From Candidatus Pacearchaeota archaeon (lineage in GTDB: Archaea; Nanobdellota; Nanobdellia; Pacearchaeales; GW2011-AR1): DNA of 64,000 bases. This document shows positions 1 to 64,000 of this stretch, one piece after another. The notes below the pieces were generated by a model. It saw nothing but the letters and a program-made list of their open reading frames with translations, did no database searches and was not told where the DNA came from. How positions within the stretch are numbered: the stretch's first letter is position 1; every line of letters begins with the position of its first letter. A program made the translations under genes and the position numbers. The stretch spans positions 119,191-183,190 of the forward strand of contig JAVZZP010000001.1 of NCBI GenBank assembly GCA_038885615.1, read 5' to 3'.

Positions 1-389
1 CTTGGTTTTGTGTGATTTTTTATTTCTTCTAAAATCTTGAAAACTTTTTTCTTTGAGATAAGATGAAAAACTCCTGTCGCAATAATAATATCATAGTTTT
101 CTTTGAATTTGAATTTTTCTAAATCTGTGACAATTGCCCCTAGTTTAATTTTTCTTCTTTTTATTTCTTCTTTAATCTTTTTAATTGCTGTCTTTGAAAT
201 ATCAACACAAACAACCTCAAAACCTTTTTCAGCCAAAAACAAAGAATTTCCCCCCTCACCACAACCCAAATCCAAGACTTTTCCTGATTTTTTGTGCTTT
301 AAAATTTCATTAATAACTTCTTCGTCTTTGTCGAAGTAAAACTTGAAGTTCTTTTTTGAATAAATTTTTTCGAAGAAAAATTTATCTTG
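1..389 (-). CDS. SAM-dependent methyltransferase (class I), 3' end truncated by window edge; start codon uncertain (possibly TTG)
   Basis: Reverse-strand translation gives ...KSGKVLDLGCGEGGNSLFLAEKGFEVVCVDISKTAIKKIKEE..., the canonical MTase motif I (hhDLGCGxG) followed by an acidic motif II. Absent from the ORF track because it runs off the window and has no in-frame ATG. Confidence 0.55.
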
Positions 390-396
390 CGGTATT

Positions 397-1176
397 TTAT
401 TTTTTTTTGAACATACCTCTAAATGCCTCCGCAATAACACCGAAAAACTTGTTTTTTTCTTCTAATTCTCCTAGAATTTGTCTTCTGTATTGTTCATCTT
501 TCATTTTTAATACTACGGTTTTTAAACTAGAAAAAAACCTAGAAAAAATCATTGAAAACAAAATTATCACGCCTACGGAGATTAAGTACCAAATCCATCC
601 CCATATTTCTTGCCTGTAAAAAATAAACTTAAAAAGAAGTTCTGAAATTTTGTCGAAAAATTGAATTTGTGCTAAAATTATTGTAATTCCTAAAGAAATT
701 ATTAAAGAAGTGCTATTTCCAAAAGTTGAAAATGTTGAAAGAATTTTATAAAACTGGTTCCAAAAATAAAACCATAAAATTATGAGAAATAAAAGAGTTA
801 AAGACAAAGAATAATCTTTTCCAAAAAGAACAACAAAAACAATGTTTCCTTTTTTAAAAATTCCATCGAGAAATGCAATTCCTTTATTTTTTAATAGAAT
901 CTCCCGCCAGTTTTTGCTTAAAATTTCCCATTTGTAGTCTTCTTTTGTCATTCTTTCAAGGTTTTTCTGTGTTTCTTCGAGCTTTTTTCCTCCGCTTTCT
1001 ATTTGTTTTCCCAAGTCATCTATATTAGCGGAAAAAACAGAAGATAAATTTCCAACTAGAAGGAAAAGAATTATGAAGATAAAAGCCGTTTTAAATAATT
1101 TTTCTTTCATTTTTTCCTTGCCCGATGAGAGATTATTATCTGCTAATCCAAAAAAGGTTACAATTTTGATTTCCAT
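397..1176 (-). CDS. hypothetical polytopic membrane protein
   Basis: 259-aa ORF with several hydrophobic segments; no recognisable catalytic motif. Confidence 0.4.
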   Translation of the reverse strand: MEIKIVTFFGLADNNLSSGKEKMKEKLFKTAFIFIILFLLVGNLSSVFSANIDDLGKQIESGGKKLEETQKNLERMTKEDYKWEILSKNWREILLKNKGIAFLDGIFKKGNIVFVVLFGKDYSLSLTLLFLIILWFYFWNQFYKILSTFSTFGNSTSLIISLGITIILAQIQFFDKISELLFKFIFYRQEIWGWIWYLISVGVIILFSMIFSRFFSSLKTVVLKMKDEQYRRQILGELEEKNKFFGVIAEAFRGMFKKK

Positions 1177-1414
1177 TTATCAGGATTTTCACGAACATAA
1201 GTTGCCCATCTAACAAGTTCTTCTTCATGTGATTTGTCTCTTTCAACCATCTTTTCTATACTTTCTTATTTTTTCTTTTATTTTGTTAATTTTTTCTTCC
1301 GATATCTTTCCTTCATAAATTATCCTTAAATGTTTTGCGTCTTCTAGGTCTTTTTAACTATTTTTTCATAAAAAATAAAAGAAAAAGAGGTTTTTATGCT
1401 TTTTGAAAAAATTT

Positions 1415-2053
1415 TTAATGAACCCCTTTGCTTAAGTCCGCACCCATCTCAGCAAGAGCTTTTGCAGCGGCTCCTGCTTCTAGTAGTTTTCCTCTAATTC
1501 CTATTTCTTCCTGCATTAATTTTCTTCTAAGAACAAACTCCTTAAATTTGGGAAGAAAAGCTCCAAGGCCAAGCTCAACTAACAAGAAAATGATGAAACT
1601 TGCTGCCAGTCCTAAATAAACTGCAGCTGCCCCAAAACTAACAAATAAATGAGTAACCTTCCCTACAAGTTTTCCGTAGGCTCCGGACATACCACCAATA
1701 ACTGCTAAACAAAAAGCGATTATCCAAGCGATGGTTGAATTAAATGTAGAGAAAGTTTCAATAATGTCTCCAAAAGTGACAAAAATAATCAGCCATATCA
1801 TTAAGAAAATTGTTGTAAAAGCATAAGTTGTAAACTCAATCCCACCAAAAACAGAGATTTTTTCTCCATCCTTAATTCCAAAACCAAAAATATATTCTCC
1901 TACTGCTTTTGAAGCTTCACCAATCCAAGAAACATCTTTTCCAAAAATTGTTCCTTTTTGAGCAATCGCTCCTCCAAAAAGTGATATTATAAAAAGAAAT
2001 CCAACAATTGTAAAAAGCCATTGCTTTCCCCGACTTTCTGCCATAAATATCAA
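1415..2053 (-). CDS. hypothetical membrane protein (tandem paralog of 2173-2835)
   Basis: Multi-TM ORF. Shares the motif FGDI(I/V)xxF(S/G)TF plus flanking helices with the neighbouring ORF. Confidence 0.45.
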   Translation of the reverse strand: MIFMAESRGKQWLFTIVGFLFIISLFGGAIAQKGTIFGKDVSWIGEASKAVGEYIFGFGIKDGEKISVFGGIEFTTYAFTTIFLMIWLIIFVTFGDIIETFSTFNSTIAWIIAFCLAVIGGMSGAYGKLVGKVTHLFVSFGAAAVYLGLAASFIIFLLVELGLGAFLPKFKEFVLRRKLMQEEIGIRGKLLEAGAAAKALAEMGADLSKGVH

Positions 2054-2172
2054 AGAAAAAAAGAGTTTATAAAGGTTTATCTAGAAAGGTTTATTTTATT
2101 TATTGTTGTAAACTCAGAAAAACCAGGAGAGTATCCCCCCGGATTAAAAATATAAAAAAAATAAAAAATAGA

Positions 2173-2835
2173 TTAAGAGTTTCTTCTACTATTTTCCCCT
2201 GCACTCTCTGTTTCTTCACCCATTGCGGCAGCAGCTCTCATACCGGTCCGAATTCTATCAATTCCTAAAGATCTCTTGTACATTAATCTTCTTGCTCTTT
2301 GCCAATTTGCTACTCTTTTCAAACCGAATTGGAGAAGAAGGAATACGATAAAAGGAATAGCTAAAGCTACAGAAACAGAAAAAACACCAAGAGTAGCGGT
2401 AAACATAAAAGACCATGCAGCAATAAGCATTACTAAATTCAAATTAGCCGCTATAATTGCAAGAATTGTACCTACTGTCCAACCAATCCATTTTTCAGAG
2501 AAAGTACCAAAAGCAGCAACAATATCCCCAAAAGTTAATAAAAGAATTAACCAAATTGCAAGAACAATTATTACAGCACTTATCGCATTGGTCTTATCAA
2601 CTAAAAATTGGGGTACTTTTCCAGTAAAAAAGCTAACCCAATTAAAAGATGGCTGGTTTATCGCTTCACCTATTGAAACAGCAGGTTCTATACTTATCTT
2701 AATTTCTCCCTTTAAAGTAGGATTATTTTTAAAATAACTAACCGTACCTATCGTAGCTCCAATAATTATTAATCCTAAAAGAACCCAAACTGCTGGATGT
2801 ACTGCTCCTTTATTATTCATCTTATTTTTCTTCAA
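2173..2835 (-). CDS. hypothetical membrane protein (tandem paralog of 1415-2053)
   Basis: LTFGDIVAAFGTF aligns with IIFVTFGDIIETFSTF in the neighbour; multi-TM. Confidence 0.45.
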   Translation of the reverse strand: MKKNKMNNKGAVHPAVWVLLGLIIIGATIGTVSYFKNNPTLKGEIKISIEPAVSIGEAINQPSFNWVSFFTGKVPQFLVDKTNAISAVIIVLAIWLILLLTFGDIVAAFGTFSEKWIGWTVGTILAIIAANLNLVMLIAAWSFMFTATLGVFSVSVALAIPFIVFLLLQFGLKRVANWQRARRLMYKRSLGIDRIRTGMRAAAAMGEETESAGENSRRNS

Positions 2836-2994
2836 CCTCCTTTCACTGACGTCTAAAAAATTTATTTGACATGTTTTTTAAAGAAAAAGAGGTTTAAAAA
2901 GATTTTTGTTTTAAAAAGATAAATACTCTAATATAATCATAAAAAAAACCATATTAAATTTAAAGCACAGAATGACTGTTACCCTTAATATGTC

Positions 2995-3564
2995 TTATTT
3001 TTTATTTTTTAAAAACCCAAAACCCAATCCTAAAAACGCCAATAAAAAAAATCCGCCAGGCGAAACCAAAAATTCATAATAATCTCTCCATTGCCAAGGC
3101 AATCTCCAAAAAACATCTTCTATAACTCCTGGAAAAATAAATTTCAAAACAGCCCAAACAATTATTCCAAAAAGAGGTCCTGCTACTAGTGAGCTAAAAG
3201 ATTTTTCCATAGCAACATAAAAAGGAAATGTAAGCAAAATAAAAACAACTATAGAAAAAATAAGAACTGCTAAAACTGTTCCTGCACCAAGATATGCTTT
3301 AAGATAATCGCTTTGTGTAAAAGCAAAAGAAATCAAAAGAGAAATACAAAGAGAGATGACTATTACAGGTCCTTTTGCGGTGTTTTCATTTTTTATTCCT
3401 AAAAGTACTTCTCTTAAGCTCTGTTCTTTCTTTCTAAAAAAGAAGTTTGACAAAGCAAGATAACACATAGCAAAAGAAATTAAAAAAACAATAACAAATA
3501 AAGACCATTCGTTTTCTAACAAATCTTTGGGCGAATTAATGTAATATCTCCAAGAGTACATCAC
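2995..3564 (-). CDS. hypothetical membrane protein
   Basis: 189-aa ORF with 4-5 predicted TM helices; stop/start overlaps the next ORF. Confidence 0.4.
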   Translation of the reverse strand: MMYSWRYYINSPKDLLENEWSLFVIVFLISFAMCYLALSNFFFRKKEQSLREVLLGIKNENTAKGPVIVISLCISLLISFAFTQSDYLKAYLGAGTVLAVLIFSIVVFILLTFPFYVAMEKSFSSLVAGPLFGIIVWAVLKFIFPGVIEDVFWRLPWQWRDYYEFLVSPGGFFLLAFLGLGFGFLKNKK

Positions 3565-3827
3565 TGCCTCCTATAACCAACTATCTTATTGCCGTGATAA
3601 ATAGGAACTTCACTCGGATTTGAAGATTGACCAGATTTCATTGAAACTATAAGAATTAATATTCCGACAATTATTAGTCCTAATCCTAAATAAATTGAAT
3701 ACTTTGGAAAATTCTCTTTTGGTATAAACTTTAAAACAGAAGAAATTTTCTCTGACATCTGTGGAATTCTAGAAGAAACTAATACTAAAACTCCCAACAA
3801 AGATGCAATATAACCAAATATTTTCAT
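3561..3827 (-). CDS. small membrane protein
   Basis: 88-aa ORF with two hydrophobic helices; ATGA overlap with the downstream gene. Confidence 0.35.
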   Translation of the reverse strand: MKIFGYIASLLGVLVLVSSRIPQMSEKISSVLKFIPKENFPKYSIYLGLGLIIVGILILIVSMKSGQSSNPSEVPIYHGNKIVGYRRQ

Positions 3828-3885
3828 TTTTCACCTCAGGAATAATTAGAAAAAAGAGTTTTTAAATTAAATTAAAGCCACCTCC

Positions 3886-4067
3886 GAGGATCGAACTCGG
3901 GACCTTTACCTTTTTGGTTGGAAAGACAAGTCTCCTCTTTTTTAGAGGAAGAGAGCACGACAAAGATATACTTGTCGCTATTGTAGTTTCTTCTCTCCAA
4001 GGTCTCTTCTTTTTTAAAGAAGAGAGCTTTACCAAGGTAACGCTCTAACCAACTGAGCTAAGGCGGC
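3886..4067 (-). tRNA. tRNA-Thr(GGU) interrupted by a ~125-nt structured intron in the anticodon loop
   Basis: Minus-strand 5' exon GCCGCCT-TA-GCTC-AGTTGGTTA-GAGC-G-TTACC-TTGGTA. Then ~125 nt containing three hairpins (CTCTTC..GAAGAG, CGACAAG..CTTGTCG, CCTCT..AGAGG). 3' exon (A)GGTAA-AGGTC-CCGAG-TTCGATC-CTCGG-AGGTGGC-T. Acceptor stem pairs 7/7 with one G-U. Anticodon stem TTACC/GGTAA is only restored after removing the insert. Intron position and anticodon (GGU) are inferred. Confidence 0.6.
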
Positions 4068-4103
4068 CTAAAATAAAGAAAAGAAAAGATTTTATAAATT
4101 TAA

Positions 4104-4646
4104 TCACGAAGCTAATGCTAACAAAGAAGAATCTTTTTCTCTTATTTTTCTAGTATTCTCTTCTATAATTGAAGAATAATCTACACCGCTTATTTCTTTA
4201 GCTTCAAACAACAACCATTCAAGAGCTTCTCTATAATGAGGATTTCTTTGAACCTTCTCTTTGTCTATGCCGCAGCATTCTGGATGCTCCAACAAAAAAT
4301 AAAGACGGAAATCCTTGCTTATATGATTTCTTTCTAATTCATCTAATTCTTCATCAGGAGTTAAACTTCTACCTAAAACCCAACTTCTTAAAGAATAAGC
4401 TTTTCTAAATCTTTTGTTTTGTTCATTCATATATAACTTATAATTCAATCTAAAATCAACTACTCTCGCAAAATCATAATAGCTAATAGGATCTCCTTTA
4501 AAAAAAGTATTCTGAAAACACCTCAATAAACATTCAATCCATCTAGGATCTCCGCTCTCGTCAAGAACCCTTATTAAATCAGGTGTTAAAGGCTCACCTC
4601 TTCTAAAAGCATCTATTGTTGCTTGGTCCAAAAAAAAAGTGACCAT
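4104..4646 (-). CDS. hypothetical protein
   Basis: 180-aa ORF, acidic, no recognisable motif. Confidence 0.4.
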   Translation of the reverse strand: MVTFFLDQATIDAFRRGEPLTPDLIRVLDESGDPRWIECLLRCFQNTFFKGDPISYYDFARVVDFRLNYKLYMNEQNKRFRKAYSLRSWVLGRSLTPDEELDELERNHISKDFRLYFLLEHPECCGIDKEKVQRNPHYREALEWLLFEAKEISGVDYSSIIEENTRKIREKDSSLLALAS

Positions 4647-4687
4647 CCTAAAAATATAAGAAAATATAACTATATAAAACTTTCTTT

Positions 4688-5980
4688 TTATGGGGTTAGT
4701 CTATCCCTATCTCTTGGAAACATTGTTGCCTCTTTAATATTATCTAGGCCACAAATAACTTGCGTTAATCTTTCAATACCAATTGCCCATCCTGCATGCG
4801 GTGGAGCCCCATATCTAAAAGAATTAATGTAACTCTCAAAATTTTTGGGATTTAGACCTTTTTTCTTTATCATTTCTTCCAATAATTTAGGAATATGAAT
4901 ACGCTGTCCTCCAGAAGATATTTCAACCCCTAAATAAAGAGCATCAAAACCATAACTCTCTTTTGATTCGGAATTTTCATCTTTTGGCATAATATAAAAA
5001 GGCTTAATTTTTGTTGGCCAAGAATGAGTAAAAACAATATCTCCCGAATACATTTCGCAAAGCTTTTTTTCCTGCTCTGGAGAGAAATCATCTCCAATTT
5101 TTCCACCGACTTTTTTTATTGCTTCTTCATAATGCAAATAAACACCTTTAGGAACTTTAAGATTTTTAACACTTAAAATTTCAAGTTCTTTTTTGCAATT
5201 TTTTAGAACATTTTCAACAACATATTGAACAGATTCTTCCAGAAGTTTCATAATTGAAAACTGATCGTGAAAAGCCGCCTCAACATCAATCATTCTTATT
5301 TCGTTTATGTGTCTTGTAGTATTATGTTTTTCTGCTCTCCAAGCAGGTCCGATAGAAAAAGTTTTTTCCATTGAGCAAGCAAGCATTTGTTTATAAAGCT
5401 GGGGACTTTGTGCTAAATAAGCTTTTTTCTCAAAGTATTGTACTGAAAAAAGTTCTGTTCCTCCCTCGCTAGCCGCTGAGATTATATAGGGGGGTTGAAT
5501 TTCAATAAATTTTTTTTGATAAAAAAATTCCCTAAAAGCGTGACAAATTTCTGTTTGTATTTTAAAAATTGCCTGAATTTTCTCCCTATGAAAATCTAGA
5601 AATCTGTTGTCTAATCTTATAGGCAAATCAGTTTTTGAATAATCTGAAACATCAATAGGCAAGGGATTTTCTGCTTCTGCTAAGATTTTTAAACTTGTTG
5701 GGTTTATTTCTTTTCCTCCTGGAGCTTGTTTAGAATCCTTGATAACTCCTTCAATTTCCACAACCGATTCTCTGTTGATTTTGTCCATCAAAGAAAAAAT
5801 GTCTTTTTCTGTTTCTTTTTCTATACCTACAATTTGAATTCTTCCCGTAATATCTCTTAAAATAATAAATCTAACTTTTTTCAGATCCCTCTTATCATAA
5901 ACCCAACCCTTAACCAAAACTTTTTCTCCTTCTTTCTTTCTAAAAACATCTTCTATATAAGTTCTTTCCATAAAAAACAA
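4688..5980 (-). CDS. aspS: aspartyl-tRNA synthetase, archaeal class IIb (AsnRS not excluded)
   Basis: N-terminal OB-fold (VRFIILRDITGRIQIV). Class II motifs (FREFFYQKKFIEIQPP, motif 3 GAPPHAGWAIGIERL). About 430 aa, typical of archaeal AspRS. The presence of GatA/GatD nearby favours a non-discriminating AspRS. Confidence 0.8.
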   Translation of the reverse strand: MFFMERTYIEDVFRKKEGEKVLVKGWVYDKRDLKKVRFIILRDITGRIQIVGIEKETEKDIFSLMDKINRESVVEIEGVIKDSKQAPGGKEINPTSLKILAEAENPLPIDVSDYSKTDLPIRLDNRFLDFHREKIQAIFKIQTEICHAFREFFYQKKFIEIQPPYIISAASEGGTELFSVQYFEKKAYLAQSPQLYKQMLACSMEKTFSIGPAWRAEKHNTTRHINEIRMIDVEAAFHDQFSIMKLLEESVQYVVENVLKNCKKELEILSVKNLKVPKGVYLHYEEAIKKVGGKIGDDFSPEQEKKLCEMYSGDIVFTHSWPTKIKPFYIMPKDENSESKESYGFDALYLGVEISSGGQRIHIPKLLEEMIKKKGLNPKNFESYINSFRYGAPPHAGWAIGIERLTQVICGLDNIKEATMFPRDRDRLTP

Positions 5981-6075
5981 ACTAAAAGAAGTTTTATAAG
6001 GTTTTTTATTTTATAGATAAATTTAAAAATAGTATTAACTTCAAAGTTACTACAAATAAAAAATATAAACGCAAG

Positions 6076-7155
6076 ATGCCTGTTGATTTAAGAACGAGAA
6101 AACTTGCTCAGTTTGCTGTAAGAGAATGTGTAAAAGTTAGGCCAGGTTACAAAGTAATAATTTCTGGCGGAAGCGAAGCAATTCCTTTTTTGGTAGAACT
6201 TTACAAAGAGATAATTCTACAAAAAGCAATACCTATTGTGAAAGTTGGTTTGCCTGATGTAAATGACTTTTTCTATAAATATGCGACAGAAGAACAATTA
6301 GAGCATTTTCCTCAATATTGGTTTGATACAGTAAAACAAGCTCAATGTTATATTGGCATAGACACTGAAGGAAACACCAGGGAATTGACAAATTGTGACT
6401 CTAAAAAAATTGCTTTGCGAGGAAAAGTTTTGCATCCTATATCTGACTATATATGCAATGAAAAAGATAAAATAAAGAGAACAACAATTGCTTATCCTTG
6501 TTTGGCCTTAGCGCAAGAGGCAAATATGTCTCTTACGGAATATGAAAACTTTGTCTATGGTGCTACTGTAGGTGTTAACTGGAGAGCTTTATCTAGAATA
6601 ATGAAAAAAATTTTGTCAAAGTTTAAGGAAGGAAGTAAAATTCATTTAATTGGAAAAAATGTTGACCTAAAATTTAAAGTACATGGTTCAAAAGCAAAAG
6701 ACGACCTGGATTTTGACAATATGCCGGCAGGAGAAATTTTTATGGCGCCTTTCAGAGAGAGTTTGGAGGGTTGGATAAAATTTGAATATCCCTCAATAAG
6801 AAGTGGAAAAGAAGTCAAAGACATCTTTTTAAGATTCAAAAACGGGAAGGTTGTCGAAGCAAAGGCATCAACTAATGAAGATTTTTTAAAAGAAATGTTA
6901 AAAACAGACGAAAATGCCTCTTATGTTGGAGAGTTTGGTATTGGTTGCAATCCTAAAATAAGTATCTATACAAATAATCTTCTTTTTGACGAAAAAATTT
7001 CCGGGACAATTCATTTAGCATTGGGAATGGCTTACAAAGATAACGGCGGCGGTAACGATTCGGCAATACACTGGGACATTGTTAAGGATATGAAAAAAGC
7101 AAGAATTATTGTTGATGGAAAGACCATACAAGAAAAAGGAAAGTGGGTTTTCTAA
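6076..7155 (+). CDS. aminopeptidase, M29 (AmpS/aminopeptidase T)-like
   Basis: N-terminus KLAQFAVRECVKVRPGYKVIISGG resembles the M29 family start (LAxLLVxYSxxVKxGxxVLI). Length 359 aa. Family assignment is tentative. Confidence 0.45.
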   Translation: MPVDLRTRKLAQFAVRECVKVRPGYKVIISGGSEAIPFLVELYKEIILQKAIPIVKVGLPDVNDFFYKYATEEQLEHFPQYWFDTVKQAQCYIGIDTEGNTRELTNCDSKKIALRGKVLHPISDYICNEKDKIKRTTIAYPCLALAQEANMSLTEYENFVYGATVGVNWRALSRIMKKILSKFKEGSKIHLIGKNVDLKFKVHGSKAKDDLDFDNMPAGEIFMAPFRESLEGWIKFEYPSIRSGKEVKDIFLRFKNGKVVEAKASTNEDFLKEMLKTDENASYVGEFGIGCNPKISIYTNNLLFDEKISGTIHLALGMAYKDNGGGNDSAIHWDIVKDMKKARIIVDGKTIQEKGKWVF

Positions 7156-8558
7156 AACAAAGATATAAAAAACCTTTTTTTACTTATTCTTTTATGCTTG
7201 AAAAAATTTCAAATGCAATAACTAACTCTATAAAGAAAGTAACAAACGCTATTTTTGTAGACAAAAAACTAATCGACTCAATTATAAAAGATTTACAAAG
7301 AGCGCTTATAGAATCAGACGTTAATGTACAGCAAGTTCTAGAAATAACAAAAAAAATAAGAGAAATTGCAATAAATGAAAAAATAAGAGACATAGACAAA
7401 AAAGAGCAAATTATTTCTTTGATACATAAAAGCTTAAGAGAAATTGTTGGTGAGGGAAAACAAATCCAGCTTGGAAGAAAAACTAAAATTCTTCTTCTTG
7501 GGATTTATGGTTCTGGGAAGACAACAACGATAGCGAAACTTGGTTTTTATTATGCAAAAAGAGGTAAGAAGGTTTGCGCTCTTGGTTTAGATACTCAAAG
7601 ACCTGCTGCAATGGATCAATTGGAGCAAATGTGTGAAAAAGCAAAAATAAAGTGTTTTATCGACAAAAAAGAAAAAGATCCTATAAAGATTTACAAAAAT
7701 TTTCAAAAAGAAATTGAAGAATATGAGTTGGTTTTAATTGATAGTGCCGGAAGAGATGCTTTAAACAAAGAACTTATAGATGAAATAAAAAAAATAGAAA
7801 AAAATCTTAAACCGGATTACAGGATTCTAGTTATATCAGCAGACATAGGACAGGCGGCAAAAAAACAAGCTTCCGAGTTCAAAAATGCTCTCTCTATAGA
7901 TGGAGTTATTATAACAAAAATGGATGGCACTGCAAAGGCAGGTGGAGCAATAACTGCTTGTGCTGAAACAAAAGCCCCAATTTTTTTTATTGGTAGTGGA
8001 GAAAAGATTCATGACTTAGAAAGTTTTGATCCCGACTCTTTTATTTCAAGAGTGTTAGGGATGGGTGACTTAAAAGCCCTCTTGGAAAAAGTACAAACGG
8101 CTATCGACGAAAAACAACAAAAAAGAATTGAAGAAAAATTAAAGGAAGGAAAACTAACTCTTGAAGATTTCTATGAACAAATAGAATCAATGAATAAGGT
8201 TGGCAGTTTTGATAAACTAATTTCTATGATTCCTGGTTTTGGTCAGGCAAAAGTTCCAAAAGAAATGTTAGAAAAACAAGAAGAAAAACTAAGAAGATGG
8301 AAATATGCAATTCAGTCAATGACGAAAGAAGAAAAAGAAAATCCGGAACTTTTCGAAAAACAAACTTCTAGAATATCGAGAGTTGCAAAGGGGGCAGGAA
8401 TTACAACTTCAGAAGTGAGAGAATTGCTAAAGCAGTATAAATTAATGAACGATTTAATAAAATCACAAAGTTCTTTGGAAGGAATTCAGGAAGGAAAATT
8501 AGATAAAAAAACTATGATGAAAATCGCAAAAAAGTTTAAAGGAAAGATAAAACTATGA
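7143..8558 (+). CDS. srp54: signal recognition particle protein SRP54
   Basis: NG-domain GTPase motifs LLGIYGSGKTTT, DTQRPAAMDQL, DSAGR, TKMDGTAKAGGA. C-terminal Met/Lys-rich M domain. True start may be the internal Met (MLEKISN...) about 17 codons downstream. Confidence 0.9.
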   Translation: MGFLKQRYKKPFFTYSFMLEKISNAITNSIKKVTNAIFVDKKLIDSIIKDLQRALIESDVNVQQVLEITKKIREIAINEKIRDIDKKEQIISLIHKSLREIVGEGKQIQLGRKTKILLLGIYGSGKTTTIAKLGFYYAKRGKKVCALGLDTQRPAAMDQLEQMCEKAKIKCFIDKKEKDPIKIYKNFQKEIEEYELVLIDSAGRDALNKELIDEIKKIEKNLKPDYRILVISADIGQAAKKQASEFKNALSIDGVIITKMDGTAKAGGAITACAETKAPIFFIGSGEKIHDLESFDPDSFISRVLGMGDLKALLEKVQTAIDEKQQKRIEEKLKEGKLTLEDFYEQIESMNKVGSFDKLISMIPGFGQAKVPKEMLEKQEEKLRRWKYAIQSMTKEEKENPELFEKQTSRISRVAKGAGITTSEVRELLKQYKLMNDLIKSQSSLEGIQEGKLDKKTMMKIAKKFKGKIKL

Positions 8559-9316
8559 GAATAGTCATAAAAATAGGTAGTTCTTTAACAAAAAAAGATG
8601 GAACTTTCAACGACGAATTAATAAAAAAAAGAGTGGAAGAAATTTCAGCAATAAATAAAGAAAAAGAGATAATTCTAGTAAGCTCTGTGGCAATAGCATG
8701 CGGGATGGAAATAGAAAGTTTAAAAGAACGCCCTAAAGATAGCTTTAATTTGCAAATTCTTTCTGGCGAAGGACAAGTTTTACTGATGAAAAAATATTAC
8801 GAGTTTTTTTCTGAAAAAAATGTTAAGATAGCCCAGGTCTTATTAACACACCATAATTTTTCAAAAAAAGAAGAAAAAGAAACAATAAAAAAAATTCTTG
8901 AAGAATTTATGGAGAGAAAAATAATTCAGATAATAAATGAAAATGATATGGTTTCAAAAGAAGAAATAGAATACAAAAAAATATTTACAGATAATGATAT
9001 TTTGGCTGCTTTAGTTTCTTTGCTTGTAAAAGCCGACTTGCTTATTATTTTAACAGATGTTGACGGATTGTATACAAAAAATCCTAAAGAAGATGGTGCT
9101 GTTTTAATAAAAAAAATAACAAAAATAACAAAAGAAATTAAAAAAATGGCAAGAGGTGAAACAAACTCTTATGGAACAGGTGGAATGTACTCAAAAATAA
9201 TTGCTAGCGAAATGCTTTTAAAAAAAGGAATTTCGACTATAATTGCAAATGGAAATTATTCTCTTATTGACATTTTAGAAAATAAAGTTAAAAGAACAAC
9301 AATAGAACATGAATAA
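8555..9316 (+). CDS. amino-acid kinase family protein (glutamate-5-kinase-like / isopentenyl-phosphate-kinase-like)
   Basis: MRIVIKIGSSLT...IILVSSVAIACG...ILTDVDGLYTKNP matches the carbamate/amino-acid kinase fold (ProB-like VxSGAIAAG; DVDGxYxxxP). Substrate is not assignable from sequence. Confidence 0.55.
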   Translation: MRIVIKIGSSLTKKDGTFNDELIKKRVEEISAINKEKEIILVSSVAIACGMEIESLKERPKDSFNLQILSGEGQVLLMKKYYEFFSEKNVKIAQVLLTHHNFSKKEEKETIKKILEEFMERKIIQIINENDMVSKEEIEYKKIFTDNDILAALVSLLVKADLLIILTDVDGLYTKNPKEDGAVLIKKITKITKEIKKMARGETNSYGTGGMYSKIIASEMLLKKGISTIIANGNYSLIDILENKVKRTTIEHE

Positions 9317-9755
9317 AAAATTGATAGTGAATTTACTTGTAGTTTTATTTTTTTTAGTTTCTTTTATTTTATCAATAAATATGAATTTAAACAAACCGGA
9401 AGAGGTTTGCTCTATTAAAACATGCGATATTGTAAGAAACTCCCAATATTCTAAGATTTTTGGCCTTGAACTGACTTTGATTGGGATGTTTGTATTTTCA
9501 ATTATGATTTTTCTTGTAATTCTCTCTTATTATAGCAAAAAAATATTTACATTAACTAAAATATTCTCTTTTTTTATCCTAATTTTTGCATTTTATCTTA
9601 TTTATTTACAGCTTTTTGTTATAAAGGCAATATGCGATAGATGTTTAATTGTGGATATATCTTCAATAATAGCAAGCCTTTTGTTAATATTTCAAAATGG
9701 AGGAAAAAATAATTTCTCAAGGAGCAGAAGCAAAAATAAAACTAATAGAAAATAA
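9309..9755 (+). CDS. vitamin K epoxide reductase (VKOR) family disulfide-generating membrane protein
   Basis: Loop cysteines CSIKTC followed by the VKOR signature C-x2-V-x2-S-x-Y-(A/S)-x2-FG (CDIVRNSQYSKIFG). Last TM carries the CxxC redox motif (AICDRCLIV). Four TM segments. Confidence 0.65.
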   Translation: MNKKLIVNLLVVLFFLVSFILSINMNLNKPEEVCSIKTCDIVRNSQYSKIFGLELTLIGMFVFSIMIFLVILSYYSKKIFTLTKIFSFFILIFAFYLIYLQLFVIKAICDRCLIVDISSIIASLLLIFQNGGKNNFSRSRSKNKTNRK

Positions 9756-10314
9756 AAAAGTTGTAAAAGAAAGAATAATAAAATCTTATCGCTTAAAAAT
9801 TTTAGACGAAAAATTAAGAAAATCTCGAACAAAGAAGGAAAGAAAAATTCTTGAAAAAGCCTCAAAAATTATTGATGTTCCAAAAATCTTAGGAAAAGAA
9901 AGCGATTTTTCAATTGAGATGGAATATATTGAAGGCGAAAAAATTTCTAATTGCCTTGATTCTTTTAATGAAGAAAAACAAAAAGAAATAATGACAAAAA
10001 TAGGAGAAATAATTGCAAAACTTCACAAAGAGGACATTATTCATGGCGATTTAACTACTTCAAATATGATTTTAAAAAAAGAAAAAATTTATGTAATTGA
10101 TTTTGGCCTTTCATTCATTTCTAAAAGAATAGAAGATAAAGCAGTTGATTTACATCTAATAAAACAAGCTTTAGAAGCAAAACATTGGAAAAATTATGAA
10201 AATTTATTTAACTGGCTTCTAGAGAGTTATAAAGAAAATTATAAAAAAGCTAATGAAGTTTTAGAAAGATTAAAGAAGGTTGAAAAAAGAGGTCGCTACA
10301 AAGGCAATTATTAA
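9697..10314 (+). CDS. bud32: KEOPS complex Bud32/PRPK RIO-type kinase
   Basis: N-terminus LISQGAEAKIKL; catalytic loop IIHGDLTTSNMIL; DFGLS motif. About 205 aa, as expected for archaeal Bud32. Confidence 0.75.
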   Translation: MEEKIISQGAEAKIKLIENKKVVKERIIKSYRLKILDEKLRKSRTKKERKILEKASKIIDVPKILGKESDFSIEMEYIEGEKISNCLDSFNEEKQKEIMTKIGEIIAKLHKEDIIHGDLTTSNMILKKEKIYVIDFGLSFISKRIEDKAVDLHLIKQALEAKHWKNYENLFNWLLESYKENYKKANEVLERLKKVEKRGRYKGNY

Positions 10315-11642
10315 AAATTAAAATTTCTTTTTTCAGAAATCTCTCCTGCCAGATTTTCAAGCATTTTTTTCTTTATTTCTTCGTTTTTTCCTAGCAAAGA
10401 TTTTTGTCCTAGAAGCCATGAGAGTTTTACAAAAGCAACTTCTGAAAGCATGTCACCTAATGGAACAAGTCCTGTTTTTAATAACTCTCTTCCGGAAGAG
10501 TAGACATTTAAGTTTAAGCCACCATAAATTGTCTGGGCTGTTCCGAATATAAGCATACCTTCGTCCACAAGTTTTTTTATTGTCGGTAAAAAATTATGCT
10601 TTGCATTAGAAGAAGGGACTTGACCAAGACCCGTAAGCTCTAAAATTAACCCTTTGTAACCTTTTTCCTTATAAAAATTTAATATTTCTGGGTCCTGCCC
10701 GGGATAAACTTTTACTAAAGCAACCTTATCGGAATATTGAGTATTTGCTTTTATTTTTATTTTATTGTTCCTTGCATTAAATTCTCTCAGAATTTTAAAT
10801 TCTTTTAAAGAAATCTCGGCGAAAGGTTCTGAGTTAATAACCTTAAAAGTATCTCTTCTGGAAGTGTGCATTTTTCTCACTCGTGTTCCCGGCATTGCTA
10901 AACAAAATTCATCGTTTAAATCCTTGTGGCCAACAATAGAAACTTCTGCAATATCCGAAACCGCATATTTAACAGCACAGAGCAAATTCAGAGCAGCATC
11001 CGTAGAAGCCCTGTCTATACTTCTTTGGGAGTATGTTAATGCAACTGGCTTATTTGGTTTTCCCAACATAAATGAGAGGGCAGCAGAAGAATAATGCAAA
11101 AAATCTGTTCCATGGGTTACAACTACTCCTGAAATATTATCATCGTTTAAATATTTCTCGCAAGTTTCAGCCAATTTTTTCCAGTCAGCAAAATGCATGT
11201 CTTCTGAAAATTTCATAAAAGGTTTTTCAATAGCGTAAATGTTACATAAATTTTTTATTTCTGGAACAATGTCAAGCAAGTCTTCAGCAGAGGTAGGAAT
11301 TACGCCGCCCGTTTTGTAATCAACTTTGGAAGAAATTGTACCGCCCGTAATTATAAAAACAATGTTTGGAAGTCCTTCTTTTTTTTCTAAAACAAAATCT
11401 TTTTTTTCTTTTTCTTTGGCTTTTTCTAAAATTTCAACATTTAAAATTTCTCTTTCTCTTATGCCTATATTGTAACCGGAAGGAAGCTTTAAGAAGATTA
11501 TTTCAGGATCAAAACTCTCTAGAACAATACCTTCCCAGTCTCTATCTTTGCACTTAAATCTTACCTTGTCGCCTACATTAAGAATTTTTTCCTTTAACAT
11601 AAATAAAGAAAAGAAAAGGAGTATAAAAAACTTTTTAATCAA
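10311..11642 (-). CDS. gatD: Glu-tRNA(Gln) amidotransferase subunit D (GatD), L-asparaginase-domain
   Basis: N-terminal AANH-like domain (VGDKVRF). Asparaginase motifs IVFIITGGTISS and VVVTHGTDFL. 443 aa. Confidence 0.85.
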   Translation of the reverse strand: MIKKFFILLFFSLFMLKEKILNVGDKVRFKCKDRDWEGIVLESFDPEIIFLKLPSGYNIGIREREILNVEILEKAKEKEKKDFVLEKKEGLPNIVFIITGGTISSKVDYKTGGVIPTSAEDLLDIVPEIKNLCNIYAIEKPFMKFSEDMHFADWKKLAETCEKYLNDDNISGVVVTHGTDFLHYSSAALSFMLGKPNKPVALTYSQRSIDRASTDAALNLLCAVKYAVSDIAEVSIVGHKDLNDEFCLAMPGTRVRKMHTSRRDTFKVINSEPFAEISLKEFKILREFNARNNKIKIKANTQYSDKVALVKVYPGQDPEILNFYKEKGYKGLILELTGLGQVPSSNAKHNFLPTIKKLVDEGMLIFGTAQTIYGGLNLNVYSSGRELLKTGLVPLGDMLSEVAFVKLSWLLGQKSLLGKNEEIKKKMLENLAGEISEKRNFNF

Positions 11643-11943
11643 TTACCTTAACTCTTATAGAAACAGAACGAGGAATTTGAAGCTTCATTATGCCATGCAT
11701 TACCCTATCATTTGAAGGTAAATCAATAATCCTTTTGTGAATCCTCATTTCAAATCTGTCATATGTTTCTGTTCCATTACCACAAGGACTTTTTCTTGTT
11801 GTAACTTTAAGTCTTTTTGTTGGCAAAGGAATTGGACCAGAAATAACTACGCCTGCGTTTTTGGCTATTTCTTTTATATTTTCAATTACGCTATTTAGAG
11901 CATCAATGCTTACACTTTGTAGCTTTATTCTTACTTTTGACAT
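11635..11943 (-). CDS. rps10: 30S ribosomal protein uS10
   Basis: KVRIKLQSVSIDALNSVIENIKEIAKNAGVVISGPIPLPTKRLKVTTRKSP...IHKRIIDL matches the uS10 pattern (RIxLxxxDxxxLDxxxxxIxxxAxxxGxxVxGPIPLPT). Confidence 0.85.
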   Translation of the reverse strand: MSKVRIKLQSVSIDALNSVIENIKEIAKNAGVVISGPIPLPTKRLKVTTRKSPCGNGTETYDRFEMRIHKRIIDLPSNDRVMHGIMKLQIPRSVSIRVKVID

Positions 11944-11993
11944 AGAGTTATAGAAAAAAATAGCTTTTTAAAACTTACTCATGGATAAAATAT

Positions 11994-12716
11994 ATGAAAA
12001 AAAAGAAAAAATTTCTTTTGTTGTTACTTTTTGTAATAAGTGGTCTTTTATATTATTTTATTTATTCTTTTGGAAATAATAGCGAGAAAGATTTTATTCA
12101 GGAAGAGATAAAAATCAAAAGAGCTCTTGATGGTGATACTCTAGAATTAGAAGATGGAAGGAAAGTCAGAATGCTTGGTATAAATACTCCCGAAAAAGGA
12201 AAATTTATGTCTAAAGAAGCATTAGAAATGACAAAAACTATTGAAAACAAAAAAGTGATTCTTCTTTATAACCAAAAAGACAAATATGGAAGAGTTTTAG
12301 GATACATTTTTTTTGAAGGAGAGAATTTTAACAAAAAAATACTAGAAAATGGTTTGGCTCATTTGTATTACTATGAAAAAGATAGGTTTTTTGAAGAAAT
12401 GAAAGAAACAGAAAAAAGAGCCAGAGAAAATAAAAAAGGTATATGGAAAGAATCTAGAAATAAAGAGTGCGTTTCTCTAATTAAATTTGATTATAAAGAA
12501 AAAAAGAGATGCAATAATGAAGAAATTTTAGTTTTAGAGAACTCTTGCAATAAATCAATAAAAGTTCTTATAAAAGACGATTCTACAAAACAAACAGAAG
12601 AAGAAATTAAACAAGGAATTTTCTCAAAAAACTTTTCTTGTGCTTTTAATGATGAAGGAGATAGCTTGTATGTATGGGATAACGAAGGACTAATTTTATT
12701 TTATAGATATCCTTAA
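11994..12716 (+). CDS. secreted staphylococcal-nuclease (SNase/thermonuclease)-like nuclease
   Basis: N-terminal signal/TM (KKKKKFLLLLLFVISGLLYYFI). SNase core KRALDGDTLELEDGRKVRMLGINTPEK...YGRVLGYIF. C-terminal Cys-containing extension. Confidence 0.75.
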   Translation: MKKKKKFLLLLLFVISGLLYYFIYSFGNNSEKDFIQEEIKIKRALDGDTLELEDGRKVRMLGINTPEKGKFMSKEALEMTKTIENKKVILLYNQKDKYGRVLGYIFFEGENFNKKILENGLAHLYYYEKDRFFEEMKETEKRARENKKGIWKESRNKECVSLIKFDYKEKKRCNNEEILVLENSCNKSIKVLIKDDSTKQTEEEIKQGIFSKNFSCAFNDEGDSLYVWDNEGLILFYRYP

Positions 12717-12740
12717 AAAACAAATATTGCTGAAAAAAAG

Positions 12741-13478
12741 ATGATAAAAGAAATATTGTTAGCTATAGTCCAAGGAATAACAGAGTTTCTACCCATTTCA
12801 AGTTCAGGACATTTGGCTTTGCTAGGAAAATTTTTTTCAGAAGTCAATTTTTCTATATTTATTTATCTACATATTGCTTCTTTTTTGGCTGTTTTGATTT
12901 TCTTTAGAAAAAAAATAAAAGATGTTATTTTAAACGACAGAAAAAAATTGGCTTTTGTTATTGTTGGAATAATTCCAGCCGCATTTATAGGATTTTTATT
13001 TAAGAATTTTGTTGAAAAAAGCTTTAACTCTTTATTTTTAATAGGAATTTCTTTTTTAATAACAGCAATTTTTTTATTTTTAACAAAATTTCGGAAGGAA
13101 GAAAGAAAACTAGACCTAAAAAGTTCTCTTTTAATAGGGCTATTTCAGATTCTTGCTTTGTTTCCAGGAATTTCTAGAAGCGGAATAACAATTTCTTCTG
13201 CAAGAATTTTAGGGATAAAAAAAGAGGAAGCTTTTGATTTTTCTTTTTTAATGTTTATTCCTTTATCTTTTGGAGCATTTTTAGTTGAAATATCTGAAAA
13301 TAGTACTTTTATTCTTTCAACGAGTTTTTTTATTCCTTTTTTGGTGTGCTTCTTTGTTAGCTATTTTTCTTTAGTTTATCTAAATAAAATTCTAAAAAAA
13401 GGAAAACTTTGGTTTTTTGGAGTATATTGTTTATTGATTGGCATTTTTTCTTTAATTTTTTCTTTCTTTTTTTCTTGA
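12741..13478 (+). CDS. uppP: undecaprenyl-diphosphatase (BacA/UppP)
   Basis: Motifs QGITEFLPISSSGHL and PGISRSGITI; 7-8 TM helices. Confidence 0.8.
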   Translation: MIKEILLAIVQGITEFLPISSSGHLALLGKFFSEVNFSIFIYLHIASFLAVLIFFRKKIKDVILNDRKKLAFVIVGIIPAAFIGFLFKNFVEKSFNSLFLIGISFLITAIFLFLTKFRKEERKLDLKSSLLIGLFQILALFPGISRSGITISSARILGIKKEEAFDFSFLMFIPLSFGAFLVEISENSTFILSTSFFIPFLVCFFVSYFSLVYLNKILKKGKLWFFGVYCLLIGIFSLIFSFFFS

Positions 13479-14045
13479 TTCTCTTCTAAACATTTCTAAG
13501 ACAGCATAACGAGTTCTACCGAGTTCTTGTCCTATTTCAGTTGCATTATACCCGGAATCTTTTAAAGAATATGCTAAAGAAATTTCTTCTGCAGTCCAAG
13601 GTCTTTGGCCTCTTGAAATGGCTGCTTTTTTGGCAGCTTCAGTTAGCTTTTCTTTTGATTGAAATAATGCACCTTTTTTGTTTTCTATTGCGCTCTGGTA
13701 AGTATTAAAAGCAGAATTTACTCTGTTTTGTCTAGACCTAAGCGAGTATTCTTCTTCGCTTAAAAGCCCATTATAAACTTCTCCTAAAAGACAATTCTTA
13801 TTTCCATAAAGAGCATATTTTATGGCACTTTCTAAAAGACCTCTATTTCGAATATTAACTCTTTCCATTAAGATGTCATCATTTAAACAAATCTCTGCTA
13901 TGTCTCTTATACTAAAATGCATTGGAAATTCTTCGTCATTTATTACTAGCTTCGCTAAATAAAACGAGCCCATTTCTGGGAACAACTCTTGTAATAACTT
14001 TCCCTTAGCTATTGCTGTTTTAATCAATCTAAATTTATGGTTCAT
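13452..14045 (-). CDS. hypothetical protein with C-terminal helix-turn-helix
   Basis: 197 aa; C-terminal GYNATEIGQELGRTRYAVLEMFRR resembles a sigma-70 region 4/LuxR-type HTH. Confidence 0.4.
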   Translation of the reverse strand: MNHKFRLIKTAIAKGKLLQELFPEMGSFYLAKLVINDEEFPMHFSIRDIAEICLNDDILMERVNIRNRGLLESAIKYALYGNKNCLLGEVYNGLLSEEEYSLRSRQNRVNSAFNTYQSAIENKKGALFQSKEKLTEAAKKAAISRGQRPWTAEEISLAYSLKDSGYNATEIGQELGRTRYAVLEMFRRESRKKERKN

Positions 14046-14056
14046 TTAGAAATAGC

Positions 14057-14105
14057 CGGCTGCGCCGCGAGCAGCCGACCTTTCATCACAGCCATTTGTG
14101 ATGAA
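14057..14105. promoter_or_regulatory. two adjacent perfect hairpins/palindromes in a divergent intergenic region
   Basis: GC-rich 7-bp stem CGGCTGC-(GCCGCGA)-GCAGCCG at 14057-14077, unusual in this AT-rich DNA. Immediately followed by a 9-bp perfect palindrome TTCATCACA-(GCCATT)-TGTGATGAA at 14082-14105. Located between the divergent genes 13452-14045 (-) and 14217-14657 (+). Confidence 0.35.
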
Positions 14106-14216
14106 CATGAAAAAGAATAAATACACCCAATCTTAAAAAACTATCGATTTTTTTACCACTTAATAAAAAGAAAAATATAAAAAGGTAGTTAATTATTTAA
14201 TTTTCTAGGTTTTAAA

Positions 14217-14657
14217 ATGCTGGAAGAGATTAATAAAGAAAAAACTAGTGCAGACCATCTTTTTTTTGTAAGTTTGAAATACACAAAAACATGTGATGTA
14301 ATTCTGAATCTCATAGAAAGATGGAGAAGCCTAATAGAACTATGCTTTGACCAAATGATAAAGAATAGCATAAAAAATAAAAAAATAAAGGAATTGCCAA
14401 AGAGCCCGAAACATAAAATAGAAGTCGTTGAAAAGAATTTTGGAAAGTATACTGAAGTAAAAGAGATACTCCCTCTTTATATCTTGTTCAAAAGAATTCC
14501 GCTTCTACCAAAGGTAAGGGAAGGGGAATTTAGAAAAAAAGTTGCCTTGAAAATAGATGATGGTGAAAAAACAATAGAAATAAATATGAACAAATTAAAA
14601 GAGTATTACGAAATAGTAGAAAGATTTATAAGTTTAGTAAAACAAAACTTCCTATAA
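14217..14657 (+). CDS. hypothetical protein
   Basis: 146-aa basic ORF, no motif recognised; immediately precedes the MinD-like ATPase. Confidence 0.4.
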   Translation: MLEEINKEKTSADHLFFVSLKYTKTCDVILNLIERWRSLIELCFDQMIKNSIKNKKIKELPKSPKHKIEVVEKNFGKYTEVKEILPLYILFKRIPLLPKVREGEFRKKVALKIDDGEKTIEINMNKLKEYYEIVERFISLVKQNFL

Positions 14658-14658
14658 A

Positions 14659-15414
14659 ATGGGGAGAATAATTGCAATACTATCTGGGAAAGGCGGTGTA
14701 GGAAAAACAACCACTTCAATAAACTTGGGTATGGCCCTAAATTCACTAGGAAAGGAAACTATAATTGTTGATCTTAATTTAAAAACACCTAATGTAGGAA
14801 TACATCTCGGAGCCCCTATAGTACCAATAACACTAAATCATGTTCTAAAAGGCAAAGCAGAAATAGAAGAAACAATATATGAACATTATTCTGGAACAAA
14901 AGTCATTCCTTCTTCTTTAACTTTAGAAGAAATAAATGATGGGTACATAAAAAAAATACCTTTTGTTATAAGAAAACTTCGCGATTTTGCAGATTATATT
15001 ATTTTGGATTCTGCTGCAGGTTTTCCAGAAGAAGTTCTTTCTTCTATTGATGCTGGTGACGAGATCATTGTAGTGACCAATCCTGAACTTCCTGCAGTAA
15101 CTGATGCGCTGAAAGCTATAAAAGTTGTAAGAAATAAAGGAAAAGATGTTAAGGGAGCAATAATAACAAGACACAAGGGAGAAAAATATGAAATGTCTTT
15201 GCCTGCAATAAAAAATATGCTTGAGGTGCCTATAATTGGAGTAGTCCCAGAGGATGAAGCAGTAAAAAAAGCAATTCATAAAAAAGATGCTGTAGTCCAT
15301 ATTCATCCAAAAAGCAAAGCGGCAAAAAAATACAGGGAGATAGCTCATAAAATAAACGGGACTTTTGAGAAAAAAGAAAGCCTAATAAAAAAGTTTTTTG
15401 AATTTTTAAGATAA
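14659..15414 (+). CDS. MinD/ParA-family P-loop ATPase
   Basis: Deviant Walker A ILSGKGGVGKTTTSINLGMAL; Walker B IILDSAAG; ~250 aa. Confidence 0.8.
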   Translation: MGRIIAILSGKGGVGKTTTSINLGMALNSLGKETIIVDLNLKTPNVGIHLGAPIVPITLNHVLKGKAEIEETIYEHYSGTKVIPSSLTLEEINDGYIKKIPFVIRKLRDFADYIILDSAAGFPEEVLSSIDAGDEIIVVTNPELPAVTDALKAIKVVRNKGKDVKGAIITRHKGEKYEMSLPAIKNMLEVPIIGVVPEDEAVKKAIHKKDAVVHIHPKSKAAKKYREIAHKINGTFEKKESLIKKFFEFLR

Positions 15415-15654
15415 ATTTTATTTCTTAATTTATAGAGATTTTGCTAAACTATCCTTAAAAAAACTGAAATTGAGATTTATAGTAAAAAAACAAGAAGAAA
15501 AAACCTGAAGGGACAAAGGCCTGCTCTGTACATTGCTTGTTTGTAGAACGAACTACAAAACCTAATTAGTCCAGAACAAATAATATATGTAAAGATTCTT
15601 CTAAAAAATGAAATAGCCTAAAGCCAAAATAATCTAGTTGACAATTTGATTAAT

Positions 15655-15680
15655 TTCTTTTAAATAAATTTAAATAATCT
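15655..15680 (+). promoter_or_regulatory. putative archaeal BRE/TATA promoter for pheS (near-leaderless mRNA)
   Basis: TTTTAAATAAATTTAAATAA lies ~20-40 nt upstream of the pheS ATG at 15698. No Shine-Dalgarno-like sequence intervenes. Confidence 0.3.
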
Positions 15681-15697
15681 TCTTTTCTAAAAAAAAT

Positions 15698-17206
15698 ATG
15701 GATAAAAAAGAGATTGTAGAAAAACTCTCTCCGCTAGAAAGAAAAATTTTTCCTTTGGTTGGAAATAGTATAGAGGAAATATGCCAAAAAACGTCATTGG
15801 ATAAAACATCTGTTCTAAGAGCGGTTTCCCTTTTAAAAGCAAAAAATCTTATTGAAGTCTTAGAAAAAGAAAAAAAGGTTATTGATCTAGGGTTAAATGG
15901 AGTTTTGTACTCTAGAAAAAGCCTCCCAGAGAGAATACTTCTAAATGAGTTGGCAAAGAAAAAAGAAATTTTAATTGAAAAGAATGAGATAAGTGAACTT
16001 AACGAAAATGAATTTAAAGTTGCAGTAGGAGTATTGAAAAAGAAAGCTCTCATCGAAATAAAAGACAAAAAATTAATATTAAAGGCGAAAGAAGAAGAAA
16101 TAAACAAAAAATTTTTAGAAGAAGAATTTTTAGAGAAGTTACCTCTAGAGTATGACTCTTTAACCCCTGAACAGAAATTTGCTTTTGAAAATTTAAAGGG
16201 TAGAAAAAATATAATAGAAATAAAAAACGTAAAAGAAATTTCTGTCAAACTAACTGAACTTGGGAAATCAATTTCCTCAGAAGATTTAAAGGAGGAACTT
16301 ATTGAGAAATTAACTACAAAGATGATTAAAACATCTTCTTGGAAAGGAAAAAAATTCAGAGCTTATGATATACAAAGCCAAGTTCCTAGAGTTTATGGTG
16401 GAAAAAGGCATTTTGTGAATCAAGCGATAGACTACGCAAAAAAAATTTGGATAGAAATGGGTTTTAAAGAAATGACAGGCAGTATTGTAACAACTAGTTT
16501 CTGGAATTTTGACGCTTTATTTACCCCCCAAGATCACCCTGCAAGAGATGTTCAAGACACTTTTTTTATTTCTAATGCAAAAGGAAAACTTCCTGATAAA
16601 AAATTAGTAGAAGAAGTCAAGAAAGCACATGAGGGAAACTTAAAACAAGGAAAGGGATGGCAAGAAAAATGGAATGAGGAAAAAGCAAAAAGAGTTTGCA
16701 TAAGAACACATACTACTTGCATTTCATCTCAAACATTAAAAAAAATCGCAGAAAAAAAAGAATTTCCTGCAAAATATTTTGCAATTGGAAAGTGCTTTAG
16801 AAACGAAACTGTTGATTGGAGCCATGGCTTTGAATTCAACCAAACAGAGGGAATTGTCGTTGATGAAAATGCAAATTTCAAGCAGCTTCTCGGATATCTA
16901 AAAGCATTCTTTGAAAAAATGGGACACAAAAAATTAAGATTTAGGCCACATTACTTCCCTTATACAGAGCCTTCTGTTGAAATTGATTCTTGGAATGAAG
17001 AAAAAAAATGCTGGATTGAGATTGGTGGAGCAGGAATGTTTAGACCAGAAGTTACAATCCCTTTCTTCGGAAAACATATACCTGTTTTGGCTTGGGGCCC
17101 AGGCTTTGATAGATTAATAATGAATTATTATGAAATAAAAGATTTAAGAGAGCTTTATAAAAACGATTTAAATAAATTAAGAGAGATTAAGTTCTGGATG
17201 CTATGA
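15698..17206 (+). CDS. pheS: phenylalanyl-tRNA synthetase alpha subunit (archaeal type)
   Basis: Class II core motifs FRNETVDWSHGFEFNQTEG, RFRPHYFPYTEPSVEID, GAGMFRPEV, AWGPGFDRL. 502 aa with archaeal N-terminal extension. Confidence 0.9.
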   Translation: MDKKEIVEKLSPLERKIFPLVGNSIEEICQKTSLDKTSVLRAVSLLKAKNLIEVLEKEKKVIDLGLNGVLYSRKSLPERILLNELAKKKEILIEKNEISELNENEFKVAVGVLKKKALIEIKDKKLILKAKEEEINKKFLEEEFLEKLPLEYDSLTPEQKFAFENLKGRKNIIEIKNVKEISVKLTELGKSISSEDLKEELIEKLTTKMIKTSSWKGKKFRAYDIQSQVPRVYGGKRHFVNQAIDYAKKIWIEMGFKEMTGSIVTTSFWNFDALFTPQDHPARDVQDTFFISNAKGKLPDKKLVEEVKKAHEGNLKQGKGWQEKWNEEKAKRVCIRTHTTCISSQTLKKIAEKKEFPAKYFAIGKCFRNETVDWSHGFEFNQTEGIVVDENANFKQLLGYLKAFFEKMGHKKLRFRPHYFPYTEPSVEIDSWNEEKKCWIEIGGAGMFRPEVTIPFFGKHIPVLAWGPGFDRLIMNYYEIKDLRELYKNDLNKLREIKFWML

Positions 17207-18846
17207 CAAACATCACATTAAATCGCAAAGAAATTGAAAAAAATCTTGGGAAAATTAATGAGGAGTTACAAAACAAAATAATCTCTACAGGAGTAGAAAT
17301 AGAAGACCTCAATGAAAATGAAATTATCTTAGGAATAACTCCGAACAGGCCAGATTTGTTATCTTTGCAAGGTTTTTTAAGACATATGAATCTTTATCTA
17401 GGAAAAAAGAAACCTTCTTCTTATATTGCAGAAGATAACAAGGAATATGAAGTCATTGTAGAAAAATCTGTTAAAGAAGTAAGGCCTTTTACTGCTTGTG
17501 CTGTTGCAAAAAATCTAAATTTTAACGATGAAAGAATAAAAGAAATAATTGACATACAGGAGAAATTGCATTTGACTCTTGGAAGAAACAGGAGAAAGGT
17601 TGCCATCGGGATTTACCCTCTGGAAAAAATAAAGTTTCCTATAAGATTTTTAGCAAGAAAACCTAAGGAAATTGTTTTTAGACCTCTGGAATTTGATAAG
17701 GAAATAGATGGTTTGAGAATTTTAAGAGATCATCCGACAGGAAGAGAGTATGCTTATTTGCTGGAGGGAAAAGAAGTTTTTCCTATTTTTGAGGATGCAA
17801 ACAATAAAATTCTAAGTATGCCGCCGATAATAAATTCTCACGAAACAGGAAAAGTAACTAACGAAACAAAAGATATTTTTATTGAGTGTTCCGGATTTAA
17901 TCTTTTTTATTTAAAAAAGGTTCTTAATATAATCTGTTGTGCTCTAGCAGATATGGGAGCAGAAATTTACAGAGTGAAAGTTAAAGATGGTTGGTCTAGT
18001 TTCTATACTCCGGAGTTTTCAGAAGAAAAAATAGAATTTAGTATAGAACAAATAAACAAAACAATCGGTCTAAATCTAAAAGAAAAAGAAATAGAAAAAT
18101 TGCTTTTGAGAATGGGAATAAAAATTGAAAAATCGAAGAAAGGATTTTTAGCTTTAGTTCCATCATATAGAGTTGATATTTTTAATTGGAGCGATATTGC
18201 TGAAGAGGTTGCTATTGCATATGGCTATGAGAATATTGGTTTTGAAATACCTTCTGTTTCAGTCATTGCAGAAGAAGATAAAAATTTTGTTTTAAAGAGA
18301 AAAATTGGTGAAATTTTGGCGGGACTAGGTTTTTTAGAATGCTCCTCTTTACATCTAAACACAAAAGAAGAAATTAAAAAAATGCATTATCAATTTAAAG
18401 ATTTTATTGAAATTGAAAACTCAAAAACAGAATACAACACCTTAAGAATTGACCTAATGACAAATATTCTTAAGATATTTTCTGAAAACTCTGACTCACA
18501 ATATCCTCAAAAAATTTTTGAAATCGGGCCCGTTTTTTCTCTTGGTGAAAAAAGTGAAACAAGCATTGAAGAAAAACAAAATTTAGCAATAGCGATTTGC
18601 GACGATGAAACAAACTTTACAGAAATAAAAAGAGTTCTCGACTACTTGTTTAAAATGCTTAATAAAAAATACTCGCTTGAAGAAACAGAAAATTCTAATT
18701 ACATACCTGGAAGGGTTGGAAAAATTATTGTAGGTGGTAAAGAGATTGGGTTCATAGGAGAAATTGCCCCAAGAGTTTTAAAGAACTGGAAGATAAATTT
18801 TCCTGTTGCCGGAGTAGAGATCTGTGTTGATGACTTCATCAATTAA
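17203..18846 (+). CDS. pheT: phenylalanyl-tRNA synthetase beta subunit (archaeal type)
   Basis: ATGA-overlapped with pheS. B3/4 and B5 domain pattern (ITPNRPDLLSLQG...), ~547 aa as for archaeal PheT. Confidence 0.85.
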   Translation: MTNITLNRKEIEKNLGKINEELQNKIISTGVEIEDLNENEIILGITPNRPDLLSLQGFLRHMNLYLGKKKPSSYIAEDNKEYEVIVEKSVKEVRPFTACAVAKNLNFNDERIKEIIDIQEKLHLTLGRNRRKVAIGIYPLEKIKFPIRFLARKPKEIVFRPLEFDKEIDGLRILRDHPTGREYAYLLEGKEVFPIFEDANNKILSMPPIINSHETGKVTNETKDIFIECSGFNLFYLKKVLNIICCALADMGAEIYRVKVKDGWSSFYTPEFSEEKIEFSIEQINKTIGLNLKEKEIEKLLLRMGIKIEKSKKGFLALVPSYRVDIFNWSDIAEEVAIAYGYENIGFEIPSVSVIAEEDKNFVLKRKIGEILAGLGFLECSSLHLNTKEEIKKMHYQFKDFIEIENSKTEYNTLRIDLMTNILKIFSENSDSQYPQKIFEIGPVFSLGEKSETSIEEKQNLAIAICDDETNFTEIKRVLDYLFKMLNKKYSLEETENSNYIPGRVGKIIVGGKEIGFIGEIAPRVLKNWKINFPVAGVEICVDDFIN

Positions 18847-19384
18847 AAGCTTCTTCTCTTAAAAAATCTTCCCATTTTTCGAAGTGTTCTGCTATTAATT
18901 CTTCCCCTATGCTTTCAAAGGTTCTTTTTCCCATTTCCCTGTAAAATTCTGGATGGGGGGCACCGTATCTCTTATAAAGCCTATTTAGTGCGTCATAAAA
19001 AAATGACAAAGAAAATAAACAACGTGAAGCAAAATCTTCCCCAAGTTCTTTATAACCTTTATAAAATCCTCTTTCCCTTTCCAAAGAAGAAATTTTCTCT
19101 AAAAAATCAATTGCTAAAGGTAAAAATCTTCCCTCAAAGTGGATGTATCTCTTAAAAAAGCTAGCTAATTTCATAGATTCTTCTTCATCAGCAAAACTAG
19201 CTCTTGAAAAAAGCAGAAGTATAATTTCACTATCAATAGGTAAAACTCCTTCTCTCATCTCACTTACTTTTTTTAAGATTAATGAAGGTAAAATTCTTTT
19301 AAAATCATTGTCATCTACCAATAAATCAATAGATTTCGTGCTCTGTTCTGGAAATAGAGAGTAAAGAGTTTCTCTTTTTGGCAT
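18839..19384 (-). CDS. hypothetical protein
   Basis: 181-aa acidic ORF; no motif recognised. Confidence 0.4.
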   Translation of the reverse strand: MPKRETLYSLFPEQSTKSIDLLVDDNDFKRILPSLILKKVSEMREGVLPIDSEIILLLFSRASFADEEESMKLASFFKRYIHFEGRFLPLAIDFLEKISSLERERGFYKGYKELGEDFASRCLFSLSFFYDALNRLYKRYGAPHPEFYREMGKRTFESIGEELIAEHFEKWEDFLREEAFN

Positions 19385-19474
19385 TAAGTTTGAAAAAAAG
19401 ATAGCTTAAAAAGAATTATTGAAAAAAAGAATATATTACAAAGATTTAAAAATACCGAAAAAAATGAGAATATA

Positions 19475-19627
19475 ATGAAAAAGTTTAATAAAAATCAATG
19501 GCTCGGCATAATTCTTTTAATTTCCGTTTTAATTATCTATTTGCCATTGCCATCTTTTCTTAGTATAACAAAGCAATTAGCCCCGATAGCAGTACTCATA
19601 ATAGGAATAATTCTTTTACTCAAATAA
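19475..19627 (+). CDS. possible small membrane protein (50 aa)
   Basis: MKKFNKNQWLGIILLISVLIIYLPLPSFLSITKQLAPIAVLIIGIILLLK in an otherwise empty 250-nt gap. Two hydrophobic helices. Below the ORF-track length cutoff. Confidence 0.3.
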   Translation: MKKFNKNQWLGIILLISVLIIYLPLPSFLSITKQLAPIAVLIIGIILLLK

Positions 19628-19631
19628 TTGA

Positions 19632-20468
19632 TTATTTCTTTACAAAATTAAAAATTTCGCATGCCCGACAAATTTCCCCTCTGGACGGATCTCCACAAAT
19701 TTTACATTTTTGAAATTGGAATTCTTTTCTTTTTTTAATTTCTGGCAAAATTTTAAGCCAATTTTTAACAATTAATAGTTTTTCTTTATTGGATATATCA
19801 TTTAGCCAAGCTCTCGTCTCAACTCTATAAGTACCTATTGCACAAGGACATCGGTCATAAAGAATTTTAAATTTTTTCTGAATTGCATATTTTTTTATTT
19901 CACTTTCTGGAACAAAAAATAAGGGTTTTACCCTTTGAACAAATCCCTCAACTTTTCTTTCTCCTGTAACAGGAAAAGAATTTATTCCTAAAAAAATATT
20001 TCCCTTAAGAAAGTTCATTAGAATTGTTTGACATTCGTCGTCTAAGTTATGGCCAGTAACAAGAACATCTGCCTTTAGTTTTTTTGCCCATTTGTTTAAT
20101 ATCCATCTTTTCGTAATGCCGCAAACTGCACAACCAGTTAGATTCTTCTCTCTTTTAAGAACCTCTTTTATAAAACAAATACCTTGACCTATCTCTTTTT
20201 TTAAATCGACTAAGTGAAAAAGAATGTTGTTTTCCTTGCAAAATTCTTCCATATTTTTTCTATGAATCTTACTCCATTCTCCAAGATGCAGATCAATCAT
20301 TAAACCGCTAACATTGTAACCGAATTTTTTCAAAATAAAAAGTATGCTTGTAGAATCTTTGCCACCCGAGAGGGCAACTAAAATTTTGTCTTTCTTAGAA
20401 AACATTCTGTATTTTTTTATTGTTTCTTCAACCTTTTTTTCTATATCCATAAAAAACACTCTTTCCAA
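19632..20468 (-). CDS. tRNA thiolation PP-loop ATPase (TtcA/TtuA/NcsA family) with Zn-ribbons
   Basis: PP-loop SGGKDS; central CAVCG; C-terminal CKICGDPSRGEICRAC zinc ribbon. Confidence 0.7.
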   Translation of the reverse strand: MERVFFMDIEKKVEETIKKYRMFSKKDKILVALSGGKDSTSILFILKKFGYNVSGLMIDLHLGEWSKIHRKNMEEFCKENNILFHLVDLKKEIGQGICFIKEVLKREKNLTGCAVCGITKRWILNKWAKKLKADVLVTGHNLDDECQTILMNFLKGNIFLGINSFPVTGERKVEGFVQRVKPLFFVPESEIKKYAIQKKFKILYDRCPCAIGTYRVETRAWLNDISNKEKLLIVKNWLKILPEIKKRKEFQFQKCKICGDPSRGEICRACEIFNFVKK

Positions 20469-20500
20469 AGATTTAAAAAGCCATCTTTTCTAAATTTTTT

Positions 20501-21469
20501 ATGGTCAAAAAGAAACCAAAAACAACAGATAACATAGAAGAAGCCCAATCCACGCAGTCTTCTTTTAATTGGAAAAAAATTAATCCTTGGATAGTTTCCA
20601 CAGTTGTTTTGGCTTTAGTTTTAGTTGTTGTGATTGGAATAAATTTAGGAAATAGAAGTATTTCAAAGCAAAAAGCAAGTGAAATTCTAGAAGAATTTGC
20701 TTCAATGCAAGGTGCTGATATAGAAGTTAAGGAAGTAAAAGATGTTGGCAATATTTATGAAGTGTCTTTTTCTTTCATGGGTCAAGAAGGAAAATATTAT
20801 GTTTCTAAAGACGGAAAATATGTCGGCCAGATGTTTGATTTTAGTGAAATAAAAAATACTCTGACAGGGGAAGTAGTAAAAGAAACCCCAAAAGAAGTCC
20901 CTAAGACAGATAAACCAAAATTAGAACTCTTTGTAATGACACACTGCCCTTATGGAACTCAGGCAGAAAAAGGATTTATTCCTTTTATGGAGGCAATTGG
21001 AAATAAAGTTGATACAAAAATAAGATTTGTTCATTACTTTATGCACGGACAAGTTGAAGAAGATGAAACTTATAGGCAAGTTTGCATAAGAGAAGAACAA
21101 GGCGATAAATATATTACATATCTTAGAGAATTCTTAAAAGAAGGAAATTCTGAAAATGCAGGAAAGGTAGCAAATATAGATGAGGCAAAAGTTAAGCAAT
21201 GTATTAGCAATGGAAATGCGAAGAAATATTATGAAGAAGATTCTAAACTAAGCAAACAATATGGGGTACAGGGAAGCCCAACTTTAATAGTTAATGGGGT
21301 TGAGGCGAGAAGCGGAAGAAGTCCTGCTGCTTATTTAGAAACAGCTTGTTCTGCCTTTAACACAGAACCTTCTGAATGTTCAACATTAAAACTATCCACG
21401 CAAACACCTACTCCTATGTGGGGGTGGGATGCTTCTAGCTCTTCTAATTCTGCTGCTCAATGTGGTTAA
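20501..21469 (+). CDS. membrane-anchored thioredoxin-fold (DsbA-like) thiol-disulfide oxidoreductase
   Basis: N-terminal TM anchor (WIVSTVVLALVLVVVIGI); CxxC active site in LELFVMTHCPYGTQAE; Cys-containing C-terminal tail. Confidence 0.55.
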   Translation: MVKKKPKTTDNIEEAQSTQSSFNWKKINPWIVSTVVLALVLVVVIGINLGNRSISKQKASEILEEFASMQGADIEVKEVKDVGNIYEVSFSFMGQEGKYYVSKDGKYVGQMFDFSEIKNTLTGEVVKETPKEVPKTDKPKLELFVMTHCPYGTQAEKGFIPFMEAIGNKVDTKIRFVHYFMHGQVEEDETYRQVCIREEQGDKYITYLREFLKEGNSENAGKVANIDEAKVKQCISNGNAKKYYEEDSKLSKQYGVQGSPTLIVNGVEARSGRSPAAYLETACSAFNTEPSECSTLKLSTQTPTPMWGWDASSSSNSAAQCG

Positions 21470-21546
21470 AAACAAGAAAATATAAGGTCGTCTAAAATAA
21501 AAAGCGACTTTTAAGTATATTTAATTATTAAATTAAAAAAAATAAA

Positions 21547-22092
21547 ATGACACTATATTTTATTACGGGAAACGAGAAAAAATTTCAAGAAATAAAAGAA
21601 ATCATTCCACAAGTTGAGAAGATAAATTTTGATTTAAGAGAAATTCAAGAGATTGATTCTAAAAAAATAATCGAGGAAAAGTTAAAAAAAGCATTAAAAA
21701 TAAAAAGAACAGAATTTATTGTGGAGGATACTTCATTATATTTAGACTGCTTAAACGGCTTTCCAGGACCTTTAATAAAGTGGCTTCTTAAAACGATAGG
21801 AAATGAAGGAATTTTTAATTTAACGGAAAAACTAGGCAATAATAAGGCAGAAGCTAAAACAATTGTTGGTTACGCAAGAAATGAAAAAGAAATTTATCTT
21901 TTTGAAGGTTCTTTAAGAGGGAAAATAGTCTATTCAAGAGGAAAGGAGGGTTTTGGTTGGGACCGCATATTTCAACCAGAAAACTCAAATAAAACATTTG
22001 CTGAAATGACAATAGAAGAAAAAAATAAGTTTAGTATGAGAAGAATTGCAGCAGAAAAACTTAAAAATTTTTTAGAAACTAAAAAACTATAG
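21547..22092 (+). CDS. non-canonical purine NTP pyrophosphatase (ITPase, Ham1/RdgB family)
   Basis: YFITGNEKKFQEIKEI..., EDTSLYLDCLNGFPGPL, GFGWDRIFQPENSNKTFAEMTIEEKNKFSMRRIA; all ITPase family signatures. Confidence 0.85.
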   Translation: MTLYFITGNEKKFQEIKEIIPQVEKINFDLREIQEIDSKKIIEEKLKKALKIKRTEFIVEDTSLYLDCLNGFPGPLIKWLLKTIGNEGIFNLTEKLGNNKAEAKTIVGYARNEKEIYLFEGSLRGKIVYSRGKEGFGWDRIFQPENSNKTFAEMTIEEKNKFSMRRIAAEKLKNFLETKKL

Positions 22093-23284
22093 GTTTGTCT
22101 AAATATTCTATTTCATCTTCTGTTAATTTAAGTTGCTTCTTTATATTGTCGTTTTTTAAAATTAGTCTTATTAAAAGAAAGTCTTTCATTGCTTGCTTTA
22201 TTGAGATGTGGCATGCTTTCGCATACTTTTCACAGATTGTTAGTTTCTTTTTATTTCTTTGATTTTGAAGCCAAATTTTTAATATTCTGGAAGGTTTTCT
22301 ATAGTTAGTCATACCTGGCCTATTATATTTTTTTGAGGCAGCTATAGCTGGTCCAATAAAAAAATTTTGGTAAACTAAGAATCTCCAATGTTGTTGTCTA
22401 TGAACTCTTCCTCTGAAAACGTCTGCTCTTGATAAGGCATCAAATGCTTTTGCTAATTCCTCTCCTTTGTATTCTACAGGTATGTTTTCCTCAATCCACA
22501 AAAATATTTCATCTGTTGTCATATTAACTTCGTCATAAACCTTTAAAATACGATCGTCTATTTTAGCAGATTTGAATATAAGGTGCATAGCATTAAATAT
22601 AGATTGTTCTTTGTTTCTTTCTTCAATCTCTTTTGCTAAAACACTTTCGTCCAGATTTGATAGTGATTGTAAATCATTTATAGCTGCTCTTGCATCACCT
22701 CTTGCTTTAATAGCTATTGACAGTAAAATATCTTTAGAAACAGCAATATTCTCTTTTTTACATATTTCTTCTAGGATGTTTAAGATTAGTTTATAATCTA
22801 AACTTCTTAGTTGGACTATTTCTGCTTTTTCTCTTAACAAAGAGAATTTTTTGTCCCATATATCGTTTGCAGTTATTATTATTGGAAAGGAAGTTCTTTC
22901 TATCAAAGCTAAAAGTTCTGGAAGGCCGCCTTTCTCAGAAGAGGAAATGCCCTCTATTTCATCTACGAGGATTATCTTGTACTTTCCAAAAAGAGATCCT
23001 TGCAAAGAGGCAGGGCCAATAATAGAGCTTATTTTTTGTTTGTCTCTAAAATCAGACGCATTTAATTCTAAAATCTCTGAGTCGGTTTCAGCCGCAACAA
23101 CATATGCCAGAGAGGTTTTTCCTACTCCTGCCGGTCCATAAAGGACAATAGCTCTTTTTTTAGGAAAATTTCGCAAAAAAGTTCTGACTCTTTCAATAGC
23201 TAATTCCTGGCCTCTAACGAAAGAATATGATGATGGGCGATATTTCTCACTCCACGGAATGTTTTTTTGATTTATCATCTTCAA
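22079..23284 (-). CDS. rfcL: replication factor C large subunit
   Basis: AAA+ Walker A VLYGPAGVGKTSLAYVVA; Walker B ILVDEIEG; sensor/arginine-finger region; 401 aa. Confidence 0.85.
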   Translation of the reverse strand: MKMINQKNIPWSEKYRPSSYSFVRGQELAIERVRTFLRNFPKKRAIVLYGPAGVGKTSLAYVVAAETDSEILELNASDFRDKQKISSIIGPASLQGSLFGKYKIILVDEIEGISSSEKGGLPELLALIERTSFPIIITANDIWDKKFSLLREKAEIVQLRSLDYKLILNILEEICKKENIAVSKDILLSIAIKARGDARAAINDLQSLSNLDESVLAKEIEERNKEQSIFNAMHLIFKSAKIDDRILKVYDEVNMTTDEIFLWIEENIPVEYKGEELAKAFDALSRADVFRGRVHRQQHWRFLVYQNFFIGPAIAASKKYNRPGMTNYRKPSRILKIWLQNQRNKKKLTICEKYAKACHISIKQAMKDFLLIRLILKNDNIKKQLKLTEDEIEYLDKPIVF

Positions 23285-24246
23285 ACTTTAGTTCCTCTGC
23301 CCGCCAGCACAAAACTGGCAAGAAGAGCTTCCAATTGAATGAATTCATCGCTACCTTCTACAAGACGAAATTCTATTTCACCTGTCTTTTCAGTTAATCT
23401 TACTTTAAGTTCTTCGTCTATTTTTAGATTCCATATTTCTTTTTGTATTGCTTTAATAATGTCTGTTCCAGAAACAGAATCTTTAAGCATTATATCCAAA
23501 AGCTTTTTTCTTGCGTTTTCAAAATCTCCTGCCAGGCAATAATCCAAGACAATTCTAACATCGGAAGGTTTTGCTTGAGAAACAATTGTATTTATCAAGT
23601 CAGGAGTTATATTGGGGGAGATAGAAGCTGTTGCTTGCAATAAGTTTATTATTCTTCTACAATCTCCTTCAGAATATTCATAAAGAGAATCAAATGCTTC
23701 CGGAGTTATGGTTAGTCCTTCACTAGAACAAATCAAGTCAACTCTTTTTTTGATGTCCTTTTTTTCTAAGAGCTGAAATCTAAAAACAACACAACGGGAT
23801 TGTATTGGGTCAATAATCTTTGAAGAATAATTACAAGAAAGAATAAAACGACAGGTATTCGTAAAATTTTCCATAGTCCTCCTTAATGCCTGTTGAGCTT
23901 CTCTTGTCAAAGCGTCTGCTTCGTCCAAAAAAATTACCTTGAAAGGAACATTACCTAATGCCTTTGTTCTTGCGAAGTCCTTAACTTTTTGTCTTATAAC
24001 ATCTATTCCTCGTTCATCAGAAGCATTTAGCTCTAAATAATTTTCTCTCCAGCTTTCCTTAAAAAGCTCTTTAACAATAATTAATGCTACGGTTGATTTT
24101 CCTGTTCCAGCAGGACCTGCAAATAATAAATGTGGCAAATTCAAGGAATTAACAAGGGATTTAACTCTCTTTATTACCTCTTCTTGCCCAACAACTTCTT
24201 CGAATTTTTTTGGCCTGTATTTTTCTGTCCAAATTTCATTTGTCAT
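23281..24246 (-). CDS. rfcS: replication factor C small subunit
   Basis: LLFAGPAGTGKSTVALII; Walker B IFLDEADALT; RFC-box SRC motif IQSRCVVFRF; 321 aa. ATGA overlap with rfcL. Confidence 0.9.
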   Translation of the reverse strand: MTNEIWTEKYRPKKFEEVVGQEEVIKRVKSLVNSLNLPHLLFAGPAGTGKSTVALIIVKELFKESWRENYLELNASDERGIDVIRQKVKDFARTKALGNVPFKVIFLDEADALTREAQQALRRTMENFTNTCRFILSCNYSSKIIDPIQSRCVVFRFQLLEKKDIKKRVDLICSSEGLTITPEAFDSLYEYSEGDCRRIINLLQATASISPNITPDLINTIVSQAKPSDVRIVLDYCLAGDFENARKKLLDIMLKDSVSGTDIIKAIQKEIWNLKIDEELKVRLTEKTGEIEFRLVEGSDEFIQLEALLASFVLAGRGTKV

Positions 24247-24291
24247 AAAATAAAATCAAAAAATAGATTTAAAAGGATTTGTGTAGTAAAA

Positions 24292-24933
24292 TTATAAAAG
24301 TAACACTTCTTCTAATTCGCCGACGCTTTTGACTGATTTAATATCTTGAGGAGGTAATTCCCATCCCAAACCTACCAAAATAAAATCAAATCCTGCCTCT
24401 TTTGCAGCTTTCATGTCTTTTCTAGTGTCACCTACATAAACAGGTTTTTTACTATTAAAGTGTTCTTGAAATAATTTCATAGCTTCTCTTTTACTTATTT
24501 TAAGTAAATCCATTTGTTCTTTGCTAAAAACTTTCTTAAAATAAAAAAAAGCATCTCCAAGATCTCTCTTGACATTTAGAAGAATATTAGAAGTTATTAA
24601 GCCAAGCACTATTTCTTGTCTGGACAATTTATTTAAAAGAGGGATTATCCCTTGAAATGGGCGAGAAGAATAAGAATCATTAGTGCCAAAAGATTTTTCA
24701 TAAAGATCAACTAATCTACCGACATCATCCTCGGGAAAACCATAATTCCTAAAAATTGTTGCTAAAGGCGTTCCAAGAATGCTTCTAACTCTCTCTAAAT
24801 TAGTTTGGTCTATCTCAGGAATGCCATATTTCCTCTGTCTGTTTATATCATTACACCATCGAATATGTGTAGCACCAGTGTCTGTAAGAGTTCCGTCACA
24901 GTCAAAACAAACAAGATCATATTTTTTGTCCAT
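24292..24933 (-). CDS. HAD-superfamily hydrolase (phosphatase)
   Basis: Motif I DLVCFDCDGTLTDT; motif III/IV (K...GDTRKDMKAAKEAG). Confidence 0.75.
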   Translation of the reverse strand: MDKKYDLVCFDCDGTLTDTGATHIRWCNDINRQRKYGIPEIDQTNLERVRSILGTPLATIFRNYGFPEDDVGRLVDLYEKSFGTNDSYSSRPFQGIIPLLNKLSRQEIVLGLITSNILLNVKRDLGDAFFYFKKVFSKEQMDLLKISKREAMKLFQEHFNSKKPVYVGDTRKDMKAAKEAGFDFILVGLGWELPPQDIKSVKSVGELEEVLLL

Positions 24934-25003
24934 TTTAACTAAATAAAGAAGGAGTATATAAATAAGACTCTTGCAGACTATATATTTTTAACTAGTTATA
25001 AAA

Positions 25004-25114
25004 TTATTTGCTTCTTCTTAAACGCCTTTTTCTCTTTTCTTCTTTAAGCTTTTTTCTTTGCCACTTCCATCTCATCTGATTTTTCTTTTTCCAACGACGA
25101 GAACTTCTTTTCAT
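25004..25114 (-). CDS. possible ribosomal protein eL41-like micro-ORF (36 aa; 23-aa form from internal Met at 25075)
   Basis: Minus-strand ORF MKRSSRRWKKKNQMRWKWQRKKLKEEKRKRRLRRSK. The internal MRWKWQRKKLKEEKRKRRLRRSK resembles eukaryotic/archaeal eL41 ([25 protein letters not shown]). An A/T-rich TATA-like box ATATTTATATC lies ~25 nt upstream. Not in the ORF track (<60 aa). Confidence 0.35.
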   Translation of the reverse strand: MKRSSRRWKKKNQMRWKWQRKKLKEEKRKRRLRRSK

Positions 25115-25475
25115 AATCTTATTTAAAAAAAGAGAGATATAAATATTATGAAATTCTTTTTTCAATTTTTTTATCTCTCTTATAATTTCAGAAAGATAAC
25201 GCCCATTTATAATTTTATATAAAGAAATTCCTCCTGATAGATGCGATCTCTTAGATAACTATTAAAAAGCTCCGCCCGATTCATCAAGAACCCCTTAGAA
25301 ATATAAATTCTTCCTCTTTCTATTCCCGAATTTAACAAATCTAAGAAGTTTATCTTCGCCCATTATTAATTTGTGTAGATAATTTCGCGCATCAAATATG
25401 CTGCTTAATAACTTTAATAAACCATTTTCTTCTTATAAAGAGCCCATATTAAAACAAAACAACTTTAAAATTTAA

Positions 25476-25548
25476 AGTCCAGTCGTCTAGCGGTCAAGGA
25501 TAGCGCGCTCTGGCCGCGCTGGCCCAGGTTCGAATCCTGGCGGGACTA
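25476..25548 (+). tRNA. tRNA-Gln(CUG)
   Basis: AGTCCAG-TC-GTCT-AGCGGTCAA-GGAT-A-GCGCG-CTCTGGC-CGCGC-TGGC-CCAGG-TTCGAAT-CCTGG-CGGGACT-A. T-arm and anticodon stem pair perfectly; U33 present; anticodon CUG. One A-G mismatch in the acceptor stem and two G-U pairs in the D stem. Followed by a T-run. Confidence 0.75.
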
Positions 25549-25643
25549 TTTTTTCAAAGTATTTTTAATTTAAATAAATACAACCTAATAGTATCAATAA
25601 AAATATCAGATAAATTTCTTTCCTCTTAGCAGAAGTTAGACAC

Positions 25644-26102
25644 TTAACTTGTTAAGATCCTATCACACCTTTCACCATTAACAAAAGTTTCTTTTAAAGA
25701 TTTTTCCTGATTATAAGAAGTTGAATTTACCCTACTACAAACTCTTTTTTTGAAATCTGTTTCATCACCACAATCCTTAGCATTCTGGCTTATTTCCAGC
25801 CCTTCGCTGACAGCACCTTTTTTGATGAATTCATCAATATAATGACAACTTACAATCATCTCACCGCCTGCTTTCAAATTAACTTTTTTTTCAGAATTAC
25901 AATAAGAAGCTTGCTGCCTTTGAATTTCCAATCTACATGACTCAACAGCAACAGTTACAGTGGGGTCACTAGCATCAACTAGGTTTCCAGCAGTACTAAA
26001 AAATTTCCAAGAAAAGAAAACTACTGTACCAGCAACAACCAAAGCTAAAATTATAAAAATAATAACGTTACTTTCTTCGGCCCCTTTTTTGTTTTTTGAC
26101 AT
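25644..26102 (-). CDS. small secreted/anchored Cys-containing protein
   Basis: N-terminal TM/signal (VIIFIILALVVAGTVVFFSW); 152 aa; six Cys in the exported part. Confidence 0.4.
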   Translation of the reverse strand: MSKNKKGAEESNVIIFIILALVVAGTVVFFSWKFFSTAGNLVDASDPTVTVAVESCRLEIQRQQASYCNSEKKVNLKAGGEMIVSCHYIDEFIKKGAVSEGLEISQNAKDCGDETDFKKRVCSRVNSTSYNQEKSLKETFVNGERCDRILTS

Positions 26103-26138
26103 AAAAAATTAAGAAAAAGAGAATTTATAAATCTTTCT

Positions 26139-26690
26139 TTAATCCAAAAAAACAGCTACCGCGACCGTTGTCGTCCAAAGGCCGTCTTTATTCCCCTCGG
26201 CAGATTGAACAATATTTGTTGTCTTGAAAATTTGCCCACTTGCTTTGTAAACTTGTTCTCTTTCTTCCCATGCTCTCTCTGGATCAAATTCTATACCAAG
26301 AGTTGTTGCTAACATTGTTGCAGCTAAATCTTCTGCATATTCGCCGGCTTTTTTTGCTGTTTCCCCGAATGAATGATGCTCCGACAAATAACCGTATTGA
26401 TTTGAATCTTTTGGAATTGCTAAACCGATTGCAGAGGCAATTAACCTATTAGGTTCGTTTGTTTCGTTTCTTGCCATAACACAAAAAGTAATCTGTCCTT
26501 CTTTTAACATTTTTAATCCCTCTTCCTTTGGTATAATTTTGCAATTAGGTGGAAAAATAGAAGAAACATGTACTAGATTAAATCTCTCTATTCCAGCATC
26601 TCTCAAAGCTAACTCAAAACTTGCAAGTTTGTCTTTGTGGACACCTACACCTTTAGTAAAAAAAACTTTTTGAGGAACAAAATTATCCAT
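26139..26690 (-). CDS. pdaD: pyruvoyl-dependent arginine decarboxylase
   Basis: [44 protein letters not shown] matches the PdaD N-terminal region including the Ser-Ser self-cleavage site context. 183 aa. Confidence 0.85.
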
Positions 26691-26724
26691 CTTATTTTTT
26701 GCATAAAAAAATATTTAAATTTTT

Positions 26725-27444
26725 CTATATTCTTTCCAAAATCCAGTCTGAAAGTTCAATTGTTCTTGCGTCGGCAATTTTTAGGTTTGAAGCACAAAGG
26801 CCGCAACAAGTTATTATTTTTTGAACTTCATTGGAAACTTCAGAAACTCTTTTTTTTGCTATTTCTTTTGCGGTTTCTGGAAAATTTGCTCTTAAACCTC
26901 CGCCGGCACCGCAACAAATTGCTTCATTTCTATTGTGCTTCATCTCTTTAATCTCACCTCCGAGAATTTTTATTATTTCTCTAGGTTCTTCGTAAATTCC
27001 GGCATATCTTCCCAAGTGACAAGGATCATGATAAGTTACAATTTCTTTCTTAGGGGAAAATTTTATTTTTCCACTTTTCAAAATTTTCAGAAAAGTTTGT
27101 GTAAAATGTTCGACTTCTATGTCCCATTTTGGAAAAATTTTTTTTGCTTCTGTTTTGAATGTTTTGTAACATCCAGGACAGGGAGTAACTATCAGTGAAA
27201 CATTTCTTTCTTTAAATAAATTGTAATTTTTCTCTATGAGCTTTCGAAAATCTTTTCTGTAACCAGCGTTTAAAATAGGGCTTCCGCAACAAACTTCATC
27301 TTTTATCATTATGAAGTCAATTCCGCTTTTGTTAAGAATTTTTTTATATGCTTCTAGTTCTTTTTCCATCGCAAATTTTAACATACATCCTGGATAGAAT
27401 AAATTGTTCTTTCCGAGGTTCTTAAAAAATGAGATTAAACCCAT
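26725..27444 (-). CDS. CCG-domain Fe-S protein (HdrB/LutA/GlpC-like)
   Basis: Two Cys-rich CCG-type motifs (FYPGC...CCGSP and CPGC...CCGAGGG...CCGLC). Confidence 0.65.
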   Translation of the reverse strand: MGLISFFKNLGKNNLFYPGCMLKFAMEKELEAYKKILNKSGIDFIMIKDEVCCGSPILNAGYRKDFRKLIEKNYNLFKERNVSLIVTPCPGCYKTFKTEAKKIFPKWDIEVEHFTQTFLKILKSGKIKFSPKKEIVTYHDPCHLGRYAGIYEEPREIIKILGGEIKEMKHNRNEAICCGAGGGLRANFPETAKEIAKKRVSEVSNEVQKIITCCGLCASNLKIADARTIELSDWILERI

Positions 27445-27485
27445 AAAAAAGATTAATTTAAAGAGAATTTAAAGTTTTCTGAATT

Positions 27486-28063
27486 TTACCAGTCCCATAA
27501 AGAAAGATATTCTCTAATCAATAAAGCGTCTTTTTTATCCTTGGGTTTTTTGCTTTTTTCTTTCCATTGCAGTACATAAGGCAGTTTAACATACATAAAA
27601 TCGCCAATTGTTTCAGAGTTATCGAACAATACAGAAATATTAAAATACGGCGACCAGTCTTTACAAATTTCTATGTGACCCATTTTGATTTTTCTTAGAT
27701 TGTCAAGAACACCAAAACTTTTCCAAACTCTTTCAGAGACGACTAAATCAATATCTTTGTTTGGTCTTATGCCTCTTATAGCCATTGGCCCGCTTCCAAA
27801 TATAACATACTCCTCTTCTGGCAAACCAATTTCTCTTAATTCGTTAGATAATTCATCCTGCTGAGTAAAATCTCTTCTAAGGCATTACGATGATAAAAAT
27901 TCGCACCTTCCTTGTCAAGCCTGTGATAGTATGTTACTAAACGAAGAAAATCGTCCCTTCCTTCTCCAAAGATCATTGTTTCTAACAGAAAATCAAGATT
28001 TCTTTCTATTTCTTTTTTATCAGAGCTTCCAGAAGAAATTATCAAATTTACACGAGCATGCAA
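27486..28063 (-). pseudogene. minimal nucleotidyltransferase (MNT)-like gene, apparently frameshifted/fragmented
   Basis: The downstream ORF (27486-27824) carries IFGSGPMAIRGIRPNKDIDLVV (GS-x9-13-DxD NTase motif). The upstream ORF (27836-28063) is in a different frame overlapping by 13 nt. Its reading frame continues upstream of its ATG without a start (..GETRGKAGNEIFDIIAESKKNARNLASSLHARVN..) after a stop. Confidence 0.35.
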
Positions 28064-28302
28064 AGAAGAAGCAAGATTTCTAGCATTTTTCTTGGATTCG
28101 GCAATTATATCAAAAATTTCATTTCCTGCTTTACCCCTGGTTTCGCCTCTGGCAAAATAGCATTAGCCATTGATTTTTGTGGGGTAAAACTATATTTTCC
28201 TTTTTTCATAAAGAGGTGTCAGTCTTTTCTCATTCTTTTTAAGATAGTTATCCTCTCGGTTTTTTGTTGATTGATAGCAGGGCACCATTTATTACCTTCA
28301 TC

Positions 28303-28608
28303 TTATTCAAAAACTCTTTTTTCGTAATCATATTTACAGCAAGCAGGAATTCTTGATTTAGGAAGTAATCTCAACCTAAATATTTTTCCATATTCCCAGT
28401 AAATTCTATCAGCTACTTCTAACAAAATTTCTAATTTTCTTGTCATTATTTGTTCTTTAGACATATTTGGAGAGTATACCTTCGTGTAATAATTTGCGTA
28501 TGTTTTTAACCAATCAATTAGCTTATCTCTATCAAATTCTATTTTTCTTGCCTGAATTTCTACTAATAATTTTTCAAGTTTCATTTTTTTCTCCTGTTGT
28601 TTCAACAA
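28303..28608 (-). CDS. hypothetical protein
   Basis: 101-aa ORF; no motif recognised. Confidence 0.35.
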   Translation of the reverse strand: MLKQQEKKMKLEKLLVEIQARKIEFDRDKLIDWLKTYANYYTKVYSPNMSKEQIMTRKLEILLEVADRIYWEYGKIFRLRLLPKSRIPACCKYDYEKRVFE

Positions 28609-29731
28609 GATATTTACAATATAATAGGGGATTTAATAAAAATCTTTCCAAATTCCTCCCCCATGTTTTTCTTATTTCATTATTGTACTCCAAAGGAATA
28701 ATTCCTTTATTATGATAATCTTCTTCAGTTGGTTTCCACTCTCTTAAAGTTCGAAGGCCAATACTTCCAGGTTTTGAGTTTAATTCCAATGTGTAAATAT
28801 CGCCTTTCTTATCAAAAACAAAATCAATTCCAACTTCGCCTACTACAAAAGATTTAGAAGTTGCCTCTATAATTTTATTTCCTTCTTTTTTTACAGCTCT
28901 TAAAACTTGCTCGTAATCTTCAAAAAAAACAAATGGGTCCTGCGGATGCCCGCCGTTACTTATATTTGCCTGTTGAGAATTTTTTGGACCAACTCTAACA
29001 TAAAAACAAGTCATACCAATTTTTCCTTGACTGCCCCTCTGAAAAATAGCTCTTATGTCATAAACTCTTCCGTCTATTGTATCAACATCAATTCCCTGTT
29101 GAACAATAAAATCCTTCCCAATTTTTCTTTCTCTTAATTTTTGTATAAGAAAATCAAAATTCGCTTTTTCTAATAGGTTTGTTTCTTCATCACTAGAAAA
29201 CAAGGAATAGCTTGAGGCCGATTTTTTTATTACAAGCTGATTTTTGCCCTGTGAAGAATTTCTTTTCTTAATAAAAACAAATTCAAATTTTCTAAGAAAG
29301 TCTTCTATAGCTTCTTCGCTATAAATCGAAGTTTTTGGCTGAGGTATTTTATTTTTTTCCAGCAACCGATAGGTTTTCCACTTGTCTATACATAGTTCTC
29401 TAAATCTAGGAGAATTCACAAAAAGACAACTATTATCCTCTAATAATCTCAATAAATTTTCTATACTATTTGGTCTGCTAACCACATCTGTTCTATCATA
29501 AAAGGAAGAGGGACATGGAATTTCTTTTTCTTCCATGCTCTTGCCATTCCAATACCTAACAAAAACATTGTCTCCGGAAGATATTCTCTGAATATTTTCT
29601 TCGTCTATTAACAAATTAACTAAAGAAATTCCCCTTCTTCTTGCCAATTCTGCTCTCTCCTTATATGCTCTCCATGCACCGATATTTTTATTTGATAGGT
29701 AACCTACTAAAATTCCCTTCATTTTCTCCAT
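28574..29731 (-). CDS. ATP-grasp domain protein
   Basis: C-terminal half has ATP-grasp-like elements (DGRVYDIRAIFQRG...; GEVGIDFVFDKKGDIYTLELNSKPG). Confidence 0.5.
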   Translation of the reverse strand: MEKMKGILVGYLSNKNIGAWRAYKERAELARRRGISLVNLLIDEENIQRISSGDNVFVRYWNGKSMEEKEIPCPSSFYDRTDVVSRPNSIENLLRLLEDNSCLFVNSPRFRELCIDKWKTYRLLEKNKIPQPKTSIYSEEAIEDFLRKFEFVFIKKRNSSQGKNQLVIKKSASSYSLFSSDEETNLLEKANFDFLIQKLRERKIGKDFIVQQGIDVDTIDGRVYDIRAIFQRGSQGKIGMTCFYVRVGPKNSQQANISNGGHPQDPFVFFEDYEQVLRAVKKEGNKIIEATSKSFVVGEVGIDFVFDKKGDIYTLELNSKPGSIGLRTLREWKPTEEDYHNKGIIPLEYNNEIRKTWGRNLERFLLNPLLYCKYLVETTGEKNET

Positions 29732-31320
29732 ACTCCTTCAACTATTGGTATTGCTTGAGCTAGACCATTTTTGTAAATTGCAACATTTCCGTGCATTGCT
29801 TTTGATGGTTGTCCTCTTTGATATTCTAGAGGTATTCTTGAATTTGTGCCGGCTGAAATTGCGTGTCCATCCACCTCTAGAGTATGGGTATGACCTGTAA
29901 CAACTTTTCCATAAGTTACTTTAAATTGTTTTAAACTTCCTTTTGAACCTTCAATACCTAAATGTCCGTGTGCAGAACAAACAAAATCGTGAGGTCGCTG
30001 ATCGGAATCTAAAAGAAGAAATTCTATATTCTTCGGAATTTTTCCTACTTGTTCTAAAGCAATTTGTACAATGCTTTTTTCACTGGAATAATTTTTTATA
30101 ATTCCTCCACCAATTCTCATGTTTCTAGGATCCCTAAGAATTCTTCCAGAGCTTATCCACTTCCTAACAAATTCGTCGTGATTTGAAGGCACGATATAAA
30201 ACTTCGTTTTTGGACACGAATCAGAAATTTCATTCAAGAATTCCAAAGCGAGCTCTAATTCATATTCCAAGCTATCAAGGCCTTTTTCTGCTATAAGCAT
30301 TTTCCATAAAGAATCTTCAGCAGAATGGTGGTTTATGCAATAAAAATCAAAAACATCGTGCAAAAAAACAGATTTCGGTTTTAAACTTTTAATCATCTCT
30401 ATTGATGCCTTTATTGAAAGAAAATCTTGAAATGGAACATGAATATCTCCTAAAACTAAAGCTTCGGCACCGATTTCTCTCGGTTCTCCTCTCGGAGAAT
30501 AAAGAACTCCTAAATCAATAAAACTTCCATCTTCTAATGCAGGAACTAATCTTGGAAGATATTTTTTTTCTCCTAAGATGTCAACTACTACAAAACCGTA
30601 TTGATGATGGCGGGCTGCTCTTTTTCCTCTTGCATTTGTTTCGTTATAATTTGGATAAGTACAACAACCGGTAGTTAAAAAAAGTCTTGGTAGTTTTCCA
30701 GCTAAATCTTTTGGGACAGAAACCAATCTTTGTTTTGAGTGAGGCATAATAATTGAAGTTCCTATATAATCTTGAACAATGTCTCTATTTCCTTTAGCAG
30801 GATCTTCATTTTGTGGCGGAGTTTGTGGTTCTATTAAAGCTATTTTTTTGTTAAGGTATAAGACATCTAAAGTGTTGTATTGAAAATCAGAAATTTCTCT
30901 CCAAAAATAATGCATCGGTATTTCTTTATCGCTTAGTGGATGCTCTTCCAGAAATTTCTCCATCTCTTCTCTTCTTTTTCTTTCAAATAATCTTTCTTGA
31001 TTTAATCTTCTTAAGGCAGAACTTTCCATAAAAACATCTTTTCTTCCCATAAAAAACTCGTCAAGCTCTATTTCCCCCGCATAACTTCCCCTTATTGCCT
31101 GAATAATCAAATCTGCGCTATTACTCTGACAATATCTTTCTAAAGAAGAAATAAGATCTTCATTTGGTCTTCCAGCCATTTCGTTTCGACCATATAAACG
31201 AGCAGAATTTGGGTTTTGATAGGCTTGGGCAGCAGTTATAACAAAACTTCTATTTTCTCCCCGCATAAAATAAAAAGAACAAAAAAAATATATTCTTATG
31301 CTATAAAAAGTATATAGCAA
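29719..31320 (-). CDS. calcineurin-like metallophosphoesterase with large N-terminal domain of unknown function
   Basis: C-terminal half contains MPE motifs VLGDIHVPF, HDVFD, IVPSNHDEF, VTGHTHTL. Overlaps the ATP-grasp gene by 13 nt. Confidence 0.55.
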   Translation of the reverse strand: MLYTFYSIRIYFFCSFYFMRGENRSFVITAAQAYQNPNSARLYGRNEMAGRPNEDLISSLERYCQSNSADLIIQAIRGSYAGEIELDEFFMGRKDVFMESSALRRLNQERLFERKRREEMEKFLEEHPLSDKEIPMHYFWREISDFQYNTLDVLYLNKKIALIEPQTPPQNEDPAKGNRDIVQDYIGTSIIMPHSKQRLVSVPKDLAGKLPRLFLTTGCCTYPNYNETNARGKRAARHHQYGFVVVDILGEKKYLPRLVPALEDGSFIDLGVLYSPRGEPREIGAEALVLGDIHVPFQDFLSIKASIEMIKSLKPKSVFLHDVFDFYCINHHSAEDSLWKMLIAEKGLDSLEYELELALEFLNEISDSCPKTKFYIVPSNHDEFVRKWISSGRILRDPRNMRIGGGIIKNYSSEKSIVQIALEQVGKIPKNIEFLLLDSDQRPHDFVCSAHGHLGIEGSKGSLKQFKVTYGKVVTGHTHTLEVDGHAISAGTNSRIPLEYQRGQPSKAMHGNVAIYKNGLAQAIPIVEGVWRK

Positions 31321-31342
31321 ACGAAAAATATATATAGCAGAG

Positions 31343-32221
31343 ATGATAAAAGTATATATGAATAAAACTTATAGAAAAATCCAACTCGTTGGAAATAGGT
31401 CTTTTTCAGTTTCTTTACCAAAAGATTGGATTTTGAAGAATAATCTCAAAAAAAATGATGTTATTGAGATAGTTGAAAAAGGAAATGAACTTCTTATAGC
31501 TAAAAAAAATTCCAATAACGGTGAAGAAACAAAAAAAATATTCATTGAAGATTTAAGTATCTTGACAGCTGTTTTGATTTTGTGTTACACCCGCGGAATT
31601 TTTAAGTTTATACTTAAATTCAAGAGTAAAGAAGATTACCTATCGGCTAAACCAATAGTTTTAGAAAACCTTTCTTTTCTAGAAGGTTATAAAATACTGG
31701 AAGAAGGAAATGATTCTATTACTATAATTGATTCTTATAAAGAAACAAATATTTTGATAAGAGAACTAGCGAAAAGAAATTGCGTCTTACTCAATAATAT
31801 GATTGAGAGCATTTTACTTTCAAAAACTAAAACAAAAGAAATTTTAGAAGCTGAAATAGACAGAATTTATCACTTATCTAAAAGAATTTTATATCTTTGT
31901 TCAACAGATAGTTCTTTTATGAAAAAAAATCAAATAAAAGACATCGAAGAGATTTTTCTTTGGAGATTAATCTTCAAGAAATTTGAAAATATAGCAGATG
32001 TTCTAGAAAACATTAATAAACAAACACTGGAAAAGGAAATTAATGATTTACTTGAAAACCTAAACGAAGTTTTTGTTTTAAACAAAAAATCAAATCTTTC
32101 AAAAATATCCTTGCTTAAGAAAAGGTCATATAAAAATGAGAAAATAGACAAGATAAAAGAACTTGTTATAGATGTATTGAACAATTACCTTCTTATTGAG
32201 TTAAACAAAAATCTTTTTTAG
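31343..32221 (+). CDS. AbrB/SpoVT-domain protein with PhoU-like helical C-terminus (putative regulator)
   Basis: N-terminus KIQLVGNRSFSVSLPKDWILKNNLKKNDVIEIVEKGNELLI is a swapped-hairpin AbrB/MazE-type fold. Remainder is helical, resembling archaeal PhoU-like regulators. Confidence 0.4.
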   Translation: MIKVYMNKTYRKIQLVGNRSFSVSLPKDWILKNNLKKNDVIEIVEKGNELLIAKKNSNNGEETKKIFIEDLSILTAVLILCYTRGIFKFILKFKSKEDYLSAKPIVLENLSFLEGYKILEEGNDSITIIDSYKETNILIRELAKRNCVLLNNMIESILLSKTKTKEILEAEIDRIYHLSKRILYLCSTDSSFMKKNQIKDIEEIFLWRLIFKKFENIADVLENINKQTLEKEINDLLENLNEVFVLNKKSNLSKISLLKKRSYKNEKIDKIKELVIDVLNNYLLIELNKNLF

Positions 32222-33558
32222 CTTAATCTTTTTACAAATTCAAAAATCCAATTTTCACAGAAGTGGGGGGCTAAAATTTGCATTCCTACAGCTTTTCCCT
32301 CGACAAAACCGCATGGTATTGAAATTGCTGGAATTCCTGCGATGTTGGCTAATGTAGTAAAAACATCATAAGAATACATTTCCTCAACTGAGATTTTTTC
32401 TCCTATTTTATGCGCCGTTCTTGGAACTGTTGGTAAAACAATAATGCCAACCTCTTTAAAAATTTCTTCGAACTGCTTTCTTATGTACTCTTTAGCTTTC
32501 AAGGCATTCCTATAATATTTTCCTTCGTATTCTGCTCGAGTTATTTCCTTTCCACCAGTGATCCTTCTTAAGACCTCTTCCCCACAATATTCTTCAATTC
32601 TTTTGCCAAATCTGCGTCCATCAAATTTTCTTGTTGCTGAAAAAAATTCAACATAAACTAAAAGATAATAAGTTTCTAAAGAAATATCAAGTGGAAGAGT
32701 TACTTCTTTTATCTCCCAGCCTAAATTTTTTTTCAAAGAATTTTTGATTTTTTCTTCAATCAAATTTTTTATTTCTTTTGTTGCGAATTTTTCGACATTT
32801 ACCAAACCGATTCTGATGTTTTTTGTATCCAATTTTTTCTCTTTTTCCTCTCTCGTTGTTGCGTCCCTTTCATCTTTTCCCTTAATTATGTTAAAAATTA
32901 GCTCTGTATCTTCTAAGCTTTTAGCTAATGGCCCTATTTGGTCAAAACTCATGCACATATCGATTAAACCATAACGAGAAACACTTCCGTATGTGGGCTT
33001 TAAACCATAAATTCCGCAATGAGAAGCAGGGTTTCTTATGCTTCCACCGGTATCACTTCCCAATGCAAAATCGCAAAAATCAGAAGCAACAGCAACAGCA
33101 CTTCCAGAAGAACTTCCACCGGGAATTAACTCTTGATTTATGGGATTCTTCGTCGGACCAAAAGCAGAAGTCTCTCCTGAACCGCCGCAGGCAAACTCGT
33201 CCATATTGACCATTCCAATAACAATAGCATCTTCTTTTTTGAGTTTTTCAATGACCGTTGCATCATATGGAGCAAGCCAATCTTTCAATACTAAAGAGGC
33301 ACAGTTTGTTTCAAGCCCTTTAACACAAATATTTGATTTTACTGCAAAACAAATTCCAGCAAGTTTGCCAACATCTTCTCCACCAGATATTTTTTTATCT
33401 ATTTCTTCTGCCTCTTTTAAACAATTTTCATTAAAAGAAAGAAAAACATTCAGGTCTTTGTTTTTTTCTTCAATTTTTTTTAAAAAATAAACTAAATTAT
33501 CTTTTGCTTTTAGCTTTCCTCTTTTAATTAAATCTGCTTTTTCTCTAATAGTTGGCAT
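32218..33558 (-). CDS. gatA: aminoacyl-tRNA amidotransferase subunit A (amidase signature family)
   Basis: Amidase signature GGSSSGSAVAVAS...GSDTGGSIRNPAS; 446 aa. Confidence 0.85.
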   Translation of the reverse strand: MPTIREKADLIKRGKLKAKDNLVYFLKKIEEKNKDLNVFLSFNENCLKEAEEIDKKISGGEDVGKLAGICFAVKSNICVKGLETNCASLVLKDWLAPYDATVIEKLKKEDAIVIGMVNMDEFACGGSGETSAFGPTKNPINQELIPGGSSSGSAVAVASDFCDFALGSDTGGSIRNPASHCGIYGLKPTYGSVSRYGLIDMCMSFDQIGPLAKSLEDTELIFNIIKGKDERDATTREEKEKKLDTKNIRIGLVNVEKFATKEIKNLIEEKIKNSLKKNLGWEIKEVTLPLDISLETYYLLVYVEFFSATRKFDGRRFGKRIEEYCGEEVLRRITGGKEITRAEYEGKYYRNALKAKEYIRKQFEEIFKEVGIIVLPTVPRTAHKIGEKISVEEMYSYDVFTTLANIAGIPAISIPCGFVEGKAVGMQILAPHFCENWIFEFVKRLS

Positions 33559-33868
33559 TGTAAAATATCTCCCTTATTTCTTCGTAAAGAGAATTTCTAA
33601 ACCTTGTTCCATCAGGAATCTCCTCTCTAAAAGACCTGAGGATAGCCTTACAAGATTTTTCAGCAACCTCCGCATCATTTGTTCCTGTGTAAGCATATTT
33701 ACGTAAATAAAGAGCCTTTAATCTCGGGCTTCCAAATTGGTCCGATAATTGAAAAAATTTATCCTCAAAGTACCTCCATTCACTAGACAAAGGAACTGTA
33801 TGTTGCATTTTGCATAGAATATCTTCTATTTTTCTGGCTAATCTTCTATCATTCTTGCTCATTTCCAA
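33545..33868 (-). CDS. hypothetical protein
   Basis: 107-aa ORF overlapping the gatA start; no motif. Confidence 0.35.
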   Translation of the reverse strand: MEMSKNDRRLARKIEDILCKMQHTVPLSSEWRYFEDKFFQLSDQFGSPRLKALYLRKYAYTGTNDAEVAEKSCKAILRSFREEIPDGTRFRNSLYEEIREIFYNANY

Positions 33869-34107
33869 CTACCTCTTTCAGCTATTAATGAATTTTCATT
33901 TTTTTCATGAGCATTCTTAAAGAAAATTCTCCTAAAATCTTCGGAATAAAAATTTTTTGTTTTTTCTACTCTTCCTCTTGCCTTTTCAGAAAGTTGTATT
34001 TCACCGTTGAATTTTAATTTCTCAAGCTTGCGATTAAATTCTACTAAAAGTTGTTTAGATTGCTCCTCTATTTCTTTTTTTTGTTGTTCTGTTAACCGAC
34101 TATTCAT
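33859..34107 (-). CDS. hypothetical small coiled-coil protein (GatC-like position upstream of gatA)
   Basis: 82 aa, helical, charged. Sits where gatC would lie in a gatCAB arrangement, but similarity to GatC cannot be confirmed. Confidence 0.3.
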   Translation of the reverse strand: MNSRLTEQQKKEIEEQSKQLLVEFNRKLEKLKFNGEIQLSEKARGRVEKTKNFYSEDFRRIFFKNAHEKNENSLIAERGSWK

Positions 34108-34349
34108 ATTTATTATTTATTTTTTTGTTTTAAAAGCTTTTGTTTAATTTACAAACAACCTCTATTGTCACTTTAAAATTACAACAAATAGAAAAGTTTA
34201 AAAACCCTGAAAACCATACATAATTATCACCTCTTTTTCCCCAGAAGGGGCTGAGATAGGGCATGCTCTTTCTGAACTTGCTCTGTCAAGCCCTTTCCAG
34301 GGTTTTAATGAAAAATTGATAATTATTTTTAAAAATTAATTTCTAGAAG

Positions 34350-34420
34350 CAGGCACCAGGATTTGCACCTGGGATCAGCGGGTTGCAGCCGCTTGCCTTA
34401 CTACTTGGCTATGCCTGCGT
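34350..34420 (-). tRNA. tRNA-Cys(GCA)
   Basis: Minus strand GCAGGCA-TA-GCC..AGTAGTAA..GGC-A-AGCGG-CTGCAAC-CCGCT-GATC-CCAGG-TGCAAAT-CCTGG-TGCCTGC-T. Perfect 7-bp acceptor stem; anticodon GCA. Confidence 0.85.
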
Positions 34421-34465
34421 AAAATTATAAAGAAAAATGAGTTTTTAAGGTTTATTTAACAAAGA

Positions 34466-34539
34466 TGGCTCCGACGGGATTTGAACCCGCGACACCTGGC
34501 TTAAAAGGCCAGTACTCTACCAGGCTGAGCTACGGAGCC
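34466..34539 (-). tRNA. tRNA-Lys(UUU)
   Basis: Minus strand GGCTCCG-TA-GCTC-AGCCTGGTA-GAGT-A-CTGGC-CTTTTAA-GCCAG-GTGTC-GCGGG-TTCAAAT-CCCGT-CGGAGCC-A; anticodon UUU. Confidence 0.85.
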
Positions 34540-34581
34540 ATAAAAATTAGAATAAAAAACGATTTAAAAATCTAACCTTTG

Positions 34582-34866
34582 CTATTCTATTAAATTTTTT
34601 ATTGCTTCTATATATTCTGCTATTTCTTGGCCTTTTTTAGTAAGCTTTATTATTTTTATTCTCCCTTTTTTTTCAAAAACAATAAGGCCTTTTTTTTCTA
34701 AAACTTGAAGAATCTTTACAGCATGAGAATAGGTACAATCAACTTCTTTGGCTAGAACAGAGCCATATCGGGCCCTTGAAACTCTTTTTAATGCTACTAG
34801 CATCATTGCTGGCTTTTTTCTAAAGAATAGTTCAAATCCATCGTCCTCGATTTTGTTTTTTTCCAT
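34582..34866 (-). CDS. winged-helix transcriptional regulator
   Basis: 94 aa; central wHTH (SVLAKEVDCTYSHAVKILQVLEKKGLIVFEKKGR). Confidence 0.55.
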   Translation of the reverse strand: MEKNKIEDDGFELFFRKKPAMMLVALKRVSRARYGSVLAKEVDCTYSHAVKILQVLEKKGLIVFEKKGRIKIIKLTKKGQEIAEYIEAIKNLIE

Positions 34867-35080
34867 TTTTAAAATATATTTTTTAAGATATATTTTCTAG
34901 TTGTTATTTACTTTTAAACTTTTCTTAAATAATTCGTCTCTTATTAGTAGAGAAAAAAGACGCACAAAACCAAAATGTATTATTTTAGCAAGTATTTTTT
35001 TATTTTTTCTCTAGCTATTACAGGGTTATCAATAGATAAAATAGCATGAGAAACTCTTAAACCAATCCCTGCATAACCCA

Positions 35081-35557
35081 TTAAACCTTCTTTTCCATAA
35101 GGAAGAACAATCGCTCCAGCACAGAGATAATAAATTGGATCTTCCATTTTAATGGTCTGTCCCTAATGCATCTCGTCCTTATATCTTGTAAGGACCTAGC
35201 AAGGCTTTTACTTTCTTGCCTACTAAGATTTATTGGCAGATCTCCTTCTTTTATTTTCTTTAAAAAATCAGCTACAGCATAGTATTCCTCTTCATAATTT
35301 TCCCTCACCTGTCTTATTGATTCTGCAATTCCTATTCTGTTTTGATGCTCTTTTCTGCACAACCAAGCAAAGCTTCTACCAAAAAGCAAATTTTCACCCT
35401 TAGATAAAATGCTATCTACGGATTCTTGTATTGTTTCGTAATATTGCTGCAATTCTTCTAAAAAAATTGATTCAGACATATTACCCCTTAAAAAATAGGC
35501 ATTTGTCCTTTTAAAAAATTTATATACTCTATAATTGCATTTAAGAGAATATAACAA
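35081..35557 (-). CDS. hypothetical protein
   Basis: 158-aa helical ORF; no motif. Confidence 0.4.
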   Translation of the reverse strand: MLYSLKCNYRVYKFFKRTNAYFLRGNMSESIFLEELQQYYETIQESVDSILSKGENLLFGRSFAWLCRKEHQNRIGIAESIRQVRENYEEEYYAVADFLKKIKEGDLPINLSRQESKSLARSLQDIRTRCIRDRPLKWKIQFIISVLERLFFLMEKKV

Positions 35558-35589
35558 AAATTTAAATAATCTGAAAATCTGTATATTTT

Positions 35590-36876
35590 ATGATAGATAT
35601 AAAGCTAATAAGGGAAAATCCTGAATTAGTGAAGGAAAACATAAGAAAAAAGTTTAAAGATGAAAAAATTCCATTAGTTGATGAAGTTTTAAAATTAGAT
35701 TCTGAGTGGAGGAAATATCGCTTAGAGGCTGACAAACTACGTTCTGAAAGAAATAAGATATCTGAAGAAGTAAACAAAGCAAAAAAAGAAAAAAACGAAA
35801 AAAAAGCTCAAGAATTAATAGAAAAAGCAAAAGAGATACCAAAAAAACTTGAGGAAATAGAAAAAAAAGAAAAAGAATTAGGAGAAAAAATAAGAGAGAT
35901 AATGTATAAAATCCCAAATATAATCCATGAATCAGTGCCGATAGGAAAAGATGATTCTGAGAATGTTGAAATAGAAAAATTTGGCGAGCCGAAAACCCCA
36001 AATTTTAAAGTGTTTCATCATGCAGAGTTGGCTGAAAAAATGTTTTGCGCAGACTTTGATTCTGCCAGGGAGACCTCTGGAAATGGTTTTTATTTCCTAA
36101 CAAATCATTTTGCGATTGTCCATTCTGCTATGCTTGCCTTCGCTCGCGACTATATGATAAAAAAAGGATTTCATTATGTCATTCCTCCATTTATGATTAG
36201 AAAGAAAGTTGTTGAAGGTGTGATGAGTTTTGAAGAAATGAACAACATGATGTATAAAATAGAGGGTGAAGATTTGTATTTAATAGGAACCTCTGAACAC
36301 TCAATGATTGGTAGATTTATAGATAAAACAATCAACATAAAAGATTTACCTATTTGTTTAACAAGTTATTCTCCTTGTTTTAGAAAAGAAATAGGTTCTC
36401 ATGGAATAGAAGAAAAAGGTTTTTATAGGGTCCATCAATTTGAAAAGCAAGAAATGATAGTTATTTGCAAACCAGAAGATTCTTATAAATGGTATGAAAA
36501 AATGCTCGGTTTTACCGTAGATGTTTTCAGAAAATTAGAAATACCTGTTAGAACCCTTGAAATTTGCTCTGGCGATTTAGCAGATTTGAAAGCAAAATCC
36601 GCCGATGTGGAAGCATGGTCTCCAAGACAAAAAAAATATTTTGAGGTTGGTTCTTGTTCCAATTTAACAGACGCGCAAGCAAGAAGATTAAACATAAAAA
36701 TAAATACTGGAAAAGGAAATATTTTTGCTCATACTCTAAATAACACTGTTTTAGCTTCTCCGAGGGCATTAATTGCTTTGTTAGAAAACCACCAACAAGA
36801 AGACGGCTCTGTAAAAATTCCAAAAGTTTTGTGGAAATATACTGGTTTTAAGGAAATAAAAAAGAATGAAAAATAA
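35590..36876 (+). CDS. serS: seryl-tRNA synthetase
   Basis: N-terminal coiled-coil tRNA-binding arm. Class II core (CFRKEIGSHG, motif 3 region); 428 aa. Confidence 0.9.
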   Translation: MIDIKLIRENPELVKENIRKKFKDEKIPLVDEVLKLDSEWRKYRLEADKLRSERNKISEEVNKAKKEKNEKKAQELIEKAKEIPKKLEEIEKKEKELGEKIREIMYKIPNIIHESVPIGKDDSENVEIEKFGEPKTPNFKVFHHAELAEKMFCADFDSARETSGNGFYFLTNHFAIVHSAMLAFARDYMIKKGFHYVIPPFMIRKKVVEGVMSFEEMNNMMYKIEGEDLYLIGTSEHSMIGRFIDKTINIKDLPICLTSYSPCFRKEIGSHGIEEKGFYRVHQFEKQEMIVICKPEDSYKWYEKMLGFTVDVFRKLEIPVRTLEICSGDLADLKAKSADVEAWSPRQKKYFEVGSCSNLTDAQARRLNIKINTGKGNIFAHTLNNTVLASPRALIALLENHQQEDGSVKIPKVLWKYTGFKEIKKNEK

Positions 36877-37510
36877 ACAAAACAGGGTTATAAAAGAATT
36901 TTTTCTTATAAAAAAAGAGTTTGAAAAGCAAAAAAAGCCTCGACTTGCTGCTGAGGGTTGGAATGATGATTGGAAAACTCTAATAGCCATAATCCTATCG
37001 GCACAGACAAGAGATTCTTTAACAATAAAAGTTTGCGAGGAGCTTTTTAAGAAATACAAAAATTCAAAAGAACTAGGTAAAGCTCCTCTTAAAGAAATTG
37101 AAAAATTAATTAGGCCTATAAATTATTACAAAACAAAAGCAAAAAACATAAAAGAAACTTCAAAGATTTTAGCTTCTTTGAAAAAATTTCCTGATTCTTT
37201 AGAAGAACTTATTAAACTGCCTGGAGTTGGAAGAAAAACAGCAAACGTTTTCTTAGCTGAAAGAAGAAAAGCTGCTTCTATTGGAGTTGATACCCATGTA
37301 GCCAGAATTTCTAGAAAAATGGGTTGGACAAAAAGCAAAAATCCCAAAAAAATAGAAGAAGATTTGATGAAACTTTTTCCTAAAAAATATTGGAACAAAA
37401 TAAATTATGTTCTTGTTGGTTTTGGACAAACAATAGGAAGAAGCAGAAAGAAGGAAGACGGGGTTTTGAAAAAAATCAAAGTTTATTCTTCCTCAAATTT
37501 TCCCAAATAA
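36866..37510 (+). CDS. HhH-GPD DNA glycosylase (endonuclease III family, no C-terminal Fe-S cysteine cluster)
   Basis: HhH-GPD motif LIKLPGVGRKTANVFL...D; catalytic Lys/Asp context present. Lacks the Cx6Cx2Cx5C cluster. Confidence 0.75.
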   Translation: MKNKQNRVIKEFFLIKKEFEKQKKPRLAAEGWNDDWKTLIAIILSAQTRDSLTIKVCEELFKKYKNSKELGKAPLKEIEKLIRPINYYKTKAKNIKETSKILASLKKFPDSLEELIKLPGVGRKTANVFLAERRKAASIGVDTHVARISRKMGWTKSKNPKKIEEDLMKLFPKKYWNKINYVLVGFGQTIGRSRKKEDGVLKKIKVYSSSNFPK

Positions 37511-39182
37511 ACTTAAAATATTCCTCGTTTGAAGTTTTTGCTAATTTTTCTATTATTAATTCTGGTGTTGAATTGGCAAGACGACCTAAAACAGGATTAT
37601 GATCAACAATTAAATTGAAATTCTCATCGAGACCTCTTGCTTCAATTCCATCTATACGGGCTTTTTCTGGCAAAATAGGTAAAATTTCTTTTCCTAAATG
37701 AGTTGCAAAAACGCAAAAACATTCTTTCTCTAAAAAATATTTCATAGTAGAAGAAATAATCTCTCCTGCAACTCCTGGTTCTGTTAGTGCTTCTATTTCA
37801 TCTGCCAAAATTATTGTTTTTCCCTTAGGTTTTATTGAAGACATTTGCATAAGAAGATTTTCAAAAGCACCCCTCGTTGGAGAACCTTTGTTTTTTGCAA
37901 AATAATAAACTTGTTCAAAAAAAGGAATAATTAATTCACCAGAAACTGGTAGTCCTAACTGAGAAATAAAAATTAATTGAATTAAATGCTCTAGCAAGGT
38001 TGTTTTTCCACCCGAATTTGCCCCTGTTAAAACAGAACCTCTTTTGTCTTTTAACTCAAAAGTTATAGGTTGCGGATTTTCTAGAAAGATATTCTTTGAA
38101 TTTTTTATGGACAAAAAATCAGAAAAAACTGGATAAATTTTTCCTTCTATATAATTATAAAGTCCAGAACAAAAATCAAAAAGCAAGAGATTTTTTTCTA
38201 GTTCAAAAACTTTTTTTTCTATGTCTTTTATTTTTTCTGCATTTTTCTGTAGTTTCGCCACAAAATCAGAAAATTTTTTTTGGTTTTTTCTTTTTATGTA
38301 TTTTTCTAGCCCTTCGTAATTTATTTTAAGGGGCAAACCAATTTCAAAAATCTCTTCTGAAAGATTCCTTTCTTTGATTTCTTTTTCTATTTTTGTTTTT
38401 ATTTCCTCGGGAAGACCTTTAGTTAAAAGGGAAACTAATTTTTCTCCGCTTATTGTTTGCCCTTTTAATTCTGTTAAAATTTTCTCATTGATTTCGTCGC
38501 ATTTTTCTTCTAATTCTTCAATTTTTATTTCTTCTTTTTCTTCTTCTAGCAAAGAAACCAAAGAAAAAAGTTCTTCTGCTATTTTTTTTATTTTCTCGTC
38601 TCCGCATTCTTTAATTATTATTTCTAGATTTTCTTTCCAACCGGACAGGAAAGAAAGGTGCCTTTCTAAATAAATGTCTTCAAGATTATCAATAAAAATT
38701 GTTTGGGGCAATCTTTCCAAAATTATAGAAAAATTCTCACAATCAATTACCTGAATTACGTCGTATTTTTCTAATTCATTTAAATCTCTTTCAGAGCTTA
38801 TTAAAGAAACAGGGCAATCTAAATTTTGTAATCTCAAAAAAGTTTCTTCACTTTCTGTAACAATTAAAATTTCATATTTGGGATACCAGAATGGCTTCGG
38901 CTTTTTTAGTTTTCTCAAAAATTCTGATTTTTCTTTTTTTATTGATTTAAAAAATTCTTGTTTTTCTTTTATTTTTTCAAAAGAATTCTCCCTTATAAAA
39001 AAGTTAAACAGATATTTTGTGTTTTCAAAAGAAAAATTTTCACATAAAAAATTAAGTATTTTTTGTACTATCGCTTTTGCATCTTTTGTTTTAAAAATTT
39101 TGCTTTGCTCTATATTTTTATCAGTTTCTTCAAAAAGCCTTAGTTTTTCTTTTTCAATAAAAGATAAAATTTCTTTTTCCAT
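37476..39182 (-). CDS. MutS2-like ABC-type ATPase (MutS domain V only)
   Basis: Walker A LTGANSGGKTTLLEHL; Walker B IILADEIEALTEP. No mismatch-recognition domain. Confidence 0.65.
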   Translation of the reverse strand: MEKEILSFIEKEKLRLFEETDKNIEQSKIFKTKDAKAIVQKILNFLCENFSFENTKYLFNFFIRENSFEKIKEKQEFFKSIKKEKSEFLRKLKKPKPFWYPKYEILIVTESEETFLRLQNLDCPVSLISSERDLNELEKYDVIQVIDCENFSIILERLPQTIFIDNLEDIYLERHLSFLSGWKENLEIIIKECGDEKIKKIAEELFSLVSLLEEEKEEIKIEELEEKCDEINEKILTELKGQTISGEKLVSLLTKGLPEEIKTKIEKEIKERNLSEEIFEIGLPLKINYEGLEKYIKRKNQKKFSDFVAKLQKNAEKIKDIEKKVFELEKNLLLFDFCSGLYNYIEGKIYPVFSDFLSIKNSKNIFLENPQPITFELKDKRGSVLTGANSGGKTTLLEHLIQLIFISQLGLPVSGELIIPFFEQVYYFAKNKGSPTRGAFENLLMQMSSIKPKGKTIILADEIEALTEPGVAGEIISSTMKYFLEKECFCVFATHLGKEILPILPEKARIDGIEARGLDENFNLIVDHNPVLGRLANSTPELIIEKLAKTSNEEYFKFIWENLRKNKL

Positions 39183-39223
39183 TATCTAGCCAGAAAATTG
39201 TTATTTATAAAAATAACCTAAAA

Positions 39224-41980
39224 TCATAAAGGAAAAAAACTTTTTCTAGCTGTTACGACTAAAGAACAATCCGTTGGTTCATTCCCAAATTCATCCTTGC
39301 ATTTTATGTAGTATGTTTTATCGTTGTCCCAAGGAGAAACATGAACTCTTGATTTAGCAAAAGGCATATTTGTTCCTTCATTAAATAAATAGTCACAACT
39401 CTCTGTTGAATAAACACAATCAGAAATTCTATTAGTTTCTATTCTTAAATAATCATCGCTGTAAAAAGCTCTTGCTATAAGTGGTGGCGTCGTTACAATT
39501 TCAAGTTCAAATTCTCCTTCTGTTTCTGCTAAATTTCCTCCGGCATCAATGCATTTAACATAATATTTATGTCTTCCATCATAAAGATCTAATCTTTGAG
39601 TGCTTATACCGTCGGCTTTATTTGTATCAAAGAAAGGTATAAAGCTATTTGGATATCCGGTTAATGAGTAGAAGCATGTTGCTTTATTGTCGTTACAACC
39701 AAACAAAGTTTCAACCTTCAATTCAACTGAAAAAGGAGAAAATCCTCCCACAACTTTTGTGTTGTTTGGTGATATTGATTTTATTTTTAGAGGATTTGAA
39801 CCTCTCACAGAATATTTGAAAGATTGCATCATTTTATTTCTTTCTTTTTCCTCTAATCCAGGATTATCTTTACATCTTATATAGTAATCAGTTCCTTCTT
39901 TCTTTATGCCTATTAAGTTTGCTCTACAAGTGTATAGAAGCATAGAATTTATTTCAAAAACATTTTGTACACAGGACATATTGTAAGTCATTTCTTCAAA
40001 GTCCTTATCCTTAAAATCCCATCTGCATTCCGCAGGTTCATCAGTATAAAATTCAACAATAGAAGAGTTTTGATCTGCTGCTATACAATTTTCACTTTCT
40101 ATTGAAACTGCTTTTATTTGTGGGGGAGTGTTGTCTGGAGCATCATCAACACAAAATCTTACCGCATAAGGTGCTTGATTTACATTTCCTTGTGCATCTC
40201 TGCACATAATATATAAAGTCATTTCTTTGCCCATCTCTAAAGTTAAAGAAGAATTTTGCAAATCTTTTGCTCTTGGAACATGAAGAATTGCGGAGAAATT
40301 CTTTCTGTAAGTGCTGTCTTCATCCATATAAGAGAGCATTTCTTCAAAGGTGTTTTTCTTTTCCAAGTCTATCTTGCATTGAGCAGGTTCATTTGTTAAA
40401 ACACCAAATTGTATTGGTGAGAATGCCTTGATACAAGGATTCACATCCTGTCTAACTATTCTAAATCCAGGACCAGGAGGAGAGGTTCTTACATCTGTAT
40501 AAGCATAACCCTCTGTTAGTTTCTCATTCCACGGCATTATTATAGGGGGAGAAACCTCTCTCTTACTATTATCAACACATAACTCATTACCAGTTCCCTG
40601 ATTTACTAGGGCACAGGTTTGTCCTAGGGATTTGCAGCGATATTCAGAACAAGGCAAGCCATCTTGATTGCATAAATCACAATCCTCCCCCCCGTGAGGT
40701 GCCTGCCAAGGAAGACATTTAAATTCAACTTGCTCCTCAAAAGTTTTTGTCTTCTCATAATTTTTTACATAATACCACCAAGCGACTGCGGCACCAATGG
40801 CAACATGAAATGTTTTTGAACCAAGAAATTTAACAAACTTATTTTGAGAGCTAGTTAAATCAAACCAACCTCCTTCTCCTAAAACCTGCTGTGCTGTTTT
40901 AAATGAAATAACTCCTAAAAAAGCTGCTTCAGCAATAGAATCAACCATTTCTTGATTTTCTTTTGCAACAAAGCTTCCGGCTGCTTTAATAAAGCCCCCA
41001 ACTGCTATTGCCCAAGTAAGCCCTTCAACCAAATGCCCAATTCCACCATATTTAAAAATTGAAAGATTTGCTTTTTTAGCCCATTCGAAAGGATAATCAT
41101 CTCTTTTACCTGACCAATAACCCGTCTTTTTACCTTCTGGTGGATCTTGCGTCGGACTATCTCTTTCTCTTGACTCCTCACTTCCTCCTTTTCCATTATC
41201 GCTATTACTTCTATCAACCCGCAAAGCTGTTCCCCCCTTTGTTGGTGTTTGCGCCAAACTAGTAGACTTACTATTATGCACCAAAACCCCCTCGGCAAAA
41301 TACCATTTTCCGCCTAAATCCAAGTCAAAAACCTCAATTCCTTCTGGCTTTTCAACAATTTCAATTTTTTCAATGAAAACTTTTTTTCCGTCAATTCCCA
41401 AAAAATAATCGCTGACTTTTGCGTTGCCGACAGGCTGCCATTTTCCATTAAGCAAAACCTCGTGATTCGGAGTTATTTCAAGCTTGTCATTTATCTTTAA
41501 ATAAGAATATTTCTTTAAAACAATAACATTTCGCACAACCTCTTTTGTCAGCGCGCGCTTTTCAAAATCATAACTAAGCACCTCGTCGCCCGGCCTTATT
41601 TCTGAGATCGGCTTTGTTTGAAGGTTCGCGAGGGTGATGAGAGTTGAAGGAGTGAGACATGATGCTGGGTTTAATTTTCTATTGAGAATTGATACAACAT
41701 CTTCTTCATCAGAAATATCTACATCTTCTTCTATGTTTCGGCTTTCTCCTACCTGCCTATACCATTTATCACCTTGCTTATAATAAACAATAGACTTAAA
41801 AAGAGCGCTTCCAACAAAAGTATCTACGACAATAGTATCATCAGAGATTGTTTTATAATATTCTCTTATTTCCTGGTTATTTCCACTCGCCCTCTCCGCC
41901 ATTCCAATCATATAAGCAAAACTCACAATTCCCAAAATCATTAAAAACATCTGGCTGTAGGCGAGTGCGCACTTGTTCAT
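39224..41980 (-). CDS. giant secreted disulfide-rich surface protein (918 aa) with N-terminal mini-intein, glycine-zipper hydrophobic segment and four C-terminal ~105-aa tandem repeats
   Basis: N-terminal signal/TM (MFLMILGIVSFAYMIGMA). Hint domain at aa 108-236. Hydrophobic Gly/Ala-rich segment at aa ~311-405. C-terminal domain opens FKCLPWQAPHGGEDCDLCNQDGLPCSEYRCKSLGQTC, homologous to aa ~843-880 of the 1341-aa ORF. Four repeats each end in YY(I/V)(K/R)C(K/I)D..GN. 4-nt ATGA overlap with the upstream 774-aa ORF. Confidence 0.8.
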   Translation of the reverse strand: MNKCALAYSQMFLMILGIVSFAYMIGMAERASGNNQEIREYYKTISDDTIVVDTFVGSALFKSIVYYKQGDKWYRQVGESRNIEEDVDISDEEDVVSILNRKLNPASCLTPSTLITLANLQTKPISEIRPGDEVLSYDFEKRALTKEVVRNVIVLKKYSYLKINDKLEITPNHEVLLNGKWQPVGNAKVSDYFLGIDGKKVFIEKIEIVEKPEGIEVFDLDLGGKWYFAEGVLVHNSKSTSLAQTPTKGGTALRVDRSNSDNGKGGSEESRERDSPTQDPPEGKKTGYWSGKRDDYPFEWAKKANLSIFKYGGIGHLVEGLTWAIAVGGFIKAAGSFVAKENQEMVDSIAEAAFLGVISFKTAQQVLGEGGWFDLTSSQNKFVKFLGSKTFHVAIGAAVAWWYYVKNYEKTKTFEEQVEFKCLPWQAPHGGEDCDLCNQDGLPCSEYRCKSLGQTCALVNQGTGNELCVDNSKREVSPPIIMPWNEKLTEGYAYTDVRTSPPGPGFRIVRQDVNPCIKAFSPIQFGVLTNEPAQCKIDLEKKNTFEEMLSYMDEDSTYRKNFSAILHVPRAKDLQNSSLTLEMGKEMTLYIMCRDAQGNVNQAPYAVRFCVDDAPDNTPPQIKAVSIESENCIAADQNSSIVEFYTDEPAECRWDFKDKDFEEMTYNMSCVQNVFEINSMLLYTCRANLIGIKKEGTDYYIRCKDNPGLEEKERNKMMQSFKYSVRGSNPLKIKSISPNNTKVVGGFSPFSVELKVETLFGCNDNKATCFYSLTGYPNSFIPFFDTNKADGISTQRLDLYDGRHKYYVKCIDAGGNLAETEGEFELEIVTTPPLIARAFYSDDYLRIETNRISDCVYSTESCDYLFNEGTNMPFAKSRVHVSPWDNDKTYYIKCKDEFGNEPTDCSLVVTARKSFFPL
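41273..41659 (-). mobile_element. mini-intein / Hint domain (~129 aa, no homing-endonuclease domain) inside the 918-aa ORF
   Basis: Block A C-LTPSTLITLA with Cys1. Block B LEITPNHEVLL (T-x-x-H). Blocks F/G VFDLDLGGKWYFAEGVLVHN with terminal His-Asn, followed by +1 Ser (HN|S). Coordinates calculated from ORF start 41980: aa 108 to aa 236. Confidence 0.7.
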
Positions 41981-44301
41981 TTCTCCTCCACTAAAAATTT
42001 AATTCCTGTTCCATACTCTCCAAGAGATAGTCCTTCTTCTGAGCTTCCACCTGAAACAATTTTTTTGGGAATCTCTTTTCCAGCCAACTTCTCCCACATT
42101 TTCTGAGCAAAAGTTTTATCCTCTTTAATAACTGTTTGCTGCTTTATTTCTTGAGGAAAGCTTAGTTTTTCAACTCTGATTTCCTCTCCGTCACTTGCGA
42201 CAATTACATCACCCACTTTTATTTCTTCTATTTGCTTCAAAGAATATTTATCTTCTTTTTTTAATAAAACATAACTTCCTTTTCTAACCTCTATTCTGTC
42301 ATTAATTAAAATAGAATCCTTTCTTTCTTTAATTACAAATCCTGTTCCTCTTGTTTGATGGCCTTGTTTCAAATTTCCTAGCAAACTGAAAGAAGAATTT
42401 TTGTATTTCCAAGAATAACCATCATCTGTATATTTATCATTTATATTTACATTAGCACCGCAATCACCCAAGGAAGTACAAATTGCATTTACTTTTACTG
42501 CCCAATCGTGCTTTGGAATTAAAGAGTAACTTTTTGAGCTTCCCTTAGGAGGACTTCCTCCTTCCCATTCTAAACACTCGCTCGTTACCTCAACCCCGCT
42601 TTCATTTACCATCTTAAATTCATATTCTTTGTCTCCAAAAGGACCTGCAATACTAGAATATTTTTCGGTTCTTTCTATTATTACCTTGCAAACAGCAGAG
42701 GCCATATTGCAATTTCCTTCACCAAGCCAGAACTTATTTCCAGGAGGAATCAAAGGAACACAAAGACCTCCTTCATCAACCTCGCTTTTATTGAATTTAG
42801 TAACTTTATTCAGAATATCATAATCAAATTCCCATATTCCTTTGCCGCTTGAAACAAAAGGATTGAGTGCTTTTCCTGTAATAACCTTTCCCGTAGGATT
42901 AGTAAAAAAAGGTGCTGCTTGTTGAACAAGTCCTGCTGCTTGCATTGCTGTGTCTACTCCTGACTGTCCTCCAGAAGTTGGATTCTGAAAATAGGGGGTA
43001 GGATTAGAAAAGCTAGATGTTTGCTGTTGTGCTTTGTTCCAATTCAAACCTTCAACATCGTCTATCCAGATACAATCCCTAACATCAATATTTTCACAAT
43101 CTTTCTTTCTCCATTGATAAATACAATCTTGCCAGCGATTTACACGGCAGGCTGCTGTTGAAAATTCTCCTGCAGAAGTCTGAATTCCTGAATGAATGCA
43201 AATCTGTTTTCTATAATCCGCACAAGGATCTGTAACAACTTCTCCGTCTATGCAAATTTGCCTGAAATGCCTTGAACCAACTTTTTCATAACCTTTTCCT
43301 GGTTCAATATCATAAACACACCAGCTTTCTCCGTTTAAGCGGGTTTTTCCACTCATATCTTTACATGTTGTTTTTTTACAGATATACTCTCCTTCTTTTC
43401 CTAAATCTGTTGTTTTCTTTCCATCTTTTCTCGCACAAACACTTCCTAAAAGATAATCGCAGTTTCCACAACTATTACTGCCACCGCTTCTTGGACAAAT
43501 TTCATCTGGATCGGCAACTCTTCCGCGATTCCAAGATTTATCTTTGTCAGAAGAATAAACATTTTCCCTATTTCCACAAGAATCAAACCAATAAACTTTT
43601 CCTTTATAACAACCAACACTTGTTTGCCTAGCACACTCCGTATGTAACTCTTCGGCAGAGCATAGAACATCTTTGTAAAATTTCTTTCCTGTTTCTTGCT
43701 CTAGAATAGATTTATTAACATTTAAAGCAATTACCCCATCTTTTGCCCCACACTCTTTTCTAGTCGTAAATTTGCACTCATTAACTCCTGTTCCTGTATA
43801 GGTGACACAAGCCCCCATATCTTGAGAATTAGCTAAAAAAATACACTCGCCTTCATCTGTAACCGAAGCTCTGAAATCCATTGAAATTCCATAATAAGTA
43901 GAAAGTTTTTTACAACGGGCTAAAGTAACCAATGCTGCTTGGTCAGCAATAATACAACAACCTAAACGACAAGTAGGAATTTCTGAAGCTTTTTTCTCGC
44001 TCCAGGTTCCATTTCTGTCTTGACAAACCTGCTGAGGAACATTTTCCATGCAAAGACCCTCTTTAGAATCATAACAAGTTCCTGTTTTACAAAAAGAGGT
44101 TTGCTCACAGAAAGAGGGGGCAATTCTAAAAGACGAATCACATTCGCTCTCCGCGGAGTTTAAACAAGCTCCTCCTGATTTTGTTCTCTCGCAACAAACA
44201 GAAGGGGTTGAAAGTATGGCGGAAGATAAACTAAGAAGGAATGTTAAAAGAAATAAAATCAAAAATAATTCTTTTATCAATAAGATCCTGCGGATGGCCA
44301 T
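41977..44301 (-). CDS. giant secreted disulfide-rich surface protein (774 aa), paralog of the N-terminal ~560 aa of the 1341-aa ORF
   Basis: Signal peptide (LFLILFLLTFLLSLSSAILS). Shared blocks with the 1341-aa ORF: three C..GCC modules; VYWFDSCGNRENVY ~ VYFVDSCGNIANIY; SCGNCDYLLGSVC ~ SCGNCNYIGGSVC; NGESWCVYDIEPGKGYEKVGSRHF ~ HGESWCVYDINPLSGISPVGSRHF. About 60 Cys. Confidence 0.8.
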   Translation of the reverse strand: MAIRRILLIKELFLILFLLTFLLSLSSAILSTPSVCCERTKSGGACLNSAESECDSSFRIAPSFCEQTSFCKTGTCYDSKEGLCMENVPQQVCQDRNGTWSEKKASEIPTCRLGCCIIADQAALVTLARCKKLSTYYGISMDFRASVTDEGECIFLANSQDMGACVTYTGTGVNECKFTTRKECGAKDGVIALNVNKSILEQETGKKFYKDVLCSAEELHTECARQTSVGCYKGKVYWFDSCGNRENVYSSDKDKSWNRGRVADPDEICPRSGGSNSCGNCDYLLGSVCARKDGKKTTDLGKEGEYICKKTTCKDMSGKTRLNGESWCVYDIEPGKGYEKVGSRHFRQICIDGEVVTDPCADYRKQICIHSGIQTSAGEFSTAACRVNRWQDCIYQWRKKDCENIDVRDCIWIDDVEGLNWNKAQQQTSSFSNPTPYFQNPTSGGQSGVDTAMQAAGLVQQAAPFFTNPTGKVITGKALNPFVSSGKGIWEFDYDILNKVTKFNKSEVDEGGLCVPLIPPGNKFWLGEGNCNMASAVCKVIIERTEKYSSIAGPFGDKEYEFKMVNESGVEVTSECLEWEGGSPPKGSSKSYSLIPKHDWAVKVNAICTSLGDCGANVNINDKYTDDGYSWKYKNSSFSLLGNLKQGHQTRGTGFVIKERKDSILINDRIEVRKGSYVLLKKEDKYSLKQIEEIKVGDVIVASDGEEIRVEKLSFPQEIKQQTVIKEDKTFAQKMWEKLAGKEIPKKIVSGGSSEEGLSLGEYGTGIKFLVEEK

Positions 44302-45044
44302 GGGTAGCTTCTTACAGCAAAATTAAATTTAATTTTTTCATTTTTTTCTATAACTGAATATACCTTAGTATCATCATCTCTTCTCTCCTTTAAAATTTTT
44401 ATGTTAGGATAGTATAACATTTGCTGCATTTGTTCGCTATCACCATAATAAGTTTCAAATTGAATCAATGAAGTCGCTATCATCAATACCTCATATAAAT
44501 TTGTTTTATATTTGTAAGTCAGATCTTTTTTTGAAGAGGTTGTTTCACCGAAAGATAGTTTTATCGGAGCTTTAATTTTAACCTTAACTTCTTTTGGCTC
44601 TATAAAAACCTCGTAAGAGATTTCTCCTCTTTCTACATCAAGGCCTCTCTTCTGTAAATCTTTAATTGAATTCTCATAACATTTTTCAAAATCTTCTTTT
44701 ACTAACTCCTTTAGTGATTGCTCAAATCTATCTTTCAAGAAAGGCTCTTGGTTCACACACGGTTTTAAATATTCGTTTGTATAACAAAGAATAGTATAAT
44801 TTTCCCCCTTATACATATAAGTAAATTTTGGCTCAAGAACCCCTGCTTTTAAAGATAACTCCTGAATTTTCTTTGACAAAGAGCCGTCTAAACAATTTTC
44901 AAAGCCGCTTGTTCTAAAACCAAGACGATTAGTAATAGGTTTAATAAATTCTGGTTTCAGAGAATTGATGATAAAAAAAACTCCAAAAACTAAAATAATT
45001 CCTAAAATAATAAATAAAGCAACTTGCCCCCTTTTGTTTTTCAT
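44277..45044 (-). CDS. class-III signal peptide (archaeal type-IV-pilin-like) protein, 255 aa
   Basis: MKNKRGQVALFIILGIILVFGVFFII: basic n-region, G at -1, Q at +1, ~20-residue hydrophobic stretch, no Glu+5 (archaeal PibD/EppA-type substrate pattern). Paralog of 49080-49841 (shared C..PC pair, DxTKVY...K(I/F)(K/N)FA(I/V)R). Overlaps the downstream 774-aa ORF by 25 nt. Confidence 0.6.
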   Translation of the reverse strand: MKNKRGQVALFIILGIILVFGVFFIINSLKPEFIKPITNRLGFRTSGFENCLDGSLSKKIQELSLKAGVLEPKFTYMYKGENYTILCYTNEYLKPCVNQEPFLKDRFEQSLKELVKEDFEKCYENSIKDLQKRGLDVERGEISYEVFIEPKEVKVKIKAPIKLSFGETTSSKKDLTYKYKTNLYEVLMIATSLIQFETYYGDSEQMQQMLYYPNIKILKERRDDDTKVYSVIEKNEKIKFNFAVRSYPWPSAGSY

Positions 45045-45078
45045 ATTTTTTAAAGAAAAAATGTCTTTATAAATTCTT

Positions 45079-48000
45079 TTATTTTAGGTTTATTGGTTTG
45101 ACAGAAATACAAAACTTCTGTTCATTTAGTTTTTTGTCTCTGCATTTAATATAATAAGTTTCATAAGGATTTGCAGAAAAACTATGCGTTTTAGACAAAT
45201 ATTTAGTTGAAGAAGCATTTTGAATATCTCTTAAACTTTTTTCGCAAACTTCGGAATAATTTAAATGATAAAAACACTCTGCGTCCTCATCTGTTTGCAA
45301 GGACAATCTATTACCATCGTAAGCTGTTCTTACTATTATTGGTGGTTGTTCGTCGAAAAAAACCTGGAAATTAAAAGTTGTTTCGTTTATGTTTTTAGCT
45401 TCATCTTCACACTTAACATCAATAGAATATTTTCCTTGTGGCAGCATTAATAATTGACTATGTGCTGTCCCACCAGTTTCATAGAAGTTTATAAATCCGG
45501 AGGAAAAATTTTCAATTTTATAAGAGCAAATCGCATTTCCTAAGCAACCAGAAGTACTAACTGAAAGAGTGAAGTTTTTCTCTTCAATAAAAGTGTTTCT
45601 ATTAATAAGGTTTATATTTATGCCCTCTCTACAGACATTTAAGATGTATTCTTTACTATGAAGATTTGGATTTCTTTTATCAAATTCTGTTTCTTCGGTT
45701 AAGTCAGGTTTATCCTTGCATCTGAAATAAAATTTATTTTGTCCTTCTTCTAAATTTGATAAAAGTGTGAAGCACCTCCATTCTCCAAGGAAAACACTAT
45801 CTTGAGAGGTTAGACAAGTCATATTATTTGGCATTTTCTCGTAACCTTGCTCTCCTGTAACAACATCATATTCCTGGATAAATCTGCATTCTGCCGGCTC
45901 ATTAAGATATAAGATAACTGCGGTCGAATTTGTTCCTTTTTTTAGATAGCTTCCACTAGCAGGTTCAAATCTTTTTAATTCAGCCGGAGTTAAGTCGTAG
46001 CTATCTTTTACTTTTATCTGAACAACAAATTCTGCCTCGTTTACTTGGCCCGCAAAATTCATACATCTTATATAATATTCATTTTCCTCTCCAACAGATA
46101 AACCAAGAGTGTTTGTTGAAGCTGTTTTATCTCTTAAATAAGGAGAAAGAGTTATTTTATGGTGTGTGCCTTCTGCTTTCCCTGTTTGAGGATTTATTTC
46201 AGAAATCATCTCAAATTTCATTTCATCATAGTTTTTTGTGTGTTCATAATCTATCTTGCATGTTGCTGGTTTGTCTGTGATAATACCAAAAGTTAATTCT
46301 TGCCATGGTTCTACTCCGCCGCCATTTGGTCCAGCAATTCTAAATCCGTTGTCTCTTATGTTTGTATATGAGTTCCCCTGTGTTAAAATCTCTGGCCAAG
46401 GAGTTATTTTTGCCTGCCATATTTCATTAATTGTCGCACAATAGCCCGGTTCTCCTTTGTCAACAAAATAATGACATCTTGCTCCTAAAGATTTACATCT
46501 GTATTCAGAGCAGGGCCTTACATCCTCATTGCAAAGCTCGCATTGAGATTCTTTTGGAGGTTTCCAAGATTGGCAGGAGAATTGCATGATGAAATATTCT
46601 TGTTCTTCATATTCATCGAAAAAAGCTGTATAAATAGTGTAAACAATTGCAGCAGCAAGAACAATCCAACCAATTGGATTTGTAGCTAAGAGACCTCCTG
46701 CTGTAGCAAAAAATCCAGAACCTGAAGCTGCTGCAGATCCAAATCCAGTAGACAACCCAATTCCCACGGCAGCACCAACAGCAGCACCGACACTTGCCAT
46801 GAACATATTAAATTGATTTGATTTTCCAGGACTCCAATCCTGGTTTTTGGAAATTAATTTTCCAATTTGATAACCTACAACGGCCCCTACTGCTGCAGCA
46901 CCTAAGACATAACCTCCTGCAGCTAAACCCCCTTTAGAAAAAGCTACAGCTCCGGCCTCCAACCAAGTACTTCCAGTAATAACAGCCAAACTAGTCCCAT
47001 AAGTACCTATAACTCCTGATAAGGCACTAAACCCTCCCAACGCCATTAAACCACTAATTACCATTGCTCCAGTCATTACATCATCAAATCCTCCTCCATC
47101 TCCAGGATTAACATTAGCTTGGCTCGCTAGTTTATTCAAATCAATAACTCCGGTTTGTGGGTCTCCGATAGTTCCTGCCGTATCTCCCGCATCTGCTGTT
47201 AAACCACTTCCTCGCGAAGCGATATCTTTAAGAGATTTTATTTGAGAAATTGATTTTTTTATTGAAGAAATATAATCCTCTGATAAAGTATAATTTTCAC
47301 TTGAAACCTCTTTTTGTTTTCCGGTTTTATCTATTTTCATTCTTTTTACTGTAAAACCTATTGTTGCATTATCATTATTCACTTTCCCAACAATATTAGA
47401 TGAAACTCCGCAAGTTCCAATTGCACGACATCTTTCATTTAAAGCAGCCATTAAAGCAGGCAAATCTTTTGTTTTTATGTTTTGATTAACTCCATCTATA
47501 TTGCATTCCCAATTTCTTTCATGGTCTTTCCAATCACCACAACCTCCTGCGAGAGTGCAATCCCTATGTATTTGACTAATACAAACAAAACTTCCTAAAG
47601 AACAGACTGCTGTTGATTCGAATTCGCTTCCACCATAATTTGCAGAAGAAAGTGTCTTTTGTTGCTGACTAGAAGAAGTTTGACTTGCTTTTCCGACAGG
47701 TGCTTTTGTTGTCCAGAATTGAAAACCTGGAGTAAATCTTGGTACGCAATGAGCTAAAACTTTGTTTTGGTCTTTTCCTAAATCATCAATTGCTCCTTGT
47801 TCAGCATTTGTTTTTTCAGGATCAAAACCAGCAAGAAATTTGTCATCGCTTCTTTTTAATTTGTCTTCTCCATAAAACTCATTAAACATTATGCATTGAG
47901 GGTTTTCATCGCATTTTTGTTTTACCTGCTCATAAGATTCTGCATCATTTGCATTTAAACAAGAACGCCAATCATTTACTAAGCATTTAGCAGAAGTATA

Positions 48001-49104
48001 ACCAGAAGAGCTATCTGTATTTTGGGCACAAATTTCTTGCATAAAATCAGCACAACCTTCAATGGTAATTTGCTCTTCAAAACAACGAGCTATAAAATGC
48101 CTTGAACCTACTGGAGAAATGCCGCTTAAAGGATTAATATCATAAACACACCAGCTTTCTCCGTGTTTTCTTTCTCCGCAATGCAAACTTTTACAAACAT
48201 AATCTCCGAAAGTCGGTTTTGGAGTTTTTCCTTGTTCATATTTTGTGCAAACACTTCCGCCTATATAATTACAATTACCACAAGAAGGGCTTTCTGGAGA
48301 ACAAGAATTCTCTGGAGGAATTGGTTTTTCCCAATAGCTTTGATCATCTGCCTTAGAAGCATCGTAGATATTCGCTATGTTTCCGCATGAATCAACAAAA
48401 TAAACTTGGTCTTTATCTTCAACACAGGTTGTTTTCTTTGTAGGTTTGCAAACAGTTTTTAATTCTTTTGCAGTACATAAATAGCCTGGCTTAAAATCCC
48501 CTGTTTTGCAGTTTTTCTTAGAGGTATAAACACAATTTTTCTCACCTGAAAAATCGCCCGAATCTGAAAGACAAGCTCCCAGTTCTTCTAAACCGAAATA
48601 TTTTTCGCAGCTCTCTCCGCTAGCCAAAGGGACAAATTTTTTTTCAAAATTATACTTGTTTGCTAGCAGGGTGCATTCTCGAGAGTTAGTTAGAGAAACT
48701 TGTGTTCCTAAAATACAACAACCTAACTGACATTGTGGAATGTTGCAACTAGGACTATCACTCCAATTTCCTCCGTTCTCCAAACATTTTTGTTTTGGAG
48801 AGTTCATTGAGCAGGTTCCTGTCGAAGGCGAATAACAGCAACCAATTCTACACTCATCAACAGAAGAACAAGAAGTTAAAAAAAGATTCTCCTTGCATAT
48901 GTCTGACTGAAAAAAAGGAATTTCTTGACAGATTGCTCCTTCTTTTGTTTCACGACAGCAACCCTTAATAGAGTCCTGTTGTGCAGAAACAATTTTTATA
49001 TCCTTTTCCGAAATTAAATAGGCAAAACTGAAAATAGCCAAAACCATTAAACTTATTTCTAAAGTTGCTATTTTCTTTTTCATATTCCGGCAGGCATTAC
49101 ACAA
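45079..49104 (-). CDS. giant secreted disulfide-rich surface protein (1341 aa), the unsplit form of the 774+918 pair
   Basis: Signal peptide (IATLEISLMVLAIFSFAYLI). N-terminal ~560 aa homologous to the 774-aa ORF. Gly/Ala-rich hydrophobic segment at aa ~672-829 (GAMVISGLMALGGFSALSGVIG...AAVGAVVGYQIG...VGAAVGAAVGIGLSTGFGSAAASGSGFFATAGGLLA...). C-terminal ~500 aa homologous to the 918-aa ORF C-terminus (FSCQSWKPPKESQCELCNEDVRPCSEYRCKSLGARC; four YY.(K/R)C.D repeats). No intein. Confidence 0.8.
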   Translation of the reverse strand: MCNACRNMKKKIATLEISLMVLAIFSFAYLISEKDIKIVSAQQDSIKGCCRETKEGAICQEIPFFQSDICKENLFLTSCSSVDECRIGCCYSPSTGTCSMNSPKQKCLENGGNWSDSPSCNIPQCQLGCCILGTQVSLTNSRECTLLANKYNFEKKFVPLASGESCEKYFGLEELGACLSDSGDFSGEKNCVYTSKKNCKTGDFKPGYLCTAKELKTVCKPTKKTTCVEDKDQVYFVDSCGNIANIYDASKADDQSYWEKPIPPENSCSPESPSCGNCNYIGGSVCTKYEQGKTPKPTFGDYVCKSLHCGERKHGESWCVYDINPLSGISPVGSRHFIARCFEEQITIEGCADFMQEICAQNTDSSSGYTSAKCLVNDWRSCLNANDAESYEQVKQKCDENPQCIMFNEFYGEDKLKRSDDKFLAGFDPEKTNAEQGAIDDLGKDQNKVLAHCVPRFTPGFQFWTTKAPVGKASQTSSSQQQKTLSSANYGGSEFESTAVCSLGSFVCISQIHRDCTLAGGCGDWKDHERNWECNIDGVNQNIKTKDLPALMAALNERCRAIGTCGVSSNIVGKVNNDNATIGFTVKRMKIDKTGKQKEVSSENYTLSEDYISSIKKSISQIKSLKDIASRGSGLTADAGDTAGTIGDPQTGVIDLNKLASQANVNPGDGGGFDDVMTGAMVISGLMALGGFSALSGVIGTYGTSLAVITGSTWLEAGAVAFSKGGLAAGGYVLGAAAVGAVVGYQIGKLISKNQDWSPGKSNQFNMFMASVGAAVGAAVGIGLSTGFGSAAASGSGFFATAGGLLATNPIGWIVLAAAIVYTIYTAFFDEYEEQEYFIMQFSCQSWKPPKESQCELCNEDVRPCSEYRCKSLGARCHYFVDKGEPGYCATINEIWQAKITPWPEILTQGNSYTNIRDNGFRIAGPNGGGVEPWQELTFGIITDKPATCKIDYEHTKNYDEMKFEMISEINPQTGKAEGTHHKITLSPYLRDKTASTNTLGLSVGEENEYYIRCMNFAGQVNEAEFVVQIKVKDSYDLTPAELKRFEPASGSYLKKGTNSTAVILYLNEPAECRFIQEYDVVTGEQGYEKMPNNMTCLTSQDSVFLGEWRCFTLLSNLEEGQNKFYFRCKDKPDLTEETEFDKRNPNLHSKEYILNVCREGININLINRNTFIEEKNFTLSVSTSGCLGNAICSYKIENFSSGFINFYETGGTAHSQLLMLPQGKYSIDVKCEDEAKNINETTFNFQVFFDEQPPIIVRTAYDGNRLSLQTDEDAECFYHLNYSEVCEKSLRDIQNASSTKYLSKTHSFSANPYETYYIKCRDKKLNEQKFCISVKPINLK

Positions 49105-49841
49105 GTGCGAATTGCAAATTTAATTTCTTTTTTAGAATCTCCGGCTGAATTTAAAATATAAACTTTAGTAGAGTCACCACCGCGAAATCTATCAATTTTA
49201 ACATCACGGTTCATTGCTTGCCAAACCATTAAATCAAATTCACAAAATGTTGATTCATAATTATTTATTGTCTCGGCAGTTCTTAGAAGAGCTGGAAGAG
49301 ATGATTTAAAGTTTCCTTTTAGATTTGAAATAGAAAGAGATGACTCCCCCTTGGAAAGATGAATATTTGTTTTAAAATCAAATGAAATTTGTTTTTCTTC
49401 AAAAATTAAATTAAAGGAATAATCTTCATATAAAAAAGAATACCCTTTTTTATCATAATTCTCCTTAATTGTTAATAAACATCTAGATAGATCCCTAGAA
49501 ACCTTATTTTCAATCTTTCTTCTTACTGACTCAATAAACAAAGGAGATTGTTGAACACAAGGAAAATAAAACTCAGAGGTAAAGCAAGAAAAAGGTACTC
49601 TTTCTCCACGATAAACATAAAAAACCTTAAACTCTTCTAAAAATTGTTTTTCTTTAAAAAAATTTTCTTCGTGCTTTTTTATAGAGTCTAAAATACAACT
49701 TCTTATGTCTAAAGAAGGGTCTTCTATGCTTTTTTTACTAAAGATAACCTCTGGTTTGATAAAAAAAAATAAAAAAACTGAAAAAAGAAGAATAATTCCA
49801 AGAATAATGAATAATACTGCTTGACCTCTTTTATTTCTCAT
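49080..49841 (-). CDS. class-III signal peptide (archaeal type-IV-pilin-like) protein, 253 aa
   Basis: MRNKRGQAVLFIILGIILLFSVFLFFFI: same KRG|Q + hydrophobic architecture as 44277-45044. Overlaps the 1341-aa ORF by 25 nt. Start lies 20 nt from the stop of the upstream DAC gene. Confidence 0.6.
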   Translation of the reverse strand: MRNKRGQAVLFIILGIILLFSVFLFFFIKPEVIFSKKSIEDPSLDIRSCILDSIKKHEENFFKEKQFLEEFKVFYVYRGERVPFSCFTSEFYFPCVQQSPLFIESVRRKIENKVSRDLSRCLLTIKENYDKKGYSFLYEDYSFNLIFEEKQISFDFKTNIHLSKGESSLSISNLKGNFKSSLPALLRTAETINNYESTFCEFDLMVWQAMNRDVKIDRFRGGDSTKVYILNSAGDSKKEIKFAIRTCVMPAGI

Positions 49842-49861
49842 ATAAAAAAGACAATTTCTAA

Positions 49862-50479
49862 CTATTTAAACTTATTTTTAATATATTTCTTAAAAAAGTA
49901 ATAAGGAACACCTAAAAGAATTATCCCGGGAACAACAGCAATCCCTAAGCCTGGAGCTAAAGCGGAAACTCCAATTGTTGAGAGTGTTCCAACACCAACA
50001 CTTTCCAAAATTTCATTTGCTTCTCTGACCTTTTTTTCAACATTTTTTTCAAGCGCATCTATTTGAACAGTTATCTTTCCTTGCCTAAAAATTTTTATTT
50101 TCTTCTCTTCTTGAGAAATTAAAACAGATAAGCTATCTTTTTCCAAGGAGGCCGAATATGCCGCCGCGTGCCTTGTGCCATACTCTCTAAAAACTCTTTT
50201 TGACTCAATCTTGGCTCCGTAATCTACAACCATTCCTTCCTTGTTTATTATTACCGCTCCATCTATTATTGCTAAAGATAAAAGAATTTTTTTTGCTCCT
50301 GGCTCAAAAATAGAAAAAGGCTCAAATCTCTGCTTCAGCATTTTTTTATACTTACAATTATCTGAAACAACAAACAAGGCTCCCTCCCCTTTTTTTGCTA
50401 TATCAATACCTACAGAAATAAGCAATTCCTCTATTTTTTTTATTTTTTTGATGGATCTATCTGTCATTTTAAAAATCAA
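49862..50479 (-). CDS. diadenylate cyclase (DAC-domain, c-di-AMP synthase) with C-terminal transmembrane segment
   Basis: GALFVV...IDGAVIINKEGMVVDYGAKI...GTRHAAAYSASLEKDSLSVLISQEEKKIKIFRQGKI matches the DAC signature (GALIV...DGAVII...GTRHRAA...DS..IVVSEE.G.IS). C-terminal GVGTLSTIGVSALAPGLGIAVVPGIILLGVPYYFF is hydrophobic. ATGA overlap with PCNA upstream. Confidence 0.7.
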   Translation of the reverse strand: MIFKMTDRSIKKIKKIEELLISVGIDIAKKGEGALFVVSDNCKYKKMLKQRFEPFSIFEPGAKKILLSLAIIDGAVIINKEGMVVDYGAKIESKRVFREYGTRHAAAYSASLEKDSLSVLISQEEKKIKIFRQGKITVQIDALEKNVEKKVREANEILESVGVGTLSTIGVSALAPGLGIAVVPGIILLGVPYYFFKKYIKNKFK

Positions 50480-51195
50480 TCATTATCAACTCTTGGAGCG
50501 AGAATAAAAGAAATACCCAAACTGTCTCCTGGAAAAACAAGTTTTAAAGGATAATTATCAGAAAACATAATTTTTACCTTTTCAGAAATTTTAGCGGCTT
50601 TTATAAATTTCATTAAATATTCAAGAGAATATTTGGCTCTTGCCCCGCCTTTGAATTCATAATTAGAAGGAAAATCGACCTTAACAGAACTTAAAGAACC
50701 TTTCGCTTCTATTCTAAAAAAACCATCTTTAACGGAAAAAGAACATGAATCTGCAACAACGTAGCAATCTTCTATTGTTCTTGAAAAGTCTTGTGAAGAA
50801 ATCTCTCCTTCAACTGAGAATTCCAAAGAAGGCTCCTTTTTTTCTTCAATGTCTGTTTCTATTAAAGAAAGATTGAAAGTTCTCTTTGACGAATCCTCCA
50901 AGGAAATTTTTAGTGTATTTTCATCTCTTTCAAATTCAACAAAATCAGAGTTATAGGCCCTTTTTAAAATCCTTTTTAAGTCTTCTAAATTAACAGCCAA
51001 TTCGTCATTTTCTGCTTCATAAATTGCAAAACTCTCTTTTGGAACCTTAAAAATAACCATTGCAACATTTGCAGGATCAACCGCACTTAAAGAAAGCCCT
51101 TCTTCTAAAAACTTTAATTTTACTTCTACAACTAATTCAGAAATTATATTAAGTGCGTCAATAAAAGATTTTGGATTTTCTAGTTTAATCTTCAT
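50476..51195 (-). CDS. pcn: DNA polymerase sliding clamp PCNA
   Basis: 239 aa; N-terminus MKIKLENPKSFIDALNIISELVVEVKLKFLEEGLSLSAVDPANVAMVIFKVPKESF typical of archaeal PCNA; two-domain length. Confidence 0.8.
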   Translation of the reverse strand: MKIKLENPKSFIDALNIISELVVEVKLKFLEEGLSLSAVDPANVAMVIFKVPKESFAIYEAENDELAVNLEDLKRILKRAYNSDFVEFERDENTLKISLEDSSKRTFNLSLIETDIEEKKEPSLEFSVEGEISSQDFSRTIEDCYVVADSCSFSVKDGFFRIEAKGSLSSVKVDFPSNYEFKGGARAKYSLEYLMKFIKAAKISEKVKIMFSDNYPLKLVFPGDSLGISFILAPRVDND

Positions 51196-51279
51196 ATAAT
51201 AGAATTTATTTAAACATTTATAAAGATTATTATTTGAAAAAGTAGGAATTTATTTAAATAAACCTATATAAAAAAGAAC

Positions 51280-52773
51280 ATGGAAGAAGAGGATAAAAAG
51301 ATAAATTTTATTTGTTTAAACCATTATTCAAAAAAGGAAATCCAGAATGCCATTTTTGATTTTTGCAAACACCGAGAAACAATACCCCTATACAAAGAAT
51401 TTTTTGGAAAAAGGCCTGACTGCTTAGAATATCCAGGTGATATTTACGAATTGGCAAAAAAAGGAGCTACTAGCTTCCATTGTTCTCAAGAAATTTGGAA
51501 AAACCCCTTAGAAATAGAAAAAGATTCTCAAAAAAAGGTTCTAGACGAAAAAAGAGAAGGATGGGACTTTCTTATTGATATTGATTCAAAATATTTTGAC
51601 TATGCAAAAATTTCTGCTATTATAATAGTAAAAGCACTAAAACACTTTGGCATAAAGAATTTTGGAATAAAATTTTCTGGCAGTAAAGGTTTTCATATAA
51701 TAGTTCCGTGGGCTGCCTTTCCAGAAGAAGTTAATGGAATAAAAACAAAGGATATGTTTCCAGAGTGGCCAAGATTAATAGCTCAATATCTACAAGAAGA
51801 GTTTATTAAAAAAAATCTAGAAAAAGAGCTTATTAAAATAACAAATAAAGATTATGAAAAAGAAATTATCTTTTCGCCTAAAAAAGAAAAAGCGATAGAA
51901 GGCATTCTATGTGAACATTATTGCGAAAAATGTGGGACGAAAACAACTAACATCTTAGAGAAAAATAGCAAAAAAAGAGTTTTTAGATGTCCAGTAAAAA
52001 ACTGCAATAGTCTAATGAAAAAAATAAATGAAGAAAAAATTTATTTATCTCCTGACAAAAAGTTTAATTCTCATAAGAATCCACAACTTTTCGAAGAAAA
52101 AATAAAAATAGAAAAAGATATTAATTCGGTTGATTTAGTTTTAGTCTCTTCTAGACATTTGTTTAGAACACCTTATTCCCTGCATGAAAAAACTGCCCTC
52201 TGTTCTGTTGTTTTAGAAGAAAAAGAGTTAGAAGAATTTTATCCTAACAAAGCAAAACCATCTAATATATTAATAAAAAACTTTTATCCGGAAACTGAAA
52301 AAGATGAAGCAAAAAGACTGCTTATAAATGCATTGGATTGGTCCCAGAAAAAAGAAAAAGAAGAAAAAAAATATTCCGAAATAAAAAGTATAAACCTTGA
52401 CGGAGTAAAAATTGATGAGAATTATTTTCCGCCTACAATAATGAAAATTCTTGAAGGAATAAAAGAAGATGGAAGAAAAAGGGCCCTAACAATTCTACTC
52501 TCTTTTTTTGTTTCCCTGAACCTTCCGAAGGAATACATTGAAGAAAAAATCTCTGAGTGGAATAAAAAAAATTATCAACCCCTAAAAGAAGGTTATATAA
52601 GGTCGCAAATAGAATGGTTCTTAAAAAATAAGAGGATGCCGCCCAATTATGACAAACCAATCTATCGAGAGCTAGGTGTTTTGATGGAAACAAACAATTT
52701 AAAAAATCCTATAAATTACACAATAAGAAAGATATTCAAAGAAAAAAATAAAAAAGAAAAGCTTAATAAATAG
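51280..52773 (+). CDS. priS: DNA primase small catalytic subunit PriS fused to a PriL-CTD-like C-terminal domain (no Fe-S cysteines)
   Basis: PriS catalytic motifs IDIDSKYFD and FSGSKGFHIIVPW, plus a Zn-ribbon (CEHYCEKCG...RCPVKNC). C-terminal ~150 aa carries YFPPTIMKILEGIKEDGRKRALTILLSFFVSLNLP, the PriL-CTD FPPC(I/M) region with Cys replaced by Thr. Confidence 0.7.
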   Translation: MEEEDKKINFICLNHYSKKEIQNAIFDFCKHRETIPLYKEFFGKRPDCLEYPGDIYELAKKGATSFHCSQEIWKNPLEIEKDSQKKVLDEKREGWDFLIDIDSKYFDYAKISAIIIVKALKHFGIKNFGIKFSGSKGFHIIVPWAAFPEEVNGIKTKDMFPEWPRLIAQYLQEEFIKKNLEKELIKITNKDYEKEIIFSPKKEKAIEGILCEHYCEKCGTKTTNILEKNSKKRVFRCPVKNCNSLMKKINEEKIYLSPDKKFNSHKNPQLFEEKIKIEKDINSVDLVLVSSRHLFRTPYSLHEKTALCSVVLEEKELEEFYPNKAKPSNILIKNFYPETEKDEAKRLLINALDWSQKKEKEEKKYSEIKSINLDGVKIDENYFPPTIMKILEGIKEDGRKRALTILLSFFVSLNLPKEYIEEKISEWNKKNYQPLKEGYIRSQIEWFLKNKRMPPNYDKPIYRELGVLMETNNLKNPINYTIRKIFKEKNKKEKLNK

Positions 52774-52791
52774 CTTATTTTTATAAGAGAT

Positions 52792-54759
52792 ATGGCAAAG
52801 AAAGGGGGAAAAATATTTTTTTTTGTAAATAGTATAGTTTTATTTTTACTTCTTCTGAATATCGCTATTTCACAAAATAATACAACATCTACAAATTCTT
52901 CTCAGGTCTCGCAACAACAAAACATAACTCAAAACAAAACAACGGTTGATAAGGCCTATGAGTGTTTAGAAAAAGAATTAAAAGATGATTGTTCTGGTGC
53001 AATAACGATACAACAACTGGCTTTTTCTATAATGGCTACTCCAAAAACAGATATACTTAGAAAATGTGTAGATAGGCTTAAAGCAAAAGAAAAAACCGAA
53101 GGTTGTTTTGGAGATTCTTCTTGTACAATAAAAGATACTGCTTTAGCGATTCTTGCATTAGATCATATTAAAGAGAATACCACAAAATATGAAAACTGGT
53201 TGCTCTCAAAAAATTTAAGTACAACAGAAGTTGAATGGATATTTCAACACGACTCTTCTAATGAAACAACATGTACTTTAAAATACGATGGGAATGACTA
53301 TCAATTTACTGCAAAAAATGATAAGAAATTAACTGGAAATTTTGGGTCTTGCTTTAGCCCAATATATCAAAACTATTGGCTTAGAATAAACGAAGATTGT
53401 TTAAACAAAGAGATAAAAATAGGATGTAATCAAAAATCGTCAATTTCTTTTATCTACAGAACTCCGGGCTCTTCGAAAATAAATGTTCTTTCAAACACAA
53501 AAGAAATTGTCCAAAACTCTGAAACAAGCTTTAAAATAGATTCTAAATGTTTTGGGATTGATAGCTGCAACTATGAGGACAATGTCTGGGCTGTATTGGC
53601 TCTTATGAGAAAAGGGCATAACATTAAAGATAACATTCCTTATATAATCACGACAGAAGAAAATAATAGGCAATATTTTTCTGAAGTTTTCTCTTATATA
53701 TTAACAAATTACGATAGAATTTATGGAGAGAAAATAATGAAAATGCAAACAGATGAAAAATATTGGGAGGCAGAAAACAGCTATTATGGAAAATATTATG
53801 ATACTGCTTTGGTTCTTTTAGCAATGGGGCACTTAAATCAAAAACAAATAGTCGATGCAAAAAATTGGGTTTGGTACTCTCAAGAAAGTAATGGGTGCTG
53901 GAATTCTAAAAACATAAGAGATAGTGCATTTTTATTATGGGCTACTCAAAGAAAAACATCTCCACAACCTAATACCTCACAGCCAAATACTACCAATGTT
54001 ATAACTACAACAAGATGCGACCAAGGGCCTGCTGGAGCTAGCTGTATAAGACAAGCAGAATGCCTAGAAAATGCAGGAAGAGTTTTAACTTCATATGATT
54101 GCAGTTATAGCCCCATTTCCTTTTCCGTATGTTGTAATATAACACCTGTCCTAAAATCATGCTCTGAACTAAATGGAAAAATTTGTTCTCAAAATGAAAT
54201 TTGTAGCGGTATTGAAAAAAATTCTACTAATGGAAAGTGTTGCTTGGGGGAGTGCAGACAAAATATTGCTCCTCGATCAAAACCTGAAGAAGAAGATAAG
54301 TGCAAGCTTGCTGGTGGAACATGTAGAACAAAATGCGGAAATGACCAAGAAGAAATAAGTGAAGATTGTTCTGACAGCTCAAAAGTTTGTTGTGTTAAAA
54401 AAACTTCTCCATCTTCGACTACAAAGAAAAATCTTTTGTGGTTATGGATTTTGCTTGGAATTTTGATTGTTTTAGTAATAATTGGAATTTTAATGAAAGA
54501 TAAAATAAAAGTAATGCTCTACAAAAAATCAAATAAGGATAGCGGTCAGAAACCTATCTTTGGCAGTGGAATTAGGCCGGCTAAACCAGGATTTCCGCCT
54601 ATAAGCGGACCACCCCGACCAATGGTTCCTGCAAGACCCCTCTTAGGTGTACCTCCAAGAACTGCACCAGGTGTTGAAAATAGGCCCCAGCCACCGATAG
54701 CTGCTAGGCCCCAGCAAAGACCTGCTGTGTTTGATAAACTAAAAGAGATATCTAAGTAA
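52792..54759 (+). CDS. secreted, C-terminally TM-anchored surface protein with alpha/alpha-toroid (prenyltransferase/squalene-oxidase-like) repeats, Cys-rich stalk and Pro-rich cytoplasmic tail
   Basis: Signal peptide. Recurrent (D/N)(T/S)A(L/F)x(I/L)LA(L/M) motifs (DTALAILAL, NVWAVLAL, DTALVLLAM, DSAFLLWA). Cys-rich C-terminal modules (CCLGEC, CKLAGGTCRTKCG..CC). TM LLWLWILLGILIVLVIIGILM. Pro/Arg-rich tail; no thioester CxEQ motif. Confidence 0.55.
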   Translation: MAKKGGKIFFFVNSIVLFLLLLNIAISQNNTTSTNSSQVSQQQNITQNKTTVDKAYECLEKELKDDCSGAITIQQLAFSIMATPKTDILRKCVDRLKAKEKTEGCFGDSSCTIKDTALAILALDHIKENTTKYENWLLSKNLSTTEVEWIFQHDSSNETTCTLKYDGNDYQFTAKNDKKLTGNFGSCFSPIYQNYWLRINEDCLNKEIKIGCNQKSSISFIYRTPGSSKINVLSNTKEIVQNSETSFKIDSKCFGIDSCNYEDNVWAVLALMRKGHNIKDNIPYIITTEENNRQYFSEVFSYILTNYDRIYGEKIMKMQTDEKYWEAENSYYGKYYDTALVLLAMGHLNQKQIVDAKNWVWYSQESNGCWNSKNIRDSAFLLWATQRKTSPQPNTSQPNTTNVITTTRCDQGPAGASCIRQAECLENAGRVLTSYDCSYSPISFSVCCNITPVLKSCSELNGKICSQNEICSGIEKNSTNGKCCLGECRQNIAPRSKPEEEDKCKLAGGTCRTKCGNDQEEISEDCSDSSKVCCVKKTSPSSTTKKNLLWLWILLGILIVLVIIGILMKDKIKVMLYKKSNKDSGQKPIFGSGIRPAKPGFPPISGPPRPMVPARPLLGVPPRTAPGVENRPQPPIAARPQQRPAVFDKLKEISK

Positions 54760-54814
54760 AAATTGAAAAAATTCCTAAATAAAAACTTTATTAAGTTAAA
54801 AAGATAGACATTGT

Positions 54815-56077
54815 ATGAACAAAAAACATTATATCTTTGTAATTCTAATCTTAACATTTAATTTAGTTTCCTCAATAGAATTGATTTCTCTTAATGAGAA
54901 AGTTTCTGCAGGCGAGACCTATATAGGTTATTTTGATGGAAAACCAAAAGTTTCTCTTACAAATGACGATTTAAAAATCTATGAAGGTAGAAGAGAGGTT
55001 TATTTTGAAAAAGGAATTTATAGCTATAAAAATCAAACTTTTATTTATGTCATTTTCCCAAAAGAAGGAAATTTTACACTTGTAACAGAAGATTTTATGT
55101 ATTACGTTGAAGGAACTCTAAATTTTGGCAGAATAAATCAAACAATAAATATTGAGGGCAATTCAACAAGAGCTCTTCAAATAAGTCCTGGAATAATTTT
55201 TGGAAGCAGAACATTTACTCTGGCCAATTTAGGAAAAGAAAACCTTAAAGTTGATTTTCAAAATTACAGCTACAATTTAAAAGTTGGTGAGATAAGAAGA
55301 GTTAGTGCAAATCCTGAAAAAGATTTTTTTTATATTGAAATAAAAAGTTACAAAAATTTTAAGGTCCCTGCTATTTTTATTTCTATAGAGAACGAAACAA
55401 CTAGTACTGAAAATAATACAAAAATTAATAAAACAGAAAATCTCTCTATAGATGAAAAAAAAATAAATAAATCTATAAAAAGAATTGAAGTTAATCAAAC
55501 AATAATTGAAAATAACTTCGAAGTAAACAAAACAGAGGTTATTTATTTCTTAATAAAAAATCTTGAAGAAGAAGAGGTAAAAATTTCTTTAAGAACAAAG
55601 ATGAAAAACCTAAATTTTAGTGAGAATATATCTTTATCGCCTTTAGAAGAAAGACCTGTCTTTTTAGAGTATTCTCCAAAAGAAACAGGAAATTTCGAAG
55701 AAAACCTCACCATAGATTATGAAAATGATAGCTTAGATATTAGTTTAAAATTTTATGTAACAACAAAAGAAGGATTAGAGATATCAAAAAATCTTTCCTC
55801 GGAAGATAAAGAAATAAATTCTTGCGAAGAGATAAATGGAACTTTGTGTACAGAAACAGGATACACTTGCAAAGGAGGAAATAATGTGCCTGTCATAGGA
55901 TTAGGATTTTGTTGTGTTGGTGGAGAGTGCATAAAAATTGAAGAAGACAAACCAAAAAAATCTTATTCTTCCTATATAATTGGAGTTGCTTTCTTGTTAA
56001 TTGCTTTAATTGCAGGATATATAATATATCAGAAGTACAAAAAAGCTAAACCATCTGAACCGGCTTTTAAAAAATAA
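54815..56077 (+). CDS. secreted, C-terminally TM-anchored surface protein with Cys-rich membrane-proximal module
   Basis: Signal peptide (YIFVILILTFNLVSS). Many N-x-(S/T) sequons. C-terminal CEEINGTLCTETGYTCKGG..GFCCVGGEC module, as in the preceding gene. TM YIIGVAFLLIALIAGYII; short basic tail. Confidence 0.5.
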   Translation: MNKKHYIFVILILTFNLVSSIELISLNEKVSAGETYIGYFDGKPKVSLTNDDLKIYEGRREVYFEKGIYSYKNQTFIYVIFPKEGNFTLVTEDFMYYVEGTLNFGRINQTINIEGNSTRALQISPGIIFGSRTFTLANLGKENLKVDFQNYSYNLKVGEIRRVSANPEKDFFYIEIKSYKNFKVPAIFISIENETTSTENNTKINKTENLSIDEKKINKSIKRIEVNQTIIENNFEVNKTEVIYFLIKNLEEEEVKISLRTKMKNLNFSENISLSPLEERPVFLEYSPKETGNFEENLTIDYENDSLDISLKFYVTTKEGLEISKNLSSEDKEINSCEEINGTLCTETGYTCKGGNNVPVIGLGFCCVGGECIKIEEDKPKKSYSSYIIGVAFLLIALIAGYIIYQKYKKAKPSEPAFKK

Positions 56078-56110
56078 ATTATATCTTTCAAACAAGTTCT
56101 AGAGAAGGTC

Positions 56111-56643
56111 TTAATGTTTTTTACCTGGTCTCCAGCTTGCTGGGCAAACTTCCTCTTTGTTTTCTCTGACATGAATAGCTGCTTGTAATTTTCTTAGAAT
56201 TTCTTGAGCGTTTCTTCCTATTGAATTATCGTTTACTTCAAACGAAACTAGTTTTCCATCCAGATCAATTAAAAAAGTCCCTCTTAGAGACACTCCTTCT
56301 TCCTCTATATAAACTCCAAAACTTCTTGCTATTTTTCCAGAAGGGTCTGCAACCATCGGAAAAGATATTTTGGATATCGCGGGGGACAAATCGTGCCAGG
56401 CCTTATGAACAAAAACGCTGTCATTACTCACACTCAAAATCTCTGCGTTTAATTTTCTGAATTCTTCATAAAGATTTACGAATTCCTCTAATTCTTTGGA
56501 CAAACGAAAGTAAAATCTCCTGGGTAAAAAAACACTATAAGCCATTTTCCTCTAAAGGAATCCATGTCTATTTTTTTTATAGAATTTTCATGAAAAACTT
56601 CAAATTTCAAATTGCCTATTTTCTCACCTATTTTAATAGCCAT
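56111..56643 (-). pseudogene. peroxiredoxin (AhpC/Prx family) disrupted by a 1-nt frameshift at the peroxidatic-Cys motif
   Basis: N-terminal part (56643 down to stop at 56488) reads MAIKIGEKIGNLKFEVFHENSIKKIDMDSFRGKWLIVFFYPGDFTFVCPKN*. The ORF-track ORF (56111-56545) continues in the -1 frame with ...ELEEFVNLYEEFRKLNAEILSVSNDSVFVHKAW...RGTFLID...VCPASW. The two frames meet at CCAAAGAATTAGAGG, where one extra base (e.g. AAGGAATTA) would restore FVCPKELEEF. Confidence 0.6.
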
Positions 56644-56686
56644 GAAAAGTTAATAAAATAAAATTTATAAGTTTTATTATAAAAAA

Positions 56687-57178
56687 CTATTTCTTTTTTC
56701 TTTTTGATTTTTCTGATTGCTTTTTATAAGACAGTGATTCTTTTTCTTCTCTGTTTTTAGGGTCTTCTCTCTGTTGGGGTGGAGGAGAAAGCTGCTTTAT
56801 TCTAGCATGCACTAATCTCAAGATGTCTTCATAATAATGAAGTTTCCCTGCTAAATTATTTAAAAAGTCATTTGCTTCGAAAGAATCGATATTTATATTG
56901 GAAGGTTCACTTATTTCAATAGAAGAAGGAAGCATTTCGGAAACAACAAAAACTAAATCTGAAAAACTTTTAGAGTAAAATTCAATTTCCGAAAAAACAG
57001 AAAAAAATTCTGGTTTGTCTTTTAGTGGTTTTGGCTCTGAAAATTTCTTTGAGATGACTTCAACGTTTTTAAAAGAATCCAGACGAGAAACGTGTGTTTT
57101 CAAGGTCTCTAGAAGATATTCTGGCGGAGCTCCAGCTAATTGGACAATAATAGTTGATTTTATTTTTTGATTTGTCAT
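56687..57178 (-). CDS. hypothetical protein
   Basis: 163-aa ORF with basic C-terminus; no motif. Confidence 0.4.
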   Translation of the reverse strand: MTNQKIKSTIIVQLAGAPPEYLLETLKTHVSRLDSFKNVEVISKKFSEPKPLKDKPEFFSVFSEIEFYSKSFSDLVFVVSEMLPSSIEISEPSNINIDSFEANDFLNNLAGKLHYYEDILRLVHARIKQLSPPPQQREDPKNREEKESLSYKKQSEKSKRKKK

Positions 57179-57179
57179 T

Positions 57180-58085
57180 TTAGTCCTTCAAAATTAAAAC
57201 CACTATAACAACAAGCAAAACTGCAAAAAAGTAAATTGCATATTTTCTTATTTTTTCTGTTTTTGATTCATAAACAACTTTTCCTGTTGCTAAGTTTGTT
57301 TTATTTTCTTCTTTATTTGAATTTAGGTTTATAATACTTTCTTTTTTTAATTCTTCTTGAAAATTATCACTTTTCTTGCCTTCTATTATTGATTGAGATT
57401 TTTGATTTAAATTCAAAGAAACTTTTTCTTCATTTTCTTCCGTCTTACAAAAGTTATCTTCTACATAAGCAACCCCTTGCTCTTTTATTTTTTCCAAGGT
57501 TTTTTGGCCTATCCCTTTAACTTTTAATAAATCGTCAATTGAACAAAAAGGCCTTGATTTTATAATTTCTTGCGCCGTTTTTTCTCCAACTCCAGTTATT
57601 TTTGTAAGCAAAGAGACAGACGCTGTATTAATATCTATTTTCTGATTTGTGTTTGTTGTCTGTTGTTGGTTTTGTGTTCGATAAGAAGAATTCTGAGTTT
57701 CTTGATTGCTATTCTCCAAAATTAGTTGTTGCCGAAGATTTTCTGAAATTTTATCTTCTTGGCTTTGAGAAACATCGGGCATATTTGATCGAGTGTTTTC
57801 AACTGAAACACAGGCTAAACCTTGTTCTTTAATTTTTTGAAGGGTCTTTTCACCAATTCCTTTAATTCTTATCAATTCTTCTATGGAACTAAAAGGCCTT
57901 TCCTCGATAATTCGCTGGGCATAGGCAGGACCTATTCCAACTAGTTTTTGTAAATCAATAACTGAAGCCGTATTAATATCTATCTGACCATCGGAACAAT
58001 TTGCATTTACAAAAGTAACAAAAAAAGATAATAAAAATAATGCTATAGTTCTTTTAGCAAAAAAACTGAGAAAATCTTTTGCCAT
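57180..58085 (-). CDS. ComEA-like extracellular DNA-binding protein with two helix-hairpin-helix modules
   Basis: Signal peptide. Two copies of DINTASV..L.K(L/I)(V/T)G(I/V)G...AQ.II..RPF.SI(E/D)(E/D)L...KGIG.KTL.KIKEQG (ComEA-type HhH). C-terminal TM YAIYFFAVLLVVIVVLIL. Confidence 0.7.
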   Translation of the reverse strand: MAKDFLSFFAKRTIALFLLSFFVTFVNANCSDGQIDINTASVIDLQKLVGIGPAYAQRIIEERPFSSIEELIRIKGIGEKTLQKIKEQGLACVSVENTRSNMPDVSQSQEDKISENLRQQLILENSNQETQNSSYRTQNQQQTTNTNQKIDINTASVSLLTKITGVGEKTAQEIIKSRPFCSIDDLLKVKGIGQKTLEKIKEQGVAYVEDNFCKTEENEEKVSLNLNQKSQSIIEGKKSDNFQEELKKESIINLNSNKEENKTNLATGKVVYESKTEKIRKYAIYFFAVLLVVIVVLILKD

Positions 58086-58443
58086 TTTTCTTTAATTCTT
58101 CTAGTTCTATAACGAAGTTTTTTCCTGCATCTTTTAGTTCATTGGGAAAAAGAAAAAACCACCCTTCTCTGTTAAAACGGACAGCTATAACAGGGGTTAA
58201 ACCGAAAATCTCAGAAAATATTAAGAATTTTTCTATTTGCTCTTTTGAGATATATTTTGAAGAAGAACTGGTTGATTTTACTTCAATTGCGTATTTTTTT
58301 CCTATTTTTCCAACCAATAAATCACAATCAGCAGTTTCCATTACCCCGCTTCCTGCAACTCGAACTGCCCTAAAATTTTCTTCTAAAAACATCTTTAAAA
58401 GCTCTCTTTCTGCTTTAGTTCCTTTGGATTTGTTTTTTTGCAT
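58054..58443 (-). CDS. hjc: Holliday junction resolvase Hjc
   Basis: KGTKAERELLKMFLEENFRAVRVAGSG...DLLVGKIGKKYAIEVKST matches the archaeal Hjc pattern (KG.xAERELxxxLxxxGFxVxRxAGS...DxxAxK...IEVKS). Confidence 0.8.
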   Translation of the reverse strand: MQKNKSKGTKAERELLKMFLEENFRAVRVAGSGVMETADCDLLVGKIGKKYAIEVKSTSSSSKYISKEQIEKFLIFSEIFGLTPVIAVRFNREGWFFLFPNELKDAGKNFVIELEELKKNGKRFSQFFC

Positions 58444-58444
58444 T

Positions 58445-59140
58445 TTACTTTCTTCTTTTTTCTATTTTTTCTATTTTACCATCTTTTAGATAGCAAATTC
58501 TTTGGGCATATTTGTAGGCTACATTTACGTCATGTGTTACGACGATAATTGTTTTTCCTTGTTCATGAAGTTTTTCTAAAAACTCTAATACGATTTGACC
58601 AGTTCTTGAATCTAAATTTCCGGTAGGTTCATCTGCCAAAATAACTTCTGGATCATTAACCAGTGCTCTCGCTATTGCTACTCTTTGTTGTTGGCCACCT
58701 GAAAGTTGATTTGGGTAGTGATTTTCTCTCTCTTCTAACTGCACGAGTTTTAATAGTTCTCTTGCTTTTTTTTCCTGCTCTTCTTTAGAAAACCCTTGAA
58801 AACTCATAGGTAACAAAATGTTCTCTTTCGCAGTTAGAGTTGAAATTAGATTAAATTGTTGAAAAATAAAACCAATCTTTCTACCTCTAATTTGTGCTAG
58901 TTCAGATTCGTGCAAATGAGAAATATCATGTTCTTCTAAGAAAATTTTTCCTTTAGTTGGGGTGTCTAAACAACCTACAAGATTCATCATGGTAGATTTA
59001 CCTGAACCAGAAGGGCCGAGAATAACTAAAAATTCAGATCTTTGGACTTGAAGATTTACTCCTGAAAGTGCATAAACCTTATTTTCCCCCATCTCATAAA
59101 TTTTGTAAACATCCACAAGGCGAATAATTTCTTTTTTCAT
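58445..59140 (-). CDS. ABC transporter ATP-binding protein (LolD/MacB/FtsE-like)
   Basis: Walker [10 protein letters not shown]; signature [15 protein letters not shown]; Walker [12 protein letters not shown]; H-loop VVTHD. Confidence 0.9.
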
Positions 59141-59190
59141 GTAAAAGTAAATAACAAAACATTTAAAAATCTTCTTTTTATCAAATTTTT

Positions 59191-59388
59191 ATGATAATCC
59201 CTGTAAGATGTTTTAGTTGTGGAAAACCAATAGGTCATTTATGGAAACTTTTTAAAGAAAAAACTTCAAAAGGCGAAGATGCAAAAAAAGTTTTAGATGA
59301 ACTCGGTCTTGAAAGATATTGTTGCAGAGCAATGCTGCTTGGACACGAGGATTATATAGACATAATTAACAAATTTAAGAAATATTAG
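59191..59388 (+). CDS. rpoN: DNA-directed RNA polymerase subunit N (Rpb10 homolog)
   Basis: [21 protein letters not shown]...YCCRAML, the Rpb10/RpoN zinc-bundle signature (CxxC...CC); 65 aa. Confidence 0.85.
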
Positions 59389-59438
59389 ATATATTTTTTT
59401 ATAAAAAAATTTAAAAAACAACTTTCAAAAGAAAAAAT

Positions 59439-62237
59439 ATGGCAAGAAAGTGGGTTTACACTTTTGAAGAAGGAAAAGCCGATATGAAATGGCTTCTTGG
59501 TGGGAAAGGAGCGAATTTGGCTGAGATGACAAAAATTGGCTTGCCTGTTCCACCCGGATTTACAATAACAACAAAAGTTTGTGACTATTTTTACAAAAAC
59601 AATAAAAGTTATCCAGAAGAATTGAACGAACAGATAGAAAAAGCTCTTTCTTGGCTTGAGAACAAAATGAAAAAAAAGTTTGGCGATGAAAAAGATCCTT
59701 TACTTGTTTCTGTAAGAAGCGGGGCAGCTAGTTCTATGCCGGGAATGATGGATACTATTTTAAACTTAGGTTTAAACGACACTACAATAAAAGGTTTAAT
59801 TGAATCCACAAAAAATGAAAGGTTTGCCTATGATTCTTATAGAAGATTCATACAAATGTTTGGTGATGTTGTTTTGCAAGTAGACCATAGAAAATTTGAA
59901 GAAATTTTAGAGGAAAAAAAGAAAACAAAAGGGGTTTCTCTGGATACAGAATTGGATTCTGATGATTTGAAAGAAATAGTCGAAAAATACAAAGAACTAG
60001 TTAAAAAAGAAACAGGAAAGGAATTTCCTCAGGATGTTAAAGAACAATTAAATCTGGCCATAAATGCTGTTTTTTCTAGTTGGAATAATCCTAGAGCAAT
60101 TACTTACAGGAAATTGAATGATATTAAAGGGCTTTTAGGAACAGCTGTGAATGTGCAGGCGATGGTTTTTGGCAACATGGGAAATGATTGTGCTACAGGT
60201 GTTTGTTTTACAAGAAATCCATCAACAGGTGAAAACAAATTTTACGGAGAATATTTGGTTAATGCTCAAGGAGAGGATGTTGTTGCTGGAATAAGAACAC
60301 CTAAACCAATAAGCGAGCTTGAAAAAGAAATGCCTGAAATTTACAAACAACTTCTTGAAGTAAGAGAAAAACTAGAAAAGCACTATCGTGATATGCAAGA
60401 TATTGAGTTTACAATTGAAAAAGGAAAACTTTACGTCTTACAGACGAGAAATGGAAAAAGAACAGCTTTTGCTGCAGTAAAAATTGCTGTAGATTTAGTA
60501 AGAGAGGGTTTATTGAAAAAAGACGAGGCAATAATGAAAGTTGATCCTGCCTCAATAGATCAGTTACTTCATGAAACAATAGACCCTATTGCTAAACAAA
60601 AAAACAAATCTGTTGCGAGAGGTTTGCCTGCTTCTCCAGGTGCTGCCGTCGGAAAAATTGTTTTTAATGCGGAAGACGCAAAGAAAAAAACAGAGGAAGG
60701 AGAAAATGTTATTTTAGTAAGACTAGAAACTTCTCCTGAAGATATTGAAGGAATGCACGCTGCAAAAGGAATTTTGACTGCAAGAGGTGGAATGACTTCT
60801 CATGCTGCTGTTGTTGCTCGAGGAATGGGAAAACCTTGTGTTGCTGGTTGCTCTGATTTAATTATAGATGAGAAAAATAAAAAATTAAGAATAAAAGATA
60901 TTGAACTTAAAGAAGGAGATTATTTAACTCTTGATGGAAGCACAGGAGAAATTTTTGTCGGGCAATTAGCATTAGTTTCTCCTGAAATAAGTGGAGATTT
61001 TGGAGAATTAATGAACTGGGCTAAAGAAATAAAGAGGTTAGAAGTTAGAGCAAATGCTGACAATCCAAAAGATGCTAAAGTTGCGAGAGATTTCGGTGCG
61101 CAAGGAATTGGCTTATGCAGAACAGAACACATGTTTTTCGAAGGAGAAAGAATTGTTTCAATGAGAAAAATGATTTTAGCAGACAGCGAAGAAGAAAGAA
61201 AGGCTGCTTTAAACGAGTTATTGCCTTATCAAAGAAGTGATTTTGAAGGAATTTTTGAAGTTATGAATGGTTTGCCTGTTATAATAAGATTGCTTGATCC
61301 TCCTTTACATGAATTTTTGCCAAAAGAAGAAGATGAAATAAAAGAATTATCTAAAAAAATTAATGTTTCTGTTGAAAAAATAAAGAACAGAATAAAGGAA
61401 TTACATGAATTTAATCCTATGCTGGGCTTTAGGGGTTGTCGTCTTGGTGTTGTTTATCCTGAGATTTCTGAAATGCAGGCGAGAGCTATTTTCGAGGCAG
61501 CAATAAATTGTGCTAGCAAAGGAATAAAGGCAATTCCGGAAATAGAAGTTCCAAATGTAATTTCCGACAAAGAGTTTAAACTGATTAAAGACATAATTGT
61601 TAAAGTTGCTGAAGAATTGAAAGTCAAAGAAAAAGGAATTTCTTACAAAATTGGCACGATGATAGAATTTCCTAGGGCCGCTCTCAATGCTGATAAACTT
61701 GCGAAAGAGGCAGAGTTTATGTCTTTTGGTACAAATGATTTGACACAAACTACATTGGGCTTTTCAAGAGATGACGCTGGGAGATTCATTAAAAATTATT
61801 TAGAAAAAAATGTTTTTGAAAAAGATCCTTTCCAAACTTTAGACATTGAAGGTGTTGGAAAATTAATGAGAACAGCTGTATTAAAAGCGAGAAAAGTAAG
61901 AAGAAATATTGATATTGGAATCTGTGGTGAGCATGGCGGAGATCCTGCTTCTGTAAAATTCTGCCATAGAATAGGTTTAAGCAATGTTTCTTGCTCTCCG
62001 TATAGAGTACCAATAGCAATTTTAGCTGCTGCTCAAGCAAGAGTTGAAGGAATTCAATACATAAGAGAAAAAAGAAAAAAGTTAAGAAGAAATAGAAAAA
62101 GATTTTTCAGAAGAAATTTTAGAAGTATGCGAAAAAAAAGTTTTTACAGGGCGCGTGCTGGCGTTAGAAAGCAAGGATTTTTTAGAAGATTTAAAATAGG
62201 TTTTAGAAATTTAAGAAGAAGAGTTTGGAGAAGGTAA
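59439..62237 (+). CDS. ppdK: pyruvate, phosphate dikinase with ~50-aa Arg/Lys-rich C-terminal extension
   Basis: N-terminus MARKWVYTFEEG. Phosphohistidine domain GGMTSHAAVVARGMGKPCVAGC. PEP-utilising TIM barrel (GLCRTEHMF, FGTNDLTQ, CGEHGGDPAS). Conserved PPDK end SCSPYRVPIAILAAAQARVEG near aa 880, then low-complexity REKRKKLRRNRKRFFRRNFRSMRKKSFYRARAGVRKQGFFRRFKIGFRNLRRRVWRR. Confidence 0.85.
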   Translation: MARKWVYTFEEGKADMKWLLGGKGANLAEMTKIGLPVPPGFTITTKVCDYFYKNNKSYPEELNEQIEKALSWLENKMKKKFGDEKDPLLVSVRSGAASSMPGMMDTILNLGLNDTTIKGLIESTKNERFAYDSYRRFIQMFGDVVLQVDHRKFEEILEEKKKTKGVSLDTELDSDDLKEIVEKYKELVKKETGKEFPQDVKEQLNLAINAVFSSWNNPRAITYRKLNDIKGLLGTAVNVQAMVFGNMGNDCATGVCFTRNPSTGENKFYGEYLVNAQGEDVVAGIRTPKPISELEKEMPEIYKQLLEVREKLEKHYRDMQDIEFTIEKGKLYVLQTRNGKRTAFAAVKIAVDLVREGLLKKDEAIMKVDPASIDQLLHETIDPIAKQKNKSVARGLPASPGAAVGKIVFNAEDAKKKTEEGENVILVRLETSPEDIEGMHAAKGILTARGGMTSHAAVVARGMGKPCVAGCSDLIIDEKNKKLRIKDIELKEGDYLTLDGSTGEIFVGQLALVSPEISGDFGELMNWAKEIKRLEVRANADNPKDAKVARDFGAQGIGLCRTEHMFFEGERIVSMRKMILADSEEERKAALNELLPYQRSDFEGIFEVMNGLPVIIRLLDPPLHEFLPKEEDEIKELSKKINVSVEKIKNRIKELHEFNPMLGFRGCRLGVVYPEISEMQARAIFEAAINCASKGIKAIPEIEVPNVISDKEFKLIKDIIVKVAEELKVKEKGISYKIGTMIEFPRAALNADKLAKEAEFMSFGTNDLTQTTLGFSRDDAGRFIKNYLEKNVFEKDPFQTLDIEGVGKLMRTAVLKARKVRRNIDIGICGEHGGDPASVKFCHRIGLSNVSCSPYRVPIAILAAAQARVEGIQYIREKRKKLRRNRKRFFRRNFRSMRKKSFYRARAGVRKQGFFRRFKIGFRNLRRRVWRR

Positions 62238-62477
62238 TGTTTGTTGGTTCTTGGCAAGGCTGAAAAAATCAGTTAGAATAAGTAAGAGTGTTTAATCTTT
62301 TTAGAAATTCAGTAATATTTATTAAGAAAAAGTTTCTCTTAAAGGTATGAATACATATAAAAAAATCTTAATTTTTTAAAAAAATTTATAAATAAAATAA
62401 AAAAAAGATTTTTCTTTTTAAAGAAAAAACAAAAAAAGAAAAAAATTATCAAAATAAAAAGAAAACAGATCGGACAG

Positions 62478-63947
62478 TTGAGAGAGAATTTTTTTAAAGA
62501 AACTTTTCAAAAAAAATTAAAAGATTTTTTAGAAAGAAATGATACAATTCAAAAATCGAATTTTTCTATAGAAAAAGAAAAAATTGAAGAAAACAAGGAA
62601 AGAAATTTTGTAAAGGTTAACGAAGGCATATACACTGGAAGACCTTGTTATAGTTTGTTTAAGGATTTTATTTTAAAAACAGAAGAGAGTTTAGATATAT
62701 CTACAAACGTCTTTTCTAACAAAACTCTTTTTGAGATTATAAAACTTTTAAAGAAAAATGTAAAAATCAGGATAGTTTCTGCTAGACAAAAAGACAAAGA
62801 TTATAATTTTAAAGAAGATTTAATAAATTTAGAAGTCTATCGTTTACCAAGAAATCATTCAAAATTTATTATAAGAGATAAAAAAGCTCTTTTAATCGGT
62901 TCTGCTAACCTTGAAGAGTCTTCTCTCTTAAATTTTTTTGAAACAAATTATATAACTTTTAATAAAGAAATAGTAGAAAGTGCTACAGAAATATTCGAAT
63001 CTATAATTAGTGGAGTTGATTTAAGAAAAAAGAAAAATTCTTTCTTGTTTTCTGGAAATGAAAAAGAAGATTTGCCAAAAATATTATTTGAATTAATAAG
63101 AAAAGAAGAAGAAATATCAATAATTTTAGGTTTGTCTTTATTTCAAAAAGAAGTTTTAGATTATATTTTGTCGACAAACCCTCAATTAAAAGTTAAAATA
63201 ATTTTAGGCGGAGACTGGCCAAAAAACATCTTTAGTCCTGTTGACAAAGAAACTGTTAAGTATATAAATAACTATAAAAAAACAGAAAATATTGAAATAG
63301 AATTCAAAAAGGAACCTATTCACTCCAAGGTTTATTTTTTCAAAAAAAACAGAAAAAGGATTATTTCTTCTATGAATATGACAAGGGATTCTTTTGGAAG
63401 GCTTTATGAATCTGGGATAATTATAGAAAAAGAAGAAGAAATAAAAAAATTTTTTGATATAATAAATAGTTTAGAAAAAAAAGGGATTCCCTCTTCTAGT
63501 TATTTTGATTTTTATAATGATGTTTATACCCCAAAAGAAGAAATAACTGATTCAAGTAGTGTATTAAATTTGCCTTGGAAAACTGCTTATGAGGATGAAA
63601 CTTGGCCCTTTTCGAGATATAATATTGAAAAAAAAGAAAAAGTAGTTATAGAAAAAAACAAGGAAGAAACCGAAGATAAAAAAATAATATACAAAGGTTC
63701 TTTTGATTCTTTTGTTGGTGGGAGGTATGGAAAGACTCTTATAAAAAGCTTATACGGCCACTCTACGAAAACTTCAAGTCCAAAAATAACAAAAGGACAT
63801 ATACATATAAAATCTTATGATAGAAAAAAGGATATAAAATCTTTGGAAAGAAAAAAAGAAATAATAGATGACGAAGAAGAAAAAAAGAAAATTGAAGAAT
63901 CTATTGAATGGTTAAAAAAAGAACTTAAAGAAAAATATAATTTATAA
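62478..63947 (+). CDS. phospholipase D-like (HKD-motif) domain protein
   Basis: First HKD motif NHSKFIIRDKKALLIGSANL (H-x-K-x4-D-x6-GSxN). Second degenerate copy IHSKVYFFKKNRKRIISSMNMT (D replaced by K). 489 aa with Lys/Glu-rich tail. Confidence 0.5.
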   Translation: MRENFFKETFQKKLKDFLERNDTIQKSNFSIEKEKIEENKERNFVKVNEGIYTGRPCYSLFKDFILKTEESLDISTNVFSNKTLFEIIKLLKKNVKIRIVSARQKDKDYNFKEDLINLEVYRLPRNHSKFIIRDKKALLIGSANLEESSLLNFFETNYITFNKEIVESATEIFESIISGVDLRKKKNSFLFSGNEKEDLPKILFELIRKEEEISIILGLSLFQKEVLDYILSTNPQLKVKIILGGDWPKNIFSPVDKETVKYINNYKKTENIEIEFKKEPIHSKVYFFKKNRKRIISSMNMTRDSFGRLYESGIIIEKEEEIKKFFDIINSLEKKGIPSSSYFDFYNDVYTPKEEITDSSSVLNLPWKTAYEDETWPFSRYNIEKKEKVVIEKNKEETEDKKIIYKGSFDSFVGGRYGKTLIKSLYGHSTKTSSPKITKGHIHIKSYDRKKDIKSLERKKEIIDDEEEKKKIEESIEWLKKELKEKYNL

Positions 63948-64000
63948 AATTTATACCTCAACTGTAAAGATAAATATGGATATAATCAAGATTTAAATAG

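Follow-up and report, generated by a model that had tools for sequence, protein, structure and literature searches.

What is the purpose, in a Candidatus Pacearchaeota archaeon, of two neighbouring cassettes that each join a small pilin-like protein to a giant cysteine-rich secreted protein? The question is raised by positions 39224-49841 of the 64-kb stretch of DNA analysed here (the window). The reading preferred here, with a probability of roughly 0.5, is that the locus forms the core of a cell-envelope gene cluster found throughout the lineage and specifies a membrane-anchored A:G surface complex, plausibly for cell-cell or host contact. A check of ORF coordinates and strand found five co-directional minus-strand genes, A1-G1-A2-G2N-G2C, each where an earlier note on this DNA had placed it; the source, a Candidatus Pacearchaeota MAG, is a DPANN archaeon, as that note had thought likely.

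49080..49841, minus strand: A1, small protein of 253 aa with a class-III-type N-terminus and a disulfide-containing alpha/beta domain (ORF, family alignment, AF2)
45079..49104, minus strand: G1, intact giant protein, 1341 aa from TTG (ORF, homologs)
44277..45044, minus strand: A2, A1 paralog of 255 aa, partner of the split cassette (ORF, alignments)
41977..44301, minus strand: G2N, N-half gene of 774 aa, with signal peptide, Cys-rich N-domain and X tail (ORF, alignment)
39224..41980, minus strand: G2C, C-half gene of 918 aa (ORF, Pfam, alignments)

The 25-nt overlaps described earlier hold with longest-ORF starts, but the A1/G1 junction becomes an ATGA overlap if G1 begins at the ATG at 49083 (1334 aa, the start chosen by NCBI, P0001), and A2/G2N can be read as TTGA.

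The claimed paralogy withstood formal alignment. A1 and A2 align over their full length (31% identity, E 1e-32), and the 774/918 pair matches the two halves of the 1341-aa protein, with G1 residues 49-412 aligning to G2N residues 36-418 (31% identity, E 2e-53) and G1 residues 814-1332 to G2C residues 393-905 (31% identity, E 8e-60). These comparisons support two paralogous cassettes, the second of which is split into N-half and C-half genes. The split is real, but the idea that it was a local event was not borne out: throughout Pacearchaeota and Woesearchaeota the last cassette is split, and this condition is ancestral and conserved. The order A-G-A-GN-GC recurs in dozens of genomes of these two groups, which argues that the split is ancient and maintained rather than a product of decay. 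The split GN genes group coherently as orthologs, and the nearest relative at another locus shares the full or split state for 122 of 131 GN domains. At locus L001, where the G2N ortholog is 52% identical over its full length, both halves of the pair are intact despite toxin-antitoxin genes inserted between them.

Two further domains characterise the split cassette.

42004..42246, minus strand: X domain, G2N residues 686-766, motif LKQIEEIKVGDVIVASDGEEIRVEKL (fam21 HMM E 1.2e-11, alignment, gene maps)
41273..41659, minus strand: Hint domain, G2C residues 108-236, 129 aa, endonuclease-free (Pfam, alignments)

G2N has no membrane region. G2C runs from a G1-like signal through a variable 75-aa stretch, the Hint domain, a low-complexity linker and an amphipathic region, which occupies the place of the G1 membrane region, to an Ig-like C-domain; the signal segment and intein-like domain previously noticed in this half were both recovered. 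Elsewhere the X domain stands as a small secreted protein of its own, encoded between GN and GC, or forms the GC N-terminus, and whether fused to GN, free or fused to GC it would seem to link the two halves.

The Hint domain extends from C108 to VLVHN236, followed by S237, and its motifs comprise Cys1, TPNH (block B), DLDLGGKWYFAEGVLVHN (blocks F/G) and Ser at +1. Pfam Vint matches with 28.8 bits (cutoff 27) at ~residues 106-237, where Intein_splicing, Hint and PT-HINT give sub-threshold matches. One alternative is that copy 2 is a mutation-broken, decaying duplicate and the Hint a selfish mini-intein useless to its host, which would suit both the retention of every canonical class-1 intein residue (Cys1, TxxH, HN, Ser+1) and a patchy distribution typical of inteins (~9 of ~25 C-half orthologs, confined to one small subclade). 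Such an origin is nevertheless very improbable, given that dozens of species keep the split, with neither half broken and both conserved, and that G2N and G2C meet in an ATGA overlap with GGAGG upstream. Moreover, the Hint sits in a hypervariable, length-variable stretch rather than at a conserved site, is without an endonuclease and is more conserved than its host protein (ortholog identity 67-87%, vs 39-75% for the C-domain and ~33% for the flanks). It is retained in P0144 and P0160 although Cys1 or Ser+1 is lost, and its closest solved relatives, BIL2 (E 1e-4), Vint (4e-3) and Hedgehog (0.05), are not inteins. Copy 2 as a pseudogene is contradicted by the comparative data, the split being conserved across dozens of species. 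What survives of the intein originally called in the 918-aa ORF is therefore a Hint domain with intein residues, whose relatives, hypervariable site and higher conservation than the host protein speak against a plain intein; a domesticated autoprocessing Hint appears at least as likely as a selfish one, and its role is most likely autoprocessing of the exported G2C precursor, via cleavage or splicing.

The intact G1 protein divides into three regions.

47380..48969, minus strand: G1 N-domain, ~residues 46-575, Cys-rich, with ~45 invariant Cys/Gly/Trp columns
46615..47079, minus strand: G1 Gly/Ala-rich membrane region, ~residues 676-830 (hydropathy of G1 and a 23-sequence family alignment)
45082..46575, minus strand: G1 C-domain, residues 844-1341, a CxxCN..PCSEYRCKSLG knot and then four Ig-like repeats

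The signal of G is of Sec type and includes a conserved VSA motif. G1 contains 68 Cys, mostly invariant, and a DsbA-like gene lies within the window. The N-domain opens with three ~40-residue GCC mini-modules, at residues 48, 88 and 128 (a 40-residue period), and includes the conserved blocks HGESWCVYD and VGSRHF; its model (pLDDT 84) had no match in PDB or BFVD. In the C-domain, YY.[KR]C.[DN]-type repeats occur four times, at 1010, 1125, 1228 and 1317, each Ig-like repeat with one conserved Cys pair, and Big_13 was found in 14 of 20 family members, so the domain is Ig-like. More than 250 full-length G homologs, almost all of 1200-1430 aa, are without exception annotated as hypothetical. That the locus matches no nameable system was upheld, with Pfam, NCBIfam, PHROGs, PADLOC, PDB and BFVD all negative.

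The Gly/Ala-rich region of G1 is strongly hydrophobic and contains four family-conserved, uncharged hydrophobic segments at 678-829, which would place both large G1 domains on one side of the membrane, a topology based on simple hydropathy without a dedicated predictor. A hydrophobic segment had been claimed for both copies, but the hydropathy of the G2C counterpart is amphipathic or weak. The similarity of this multi-segment region to glycine-zipper membrane-insertion segments raises the idea of a pore-forming or membrane-bridging device, in which G inserts into a partner membrane or forms a channel in the producer's own. If so, it could provide a cytoplasmic bridge for DPANN lipid and metabolite uptake, with GN and GC as recognition parts; the apparently core, conserved function and the amphipathic region of the split copy, as expected for on-demand insertion, would be in keeping with this. 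The matches that point the same way, to a T6SS effector family (NCBIfam E 0.011) and the T3SS translocator AopB (E 0.49), are faint and non-significant, however, with every similarity score at noise level, and four conserved hydrophobic segments with a Sec signal are more simply ordinary transmembrane helices, making the device improbable.

The class-III-type N-termini claimed for the small proteins were confirmed. A1 begins MRNKRG|QAVLFIILGIILLF, the family alignment has a conserved [KR][GA]Q and a hydrophobic stretch, and the motif was found in 134 of the 147 A proteins; their leaders have a median length of 11 aa. At E<=1e-30 the family numbers 523 cluster representatives, of which the best-scoring 150 are almost all 238-292 aa long, with three longer (311-331 aa). 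The A1 AF2 model has a pLDDT of 88, and structure comparison gave no clear match for the A domain. No pilin model of Pfam or NCBIfam matches A or the four small proteins p4-p7 that follow the cassettes in relatives, and no prepilin peptidase, assembly ATPase or TadC is encoded within the window. According to one paper, DPANN genomes lack type IV pilus components; a pilus-type ATPase does appear to be present in the lineage, a T2SSE-family ATPase lying ~5 kb from A-G in two Woesearchaeota loci.

The conserved left flank of the cluster, identified by Pfam, spans 49862..56077.

49862-50479: DAC-domain protein
50476-51195: PCNA
51280-52773: primase
52792-54759: f8, secreted, 655 aa
54815-56077: f14, secreted, 420 aa

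The order f14< f8< Prim< PCNA, with A and G further on, is found in dozens of loci. In relatives the cluster reads primase, PCNA, [A-G]n, A-GN-GC, p4-p7 and an S-layer gene, the commonest pattern being A-G-A-GN-GC-p4; neither p4-p7 nor the S-layer gene was found within the window. At least 578 loci occur among GTDB species representatives, and the titles of all 76 fetched loci name Pace-, Woese- or Nanoarchaeota or plain 'archaeon'. An A gene lies directly upstream of 110 of 134 GN-bearing genes, overlapping in 68 of the 110, and instead of being scattered the genes are tightly linked in ~80 related loci. The gene cluster is real and deeply conserved in Pacearchaeota and Woesearchaeota, and this comparative picture, with its recurrent order and larger cluster, is new.

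That the cassette rides on an integrated virus, plasmid or defence island might be suspected from toxin-antitoxin pairs (MNT/HepT, ParE) inside the cluster in at least 11 loci, and from a G+C of 0.36-0.38 in the G genes vs ~0.30 elsewhere. The G+C shift is accounted for by Cys-, Gly- and Ala-rich composition, however, and with synteny to PCNA, primase and housekeeping genes stable across the lineage, integrase genes and repeats absent, and no PHROGs or PADLOC match except a marginal Hint hit, a mobile origin is contradicted and its likelihood close to negligible.

The evolutionary rate of G and A is low, close to that of PCNA and primase (identity to L006: G2N 80%, PCNA 79%, primase 70%). It would fit a core envelope machine better than an adhesin that evolves fast with its host, and host-specific adhesins do not usually show such a rate. 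The same slow rate would suit A, G and p4-p7 as housekeeping structural parts that build or anchor the S-layer and envelope, without filament or host recognition, as would an S_layer_C gene closing the cluster in at least 15 loci, the apparently near-universal presence of the cluster in the lineage, the lack of linked pilus machinery and G's own membrane anchor. This account is a serious but rather unlikely one. Prepilin-type processing or assembly is suggested by the class-III-type N-termini of five small-protein families (A and p4-p7, whose N-termini are similar). A simple anchor would not usually come in two or three paralogous cassettes in each genome, or with an N-domain that can be detached, and proteins that bind other molecules typically have Ig-like repeats and large Cys-rich ectodomains.

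The preferred reading of a contact complex can be drawn as follows. A, with its archaeal class-III, prepilin-type N-terminus, and the Sec-exported G would form one module. Their translational coupling and one-to-one co-duplication make it most likely that the two associate specifically, as an A:G complex on the cell surface. The four-segment Gly/Ala-rich region would anchor G in the membrane and expose two disulfide-bonded ectodomains, one of unmatched fold and one of four Ig-like repeats. Module 1 (A1-G1) is intact; module 2 (A2-G2N-G2C) would be a stable two-gene version in which a soluble N-domain subunit is exported on its own and probably re-associates with the membrane-proximal C-half through the X domain, the Hint just after the G2C signal peptide autoprocessing the exported precursor in this subclade. 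Together with p4-p7 and the S-layer protein encoded directly downstream in relatives, the complex may form a core machine for cell-cell or host contact. Pacearchaeota are reported from size-fraction data to be strongly host-attached (bioRxiv 10.1101/2020.05.14.094862). The cluster is a good, if unproven, candidate for the machinery by which these tiny archaea contact other cells.

Among known systems, the SPEARE proteins of Nanohaloarchaeota, which are secreted, very large and made by an episymbiotic DPANN archaeon, have a proposed role in host interaction. G is likewise a giant secreted protein of a DPANN archaeon, but no domain is shared (no protease, nuclease or laminin-type domain was found in G by Pfam) and G is far more conserved, in paired duplicated cassettes. 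The G2C domain belongs by its matches with the Hint superfamily of BIL, Vint, Hedgehog Hog-Hint and PT-HINT, with BIL2 of Tetrahymena, Vint and Hedgehog as the nearest solved sequences, and shares with BIL domains a place in hypervariable parts of secreted or surface proteins (PMC7765530). Unlike these autoprocessing domains, it occurs in an archaeon, lies near the N-terminus, directly behind a signal peptide and not ahead of a toxin or signalling domain at the C-terminus, and keeps the full intein residue set including Ser +1, so true splicing is chemically possible. The C-domain, with four tandem beta-sandwich-type repeats and a YY.[KR]C.D..GN strand motif, resembles Big_13, Big_3 and SiiE-type adhesins, but has four repeats only, each disulfide-stapled, and is linked both to a membrane region and to a Cys-rich domain of 530 residues that has no known fold. 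Also comparable are the minor-pilin/large-adhesin operons of type IV pili, such as bacterial fimU-pilVWXY1 and the archaeal pilus loci encoding large 'PilY-like' DUF2341 proteins in Makarova et al. 2016 (PMC4858521). Some archaeal pilus loci also have cysteine-rich components. Homology to PilY1, DUF2341 or any pilin model is absent, as are a linked assembly ATPase, TadC or peptidase and, in the window, the further pilin-like set. What is shared is the setting of small prepilin-type proteins beside a very large Sec-signal surface protein, with four further pilin-like genes after the cassette in relatives; what sets the present locus apart is a multi-segment membrane region within G itself and a dedicated A partner for each G.

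Five tightly packed minus-strand genes encode two small pilin-like proteins (A1 and A2), an intact giant Cys-rich protein (G1) and a second giant divided into an N half (G2N) and a C half (G2C), at positions that agree exactly with those in the earlier note:

A1: 49841-49080, minus strand, small pilin-like protein, 253 aa
G1: 49104-45079, minus strand, intact giant protein, 1341 aa
A2: 45044-44277, minus strand, small pilin-like protein, 255 aa
G2N: 44301-41977, minus strand, N half of the split giant, 774 aa
G2C: 41980-39224, minus strand, C half of the split giant, 918 aa

The paralogy proposed from the sequence was significant by BLASTP throughout: A1 and A2 are 31% identical over their full length (E 1e-32), while residues 49-412 of G1 align with 36-418 of G2N (31% identity, E 2e-53) and residues 814-1332 with 393-905 of G2C (31% identity, E 8e-60). 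The motifs listed at the same time are found in the proteins. The 25-nt overlaps hold with longest-ORF starts, but the A1/G1 junction becomes ATGA when NCBI's ATG is taken as the start of G1 (P0001, 1334 aa). The A2/G2N junction can be read as TTGA and the G2N/G2C junction is ATGA with GGAGG just before it, so that A1/G1, A2/G2N and G2N/G2C would all be typical of translational coupling.

The cluster is not peculiar to this genome. More than 250 homologs of the G family are detectable, nearly all of 1200-1430 aa and unannotated, at least 578 G loci occur in GTDB species representatives, and every one of the 76 fetched loci belongs to Pacearchaeota, Woesearchaeota, Nanoarchaeota or unnamed archaea. 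For the A family, 523 relatives at E<=1e-30 emerged from a profile search that covered 1.84 billion representatives; the best 150 of these are almost all 238-292 aa long, with three at 311-331 aa. A comparative search for the gene order in other DPANN and CPR genomes had been suggested. When 1133 ORFs of 81 loci were annotated with HMMs and clustered, one recurring order emerged: f14< f8< (secreted flank proteins), primase<, PCNA, (63-aa HTH), A-G once or twice, A-GN-(X)-GC, p4 p5 p6 p7, HVO_A0114<, S-layer protein, where GN and GC are the families of the two halves and X is a small domain. The commonest full pattern is A-G-A-GN-GC-p4, and an A gene lies immediately upstream of the GN-bearing gene in 110/134 cases, usually with overlap. 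The p4-p7 genes encode four more families of small proteins whose N-termini are of class-III type, such as KKGQEEMVGFVLIV, and have no match in Pfam. The window holds the left part of the cluster, with a MutS-like gene after G2C; neither p4-p7 (by HMM search) nor the S-layer gene was found within it, and the closest relatives, L001 and L006, retain p4-p6 after GC.

Toxin-antitoxin pairs (NTP_transf_2/HepT, sometimes ParE) are present inside the cluster at 11 or more loci, among them L001 (17079-18245), L004, L013, L023, L046, L069, L070, L074 and L079. The site of insertion is the A-GN or the GN-GC interval, and the spot resembles a hot spot at which the cluster tolerates insertions.

The window itself is ordinary chromosome. 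SerRS, endonuclease III and the MutS-like ATPase are encoded just downstream of G2C, a DAC-domain protein, PCNA and primase just upstream of A1, and RFC, AspRS, PheRS, SRP54, GatD, PPDK and a DsbA-like thioredoxin elsewhere. Further features of the window are:

49862-50479, minus strand, DAC-domain protein, candidate c-di-AMP synthase ending in a hydrophobic tail, between PCNA and A1
52792-54759, plus strand, secreted 655-aa protein, conserved primase/PCNA neighbour in 21 loci
54815-56077, plus strand, secreted 420-aa protein, conserved primase/PCNA neighbour in 9 loci
397-3827, minus strand, run of small ORFs (259, 212, 220, 189 and 88 aa) with no assigned function, most with N-terminal or internal hydrophobic segments

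At the position of the DAC gene most relatives have the 63-aa HTH gene or nothing. The Cys-rich 655-aa protein has a C-terminal TM helix, a Pro-rich tail and a weak squalene-cyclase-like repeat match (E 7e-4, below cutoff). The 259-, 212-, 220- and 189-aa ORFs had no significant match in Pfam (E>=0.05 for the 220-aa ORF), and the run did not match the p4-p7 HMMs. An origin of the cassette as mobile-element cargo, or from a virus or a defence system, is contradicted by the comparative data and was rejected. Measured against the L006 orthologs, PCNA is 79% and primase 70% identical, with G2N at 80%, A2 at 74%, G1 at 65%, A1 at 62% and G2C at 59%; on these identities the A and G proteins evolve at core-gene rates, and a conserved machine or ligand fits better than an arms-race adhesin.

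That copy 2 had been split into two ORFs stands insofar as both halves are homologous to G1, but the split is no local event: of 131 complete GN domains, 122 agree in state, full-length or split, with their nearest relative in a different locus, and the GN/GC split is ancient and maintained. The L001 orthologs of G2N and G2C (52% and 46% identity) are intact despite MNT/HepT and ParE genes inserted between them. GN plus GC is the state of most lineages, and unsplit G2-type genes of 1287-1385 aa are found in a few genomes (L003 at 10001-13864, L024, L029 and L035). Recent pseudogenisation of the second copy was accordingly rejected. The tail of G2N (residues 686-766) is the X domain, matching a separate-ORF family at E 1.2e-11; in five loci the X family is a small secreted protein encoded by its own ORF between GN and GC, and in other genomes it is the N-terminus of GC. 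This 'Rosetta-stone' pattern of shifting fusion argues that GN and GC function jointly. A split intein made of the G2N tail and the N-terminus of G2C was also considered and rejected, as the Hint domain is complete within G2C and nothing in the G2N tail matches Hint. A comparison of X with Hint by hhalign, on the idea that X might be a degenerate Hint fragment, gave a probability of 19%.

The small A proteins were described as pilin-like from their N-termini. FlaFind-type motifs consist of a short positive leader ending in [KR][GA], followed by Q/A/... and a hydrophobic stretch of ~20 residues. Both proteins carry such a class-III-like signal, MRNKRG|QAVLFIILGIILLF in A1 and MKNKRG|QVALFIILGIILVF in A2, and 134/147 A-family members in the fetched loci have [KRS..][GAS]Q plus the hydrophobic stretch; the median length of the leader is 11 aa. 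Against curated pilin N-terminal models, however, A1 and A2 gave no Pfam match at E<=1 and nothing relevant in NCBIfam, so 'pilin-like' refers here to the N-terminal motif. The AlphaFold model of A1 is confident (pLDDT 88): a floppy linker (30-37) joins an N-terminal helix (4-27) to an alpha/beta domain. A stand-alone 152-aa protein (25644-26102, minus strand) likewise has a class-III-type N-terminus, MSKNKKGAEESNVIIFIILALVVAG, and matches the A-family HMM solely through it; the genome therefore encodes at least one further prepilin-type protein.

One paper states that pilus systems are missing from DPANN, and a Pfam survey of ~45 ORFs from the 64 kb window turned up neither a pilus ATPase nor TadC nor a prepilin peptidase (PibD/FlaK/EppA). 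In two Woesearchaeota genomes a T2SSE-family secretion/pilus ATPase is encoded ~5 kb upstream of A-G:

L020, 3055-4833, minus strand, T2SSE-family ATPase, Pfam E 6e-90
L028, 4049-5788, minus strand, T2SSE-family ATPase, Pfam E 6e-94

Because of this proximity pilus-type assembly is possible in the lineage; both ATPase genes are solitary, beside a Kae1-like gene and outside any pilus operon.

G1 begins with a Sec-type signal (family consensus K-K...hydrophobic...VSA), followed by a Cys-rich N-domain of ~530 residues that has ~45 invariant Cys/Gly/Trp columns, opens with three 40-residue GCC mini-modules and is trailed by a low-complexity linker. The Gly/Ala-rich region contains four family-conserved uncharged hydrophobic segments (~678-700, 728-750, 768-790 and 808-829), and the C-domain consists of a CxxCN..PCSEYRCKSLG knot and then four repeats in which a pair of Cys is always conserved. 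Since the membrane segments are even in number, both disulfide-rich domains would lie outside the cell. A confident AlphaFold2 model of the N-domain, built from a 58-sequence alignment, reached a mean pLDDT of 83.9, with no structural match in BFVD or PDB and no profile match in PDB sequences. Bacterial Ig-like Big_13 was matched by 14/20 C-half family members at E<=0.01 (best 3e-6), and G1's own Ig-like matches are sub-threshold (Y_Y_Y, 0.02; Big_3_3, 0.19). The G+C content is 0.36-0.38 at 40001-44000 and 46001-48000, in the G genes, against ~0.30 elsewhere, which is probably due to Cys/Gly/Ala-rich composition rather than foreign origin. A 322-aa protein with a DsbA/Thioredoxin_4-like domain (20501-21469, plus strand) could be the oxidoreductase that forms the disulfides of exported G and A.

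Searches of all five proteins against Pfam, NCBIfam, PHROGs and PADLOC gave Hint-superfamily matches in G2C and nothing else useful (Pfam Vint at 28.8 bits against a cutoff of 27, with sub-threshold matches to Intein_splicing, Hint and PT-HINT). The A, G and GC family profiles had no significant match among PDB sequences, and no description of the A or G families was found in the literature searched. The assertion that the locus matches no nameable system is thus upheld, with Hint the sole return from Pfam, NCBIfam, PHROGs, PADLOC, PDB and BFVD.

The Hint domain had been called an intein. It extends over 129 aa from C108 to N236 (TPNH, VLVHN236), is followed by S237 and contains no endonuclease. 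Its residues provide full class-1 intein chemistry, and across 9 Hint orthologs Cys1 is present in 7/9, TPNH in 9/9, HN in 9/9 and Ser+1 in 8/9. An exported archaeal protein is, to our knowledge, not where a classical intein would be expected. A canonical intein is inserted at a conserved site of a conserved host and is no better conserved than its exteins, whereas this domain is the best-conserved part of its protein (67-87% identity among orthologs, against 39-75% for the C-domain and ~33% for the flanks) and lies at a site variable in sequence and length, where the upstream stretch including the signal peptide measures 45-138 aa. It is present in 9 of ~25 C-half proteins, at a constant relative position; the 120 best full-length G homologs all lack it. 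The intein label therefore fits the catalytic residues but neither the hypervariable site nor the conservation, and decay of copy 2 together with a selfish intein is contradicted by the comparative data. The closest PDB sequences are Tetrahymena BIL2 (6Y75/6TMM, E 1e-4), Vint (8R2C) and Hedgehog (1AT0), and a true intein, Pho RadA, reached only E 0.47. BIL domains reside in hypervariable regions of non-conserved proteins (PMC7765530) and, like BIL and other autoprocessing Hint domains, that of G2C occupies a variable part of a secreted or surface protein; it is neither A-type, which lacks the +1 nucleophile, nor B-type, which has an atypical C-terminal motif (HN-Ser in 8/9). Its conservation, variable site, nearest relatives and BIL-like context favour a retained autoprocessing role, in which an exported precursor would be cleaved or spliced, over a selfish intein.

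Just upstream of the Hint-carrying GC gene of L001 is a small signal-bearing ORF (18242-18766) that ends in an orphan Hint start motif (CLTPQTQIFVPYLSNGEYLSDEKLEELN). Its counterpart is fused in frame to GC as an N-terminal extension in P0145 and P0160, the window has no equivalent, and the ORF may be the remnant of a partial duplication.

The evidence best supports a core surface complex, anchored in the membrane, that would be built by specific A:G pairs. One pair would be permanently split between a soluble N-subunit and a membrane-proximal C-subunit, and across the lineage the cassette would be functionally tied to the S-layer and to four additional prepilin-type proteins. Ectodomains that are Ig-like or rich in Cys are typically seen in binding proteins. 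On that ground, and since Pacearchaeota have been reported as strongly host-attached (bioRxiv 10.1101/2020.05.14.094862), the complex may plausibly act in cell-cell or host contact. A purely structural envelope role for A and G, and a pore or bridge device, are rivals to the contact role of this surface complex. The boldest proposal is unlikely, at perhaps one chance in seven: the cassettes and the four pilin-like proteins would form an unrecognised, lineage-defining surface nanomachine for host connection, possibly channel-forming, in which a new Cys-rich fold of G serves recognition, a glycine-zipper bundle is the conduit and, in this clade, a domesticated Hint domain matures the split subunit, or couples it covalently, once it is outside the cell.

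Pacearchaeota and Woesearchaeota are abundant, ultra-small and metabolically minimal archaea, and we know of no cultured representative; no published account of the means by which they attach to or exploit other cells was found in the literature searched. The cluster is lineage-wide and encodes the largest secreted proteins of its neighbourhood, paired 1:1 with prepilin-type partners, so that antibodies, cryo-ET labels, structural studies and binding assays have well-defined proteins to aim at. It also supplies a natural case of a giant surface protein long kept as two genes with a 'Rosetta-stone' linker domain, and in G2C a case of a Hint domain with full intein chemistry in a predicted exported archaeal protein.

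Two known systems were considered for G and rejected. PilY1-type tip adhesins are defined by vWA, beta-propeller (PilY1/Neisseria PilC) or DUF2341 domains, which are absent from G by Pfam, NCBIfam, PDB profile and structural searches, and the class II fusogens fusexin and HAP2 have a three-domain class II fusion fold that the G N-domain does not share. Among the parts of the cluster, the prepilin-type small proteins, the Ig-repeat surface protein and the Hint domain are of known kinds. No description was found in the literature searched of the fold of the G N-domain, the A:G pairing, the conserved split with its wandering linker domain or the entire cluster, and there is a modest chance that the cluster represents a new type of host-contact machine.

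Follow-up and report, generated by a model that had tools for sequence, protein, structure and literature searches.

Positions 41273–41659 (minus strand) of the window, the whole 64,000-nucleotide stretch of DNA that was analysed, encode a Hint (intein-like) autoprocessing domain of 129 aa, located within a 918-aa protein (39224–41980, minus strand). The Hint match is beyond chance, and the domain belongs to the Hint superfamily by its fold and by its Cys108 and TPNH residues. Judged from its relatives, this Hint is a long-standing member of its host protein family rather than a freshly invaded selfish intein, and it is probably a functional autoprocessing module of the bacterial intein-like (BIL) type. 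Our fuller proposal is tentative, its chance falling short of even: a functional Hint of the BIL-A/PT-HINT branch would have been kept under selection as a lasting component of the C-half subunit in a two-part, adhesin-like surface protein of Pacearchaeota (DPANN), with splicing as its main outcome.

The borders of the domain follow from its conserved blocks. Block A (41642–41659) reads Cys108-LTPST, and Cys108 (41657–41659) is the predicted N-terminal nucleophile. Block B is T170-P-N-H173 (41462–41473), and block F is VFDLDLGG (residues 217–224, 41309–41332), within which DLDLGG is invariant across orthologs. Block G, GVLVH235-N236, is followed by Ser237 at +1 (41270–41272), the segment covering residues 231–237 (41270–41290); all blocks are on the minus strand. 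Because of the coordinates of Cys108, TPNH, VFDLDLGG and GVLVHN/S, Hint was assigned to residues 108–236. By sequence, Cys108, Thr170/His173, His235-Asn236 and Ser237 form the class 1 intein residue set. Neither a homing endonuclease nor a remnant of one was found in the 129-aa Hint; the alignment to mini-Hints is continuous and shows nothing inserted from block B to block F. The preliminary description had given the same coordinates, with a complete class 1 set and no endonuclease, and these proved exact.

Supporting this assignment, four Pfam Hint-clan models matched the 918-aa protein. Vint exceeded its cutoff of 27 with 28.8 bits, covering profile positions 1–71 of 166 only, and Intein_splicing, Hint and PT-HINT gave E-values of 3e-5 to 3e-4. 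The PT-HINT (PF07591) score, 21.6 bits, is below the gathering cutoff of 27.7; the same model scored 29.5 bits on ortholog P0015. In a phmmer search of the PDB, the best sequence match of Hint was BIL2 of Tetrahymena thermophila (E 6e-5). The 145-aa Hint by itself gave no match in a word-indexed homolog search; an exhaustive phmmer search of 1.84e9 proteins, used in its place, yielded 2976 matches with E<=1e-3, of which 657 had E<=1e-10. An AF2 model of Hint, built on an 8-sequence alignment, reached a pLDDT of 68.5, with core residues 20–125 at 70 or above; construct residues 1–19 and 128–151 fell below 50 as disordered termini, and the model suffices for the fold, not for active-site geometry. 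Foldseek related this model with a probability of 1.0 to BIL domains and mini-inteins, the best matches being BIL2 (6y75) and the Cth BIL (2lwy), with mini-inteins next. Both checks that had been suggested for the Hint fold, by HMM and by structural modelling, thus came out in its favor. The existing NCBI label of the protein is also "Hint domain-containing protein".

Hydropathy divides the N-extein (residues 1–107, 41660–41980) into a hydrophobic signal/anchor helix (residues ~3–31, 41888–41980) and a hypervariable segment of ~76 aa. The helix is conserved in orthologs, and the remainder is ~26% identical. Hint begins ~77 aa past this helix, close to the ~80 aa first estimated. The C-extein (residues 237–918, 39227–41272), delimited by hydropathy, AF2 and Foldseek, comprises a Ser/Pro/Thr-rich linker (41066–41272), moderately hydrophobic helices (40751–41065), and a Cys-rich module with a string of Ig/Fn3-like sandwiches (39227–40750). 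The AF2 model of the C-terminal body has a pLDDT of 86, and Foldseek matched it to tandem Ig/Fn3 adhesion molecules and to the grappling-hook protein GhpA. The N-terminal hydrophobic helix and the modeled Ig-like, Cys-rich body indicate a secreted or surface adhesin-like protein, in line with the extracellular location proposed earlier. The host had also been called a lineage-specific exoprotein, a label at odds with the more than 1000 homologs of its family across Pacearchaeota and Nanoarchaeota. Nothing on this protein family emerged from the literature when Hint or intein was searched together with DPANN, Pacearchaeota, Woesearchaeota or Nanoarchaeota.

The 918-aa protein and its neighbor together make up a split gene pair. 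Immediately upstream lies a 774-aa N-half (41977–44301, minus strand) with a signal peptide and a Cys-rich domain, homologous to residues 49–412 of an unsplit 1341-aa paralog (45079–49104, minus strand). The 774-aa stop overlaps the 918-aa start (ATGA), and GGAGG lies just upstream of this start. The same split and gene order were found in L001, L002, L004 and L005. The split copy has as its partner the gene for a 255-aa protein (44277–45044, minus strand) whose pilin-like N-terminus reads MKNKRGQ and continues into a hydrophobic helix; the protein has no Pfam match, and L002, L004 and L005 share this gene order. The paralog of the 255-aa protein (49080–49841) precedes the unsplit copy. The gene downstream of the 918-aa ORF encodes a MutS-like ATPase. 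tRNA and Rfam scans of the window detected three tRNAs only, irrelevant to Hint.

The tail of the 774-aa protein carries a degenerate Hint relic (residues ~649–731, 42109–42357, minus strand), identified with hhalign and the Hint HMM. It aligns to Hint positions 45–126, from the block B strand through block F, with an hhalign probability of 96% and P 4.7e-9; P exceeded 0.06 for each of 20 column shuffles and for a reversed control. The Hint HMM covered residues 655–717 with E-values of 1e-5 and, in a six-frame scan of the window, 2.4e-4. The Hint similarity of this tail had been noticed before and is real, but its placement on the N-terminal subdomain was wrong: that register (residues 118–138) scored −0.2 bits with an iE of 2.1, compared with 8.2 bits and the above hhalign P for blocks B to F. 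The relic has RKGS where TPNH is expected, lacks Cys1 and HN, and lies in an ORF with no Cys in its last 130 aa. Its sequence, with neither Cys/Ser1 nor HN, is not that of a split intein or fractured-gene fragment. The earlier suggestion that the split point lies in Hint-like sequence applies to relatives only: in the window, the ORF boundary falls ~45 aa past the relic, whereas in sister lineages it falls inside, dividing the relic between two ORFs at a position equivalent to the natural split-intein break. The six-frame scan revealed no further Hint copy or small-ORF motif in the window. In relatives, small upstream ORFs with "CLTPxTxI" tails were considered as live donor cassettes and rejected; their tails match the downstream Hint start of the same locus at 25–38 of 78 nucleotide positions, and there is thus no sign of ongoing exchange there.

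Ahead of Hint lies an exchangeable, hypervariable N-terminal cassette made up of the signal/anchor helix and ~76 aa; after it comes a constant body of linker, hydrophobic helices and Ig-like stalk. The residues of Hint suggest how it would act. An N-to-S acyl shift at Cys108, helped by Thr170 and His173, would generate a thioester, which transesterification would move to Ser237. Cyclization of Asn236, assisted by His235, would then free the 129-aa Hint, and the N-terminal cassette would be joined to the body via a normal peptide bond, i.e., by protein splicing. Uncoupled N- or C-terminal cleavage, as in A-type BILs, is a likely alternative or side outcome.

The residues of orthologs bear on the choice between these outcomes. 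The set comprised nine orthologs with Hint, that is, eight Hint-bearing homologs besides P0001, which was found by homolog search and is 100% identical to the 918-aa protein; the gene order around the Hint-bearing gene is conserved among them. TPNH and HN are invariant (9/9), Cys1 is present in 7/9, and Ser+1 in 8/9. True splicing by Hint appears plausible because Ser+1 is invariant in the catalytically intact orthologs (7/7) and in the five nearest outgroup Hints (5/5). An unlikely reading, though one of real weight, is that an autoprocessing domain of the A-type BIL/PT-HINT kind merely cleaves, an N- and/or C-terminal cut detaching the variable cassette and anchor helix from the Ig-like body with no ligation. 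PT-HINT domains are the nearest relatives, and the wider family mostly has a non-nucleophilic +1 residue. Among 284 domain hits from the collected Hint relatives, Cys1 was present in 231 (with a gap at that column in 44), the block B Thr in 255 and the His in 261; in the 190 complete domains, the +1 residue was Lys in 79, Ser in 25 and Ala in 24, and Ser or Thr together accounted for 27. Since Lys prevails at +1, cleavage without ligation is presumably the family norm. Cleavage products of BILs dominate even when splicing happens (PMC4031507), and the HINT of polymorphic toxins is a release peptidase (PMC3482391). Against cleavage alone, Ser+1 is kept in 13 of the 14 nearest domains, within an otherwise unconserved linker whose share of Ser is only 18%. 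P0002, the sole ortholog without Ser+1, has lost Cys1 together with it. Moreover, nothing resembling a toxin/immunity pair follows Hint; the 918-aa protein has no Pfam toxin domain there, and a ~680-aa body, constant rather than variable, stands in its place.

The preliminary description had called the domain a canonical mini-intein, possibly of recent invasion. Among orthologs, Hint is better conserved than any other segment of the host protein: its mean pairwise identity is 71%, compared with 53% in the C-domain, 30% in the linker and 26% in the N-extein, and the identities of Hint and host are correlated (r = 0.61). Recent invasion is unsupported because Hint has no counterpart in the paralog, occurs in orthologs whose C-domains are 36–75% identical, is more conserved than its host, and comes from a family of tandem arrays in which +1 is mostly non-nucleophilic. 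It is quite improbable that Hint is a bona fide selfish mini-intein that entered an ancestor of the gene family, shed its homing endonuclease and has survived only because host function needs precise splicing. The complete class 1 set including Ser+1 would fit such an element, and the flat Hint identity (63–78%, set against the range of the host C-domain) could reflect horizontal spread. However, the site is not conserved: both flanks are hypervariable. The absence of Hint from the 1341-aa paralog, as described before, was confirmed by Hint HMM and profile comparison, which gave no match; the paralog has no relic either. The predicted spliced product and this paralog do not align colinearly, as only the signal helix (residues 6–25) and residues 393–905 align (the latter 31% identical to paralog residues 814–1332); residues 32–392 have no counterpart. 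The Hint-less homologs P0008 and P0010 have unrelated sequence in place of Hint instead of a joined empty site. Further arguing against a selfish element are the lack of an endonuclease or remnant, the presence of relatives in 2–8 tandem copies within secreted proteins, and the closest structures and HMMs, which are BIL/PT-HINT and not inteins of replication proteins. Of the two options offered initially, the evidence favors the BIL type of autoprocessing.

Comparison of the strains L005 and L006 illustrates the variability of the N-extein. Their DNA is 99.5–100% identical, with the difference confined to the N-extein cassette, which is swapped wholesale, and identity is restored one codon ahead of Cys1. 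It is conceivable, though more doubtful still, that Hint is a universal adaptor for DPANN surface variation: interchangeable cassettes, each a pilin-like helix with a variable head, would be recombined in the DNA exactly up to the Cys1 codon and, after export, spliced onto or released from the Ig-like stalk, and the dead relic in the N-half would dock the two secreted halves non-covalently in the manner of a split intein.

Two further readings have very little probability. The first, drawn by analogy, is a Hedgehog/BUBL-like transfer, in which an external nucleophile (e.g., a lipid, a glycan or a lysine on a different surface protein) would resolve the Cys108 thioester and attach the N-cassette to a partner such as the 774-aa N-half. 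The closest solved structure, BIL2 of Tetrahymena BUBL1, attaches its N-extein to lysine residues on other proteins (PMC8616854), and the host makes up one half of a split, two-part surface protein, the relic being in the other half; but identity to BIL2 is only ~26%, and the conserved HN and Ser+1 point to an internal acceptor. The second, with an equally slight chance, is a catalytically spent Hint serving as spacer, docking module or conserved DNA/protein boundary for cassette exchange, which would accord with the retention of Hint in P0002 (86% identical) and in P0018 with Tyr at position 1 (71%), the cassette swap that stops exactly at the Hint boundary and the non-catalytic relic of the N-half, yet all catalytic residues are intact in the window protein and six other orthologs, and the invariance of TPNH and HN is hard to explain without catalysis. 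Because P0002 and P0018 keep the rest of the domain without Cys1, the fold may have a non-catalytic role in addition.

To our knowledge, Hint domains outside inteins and Hedgehog proteins have been little studied, and BIL domains are described as bacterial. The window Hint represents an archaeal (DPANN) clade of BIL/PT-HINT-type domains with the full set of splicing residues, situated where an N-terminal cassette that varies among strains meets an adhesin-like body that is constant. Should splicing occur, the host would be retaining a non-selfish protein-splicing element in a surface protein, and the domain would also be a compact, naturally extracellular Cys1/Ser+1 splicing domain of 129 aa that might serve protein engineering. 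For annotation, such matches should be excluded from intein counts in surveys of intein distribution.

Among known systems, the Hint domains of Hedgehog/Hog and Vint are C-terminal, have neither His-Asn nor a +1 acceptor, and precede a sterol or adduct recognition region; Vint proteins also have a vWA domain at the N-terminus. The window Hint differs, having HN and Ser+1, no vWA domain and only a partial match to Vint. Class 1 mini-inteins (Ssp DnaB mini-intein, gp41-1, Pho RadA intein) share with it the C1/TxxH/F-block Asp/HN/+1 Ser pattern and were matched by Foldseek at E 1e-5 to 1e-3. Unlike them, it does not appear, from the sequences compared, to interrupt a conserved site with contiguous-extein, intein-free homologs: its flanks are 26–30% identical, no homolog is an empty-site allele, Hint is more conserved than its host, and its sequence neighbors are BIL/PT-HINT. 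BIL2 of the T. thermophila BUBL1 locus (6tmm, 6y75), the best PDB match (fold E 8e-7, TM 0.58), is of equal size and has Cys1 and a C-terminal Asn, but is eukaryotic, lies between ubiquitin-like domains and produces an isopeptide linkage with lysines of its substrates (PMC8616854).

Pfam PT-HINT describes the pretoxin HINT, an autopeptidase of polymorphic toxins (Zhang et al. 2012, PMC3482391). In polymorphic toxin systems, HINT directly precedes a variable C-terminal toxin domain, with an immunity gene alongside and orphan cassettes. The nearest non-orthologous relatives of the window Hint match this model with E 1e-13 to 1e-42 (50–143 bits); they are named polymorphic toxin-type HINT proteins by NCBI and occur in Nanoarchaeota and Omnitrophota, one being from a Nanoarchaeota archaeon. 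The window protein is below the PT-HINT cutoff, and its locus, with neither a C-terminal toxin nor an immunity gene, does not appear by sequence to be a polymorphic toxin system; unlike PT-HINT, its Hint occupies a position close to the N-terminus, with the constant Ig-like body after it.

A-type BILs (Amitai et al. 2003; Dassa et al. 2004; summarized in PMC4031507 and PMC7765530) occur in a hypervariable context (PMC7765530). Like them (e.g., the Clostridium thermocellum BIL, 2lwy, among the best fold matches), the window Hint is small, has Cys1, TxxH and a C-terminal His-Asn, lacks an endonuclease, has tandem-copy relatives and occupies a hypervariable part of a secreted or surface protein that is not conserved. 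Its host is archaeal (DPANN) rather than bacterial, with the variable partner on the N-terminal side. BILs are defined as lacking a nucleophilic +1 residue (PMC4031507), and here the window Hint departs from the class in having a predicted +1 nucleophile, Ser237, conserved in its clade. The Magnetospirillum BIL with the Y+1C substitution demonstrates that a BIL splices once it is given a +1 nucleophile (PMC4031507).

The Hint-bearing 918-aa ORF (39224–41980, minus strand) closes a two-gene cassette that is duplicated in tandem (39224–49841, minus strand) and pairs a pilin-like gene with one for a giant Cys-rich/Ig-like protein. The giant protein is encoded by a single 1341-aa ORF in one copy and by two ORFs, of 774 and 918 aa, in the other. 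On this strand, a 253-aa pilin-like protein (49080–49841) precedes the 1341-aa protein of copy 1 (45079–49104), and a 255-aa pilin-like protein (44277–45044) precedes the 774-aa ORF (41977–44301), which is followed by the 918-aa ORF. BLASTP matched the 774-aa ORF to aa 49–412 of the 1341-aa protein (31% identity) and aa 393–905 of the 918-aa ORF to aa 814–1332 (31% identity). The 1341-aa protein thus corresponds to the two shorter ORFs end to end, making copy 2 the split form of copy 1. At the junction of the 774-aa and 918-aa ORFs, stop and start codons overlap (ATGA), with GGAGG just upstream. NCBI contains an identical 918-aa protein and, from the same MAG, lists the 774-aa product as hypothetical. 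Three relatives' contigs (L002, L004 and L005) carry the same two copies in the same order. The N-half family, represented here by the 774-aa ORF, has 1072 homologs at E≤1e-3 in Pacearchaeota and Nanoarchaeota, mostly split forms of 560–690 aa. Searches for RNA genes in the window turned up three tRNAs only: adjacent tRNA-Cys(GCA) and tRNA-Lys(TTT) (34348–34540, minus strand) and tRNA-Gln(CTG) (25476–25548, plus strand).

All of the Hint elements listed in the preliminary description were recovered at their positions in the 918-aa ORF: Cys108 within CLTPST, TPNH (aa 170–173), VFDLDLGG (aa 217–224) and GVLVHN (aa 231–236) followed by Ser237 at +1. The class-1 residues are thus intact, and the 129-aa domain (aa 108–236; 41273–41659, minus strand) contains no endonuclease insert. 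Independent measures identified a Hint fold. Pfam Vint scored 28.8 bits (cutoff 27), through its N-terminal 71 profile positions only, and Intein_splicing, Hint and PT-HINT gave E values of 3e-5 to 3e-4. A phmmer search of the PDB returned the BIL2 domain of the Tetrahymena BUBL1 locus (E 6e-5), then a Vint domain and Hedgehog, and an exhaustive phmmer search yielded 2976 relatives at E≤1e-3. An AF2 model (pLDDT 68.5; core well predicted, termini poorly) had BIL2 (6y75) and Clostridium thermocellum BIL (2lwy) as its top Foldseek matches, with numerous mini-inteins after them, at probability 1.0.

Exchange of the sequence preceding the Hint reaches the splice junction. The genes for two orthologs from different sequencing runs, P0004 and P0005, are 100% identical over 625 nt upstream (N-half tail, signal helix and first ~40 codons), diverge into unrelated stretches of 253 and 292 nt (L006 634–886 and L005 7425–7716; surrounding DNA 99.5–100% identical), and then share 2870 nt at 99.5% identity. 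Identity restarts one codon ahead of the Cys1 codon. The N-extein (aa 1–107 in the window protein) is thus a cassette that varies between strains and is bounded at its 3′ end by the N-terminal splice junction. Relatives have a small ORF of 143–174 aa directly upstream of the Hint-bearing gene (L002 7480–8004; L001 7573–8004), overlapping its start by ATGA, and is fused in-frame in P0003 (L004 8001–) and P0018; the window lacks it. Its product combines a signal helix and a variable segment with a conserved tail, CL[TS]PxT[QK]I..PYLxxGxYLxDExLxxLN, the first ~13 residues of which mimic the Hint start (Cys1 strand) before diverging.

After synthesis or export, Cys108 would form a thioester, the acyl group would move on to Ser237, and cyclisation of Asn236 would release the 129-aa Hint, joining the variable cassette to the constant body. 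This proposed sequence is backed by two published findings: a BIL domain splices once given a +1 nucleophile (PMC4031507), and the same chemistry in BIL2, the closest solved relative, passes its N-extein to a nucleophile (PMC8616854). Ser occupies +1 in eight of nine orthologs and likewise in each of the five closest outgroup domains (P0056, P0037, P0048, P0062 and P0058, which have a common architecture); it makes up only 18% of residues in the linker after the Hint. The main alternative is uncoupled cleavage instead of splicing, and we give ligation, rather than cleavage only, somewhat short of an even chance of being the main outcome. Some family members have decayed: Cys1 and Ser+1 are both gone from P0002 (His-Asn is followed by Ile), which retains 86% identity over the remaining domain, and in P0018 Cys1 is replaced by Tyr. 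Their joint loss in P0002 fits with Cys1 and Ser+1 acting together, and the otherwise preserved fold of the decayed Hints leaves room for a non-catalytic role.

The Hint is probably a functional BIL-type autoprocessing module, not a selfish intein. A recent invasion, one of the origins considered initially, was not borne out: the same Hint occupies the same position in eight further homologs, the order of pilin-like gene, ~760-aa N-half and Hint-bearing C-half is kept in four other contigs, and the flanks are no conserved host site. The domain has been retained over the long term and is strongly conserved between hypervariable flanks, mean pairwise identity being 71% for the Hint, 53% for the Ig-like C-domain, 30% for the linker and hydrophobic part and 26% for the N-extein. 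Hint identity stays at 63–78% even where C-domain identity is only 36–40%, and correlates with identity of the host at r = 0.61. The Hint HMM gave no match in the 1341-aa paralog. The spliced product would not be colinear with this paralog, because aa 32–392 of the 918-aa protein have no counterpart there. The Hint-less homologs P0008 and P0010 carry unrelated sequence in place of a joined "empty site".

The host has an extracellular, adhesin-like architecture. A hydrophobic helix at aa ~3–31, conserved in orthologs and resembling that of the paralog, precedes the Hint; downstream follow a Ser/Pro/Thr-rich linker, two to three moderately hydrophobic helices (aa ~306–410), a Cys-rich module and an Ig/Fn3-like sandwich chain (AF2 pLDDT 86). 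Foldseek matched the chain to tandem-Ig adhesion molecules and the Aureispira grappling-hook protein GhpA, and together with the N-terminal helix this supports an adhesin-like role outside the cell. A polymorphic toxin was rejected, as toxin domain and immunity gene are absent and the variable part precedes the Hint (cf. PMC3482391). The two ~254-aa proteins (44277–45044 and 49080–49841, minus strand) open with MKNKRGQ or MRNKRGQ and then a hydrophobic helix, a start resembling an archaeal class III (prepilin-type) signal. Hint-protein orthologs begin K[KR][GAS]-L-x-x-x-Q before such a helix, and from these starts the giant proteins may be pilin-like, pilus-borne adhesins; MNKCALAYSQ in the window protein fits the motif more poorly.

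The Hint-like sequence reported earlier in the 774-aa tail proved real, but not in the register proposed. A tail profile that combined the window sequence with two N-half orthologs and the P0011 and P0014 N-termini aligned with a Hint profile across 79 columns (probability 96%, P 4.7e-9; P>0.06 for 20 column-shuffled controls and one reversed control); alignment to the N-terminal subdomain was rejected at −0.2 bits. The pairing of ILINDRIEVRKGSYVLL with LKINDKLEITPNHEVLL and of VGDVIVASDGEEIRVEKL with VSDYFLGIDGKKVFIEKI indicates a relic (aa ~649–731) spanning the block B strand through block F, with RKGS in place of TPNH and neither Cys1 nor HN. A six-frame Hint HMM scan of the window found this relic (E 2.4e-4) and the intact Hint, and nothing else. 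The ORF boundary lies ~45 aa past the relic in the window and inside it in sister lineages: many 650–690-aa N-halves terminate ...INDKIKL.EDSYVLVKK, directly past the block-B-equivalent strand, and in P0011 and P0014 a signal peptide leads into the relic's second half. The two pieces are separated in L007 by an MNT/HepT toxin-antitoxin pair, at a position equivalent to the intein endonuclease site. The fission point is an insertion hot spot: three independent relatives carry toxin-antitoxin modules between their N-half and C-half genes (L001 5710–7591; L002 6278–7483; L007 891–1504). These are MNT/HEPN or HepT pairs, with a ParE-family toxin gene in L002.

The domain type was already known, and the 918-aa protein is auto-annotated as Hint-containing. 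New are the archaeal DPANN setting, the clade-wide +1 Ser inside a BIL/PT-HINT-type lineage, the adjoining exchangeable N-terminal cassette of a split adhesin, and the relic at the fission zone; no paper in the literature searched describes this DPANN Hint/split-adhesin arrangement. The affinity to BIL/PT-HINT is evident from the nearest relatives outside the orthologous family. These are secreted proteins, often with 2–8 tandem Hint copies and some with bacterial type IV pilin N-termini, which Pfam places in PT-HINT (E down to 1e-42); two, from a Nanoarchaeota archaeon and an Omnitrophota bacterium, are named "polymorphic toxin-type HINT domain-containing protein" at NCBI. Very large secreted metagenome proteins among the phmmer relatives (P0036, 3399 aa; P0041; P0053; others) carry 3–8 such domains with Lys or Gly at +1. 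Some are exact internal repeats, and P0036 has two identical copies, each inside a longer duplicated segment, suggesting autoprocessing at several sites in giant surface proteins.

A-type BIL domains are defined by a C-terminal His-Asn, an absent +1 nucleophile and location within hypervariable regions of secreted proteins that are not themselves conserved (PMC4031507, PMC7765530). In 190 complete domains from the non-orthologous relatives, C1, TxxH and HN are near universal and +1 is most often Lys (79), then Ser (25), Ala (24) and Gly (11), which is the A-type signature. The sub-clade of the window Hint differs in having Ser at +1.

What the first reader, a model, noticed from the sequence alone, without database searches (positions are those of the whole stretch)
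44277..45044. Paired 'pilins' with archaeal class-III signal peptides but unusually large (~230-aa) Cys-containing globular domains
Both small partners (44277-45044 and 49080-49841) start M(K/R)NKRGQ followed by ~20 hydrophobic residues. This is the KG/RG|Q pattern cut by archaeal prepilin peptidases (PibD/EppA; Q+1 as in Methanococcus pilins), without the bacterial Glu+5. Their mature parts are ~4x longer than structural pilins. Each is translationally coupled to a giant exoprotein, which suggests a minor-pilin/adhesin-presenting or anchoring role rather than a fibre subunit. No FlaI/FlaJ/PibD homologs are in this window.
Basis: partly seen in the sequence, partly recalled or inferred. Interest (0 to 1): 0.65.

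Follow-up and report, generated by a model that had tools for sequence, protein, structure and literature searches.

The report
Pilin-like partners of giant surface proteins
Two small genes in this Pacearchaeota (DPANN archaeon) genome encode unannotated membrane-anchored proteins with a pilin-type N-terminus, each paired with a giant cysteine-rich surface protein, and this pairing recurs in hundreds of related uncultured archaea, where it may form a host-attachment apparatus.

Summary
ORFs 44277-45044 and 49080-49841 (minus strand) are paralogs (28% identity, E 6e-22). Both begin M(K/R)NKRGQ followed by about 22 hydrophobic residues, and each overlaps the start of a giant Cys-rich gene.

Among 136 relatives the N-terminus is the best conserved part: K, R/K, G/A, then Q (100%), V, T, I, F (97%), I, I. 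That fits an archaeal class III (prepilin) signal peptide. The ~210-aa domain is modelled confidently (pLDDT 86.7), has two co-conserved disulfides, and matches no solved fold, Pfam or NCBIfam family.

The family occurs in at least 229 Pacearchaeota/Woesearchaeota species genomes. The usual gene order is PCNA, small, giant (whole or split), then four further families with pilin-like N-termini. Extra giants always bring their own small gene, while the four-gene block stays single.

My best reading (confidence 0.5) is a pilin-like adaptor specific to its giant partner, analogous to minor pilins with PilY1 or to Methanococcus Epd loci.

The main weakness is that no pilus ATPase, platform protein or prepilin peptidase lies in the window or within 10 kb of the gene in 86 related loci. 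I could not examine the rest of the genome, so cleavage is unproven and an uncleaved signal anchor remains a serious rival. I classify it as a new variant of a known kind.

The parts
44277..45044 (-). Small protein B (255 aa), the reported finding. Residues 1-6 (MKNKRG) are the putative class III signal peptide and Q7 is the putative +1 residue. Residues 7-28 form the hydrophobic helix and 31-42 a disordered neck. Residues 45-250 form an alpha/beta ectodomain with C51-C122 and C87-C96.
   Evidence: ORF and translation. AF2 model with pLDDT 86.7. Motif conservation. Paired loss of Cys. This is the ancestral type: 34 of 37 single-module loci carry a B-like small gene.
49080..49841 (-). Small protein A (253 aa), a paralog of B with the same MRNKRGQ start and hydrophobic N-terminus.
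   Evidence: 28% identity, E 6e-22. Aligns across its full length in A1.
45079..49083 (-). Giant protein A (about 1334 aa from ATG 49083; the longest ORF starts at TTG 49104). It has an N-terminal conserved anchor helix and a Cys-rich ectodomain (47 Cys in aa 49-565). A Gly/Ala-rich region with four hydrophobic segments (aa 681-830, no Cys) follows. The second ectodomain carries 21 Cys in aa 844-1332.
   Evidence: No Pfam, NCBIfam or PDB sequence match.
41977..44301 (-). Giant protein B, N-half (774 aa). It has a hydrophobic N-terminal segment like the Sec-type signal peptides seen on N-halves in relatives, followed by the Cys-rich ectodomain, which is homologous to giant A aa 49-412.
   Evidence: The family has 1072 members at 42-50% identity, all annotated as hypothetical. 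The AF2 model has low confidence (pLDDT 63.6) and no fold match.
39224..41980 (-). Giant protein B, C-half (918 aa). It has the conserved anchor helix, a Hint/mini-intein insert, a hydrophobic region and a C-terminal ectodomain homologous to giant A aa 814-1332.
41273..41659 (-). Hint (mini-intein-like) domain inside giant B C-half, residues C108-N236, followed by Ser+1.
   Evidence: Pfam Vint 1.3e-6, and Intein_splicing, Hint and PT-HINT. PDB Hint domains at E about 3e-3. Present only in close relatives.
49862..51195 (-). Conserved upstream neighbours: PCNA (50476-51195) and a DAC-domain (diadenylate cyclase) membrane protein (49862-50479).
   Evidence: Pfam. PCNA precedes the small gene in 51 of the 87 regions clustered (gene order).

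Best explanation
The two ORFs belong to a large, unannotated family found in Pacearchaeota and Woesearchaeota. Members are about 250 aa and resemble type IV pilins only at the N-terminus.

Proposed mechanism:
1. The protein is made with a six-residue class III signal peptide (MKNKRG).
2. A PibD/EppA-type prepilin peptidase probably cuts it before the invariant Gln.
3. This leaves a ~22-residue hydrophobic helix, a flexible neck of 16-25 residues, and a disulfide-stabilised ~210-aa alpha/beta ectodomain of a fold not seen before.
4. Each small protein is co-translated with, and specifically binds, the giant Cys-rich surface protein encoded just downstream, which has two ectodomains.
5. Through its pilin-like helix, the small protein links that giant to a short pilus-like or pseudopilus scaffold. 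The scaffold would be built from the four other pilin-like proteins of the operon (p165, p316, p175, p165'), which in this genome lie on another contig.

Shown here: the motif and its conservation, the extracytoplasmic disulfide pattern, the gene pairing, the duplication of small and giant genes together, and the co-occurrence with four other families that have pilin-like N-termini.

Inferred: cleavage, physical binding to the giant, incorporation into a filament, and a role in attachment to host cells.
For: - N-terminal motif K-[RK]-[GA]|Q-V-T-I-F-I-I in 132 of 136 relatives, with Q+1 at 100% and F+5 at 97%. In archaeal class III substrates, positions -2, -1 and +1 are the decisive ones and Glu+5 is often absent (PMC3387779). 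Q+1 after Gly is the hallmark of EppA substrates (PMC3875500).
- The ORF cannot be extended upstream.
- The globular domain is confidently modelled, and the Cys pairs are lost only together. VKOR and a DsbA-like protein are encoded in the window, so the domain lies outside the cytoplasm.
- The small-then-giant adjacency holds in 106 of 132 cases, with overlapping stop and start codons.
- Loci carry 1-3 small-plus-giant modules but only one p165-p316-p175-p165' block.
- The four block families have [KR][GA]|[QF] N-termini. Their globular parts are unrelated to each other and to the small protein, whereas the N-terminal stretches give hhalign probabilities of 13-96%, high only for small-p165 (95.6%) and p165-p316 (96.4%).
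- This MAG retains a p316 homolog, QXX68_03040.
- The family is widespread: at least 229 species genomes and 6886 cluster representatives.
- Precedent: Methanococcus/Thermococcus clade 1 pilus loci hold at least 5 minor pilins plus two large PilY-like proteins, with the major pilin and the machinery encoded elsewhere (PMC4858521, PMC3875500).
Against: - No Pfam or NCBIfam pilin model matches, even at E up to 10.
- Foldseek finds no pilin or any other fold.
- The hydrophobic helix is separated from the domain by a disordered neck. In classical pilins it continues into a helix packed against a sheet.
- No ATPase, platform or A24 peptidase gene lies in the 64-kb window or within 10 kb of the gene in 86 related loci.
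- One preprint states that type IV pilus components are missing from DPANN genomes (10.1101/2020.05.14.094862). Others report them in some DPANN (10.64898/2026.04.22.720090, PMC8561730).
- The giant partner has its own anchor helix and about four further hydrophobic segments. That suits a membrane complex better than a pilus tip.
- No small major-pilin gene lies near any locus.
Confidence: 0.5

Rival explanations
1. Uncleaved signal anchor. The N-terminus is not processed, and the small protein is a type II membrane protein. It would be a stable subunit or a dedicated assembly/folding factor for the giant membrane protein, which has 66-68 Cys. No type IV pilus machinery would be involved.
For: - No pilus machinery in the window or in any flank.
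- No pilin HMM or fold match.
- The giant is itself membrane-embedded, so a membrane-anchored partner is natural.
- The flexible neck between helix and domain resembles a tether.
- A preprint claims DPANN lack type IV pili (10.1101/2020.05.14.094862).
Against: - Signal anchors need only charge and hydrophobicity. Here Q+1 is invariant, -1 is restricted to G/A/S, and +3 to +7 are 71-97% conserved in proteins that share only about 30% identity overall.
- Four neighbouring families with unrelated domains have the same kind of N-terminus.
- There is no CxxC motif or thioredoxin fold to suggest a disulfide isomerase.
Confidence: 0.3
2. Two-component cell envelope (S-layer-like). The giant forms the outer layer and the small protein is its membrane stalk or anchor, as with SlaA/SlaB in Sulfolobales.
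For: - One small plus one giant, encoded in tandem, strongly conserved and nearly universal in the lineage.
- The giant N-half is 42-50% identical across the family, which suits a structural envelope protein.
Against: - The giant has its own anchor helix and hydrophobic segments.
- Genomes carry up to three diverged modules.
- A separate ~795-aa secreted protein, a possible S-layer candidate, flanks several loci.
- SlaB is anchored by a C-terminal helix and has a coiled-coil stalk; neither is seen here.
Confidence: 0.1
3. Structural (major) pilin. The small protein polymerises into a fibre.
For: Class III-like N-terminus. Large major pilins exist in some bacteria (PMC11046646).
Against: - One-to-one genetic pairing with giants, and duplication together with them.
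- No continuous long N-terminal helix packed on a sheet.
- The two in-genome paralogs share only 28% identity.
Confidence: 0.05
4. Bindosome-type binding protein. A class III-anchored solute- or ligand-binding protein, as in Sulfolobus sugar-binding proteins.
For: A class III N-terminus plus a linker plus an independent globular domain is the same layout as those proteins (10.64898/2026.04.22.720090).
Against: - No similarity to any substrate-binding family or fold.
- No ABC transporter is linked to the small and giant genes; the only one in the window (58445-59140) lies more than 7 kb from the cluster.
Confidence: 0.03

Closest known systems
EppA-processed pilin-like proteins of the Methanococcus/Thermococcus Epd pilus (archaeal T4P clade 1, 'system 1'; Pfam DUF361/Class_IIIsignal)
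   Same: - Short basic signal peptide ending in Gly, with Gln at +1 and Ser/Thr at +3.
- Pilin-like proteins of 200-299 aa exist there too.
- Those loci combine at least 5 minor pilins with two large putative adhesins.
- The major pilin and the machinery are encoded elsewhere (PMC3875500, PMC4858521).
   Different: - Position +5 is Phe (97%), not Glu.
- No Pfam model matches.
- The globular fold is unrelated to anything known.
- The large partners lack DUF2341 and are membrane-embedded and Cys-rich.
- No EppA, ATPase or TadC gene is nearby.
Bacterial minor pilins with PilY1 (FimU-PilVWX-PilY1; M. xanthus priming complex)
   Same: Four core pilin-like genes plus a very large non-pilin surface protein in one operon. 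Each large protein comes with its own cognate pilin-like partner (PMC7541494).
   Different: - PilY1 is a soluble secreted protein with a beta-propeller; this giant has hydrophobic membrane segments.
- No sequence or fold relationship.
- This is an archaeal G/A|Q signal rather than G|F with Glu+5.
Class III-anchored substrate-binding proteins of Sulfolobales (bindosome)
   Same: A pilin-type N-terminus is used to tether an independent, non-pilin globular domain through a linker.
   Different: No binding-protein fold and no ABC transporter adjacent to the genes. Here the partner is a giant surface protein.
Modular pilins of Streptococcus sanguinis (PilB, PilC)
   Same: Pilin-type N-terminus carrying a functional, adhesion-related module (PMC8179133, PMC9934059).
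   Different: Those proteins keep a complete pilin fold with a module grafted onto it. Here only the hydrophobic N-terminal helix is pilin-like.
SlaA/SlaB two-component S-layer
   Same: A small membrane-anchored protein encoded next to a very large surface protein.
   Different: The anchor is at the other end of the protein. There is no coiled coil. The giant is itself membrane-embedded, and several diverged modules occur per genome.

Membership tests
Archaeal class III signal peptide / type IV pilin-like proteins | Short N-terminal leader with K/R at -2 and G/A at -1, followed directly by a hydrophobic stretch of about 20 residues | tested here: met
   MKNKRG|QVALFIILGIILVFGVFFII. In 132 of 136 relatives: -2 R/K 96%, -1 G/A/S 98%, +1 Q 100%.
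Archaeal class III signal peptide / type IV pilin-like proteins | Cleavage by an A24-family prepilin peptidase (PibD/FlaK/EppA) encoded in the same genome | not testable with these tools
   No A24 peptidase in the window or in 1.37 Mb of related loci. The rest of the 279,750-bp contig and the MAG could not be read.
Archaeal class III signal peptide / type IV pilin-like proteins | Match to curated pilin N-terminal models (Pfam Class_IIIsignal/DUF361, archaeal Pilin_N, N_methyl; NCBIfam) | tested here: not met
   No family at E up to 10 for the N-terminal 43 residues, and none for the full proteins.
Archaeal class III signal peptide / type IV pilin-like proteins | Pilin fold: a long N-terminal helix whose C-terminal half packs against a beta-sheet or beta-sandwich | tested here: not met
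Archaeal class III signal peptide / type IV pilin-like proteins | Clustering with other pilin-like genes | tested here: met
   In 39-46 of the 87 regions clustered, the operon continues with p165, p316 and p175, and in most of these a second p165 (p165'), all with [KR][GA]|[QF] N-termini. In this MAG the p316 homolog is on another contig.
Archaeal class III signal peptide / type IV pilin-like proteins | Linkage to a pilus assembly ATPase and platform protein | tested here: not met
   None in the window or within 10 kb of the gene in 86 related loci. Linkage is not obligatory in archaea: M. maripaludis pilus genes lie in at least 4 loci (PMC3875500).
EppA-type (DUF361) pilins | QxSxE motif: Gln +1, Ser +3, Glu +5 | tested here: not met
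   Q+1 100%, T/S +3 85%, but +5 is Phe in 97%.
PilY1 / DUF2341 pilus-tip adhesins (for the giant partner) | DUF2341 or PilY1 beta-propeller domain; a soluble secreted protein | tested here: not met
   No such Pfam hit at E up to 0.1. The giant has an anchor helix plus about four hydrophobic segments. Its N-half model matches no fold.
Periplasmic/extracytoplasmic chaperones or thiol-disulfide oxidoreductases | Chaperone or thioredoxin fold; CxxC motif | tested here: not met
   No fold match. The conserved Cys residues are C51, C87, C96 and C122, with no CxxC.

The most novel reading that the evidence does not exclude
The whole conserved operon encodes a previously undescribed cell-surface machine of Pacearchaeota and Woesearchaeota. 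The operon comprises the small adaptor, a giant Cys-rich protein with two ectodomains and a Gly/Ala-rich membrane-active segment, and four further families with pilin-like N-termini. In this reading the machine is the host-contact or host-membrane-penetration apparatus of these uncultured episymbionts. It would use pilin-type helices as assembly elements, either independently of a canonical type IV pilus motor or with a highly diverged one.
Probability: 0.15. Interest if true: 0.85.

Novelty: new variant of a known kind. Interest (0 to 1): 0.55.

Why it matters
Pacearchaeota and Woesearchaeota are abundant, uncultured, small-genome archaea thought to live attached to hosts. How they attach is unknown, and the literature disagrees on whether they have type IV pili.

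This locus is one of the most conserved surface-protein operons in the group. It occurs in at least 229 species genomes at a fixed position next to PCNA and primase, and it is entirely annotated as hypothetical. It combines five families with prepilin-type N-termini and giant disulfide-rich proteins.

If the pilin-like reading is right, it provides named candidates for the attachment apparatus. It also gives a concrete, testable prediction: cleavage before an invariant Gln by an A24 peptidase. Finally, the small protein's domain is a confidently modelled fold with no known relative.

Tried and rejected
- **Family searches.** Pfam and NCBIfam scans of the small proteins, their N-termini and the giants found no family.
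- **PDB by sequence.** Profile and sequence searches found nothing for the small family or giant A, and only Hint domains for the giant B C-half.
- **Reading the rest of this genome.** Looking up the small protein and the p316 homolog by exact sequence failed; they are not on record. I therefore could not search for the peptidase, ATPase or platform genes.
- **Machinery motifs.** A regex search for A24 (GxGD) and T2SSE motifs across 1.37 Mb of related loci found none. This covers only the same neighbourhood in each genome, so it says little about whole genomes.
- **The four-gene block.** tblastn of the window with the block proteins found nothing. A p316 homolog from the same MAG turned up on another contig.
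- **Short major-pilin ORFs** near the loci: none.
- **Rejected: mobile element or virus.** Synteny with PCNA and primase is fixed across hundreds of genomes.
- **Rejected: enzyme.** The only invariant polar residues outside the Cys are Q7, E197 and Y229.
Full report
**What is in the sequence**

The window comes from a Candidatus Pacearchaeota (DPANN) MAG. The protein from 44277-45044 is 100% identical to NCBI locus QXX68_01130, on a 279,750-bp contig. The region is about 30% GC.

Seven tightly packed genes lie on the minus strand:
- PCNA (50476-51195)
- a DAC-domain membrane protein (49862-50479)
- small A (49080-49841, 253 aa)
- giant A (45079-49083/49104, about 1340 aa)
- small B (44277-45044, 255 aa; the reported finding)
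- giant B N-half (41977-44301, 774 aa)
- giant B C-half (39224-41980, 918 aa)

These assignments rest. Giant A aligns to the N-half of B over aa 49-412 and to the C-half of B over aa 814-1332, at 31% identity each. The region is therefore a tandem duplication of a small-plus-giant module in which the second giant is split.

The small A stop and the giant A start form an ATGA overlap. Small B overlaps giant B by 25 nt.

Small A and small B are paralogs (28% identity, E 6e-22). They start MRNKRGQ and MKNKRGQ, followed by about 22 hydrophobic residues, at the first possible start codon.

From 134-136 non-redundant relatives collected from related loci, the putative cleavage region is the most conserved part of the protein:

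| Position | Residues |
|---|---|
| -3 | K 77% |
| -2 | R 58%, K 38% |
| -1 | G 77%, A 18%, S 3% |
| +1 | Q 100% |
| +2 | V 70% |
| +3 | T 82% |
| +4 | I 71% |
| +5 | F 97% |
| +6 | I 91% |
| +7 | I 90% |

Published work says positions -2, -1 and +1 decide cleavage of archaeal class III signal peptides, and that Glu+5 is often absent (PMC3387779). Gly followed by Gln+1 marks EppA substrates in Methanococcus (PMC3875500).

Methanococcus EppA substrates do carry Glu+5, whereas this family has Phe. A size of about 250 aa is also not unprecedented, because MMP0600, MMP0601 and MMP0709 are 200-299 aa (PMC3875500).

**The globular part**

An AlphaFold2 model built on a 30-sequence alignment is confident (pLDDT 86.7, pTM 0.74). 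It shows:
- a helix at residues 4-28
- a disordered neck at 31-42
- a compact alpha/beta domain with helices 45-65, 103-132, 183-200 and 205-211 and nine strands

Four Cys are nearly invariant. C87 and C96 are lost together in 10 of 134 sequences, C51 and C122 together in 1, and never singly. This argues for two disulfides and an extracytoplasmic location. The window also encodes VKOR (9309-9755) and a DsbA-like protein (20501-21469).

The domain matches nothing known:
- no Pfam or NCBIfam family
- no PDB sequence
- no PDB or viral fold at E <= 1e-3, with best TM-scores below 0.3

**Distribution and context**

A profile search found 6886 cluster representatives at E <= 1e-3, and 2539 at E <= 1e-10. 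The top 150 are all full-length proteins of about 250-330 aa, apart from one 210-aa fragment.

A scan of species-representative genomes found relatives in at least 229 genomes. Nearly all are labelled Pacearchaeota, Woesearchaeota or Nanoarchaeota.

I clustered ORFs from 86 loci fetched from relatives plus a 32-kb stretch of the window (29001-61000). This gave a canonical gene order:

x421< x607< primase< PCNA [DAC] small giant [small giant]x0-2 p165 p316 p175 p165' wHTH<

The giant is either whole (about 1200-1400 aa) or split (about 550-600 plus 750-800 aa).

- The small gene is followed directly by a giant gene in 106 of 132 cases, mostly overlapping or no more than 4 nt apart.
- Single-module loci carry the B type in 34 of 37 cases, so the reported ORF represents the ancestral form.
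- The four block families each have their own conserved [KR][GA]|[QF] N-terminus, for example K[KR][GA]QEE[IM]VGF, [KR]GFE[FI]SFAWLFA and K[KR][AG]Q[MF]KIQQMAFM.
- Profile-profile comparison shows their globular parts are unrelated to each other and to the small protein (probabilities below 3%). The N-terminal stretches align far better: 95.6% for small-p165 and 96.4% for p165-p316, and 13-56% for the other pairs.

Shared N-terminal helices with unrelated heads is the signature of pilin gene sets.

In this window the block is absent. The same MAG does encode a p316 homolog, QXX68_03040 (66% identity to the relative's), on a 23-kb contig.

**The giant partner**

Giant A has 68 Cys: 47 in aa 49-565, none in 566-843, and 21 in 844-1332. 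The Cys-free stretch is Gly/Ala-rich with about four hydrophobic segments. Both large domains should therefore be outside the cell, and the protein embedded in the membrane.

Full-length giants and C-halves share a conserved N-terminal anchor helix, KK..[AS]xx[QE]Ix[IL][LM]...FAF[SA]Y. N-halves of split giants instead have ordinary Sec-type signal peptides followed by CCE.

The N-half family has 1072 members at 42-50% identity, all annotated as hypothetical. Its AF2 model is weak (pLDDT 63.6) and matches no fold. There is no DUF2341 or PilY1 signature.

**What is missing**

Pfam scans of every window ORF of at least 120 aa that does not lie inside a longer, annotated ORF found no pilus ATPase, platform protein or A24 peptidase. 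No such gene appeared as a conserved neighbour or by motif search within 10 kb of the gene in the related loci. No short major-pilin gene lies near any locus.

I could not read the rest of this genome.

The literature is divided. One preprint states that type IV pilus components are missing from DPANN (10.1101/2020.05.14.094862). Others report FlaIJK-type or 'system 1'/4A loci in some DPANN (PMC8561730, 10.64898/2026.04.22.720090).

In M. maripaludis the pilus genes are scattered over at least four loci (PMC3875500). Lack of linkage is therefore weak evidence.

**Interpretation**

The best-supported reading (confidence 0.5) is a class III, pilin-like adaptor. The protein would be cleaved before Gln7 and held by its hydrophobic helix. 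Its novel ectodomain would bind the cognate giant and connect it to a short pilus-like or pseudopilus scaffold made by the four shared pilin-like proteins.

The argument that it is specific to its own giant comes from the gene arrangement. Each extra giant brings its own diverged small gene, while the four-gene block stays single.

The closest analogues are the bacterial four core minor pilins plus PilY1 (PMC7541494), and the archaeal clade 1 (Epd) loci with at least 5 minor pilins and two large adhesins (PMC4858521).

The main rival (confidence 0.3) is an uncleaved signal anchor serving as a subunit or assembly factor of the giant membrane protein. It explains the missing machinery and the non-pilin fold. 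It does not explain the invariant Gln, the restricted -1 residue, or the same kind of N-terminus on four neighbouring families with otherwise unrelated sequences.

The S-layer-like, major-pilin and bindosome-like readings are less likely, for the reasons given under the rival explanations.

**Verdict**

The pilin-like interpretation is partly supported: the motif, its conservation and the gene clustering all fit. However, two defining features fail (HMM match and fold), and the decisive one, a peptidase in the genome and actual cleavage, is untested.

I classify it as a new variant of a known kind: a prepilin-type N-terminus fused through a neck to a novel domain, paired with giant membrane-embedded Cys-rich proteins, in a DPANN-wide operon annotated only as hypothetical. 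Interest is moderate to good (0.55).

Noticed in passing
window 41273-41659 (-), inside ORF 39224-41980: A complete mini-intein-like Hint domain (Cys108 ... His-Asn236 | Ser237, 129 aa) sits in the extracytoplasmic part of giant B C-half, just after its anchor helix. It occurs only in the closest relatives (L001/L008, L012). An intein or BIL domain in a surface protein is unusual, and it could splice or self-cleave.
   Followed up: partly
window 41977-42340 (-), C-terminal ~120 residues of the 774-aa protein: The tail of giant B N-half (strands at aa 655-714) gives weak local Foldseek hits to several inteins (probability 0.1-0.7). Its sequence (..IEEIKVGDVIVASDGEE..) looks like the N-terminal part of a Hint domain but lacks the Cys1. 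It may be a relic of how the giant gene came to be split.
   Followed up: no
window 9309-9755 (+) and 20501-21469 (+): A VKOR homolog and a membrane-anchored DsbA/thioredoxin-like protein. Together they would form an extracytoplasmic disulfide-forming system, consistent with surface proteins carrying 66-68 Cys.
   Followed up: partly
window 25644-26102 (-): Another small ORF (152 aa, several Cys) with a class III-like start, MSKNKKG|AEESNVIIFIILALVV. It has no Pfam match and is unrelated to the block families. It is a possible additional pilin-like protein in this genome.
   Followed up: no
window 1415-2053 (-) and 2173-2835 (-): Two adjacent paralogous proteins with several hydrophobic segments (212 and 220 aa). 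Both have [KR]G-type N-termini followed by a hydrophobic stretch and share a TFGDI..FSTF motif. No family match.
   Followed up: no
window 57180-58085 (-): A secreted, membrane-anchored protein with two ComEA-like HHH_3 DNA-binding modules. A secreted staphylococcal-nuclease homolog lies at 11994-12716 (+). Together they suggest uptake or scavenging of extracellular DNA.
   Followed up: no
window 45079-49104 (-), residues ~660-826 of giant A: The Cys-free Gly/Ala-rich hydrophobic region gives a weak NCBIfam hit to the T6SS effector BTH_I2691 family (E 0.011, far below cutoff). This is probably a composition effect, but a membrane-active segment between two ectodomains is intriguing for a host-attached organism.
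   Followed up: no
N-termini of window ORFs 45079-49083 and 39224-41980, and 55 giants in loci L001-L086: Full-length giants and C-halves share a conserved anchor helix with a buried polar residue (Q 54% / E 45%) and a FAF[SA]Y motif. N-halves of split giants have ordinary Sec-type signal peptides instead. Whether the anchor is processed is unknown.
   Followed up: partly
L007/L010, L012, L045, L054, L055, L070, L072 (between or next to giant halves): MNT/HEPN (nucleotidyltransferase / HepT-like) toxin-antitoxin pairs are repeatedly inserted between the two halves of split giant genes or next to small genes.
   Followed up: no
window 50476-52773 and most related loci: The surface-protein operon sits at a fixed position immediately downstream of PCNA, with the primase small subunit divergently transcribed, across hundreds of genomes. 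Two conserved secreted or membrane proteins (window 52792-54759 and 54815-56077) flank the primase. I have no explanation for this linkage of replication genes and surface genes.
   Followed up: partly
not in window: protein P0302 (QXX68_03040) on a 23,322-bp contig of the same MAG: The p316 gene of the four-gene block with pilin-like N-termini directly follows the giant in the closest relatives. In this MAG it is on another contig, and a MutS2-like gene (37476-39182) follows giant B in the window instead. This indicates a rearrangement in this lineage.
   Followed up: partly
window 45045-45078 (-), upstream of small B: A TTTATAAA box lies about 25-32 nt upstream of the small B start codon, in the 34-nt gap after giant A. 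It may be an internal archaeal promoter giving a near-leaderless transcript for the B module.
   Followed up: no
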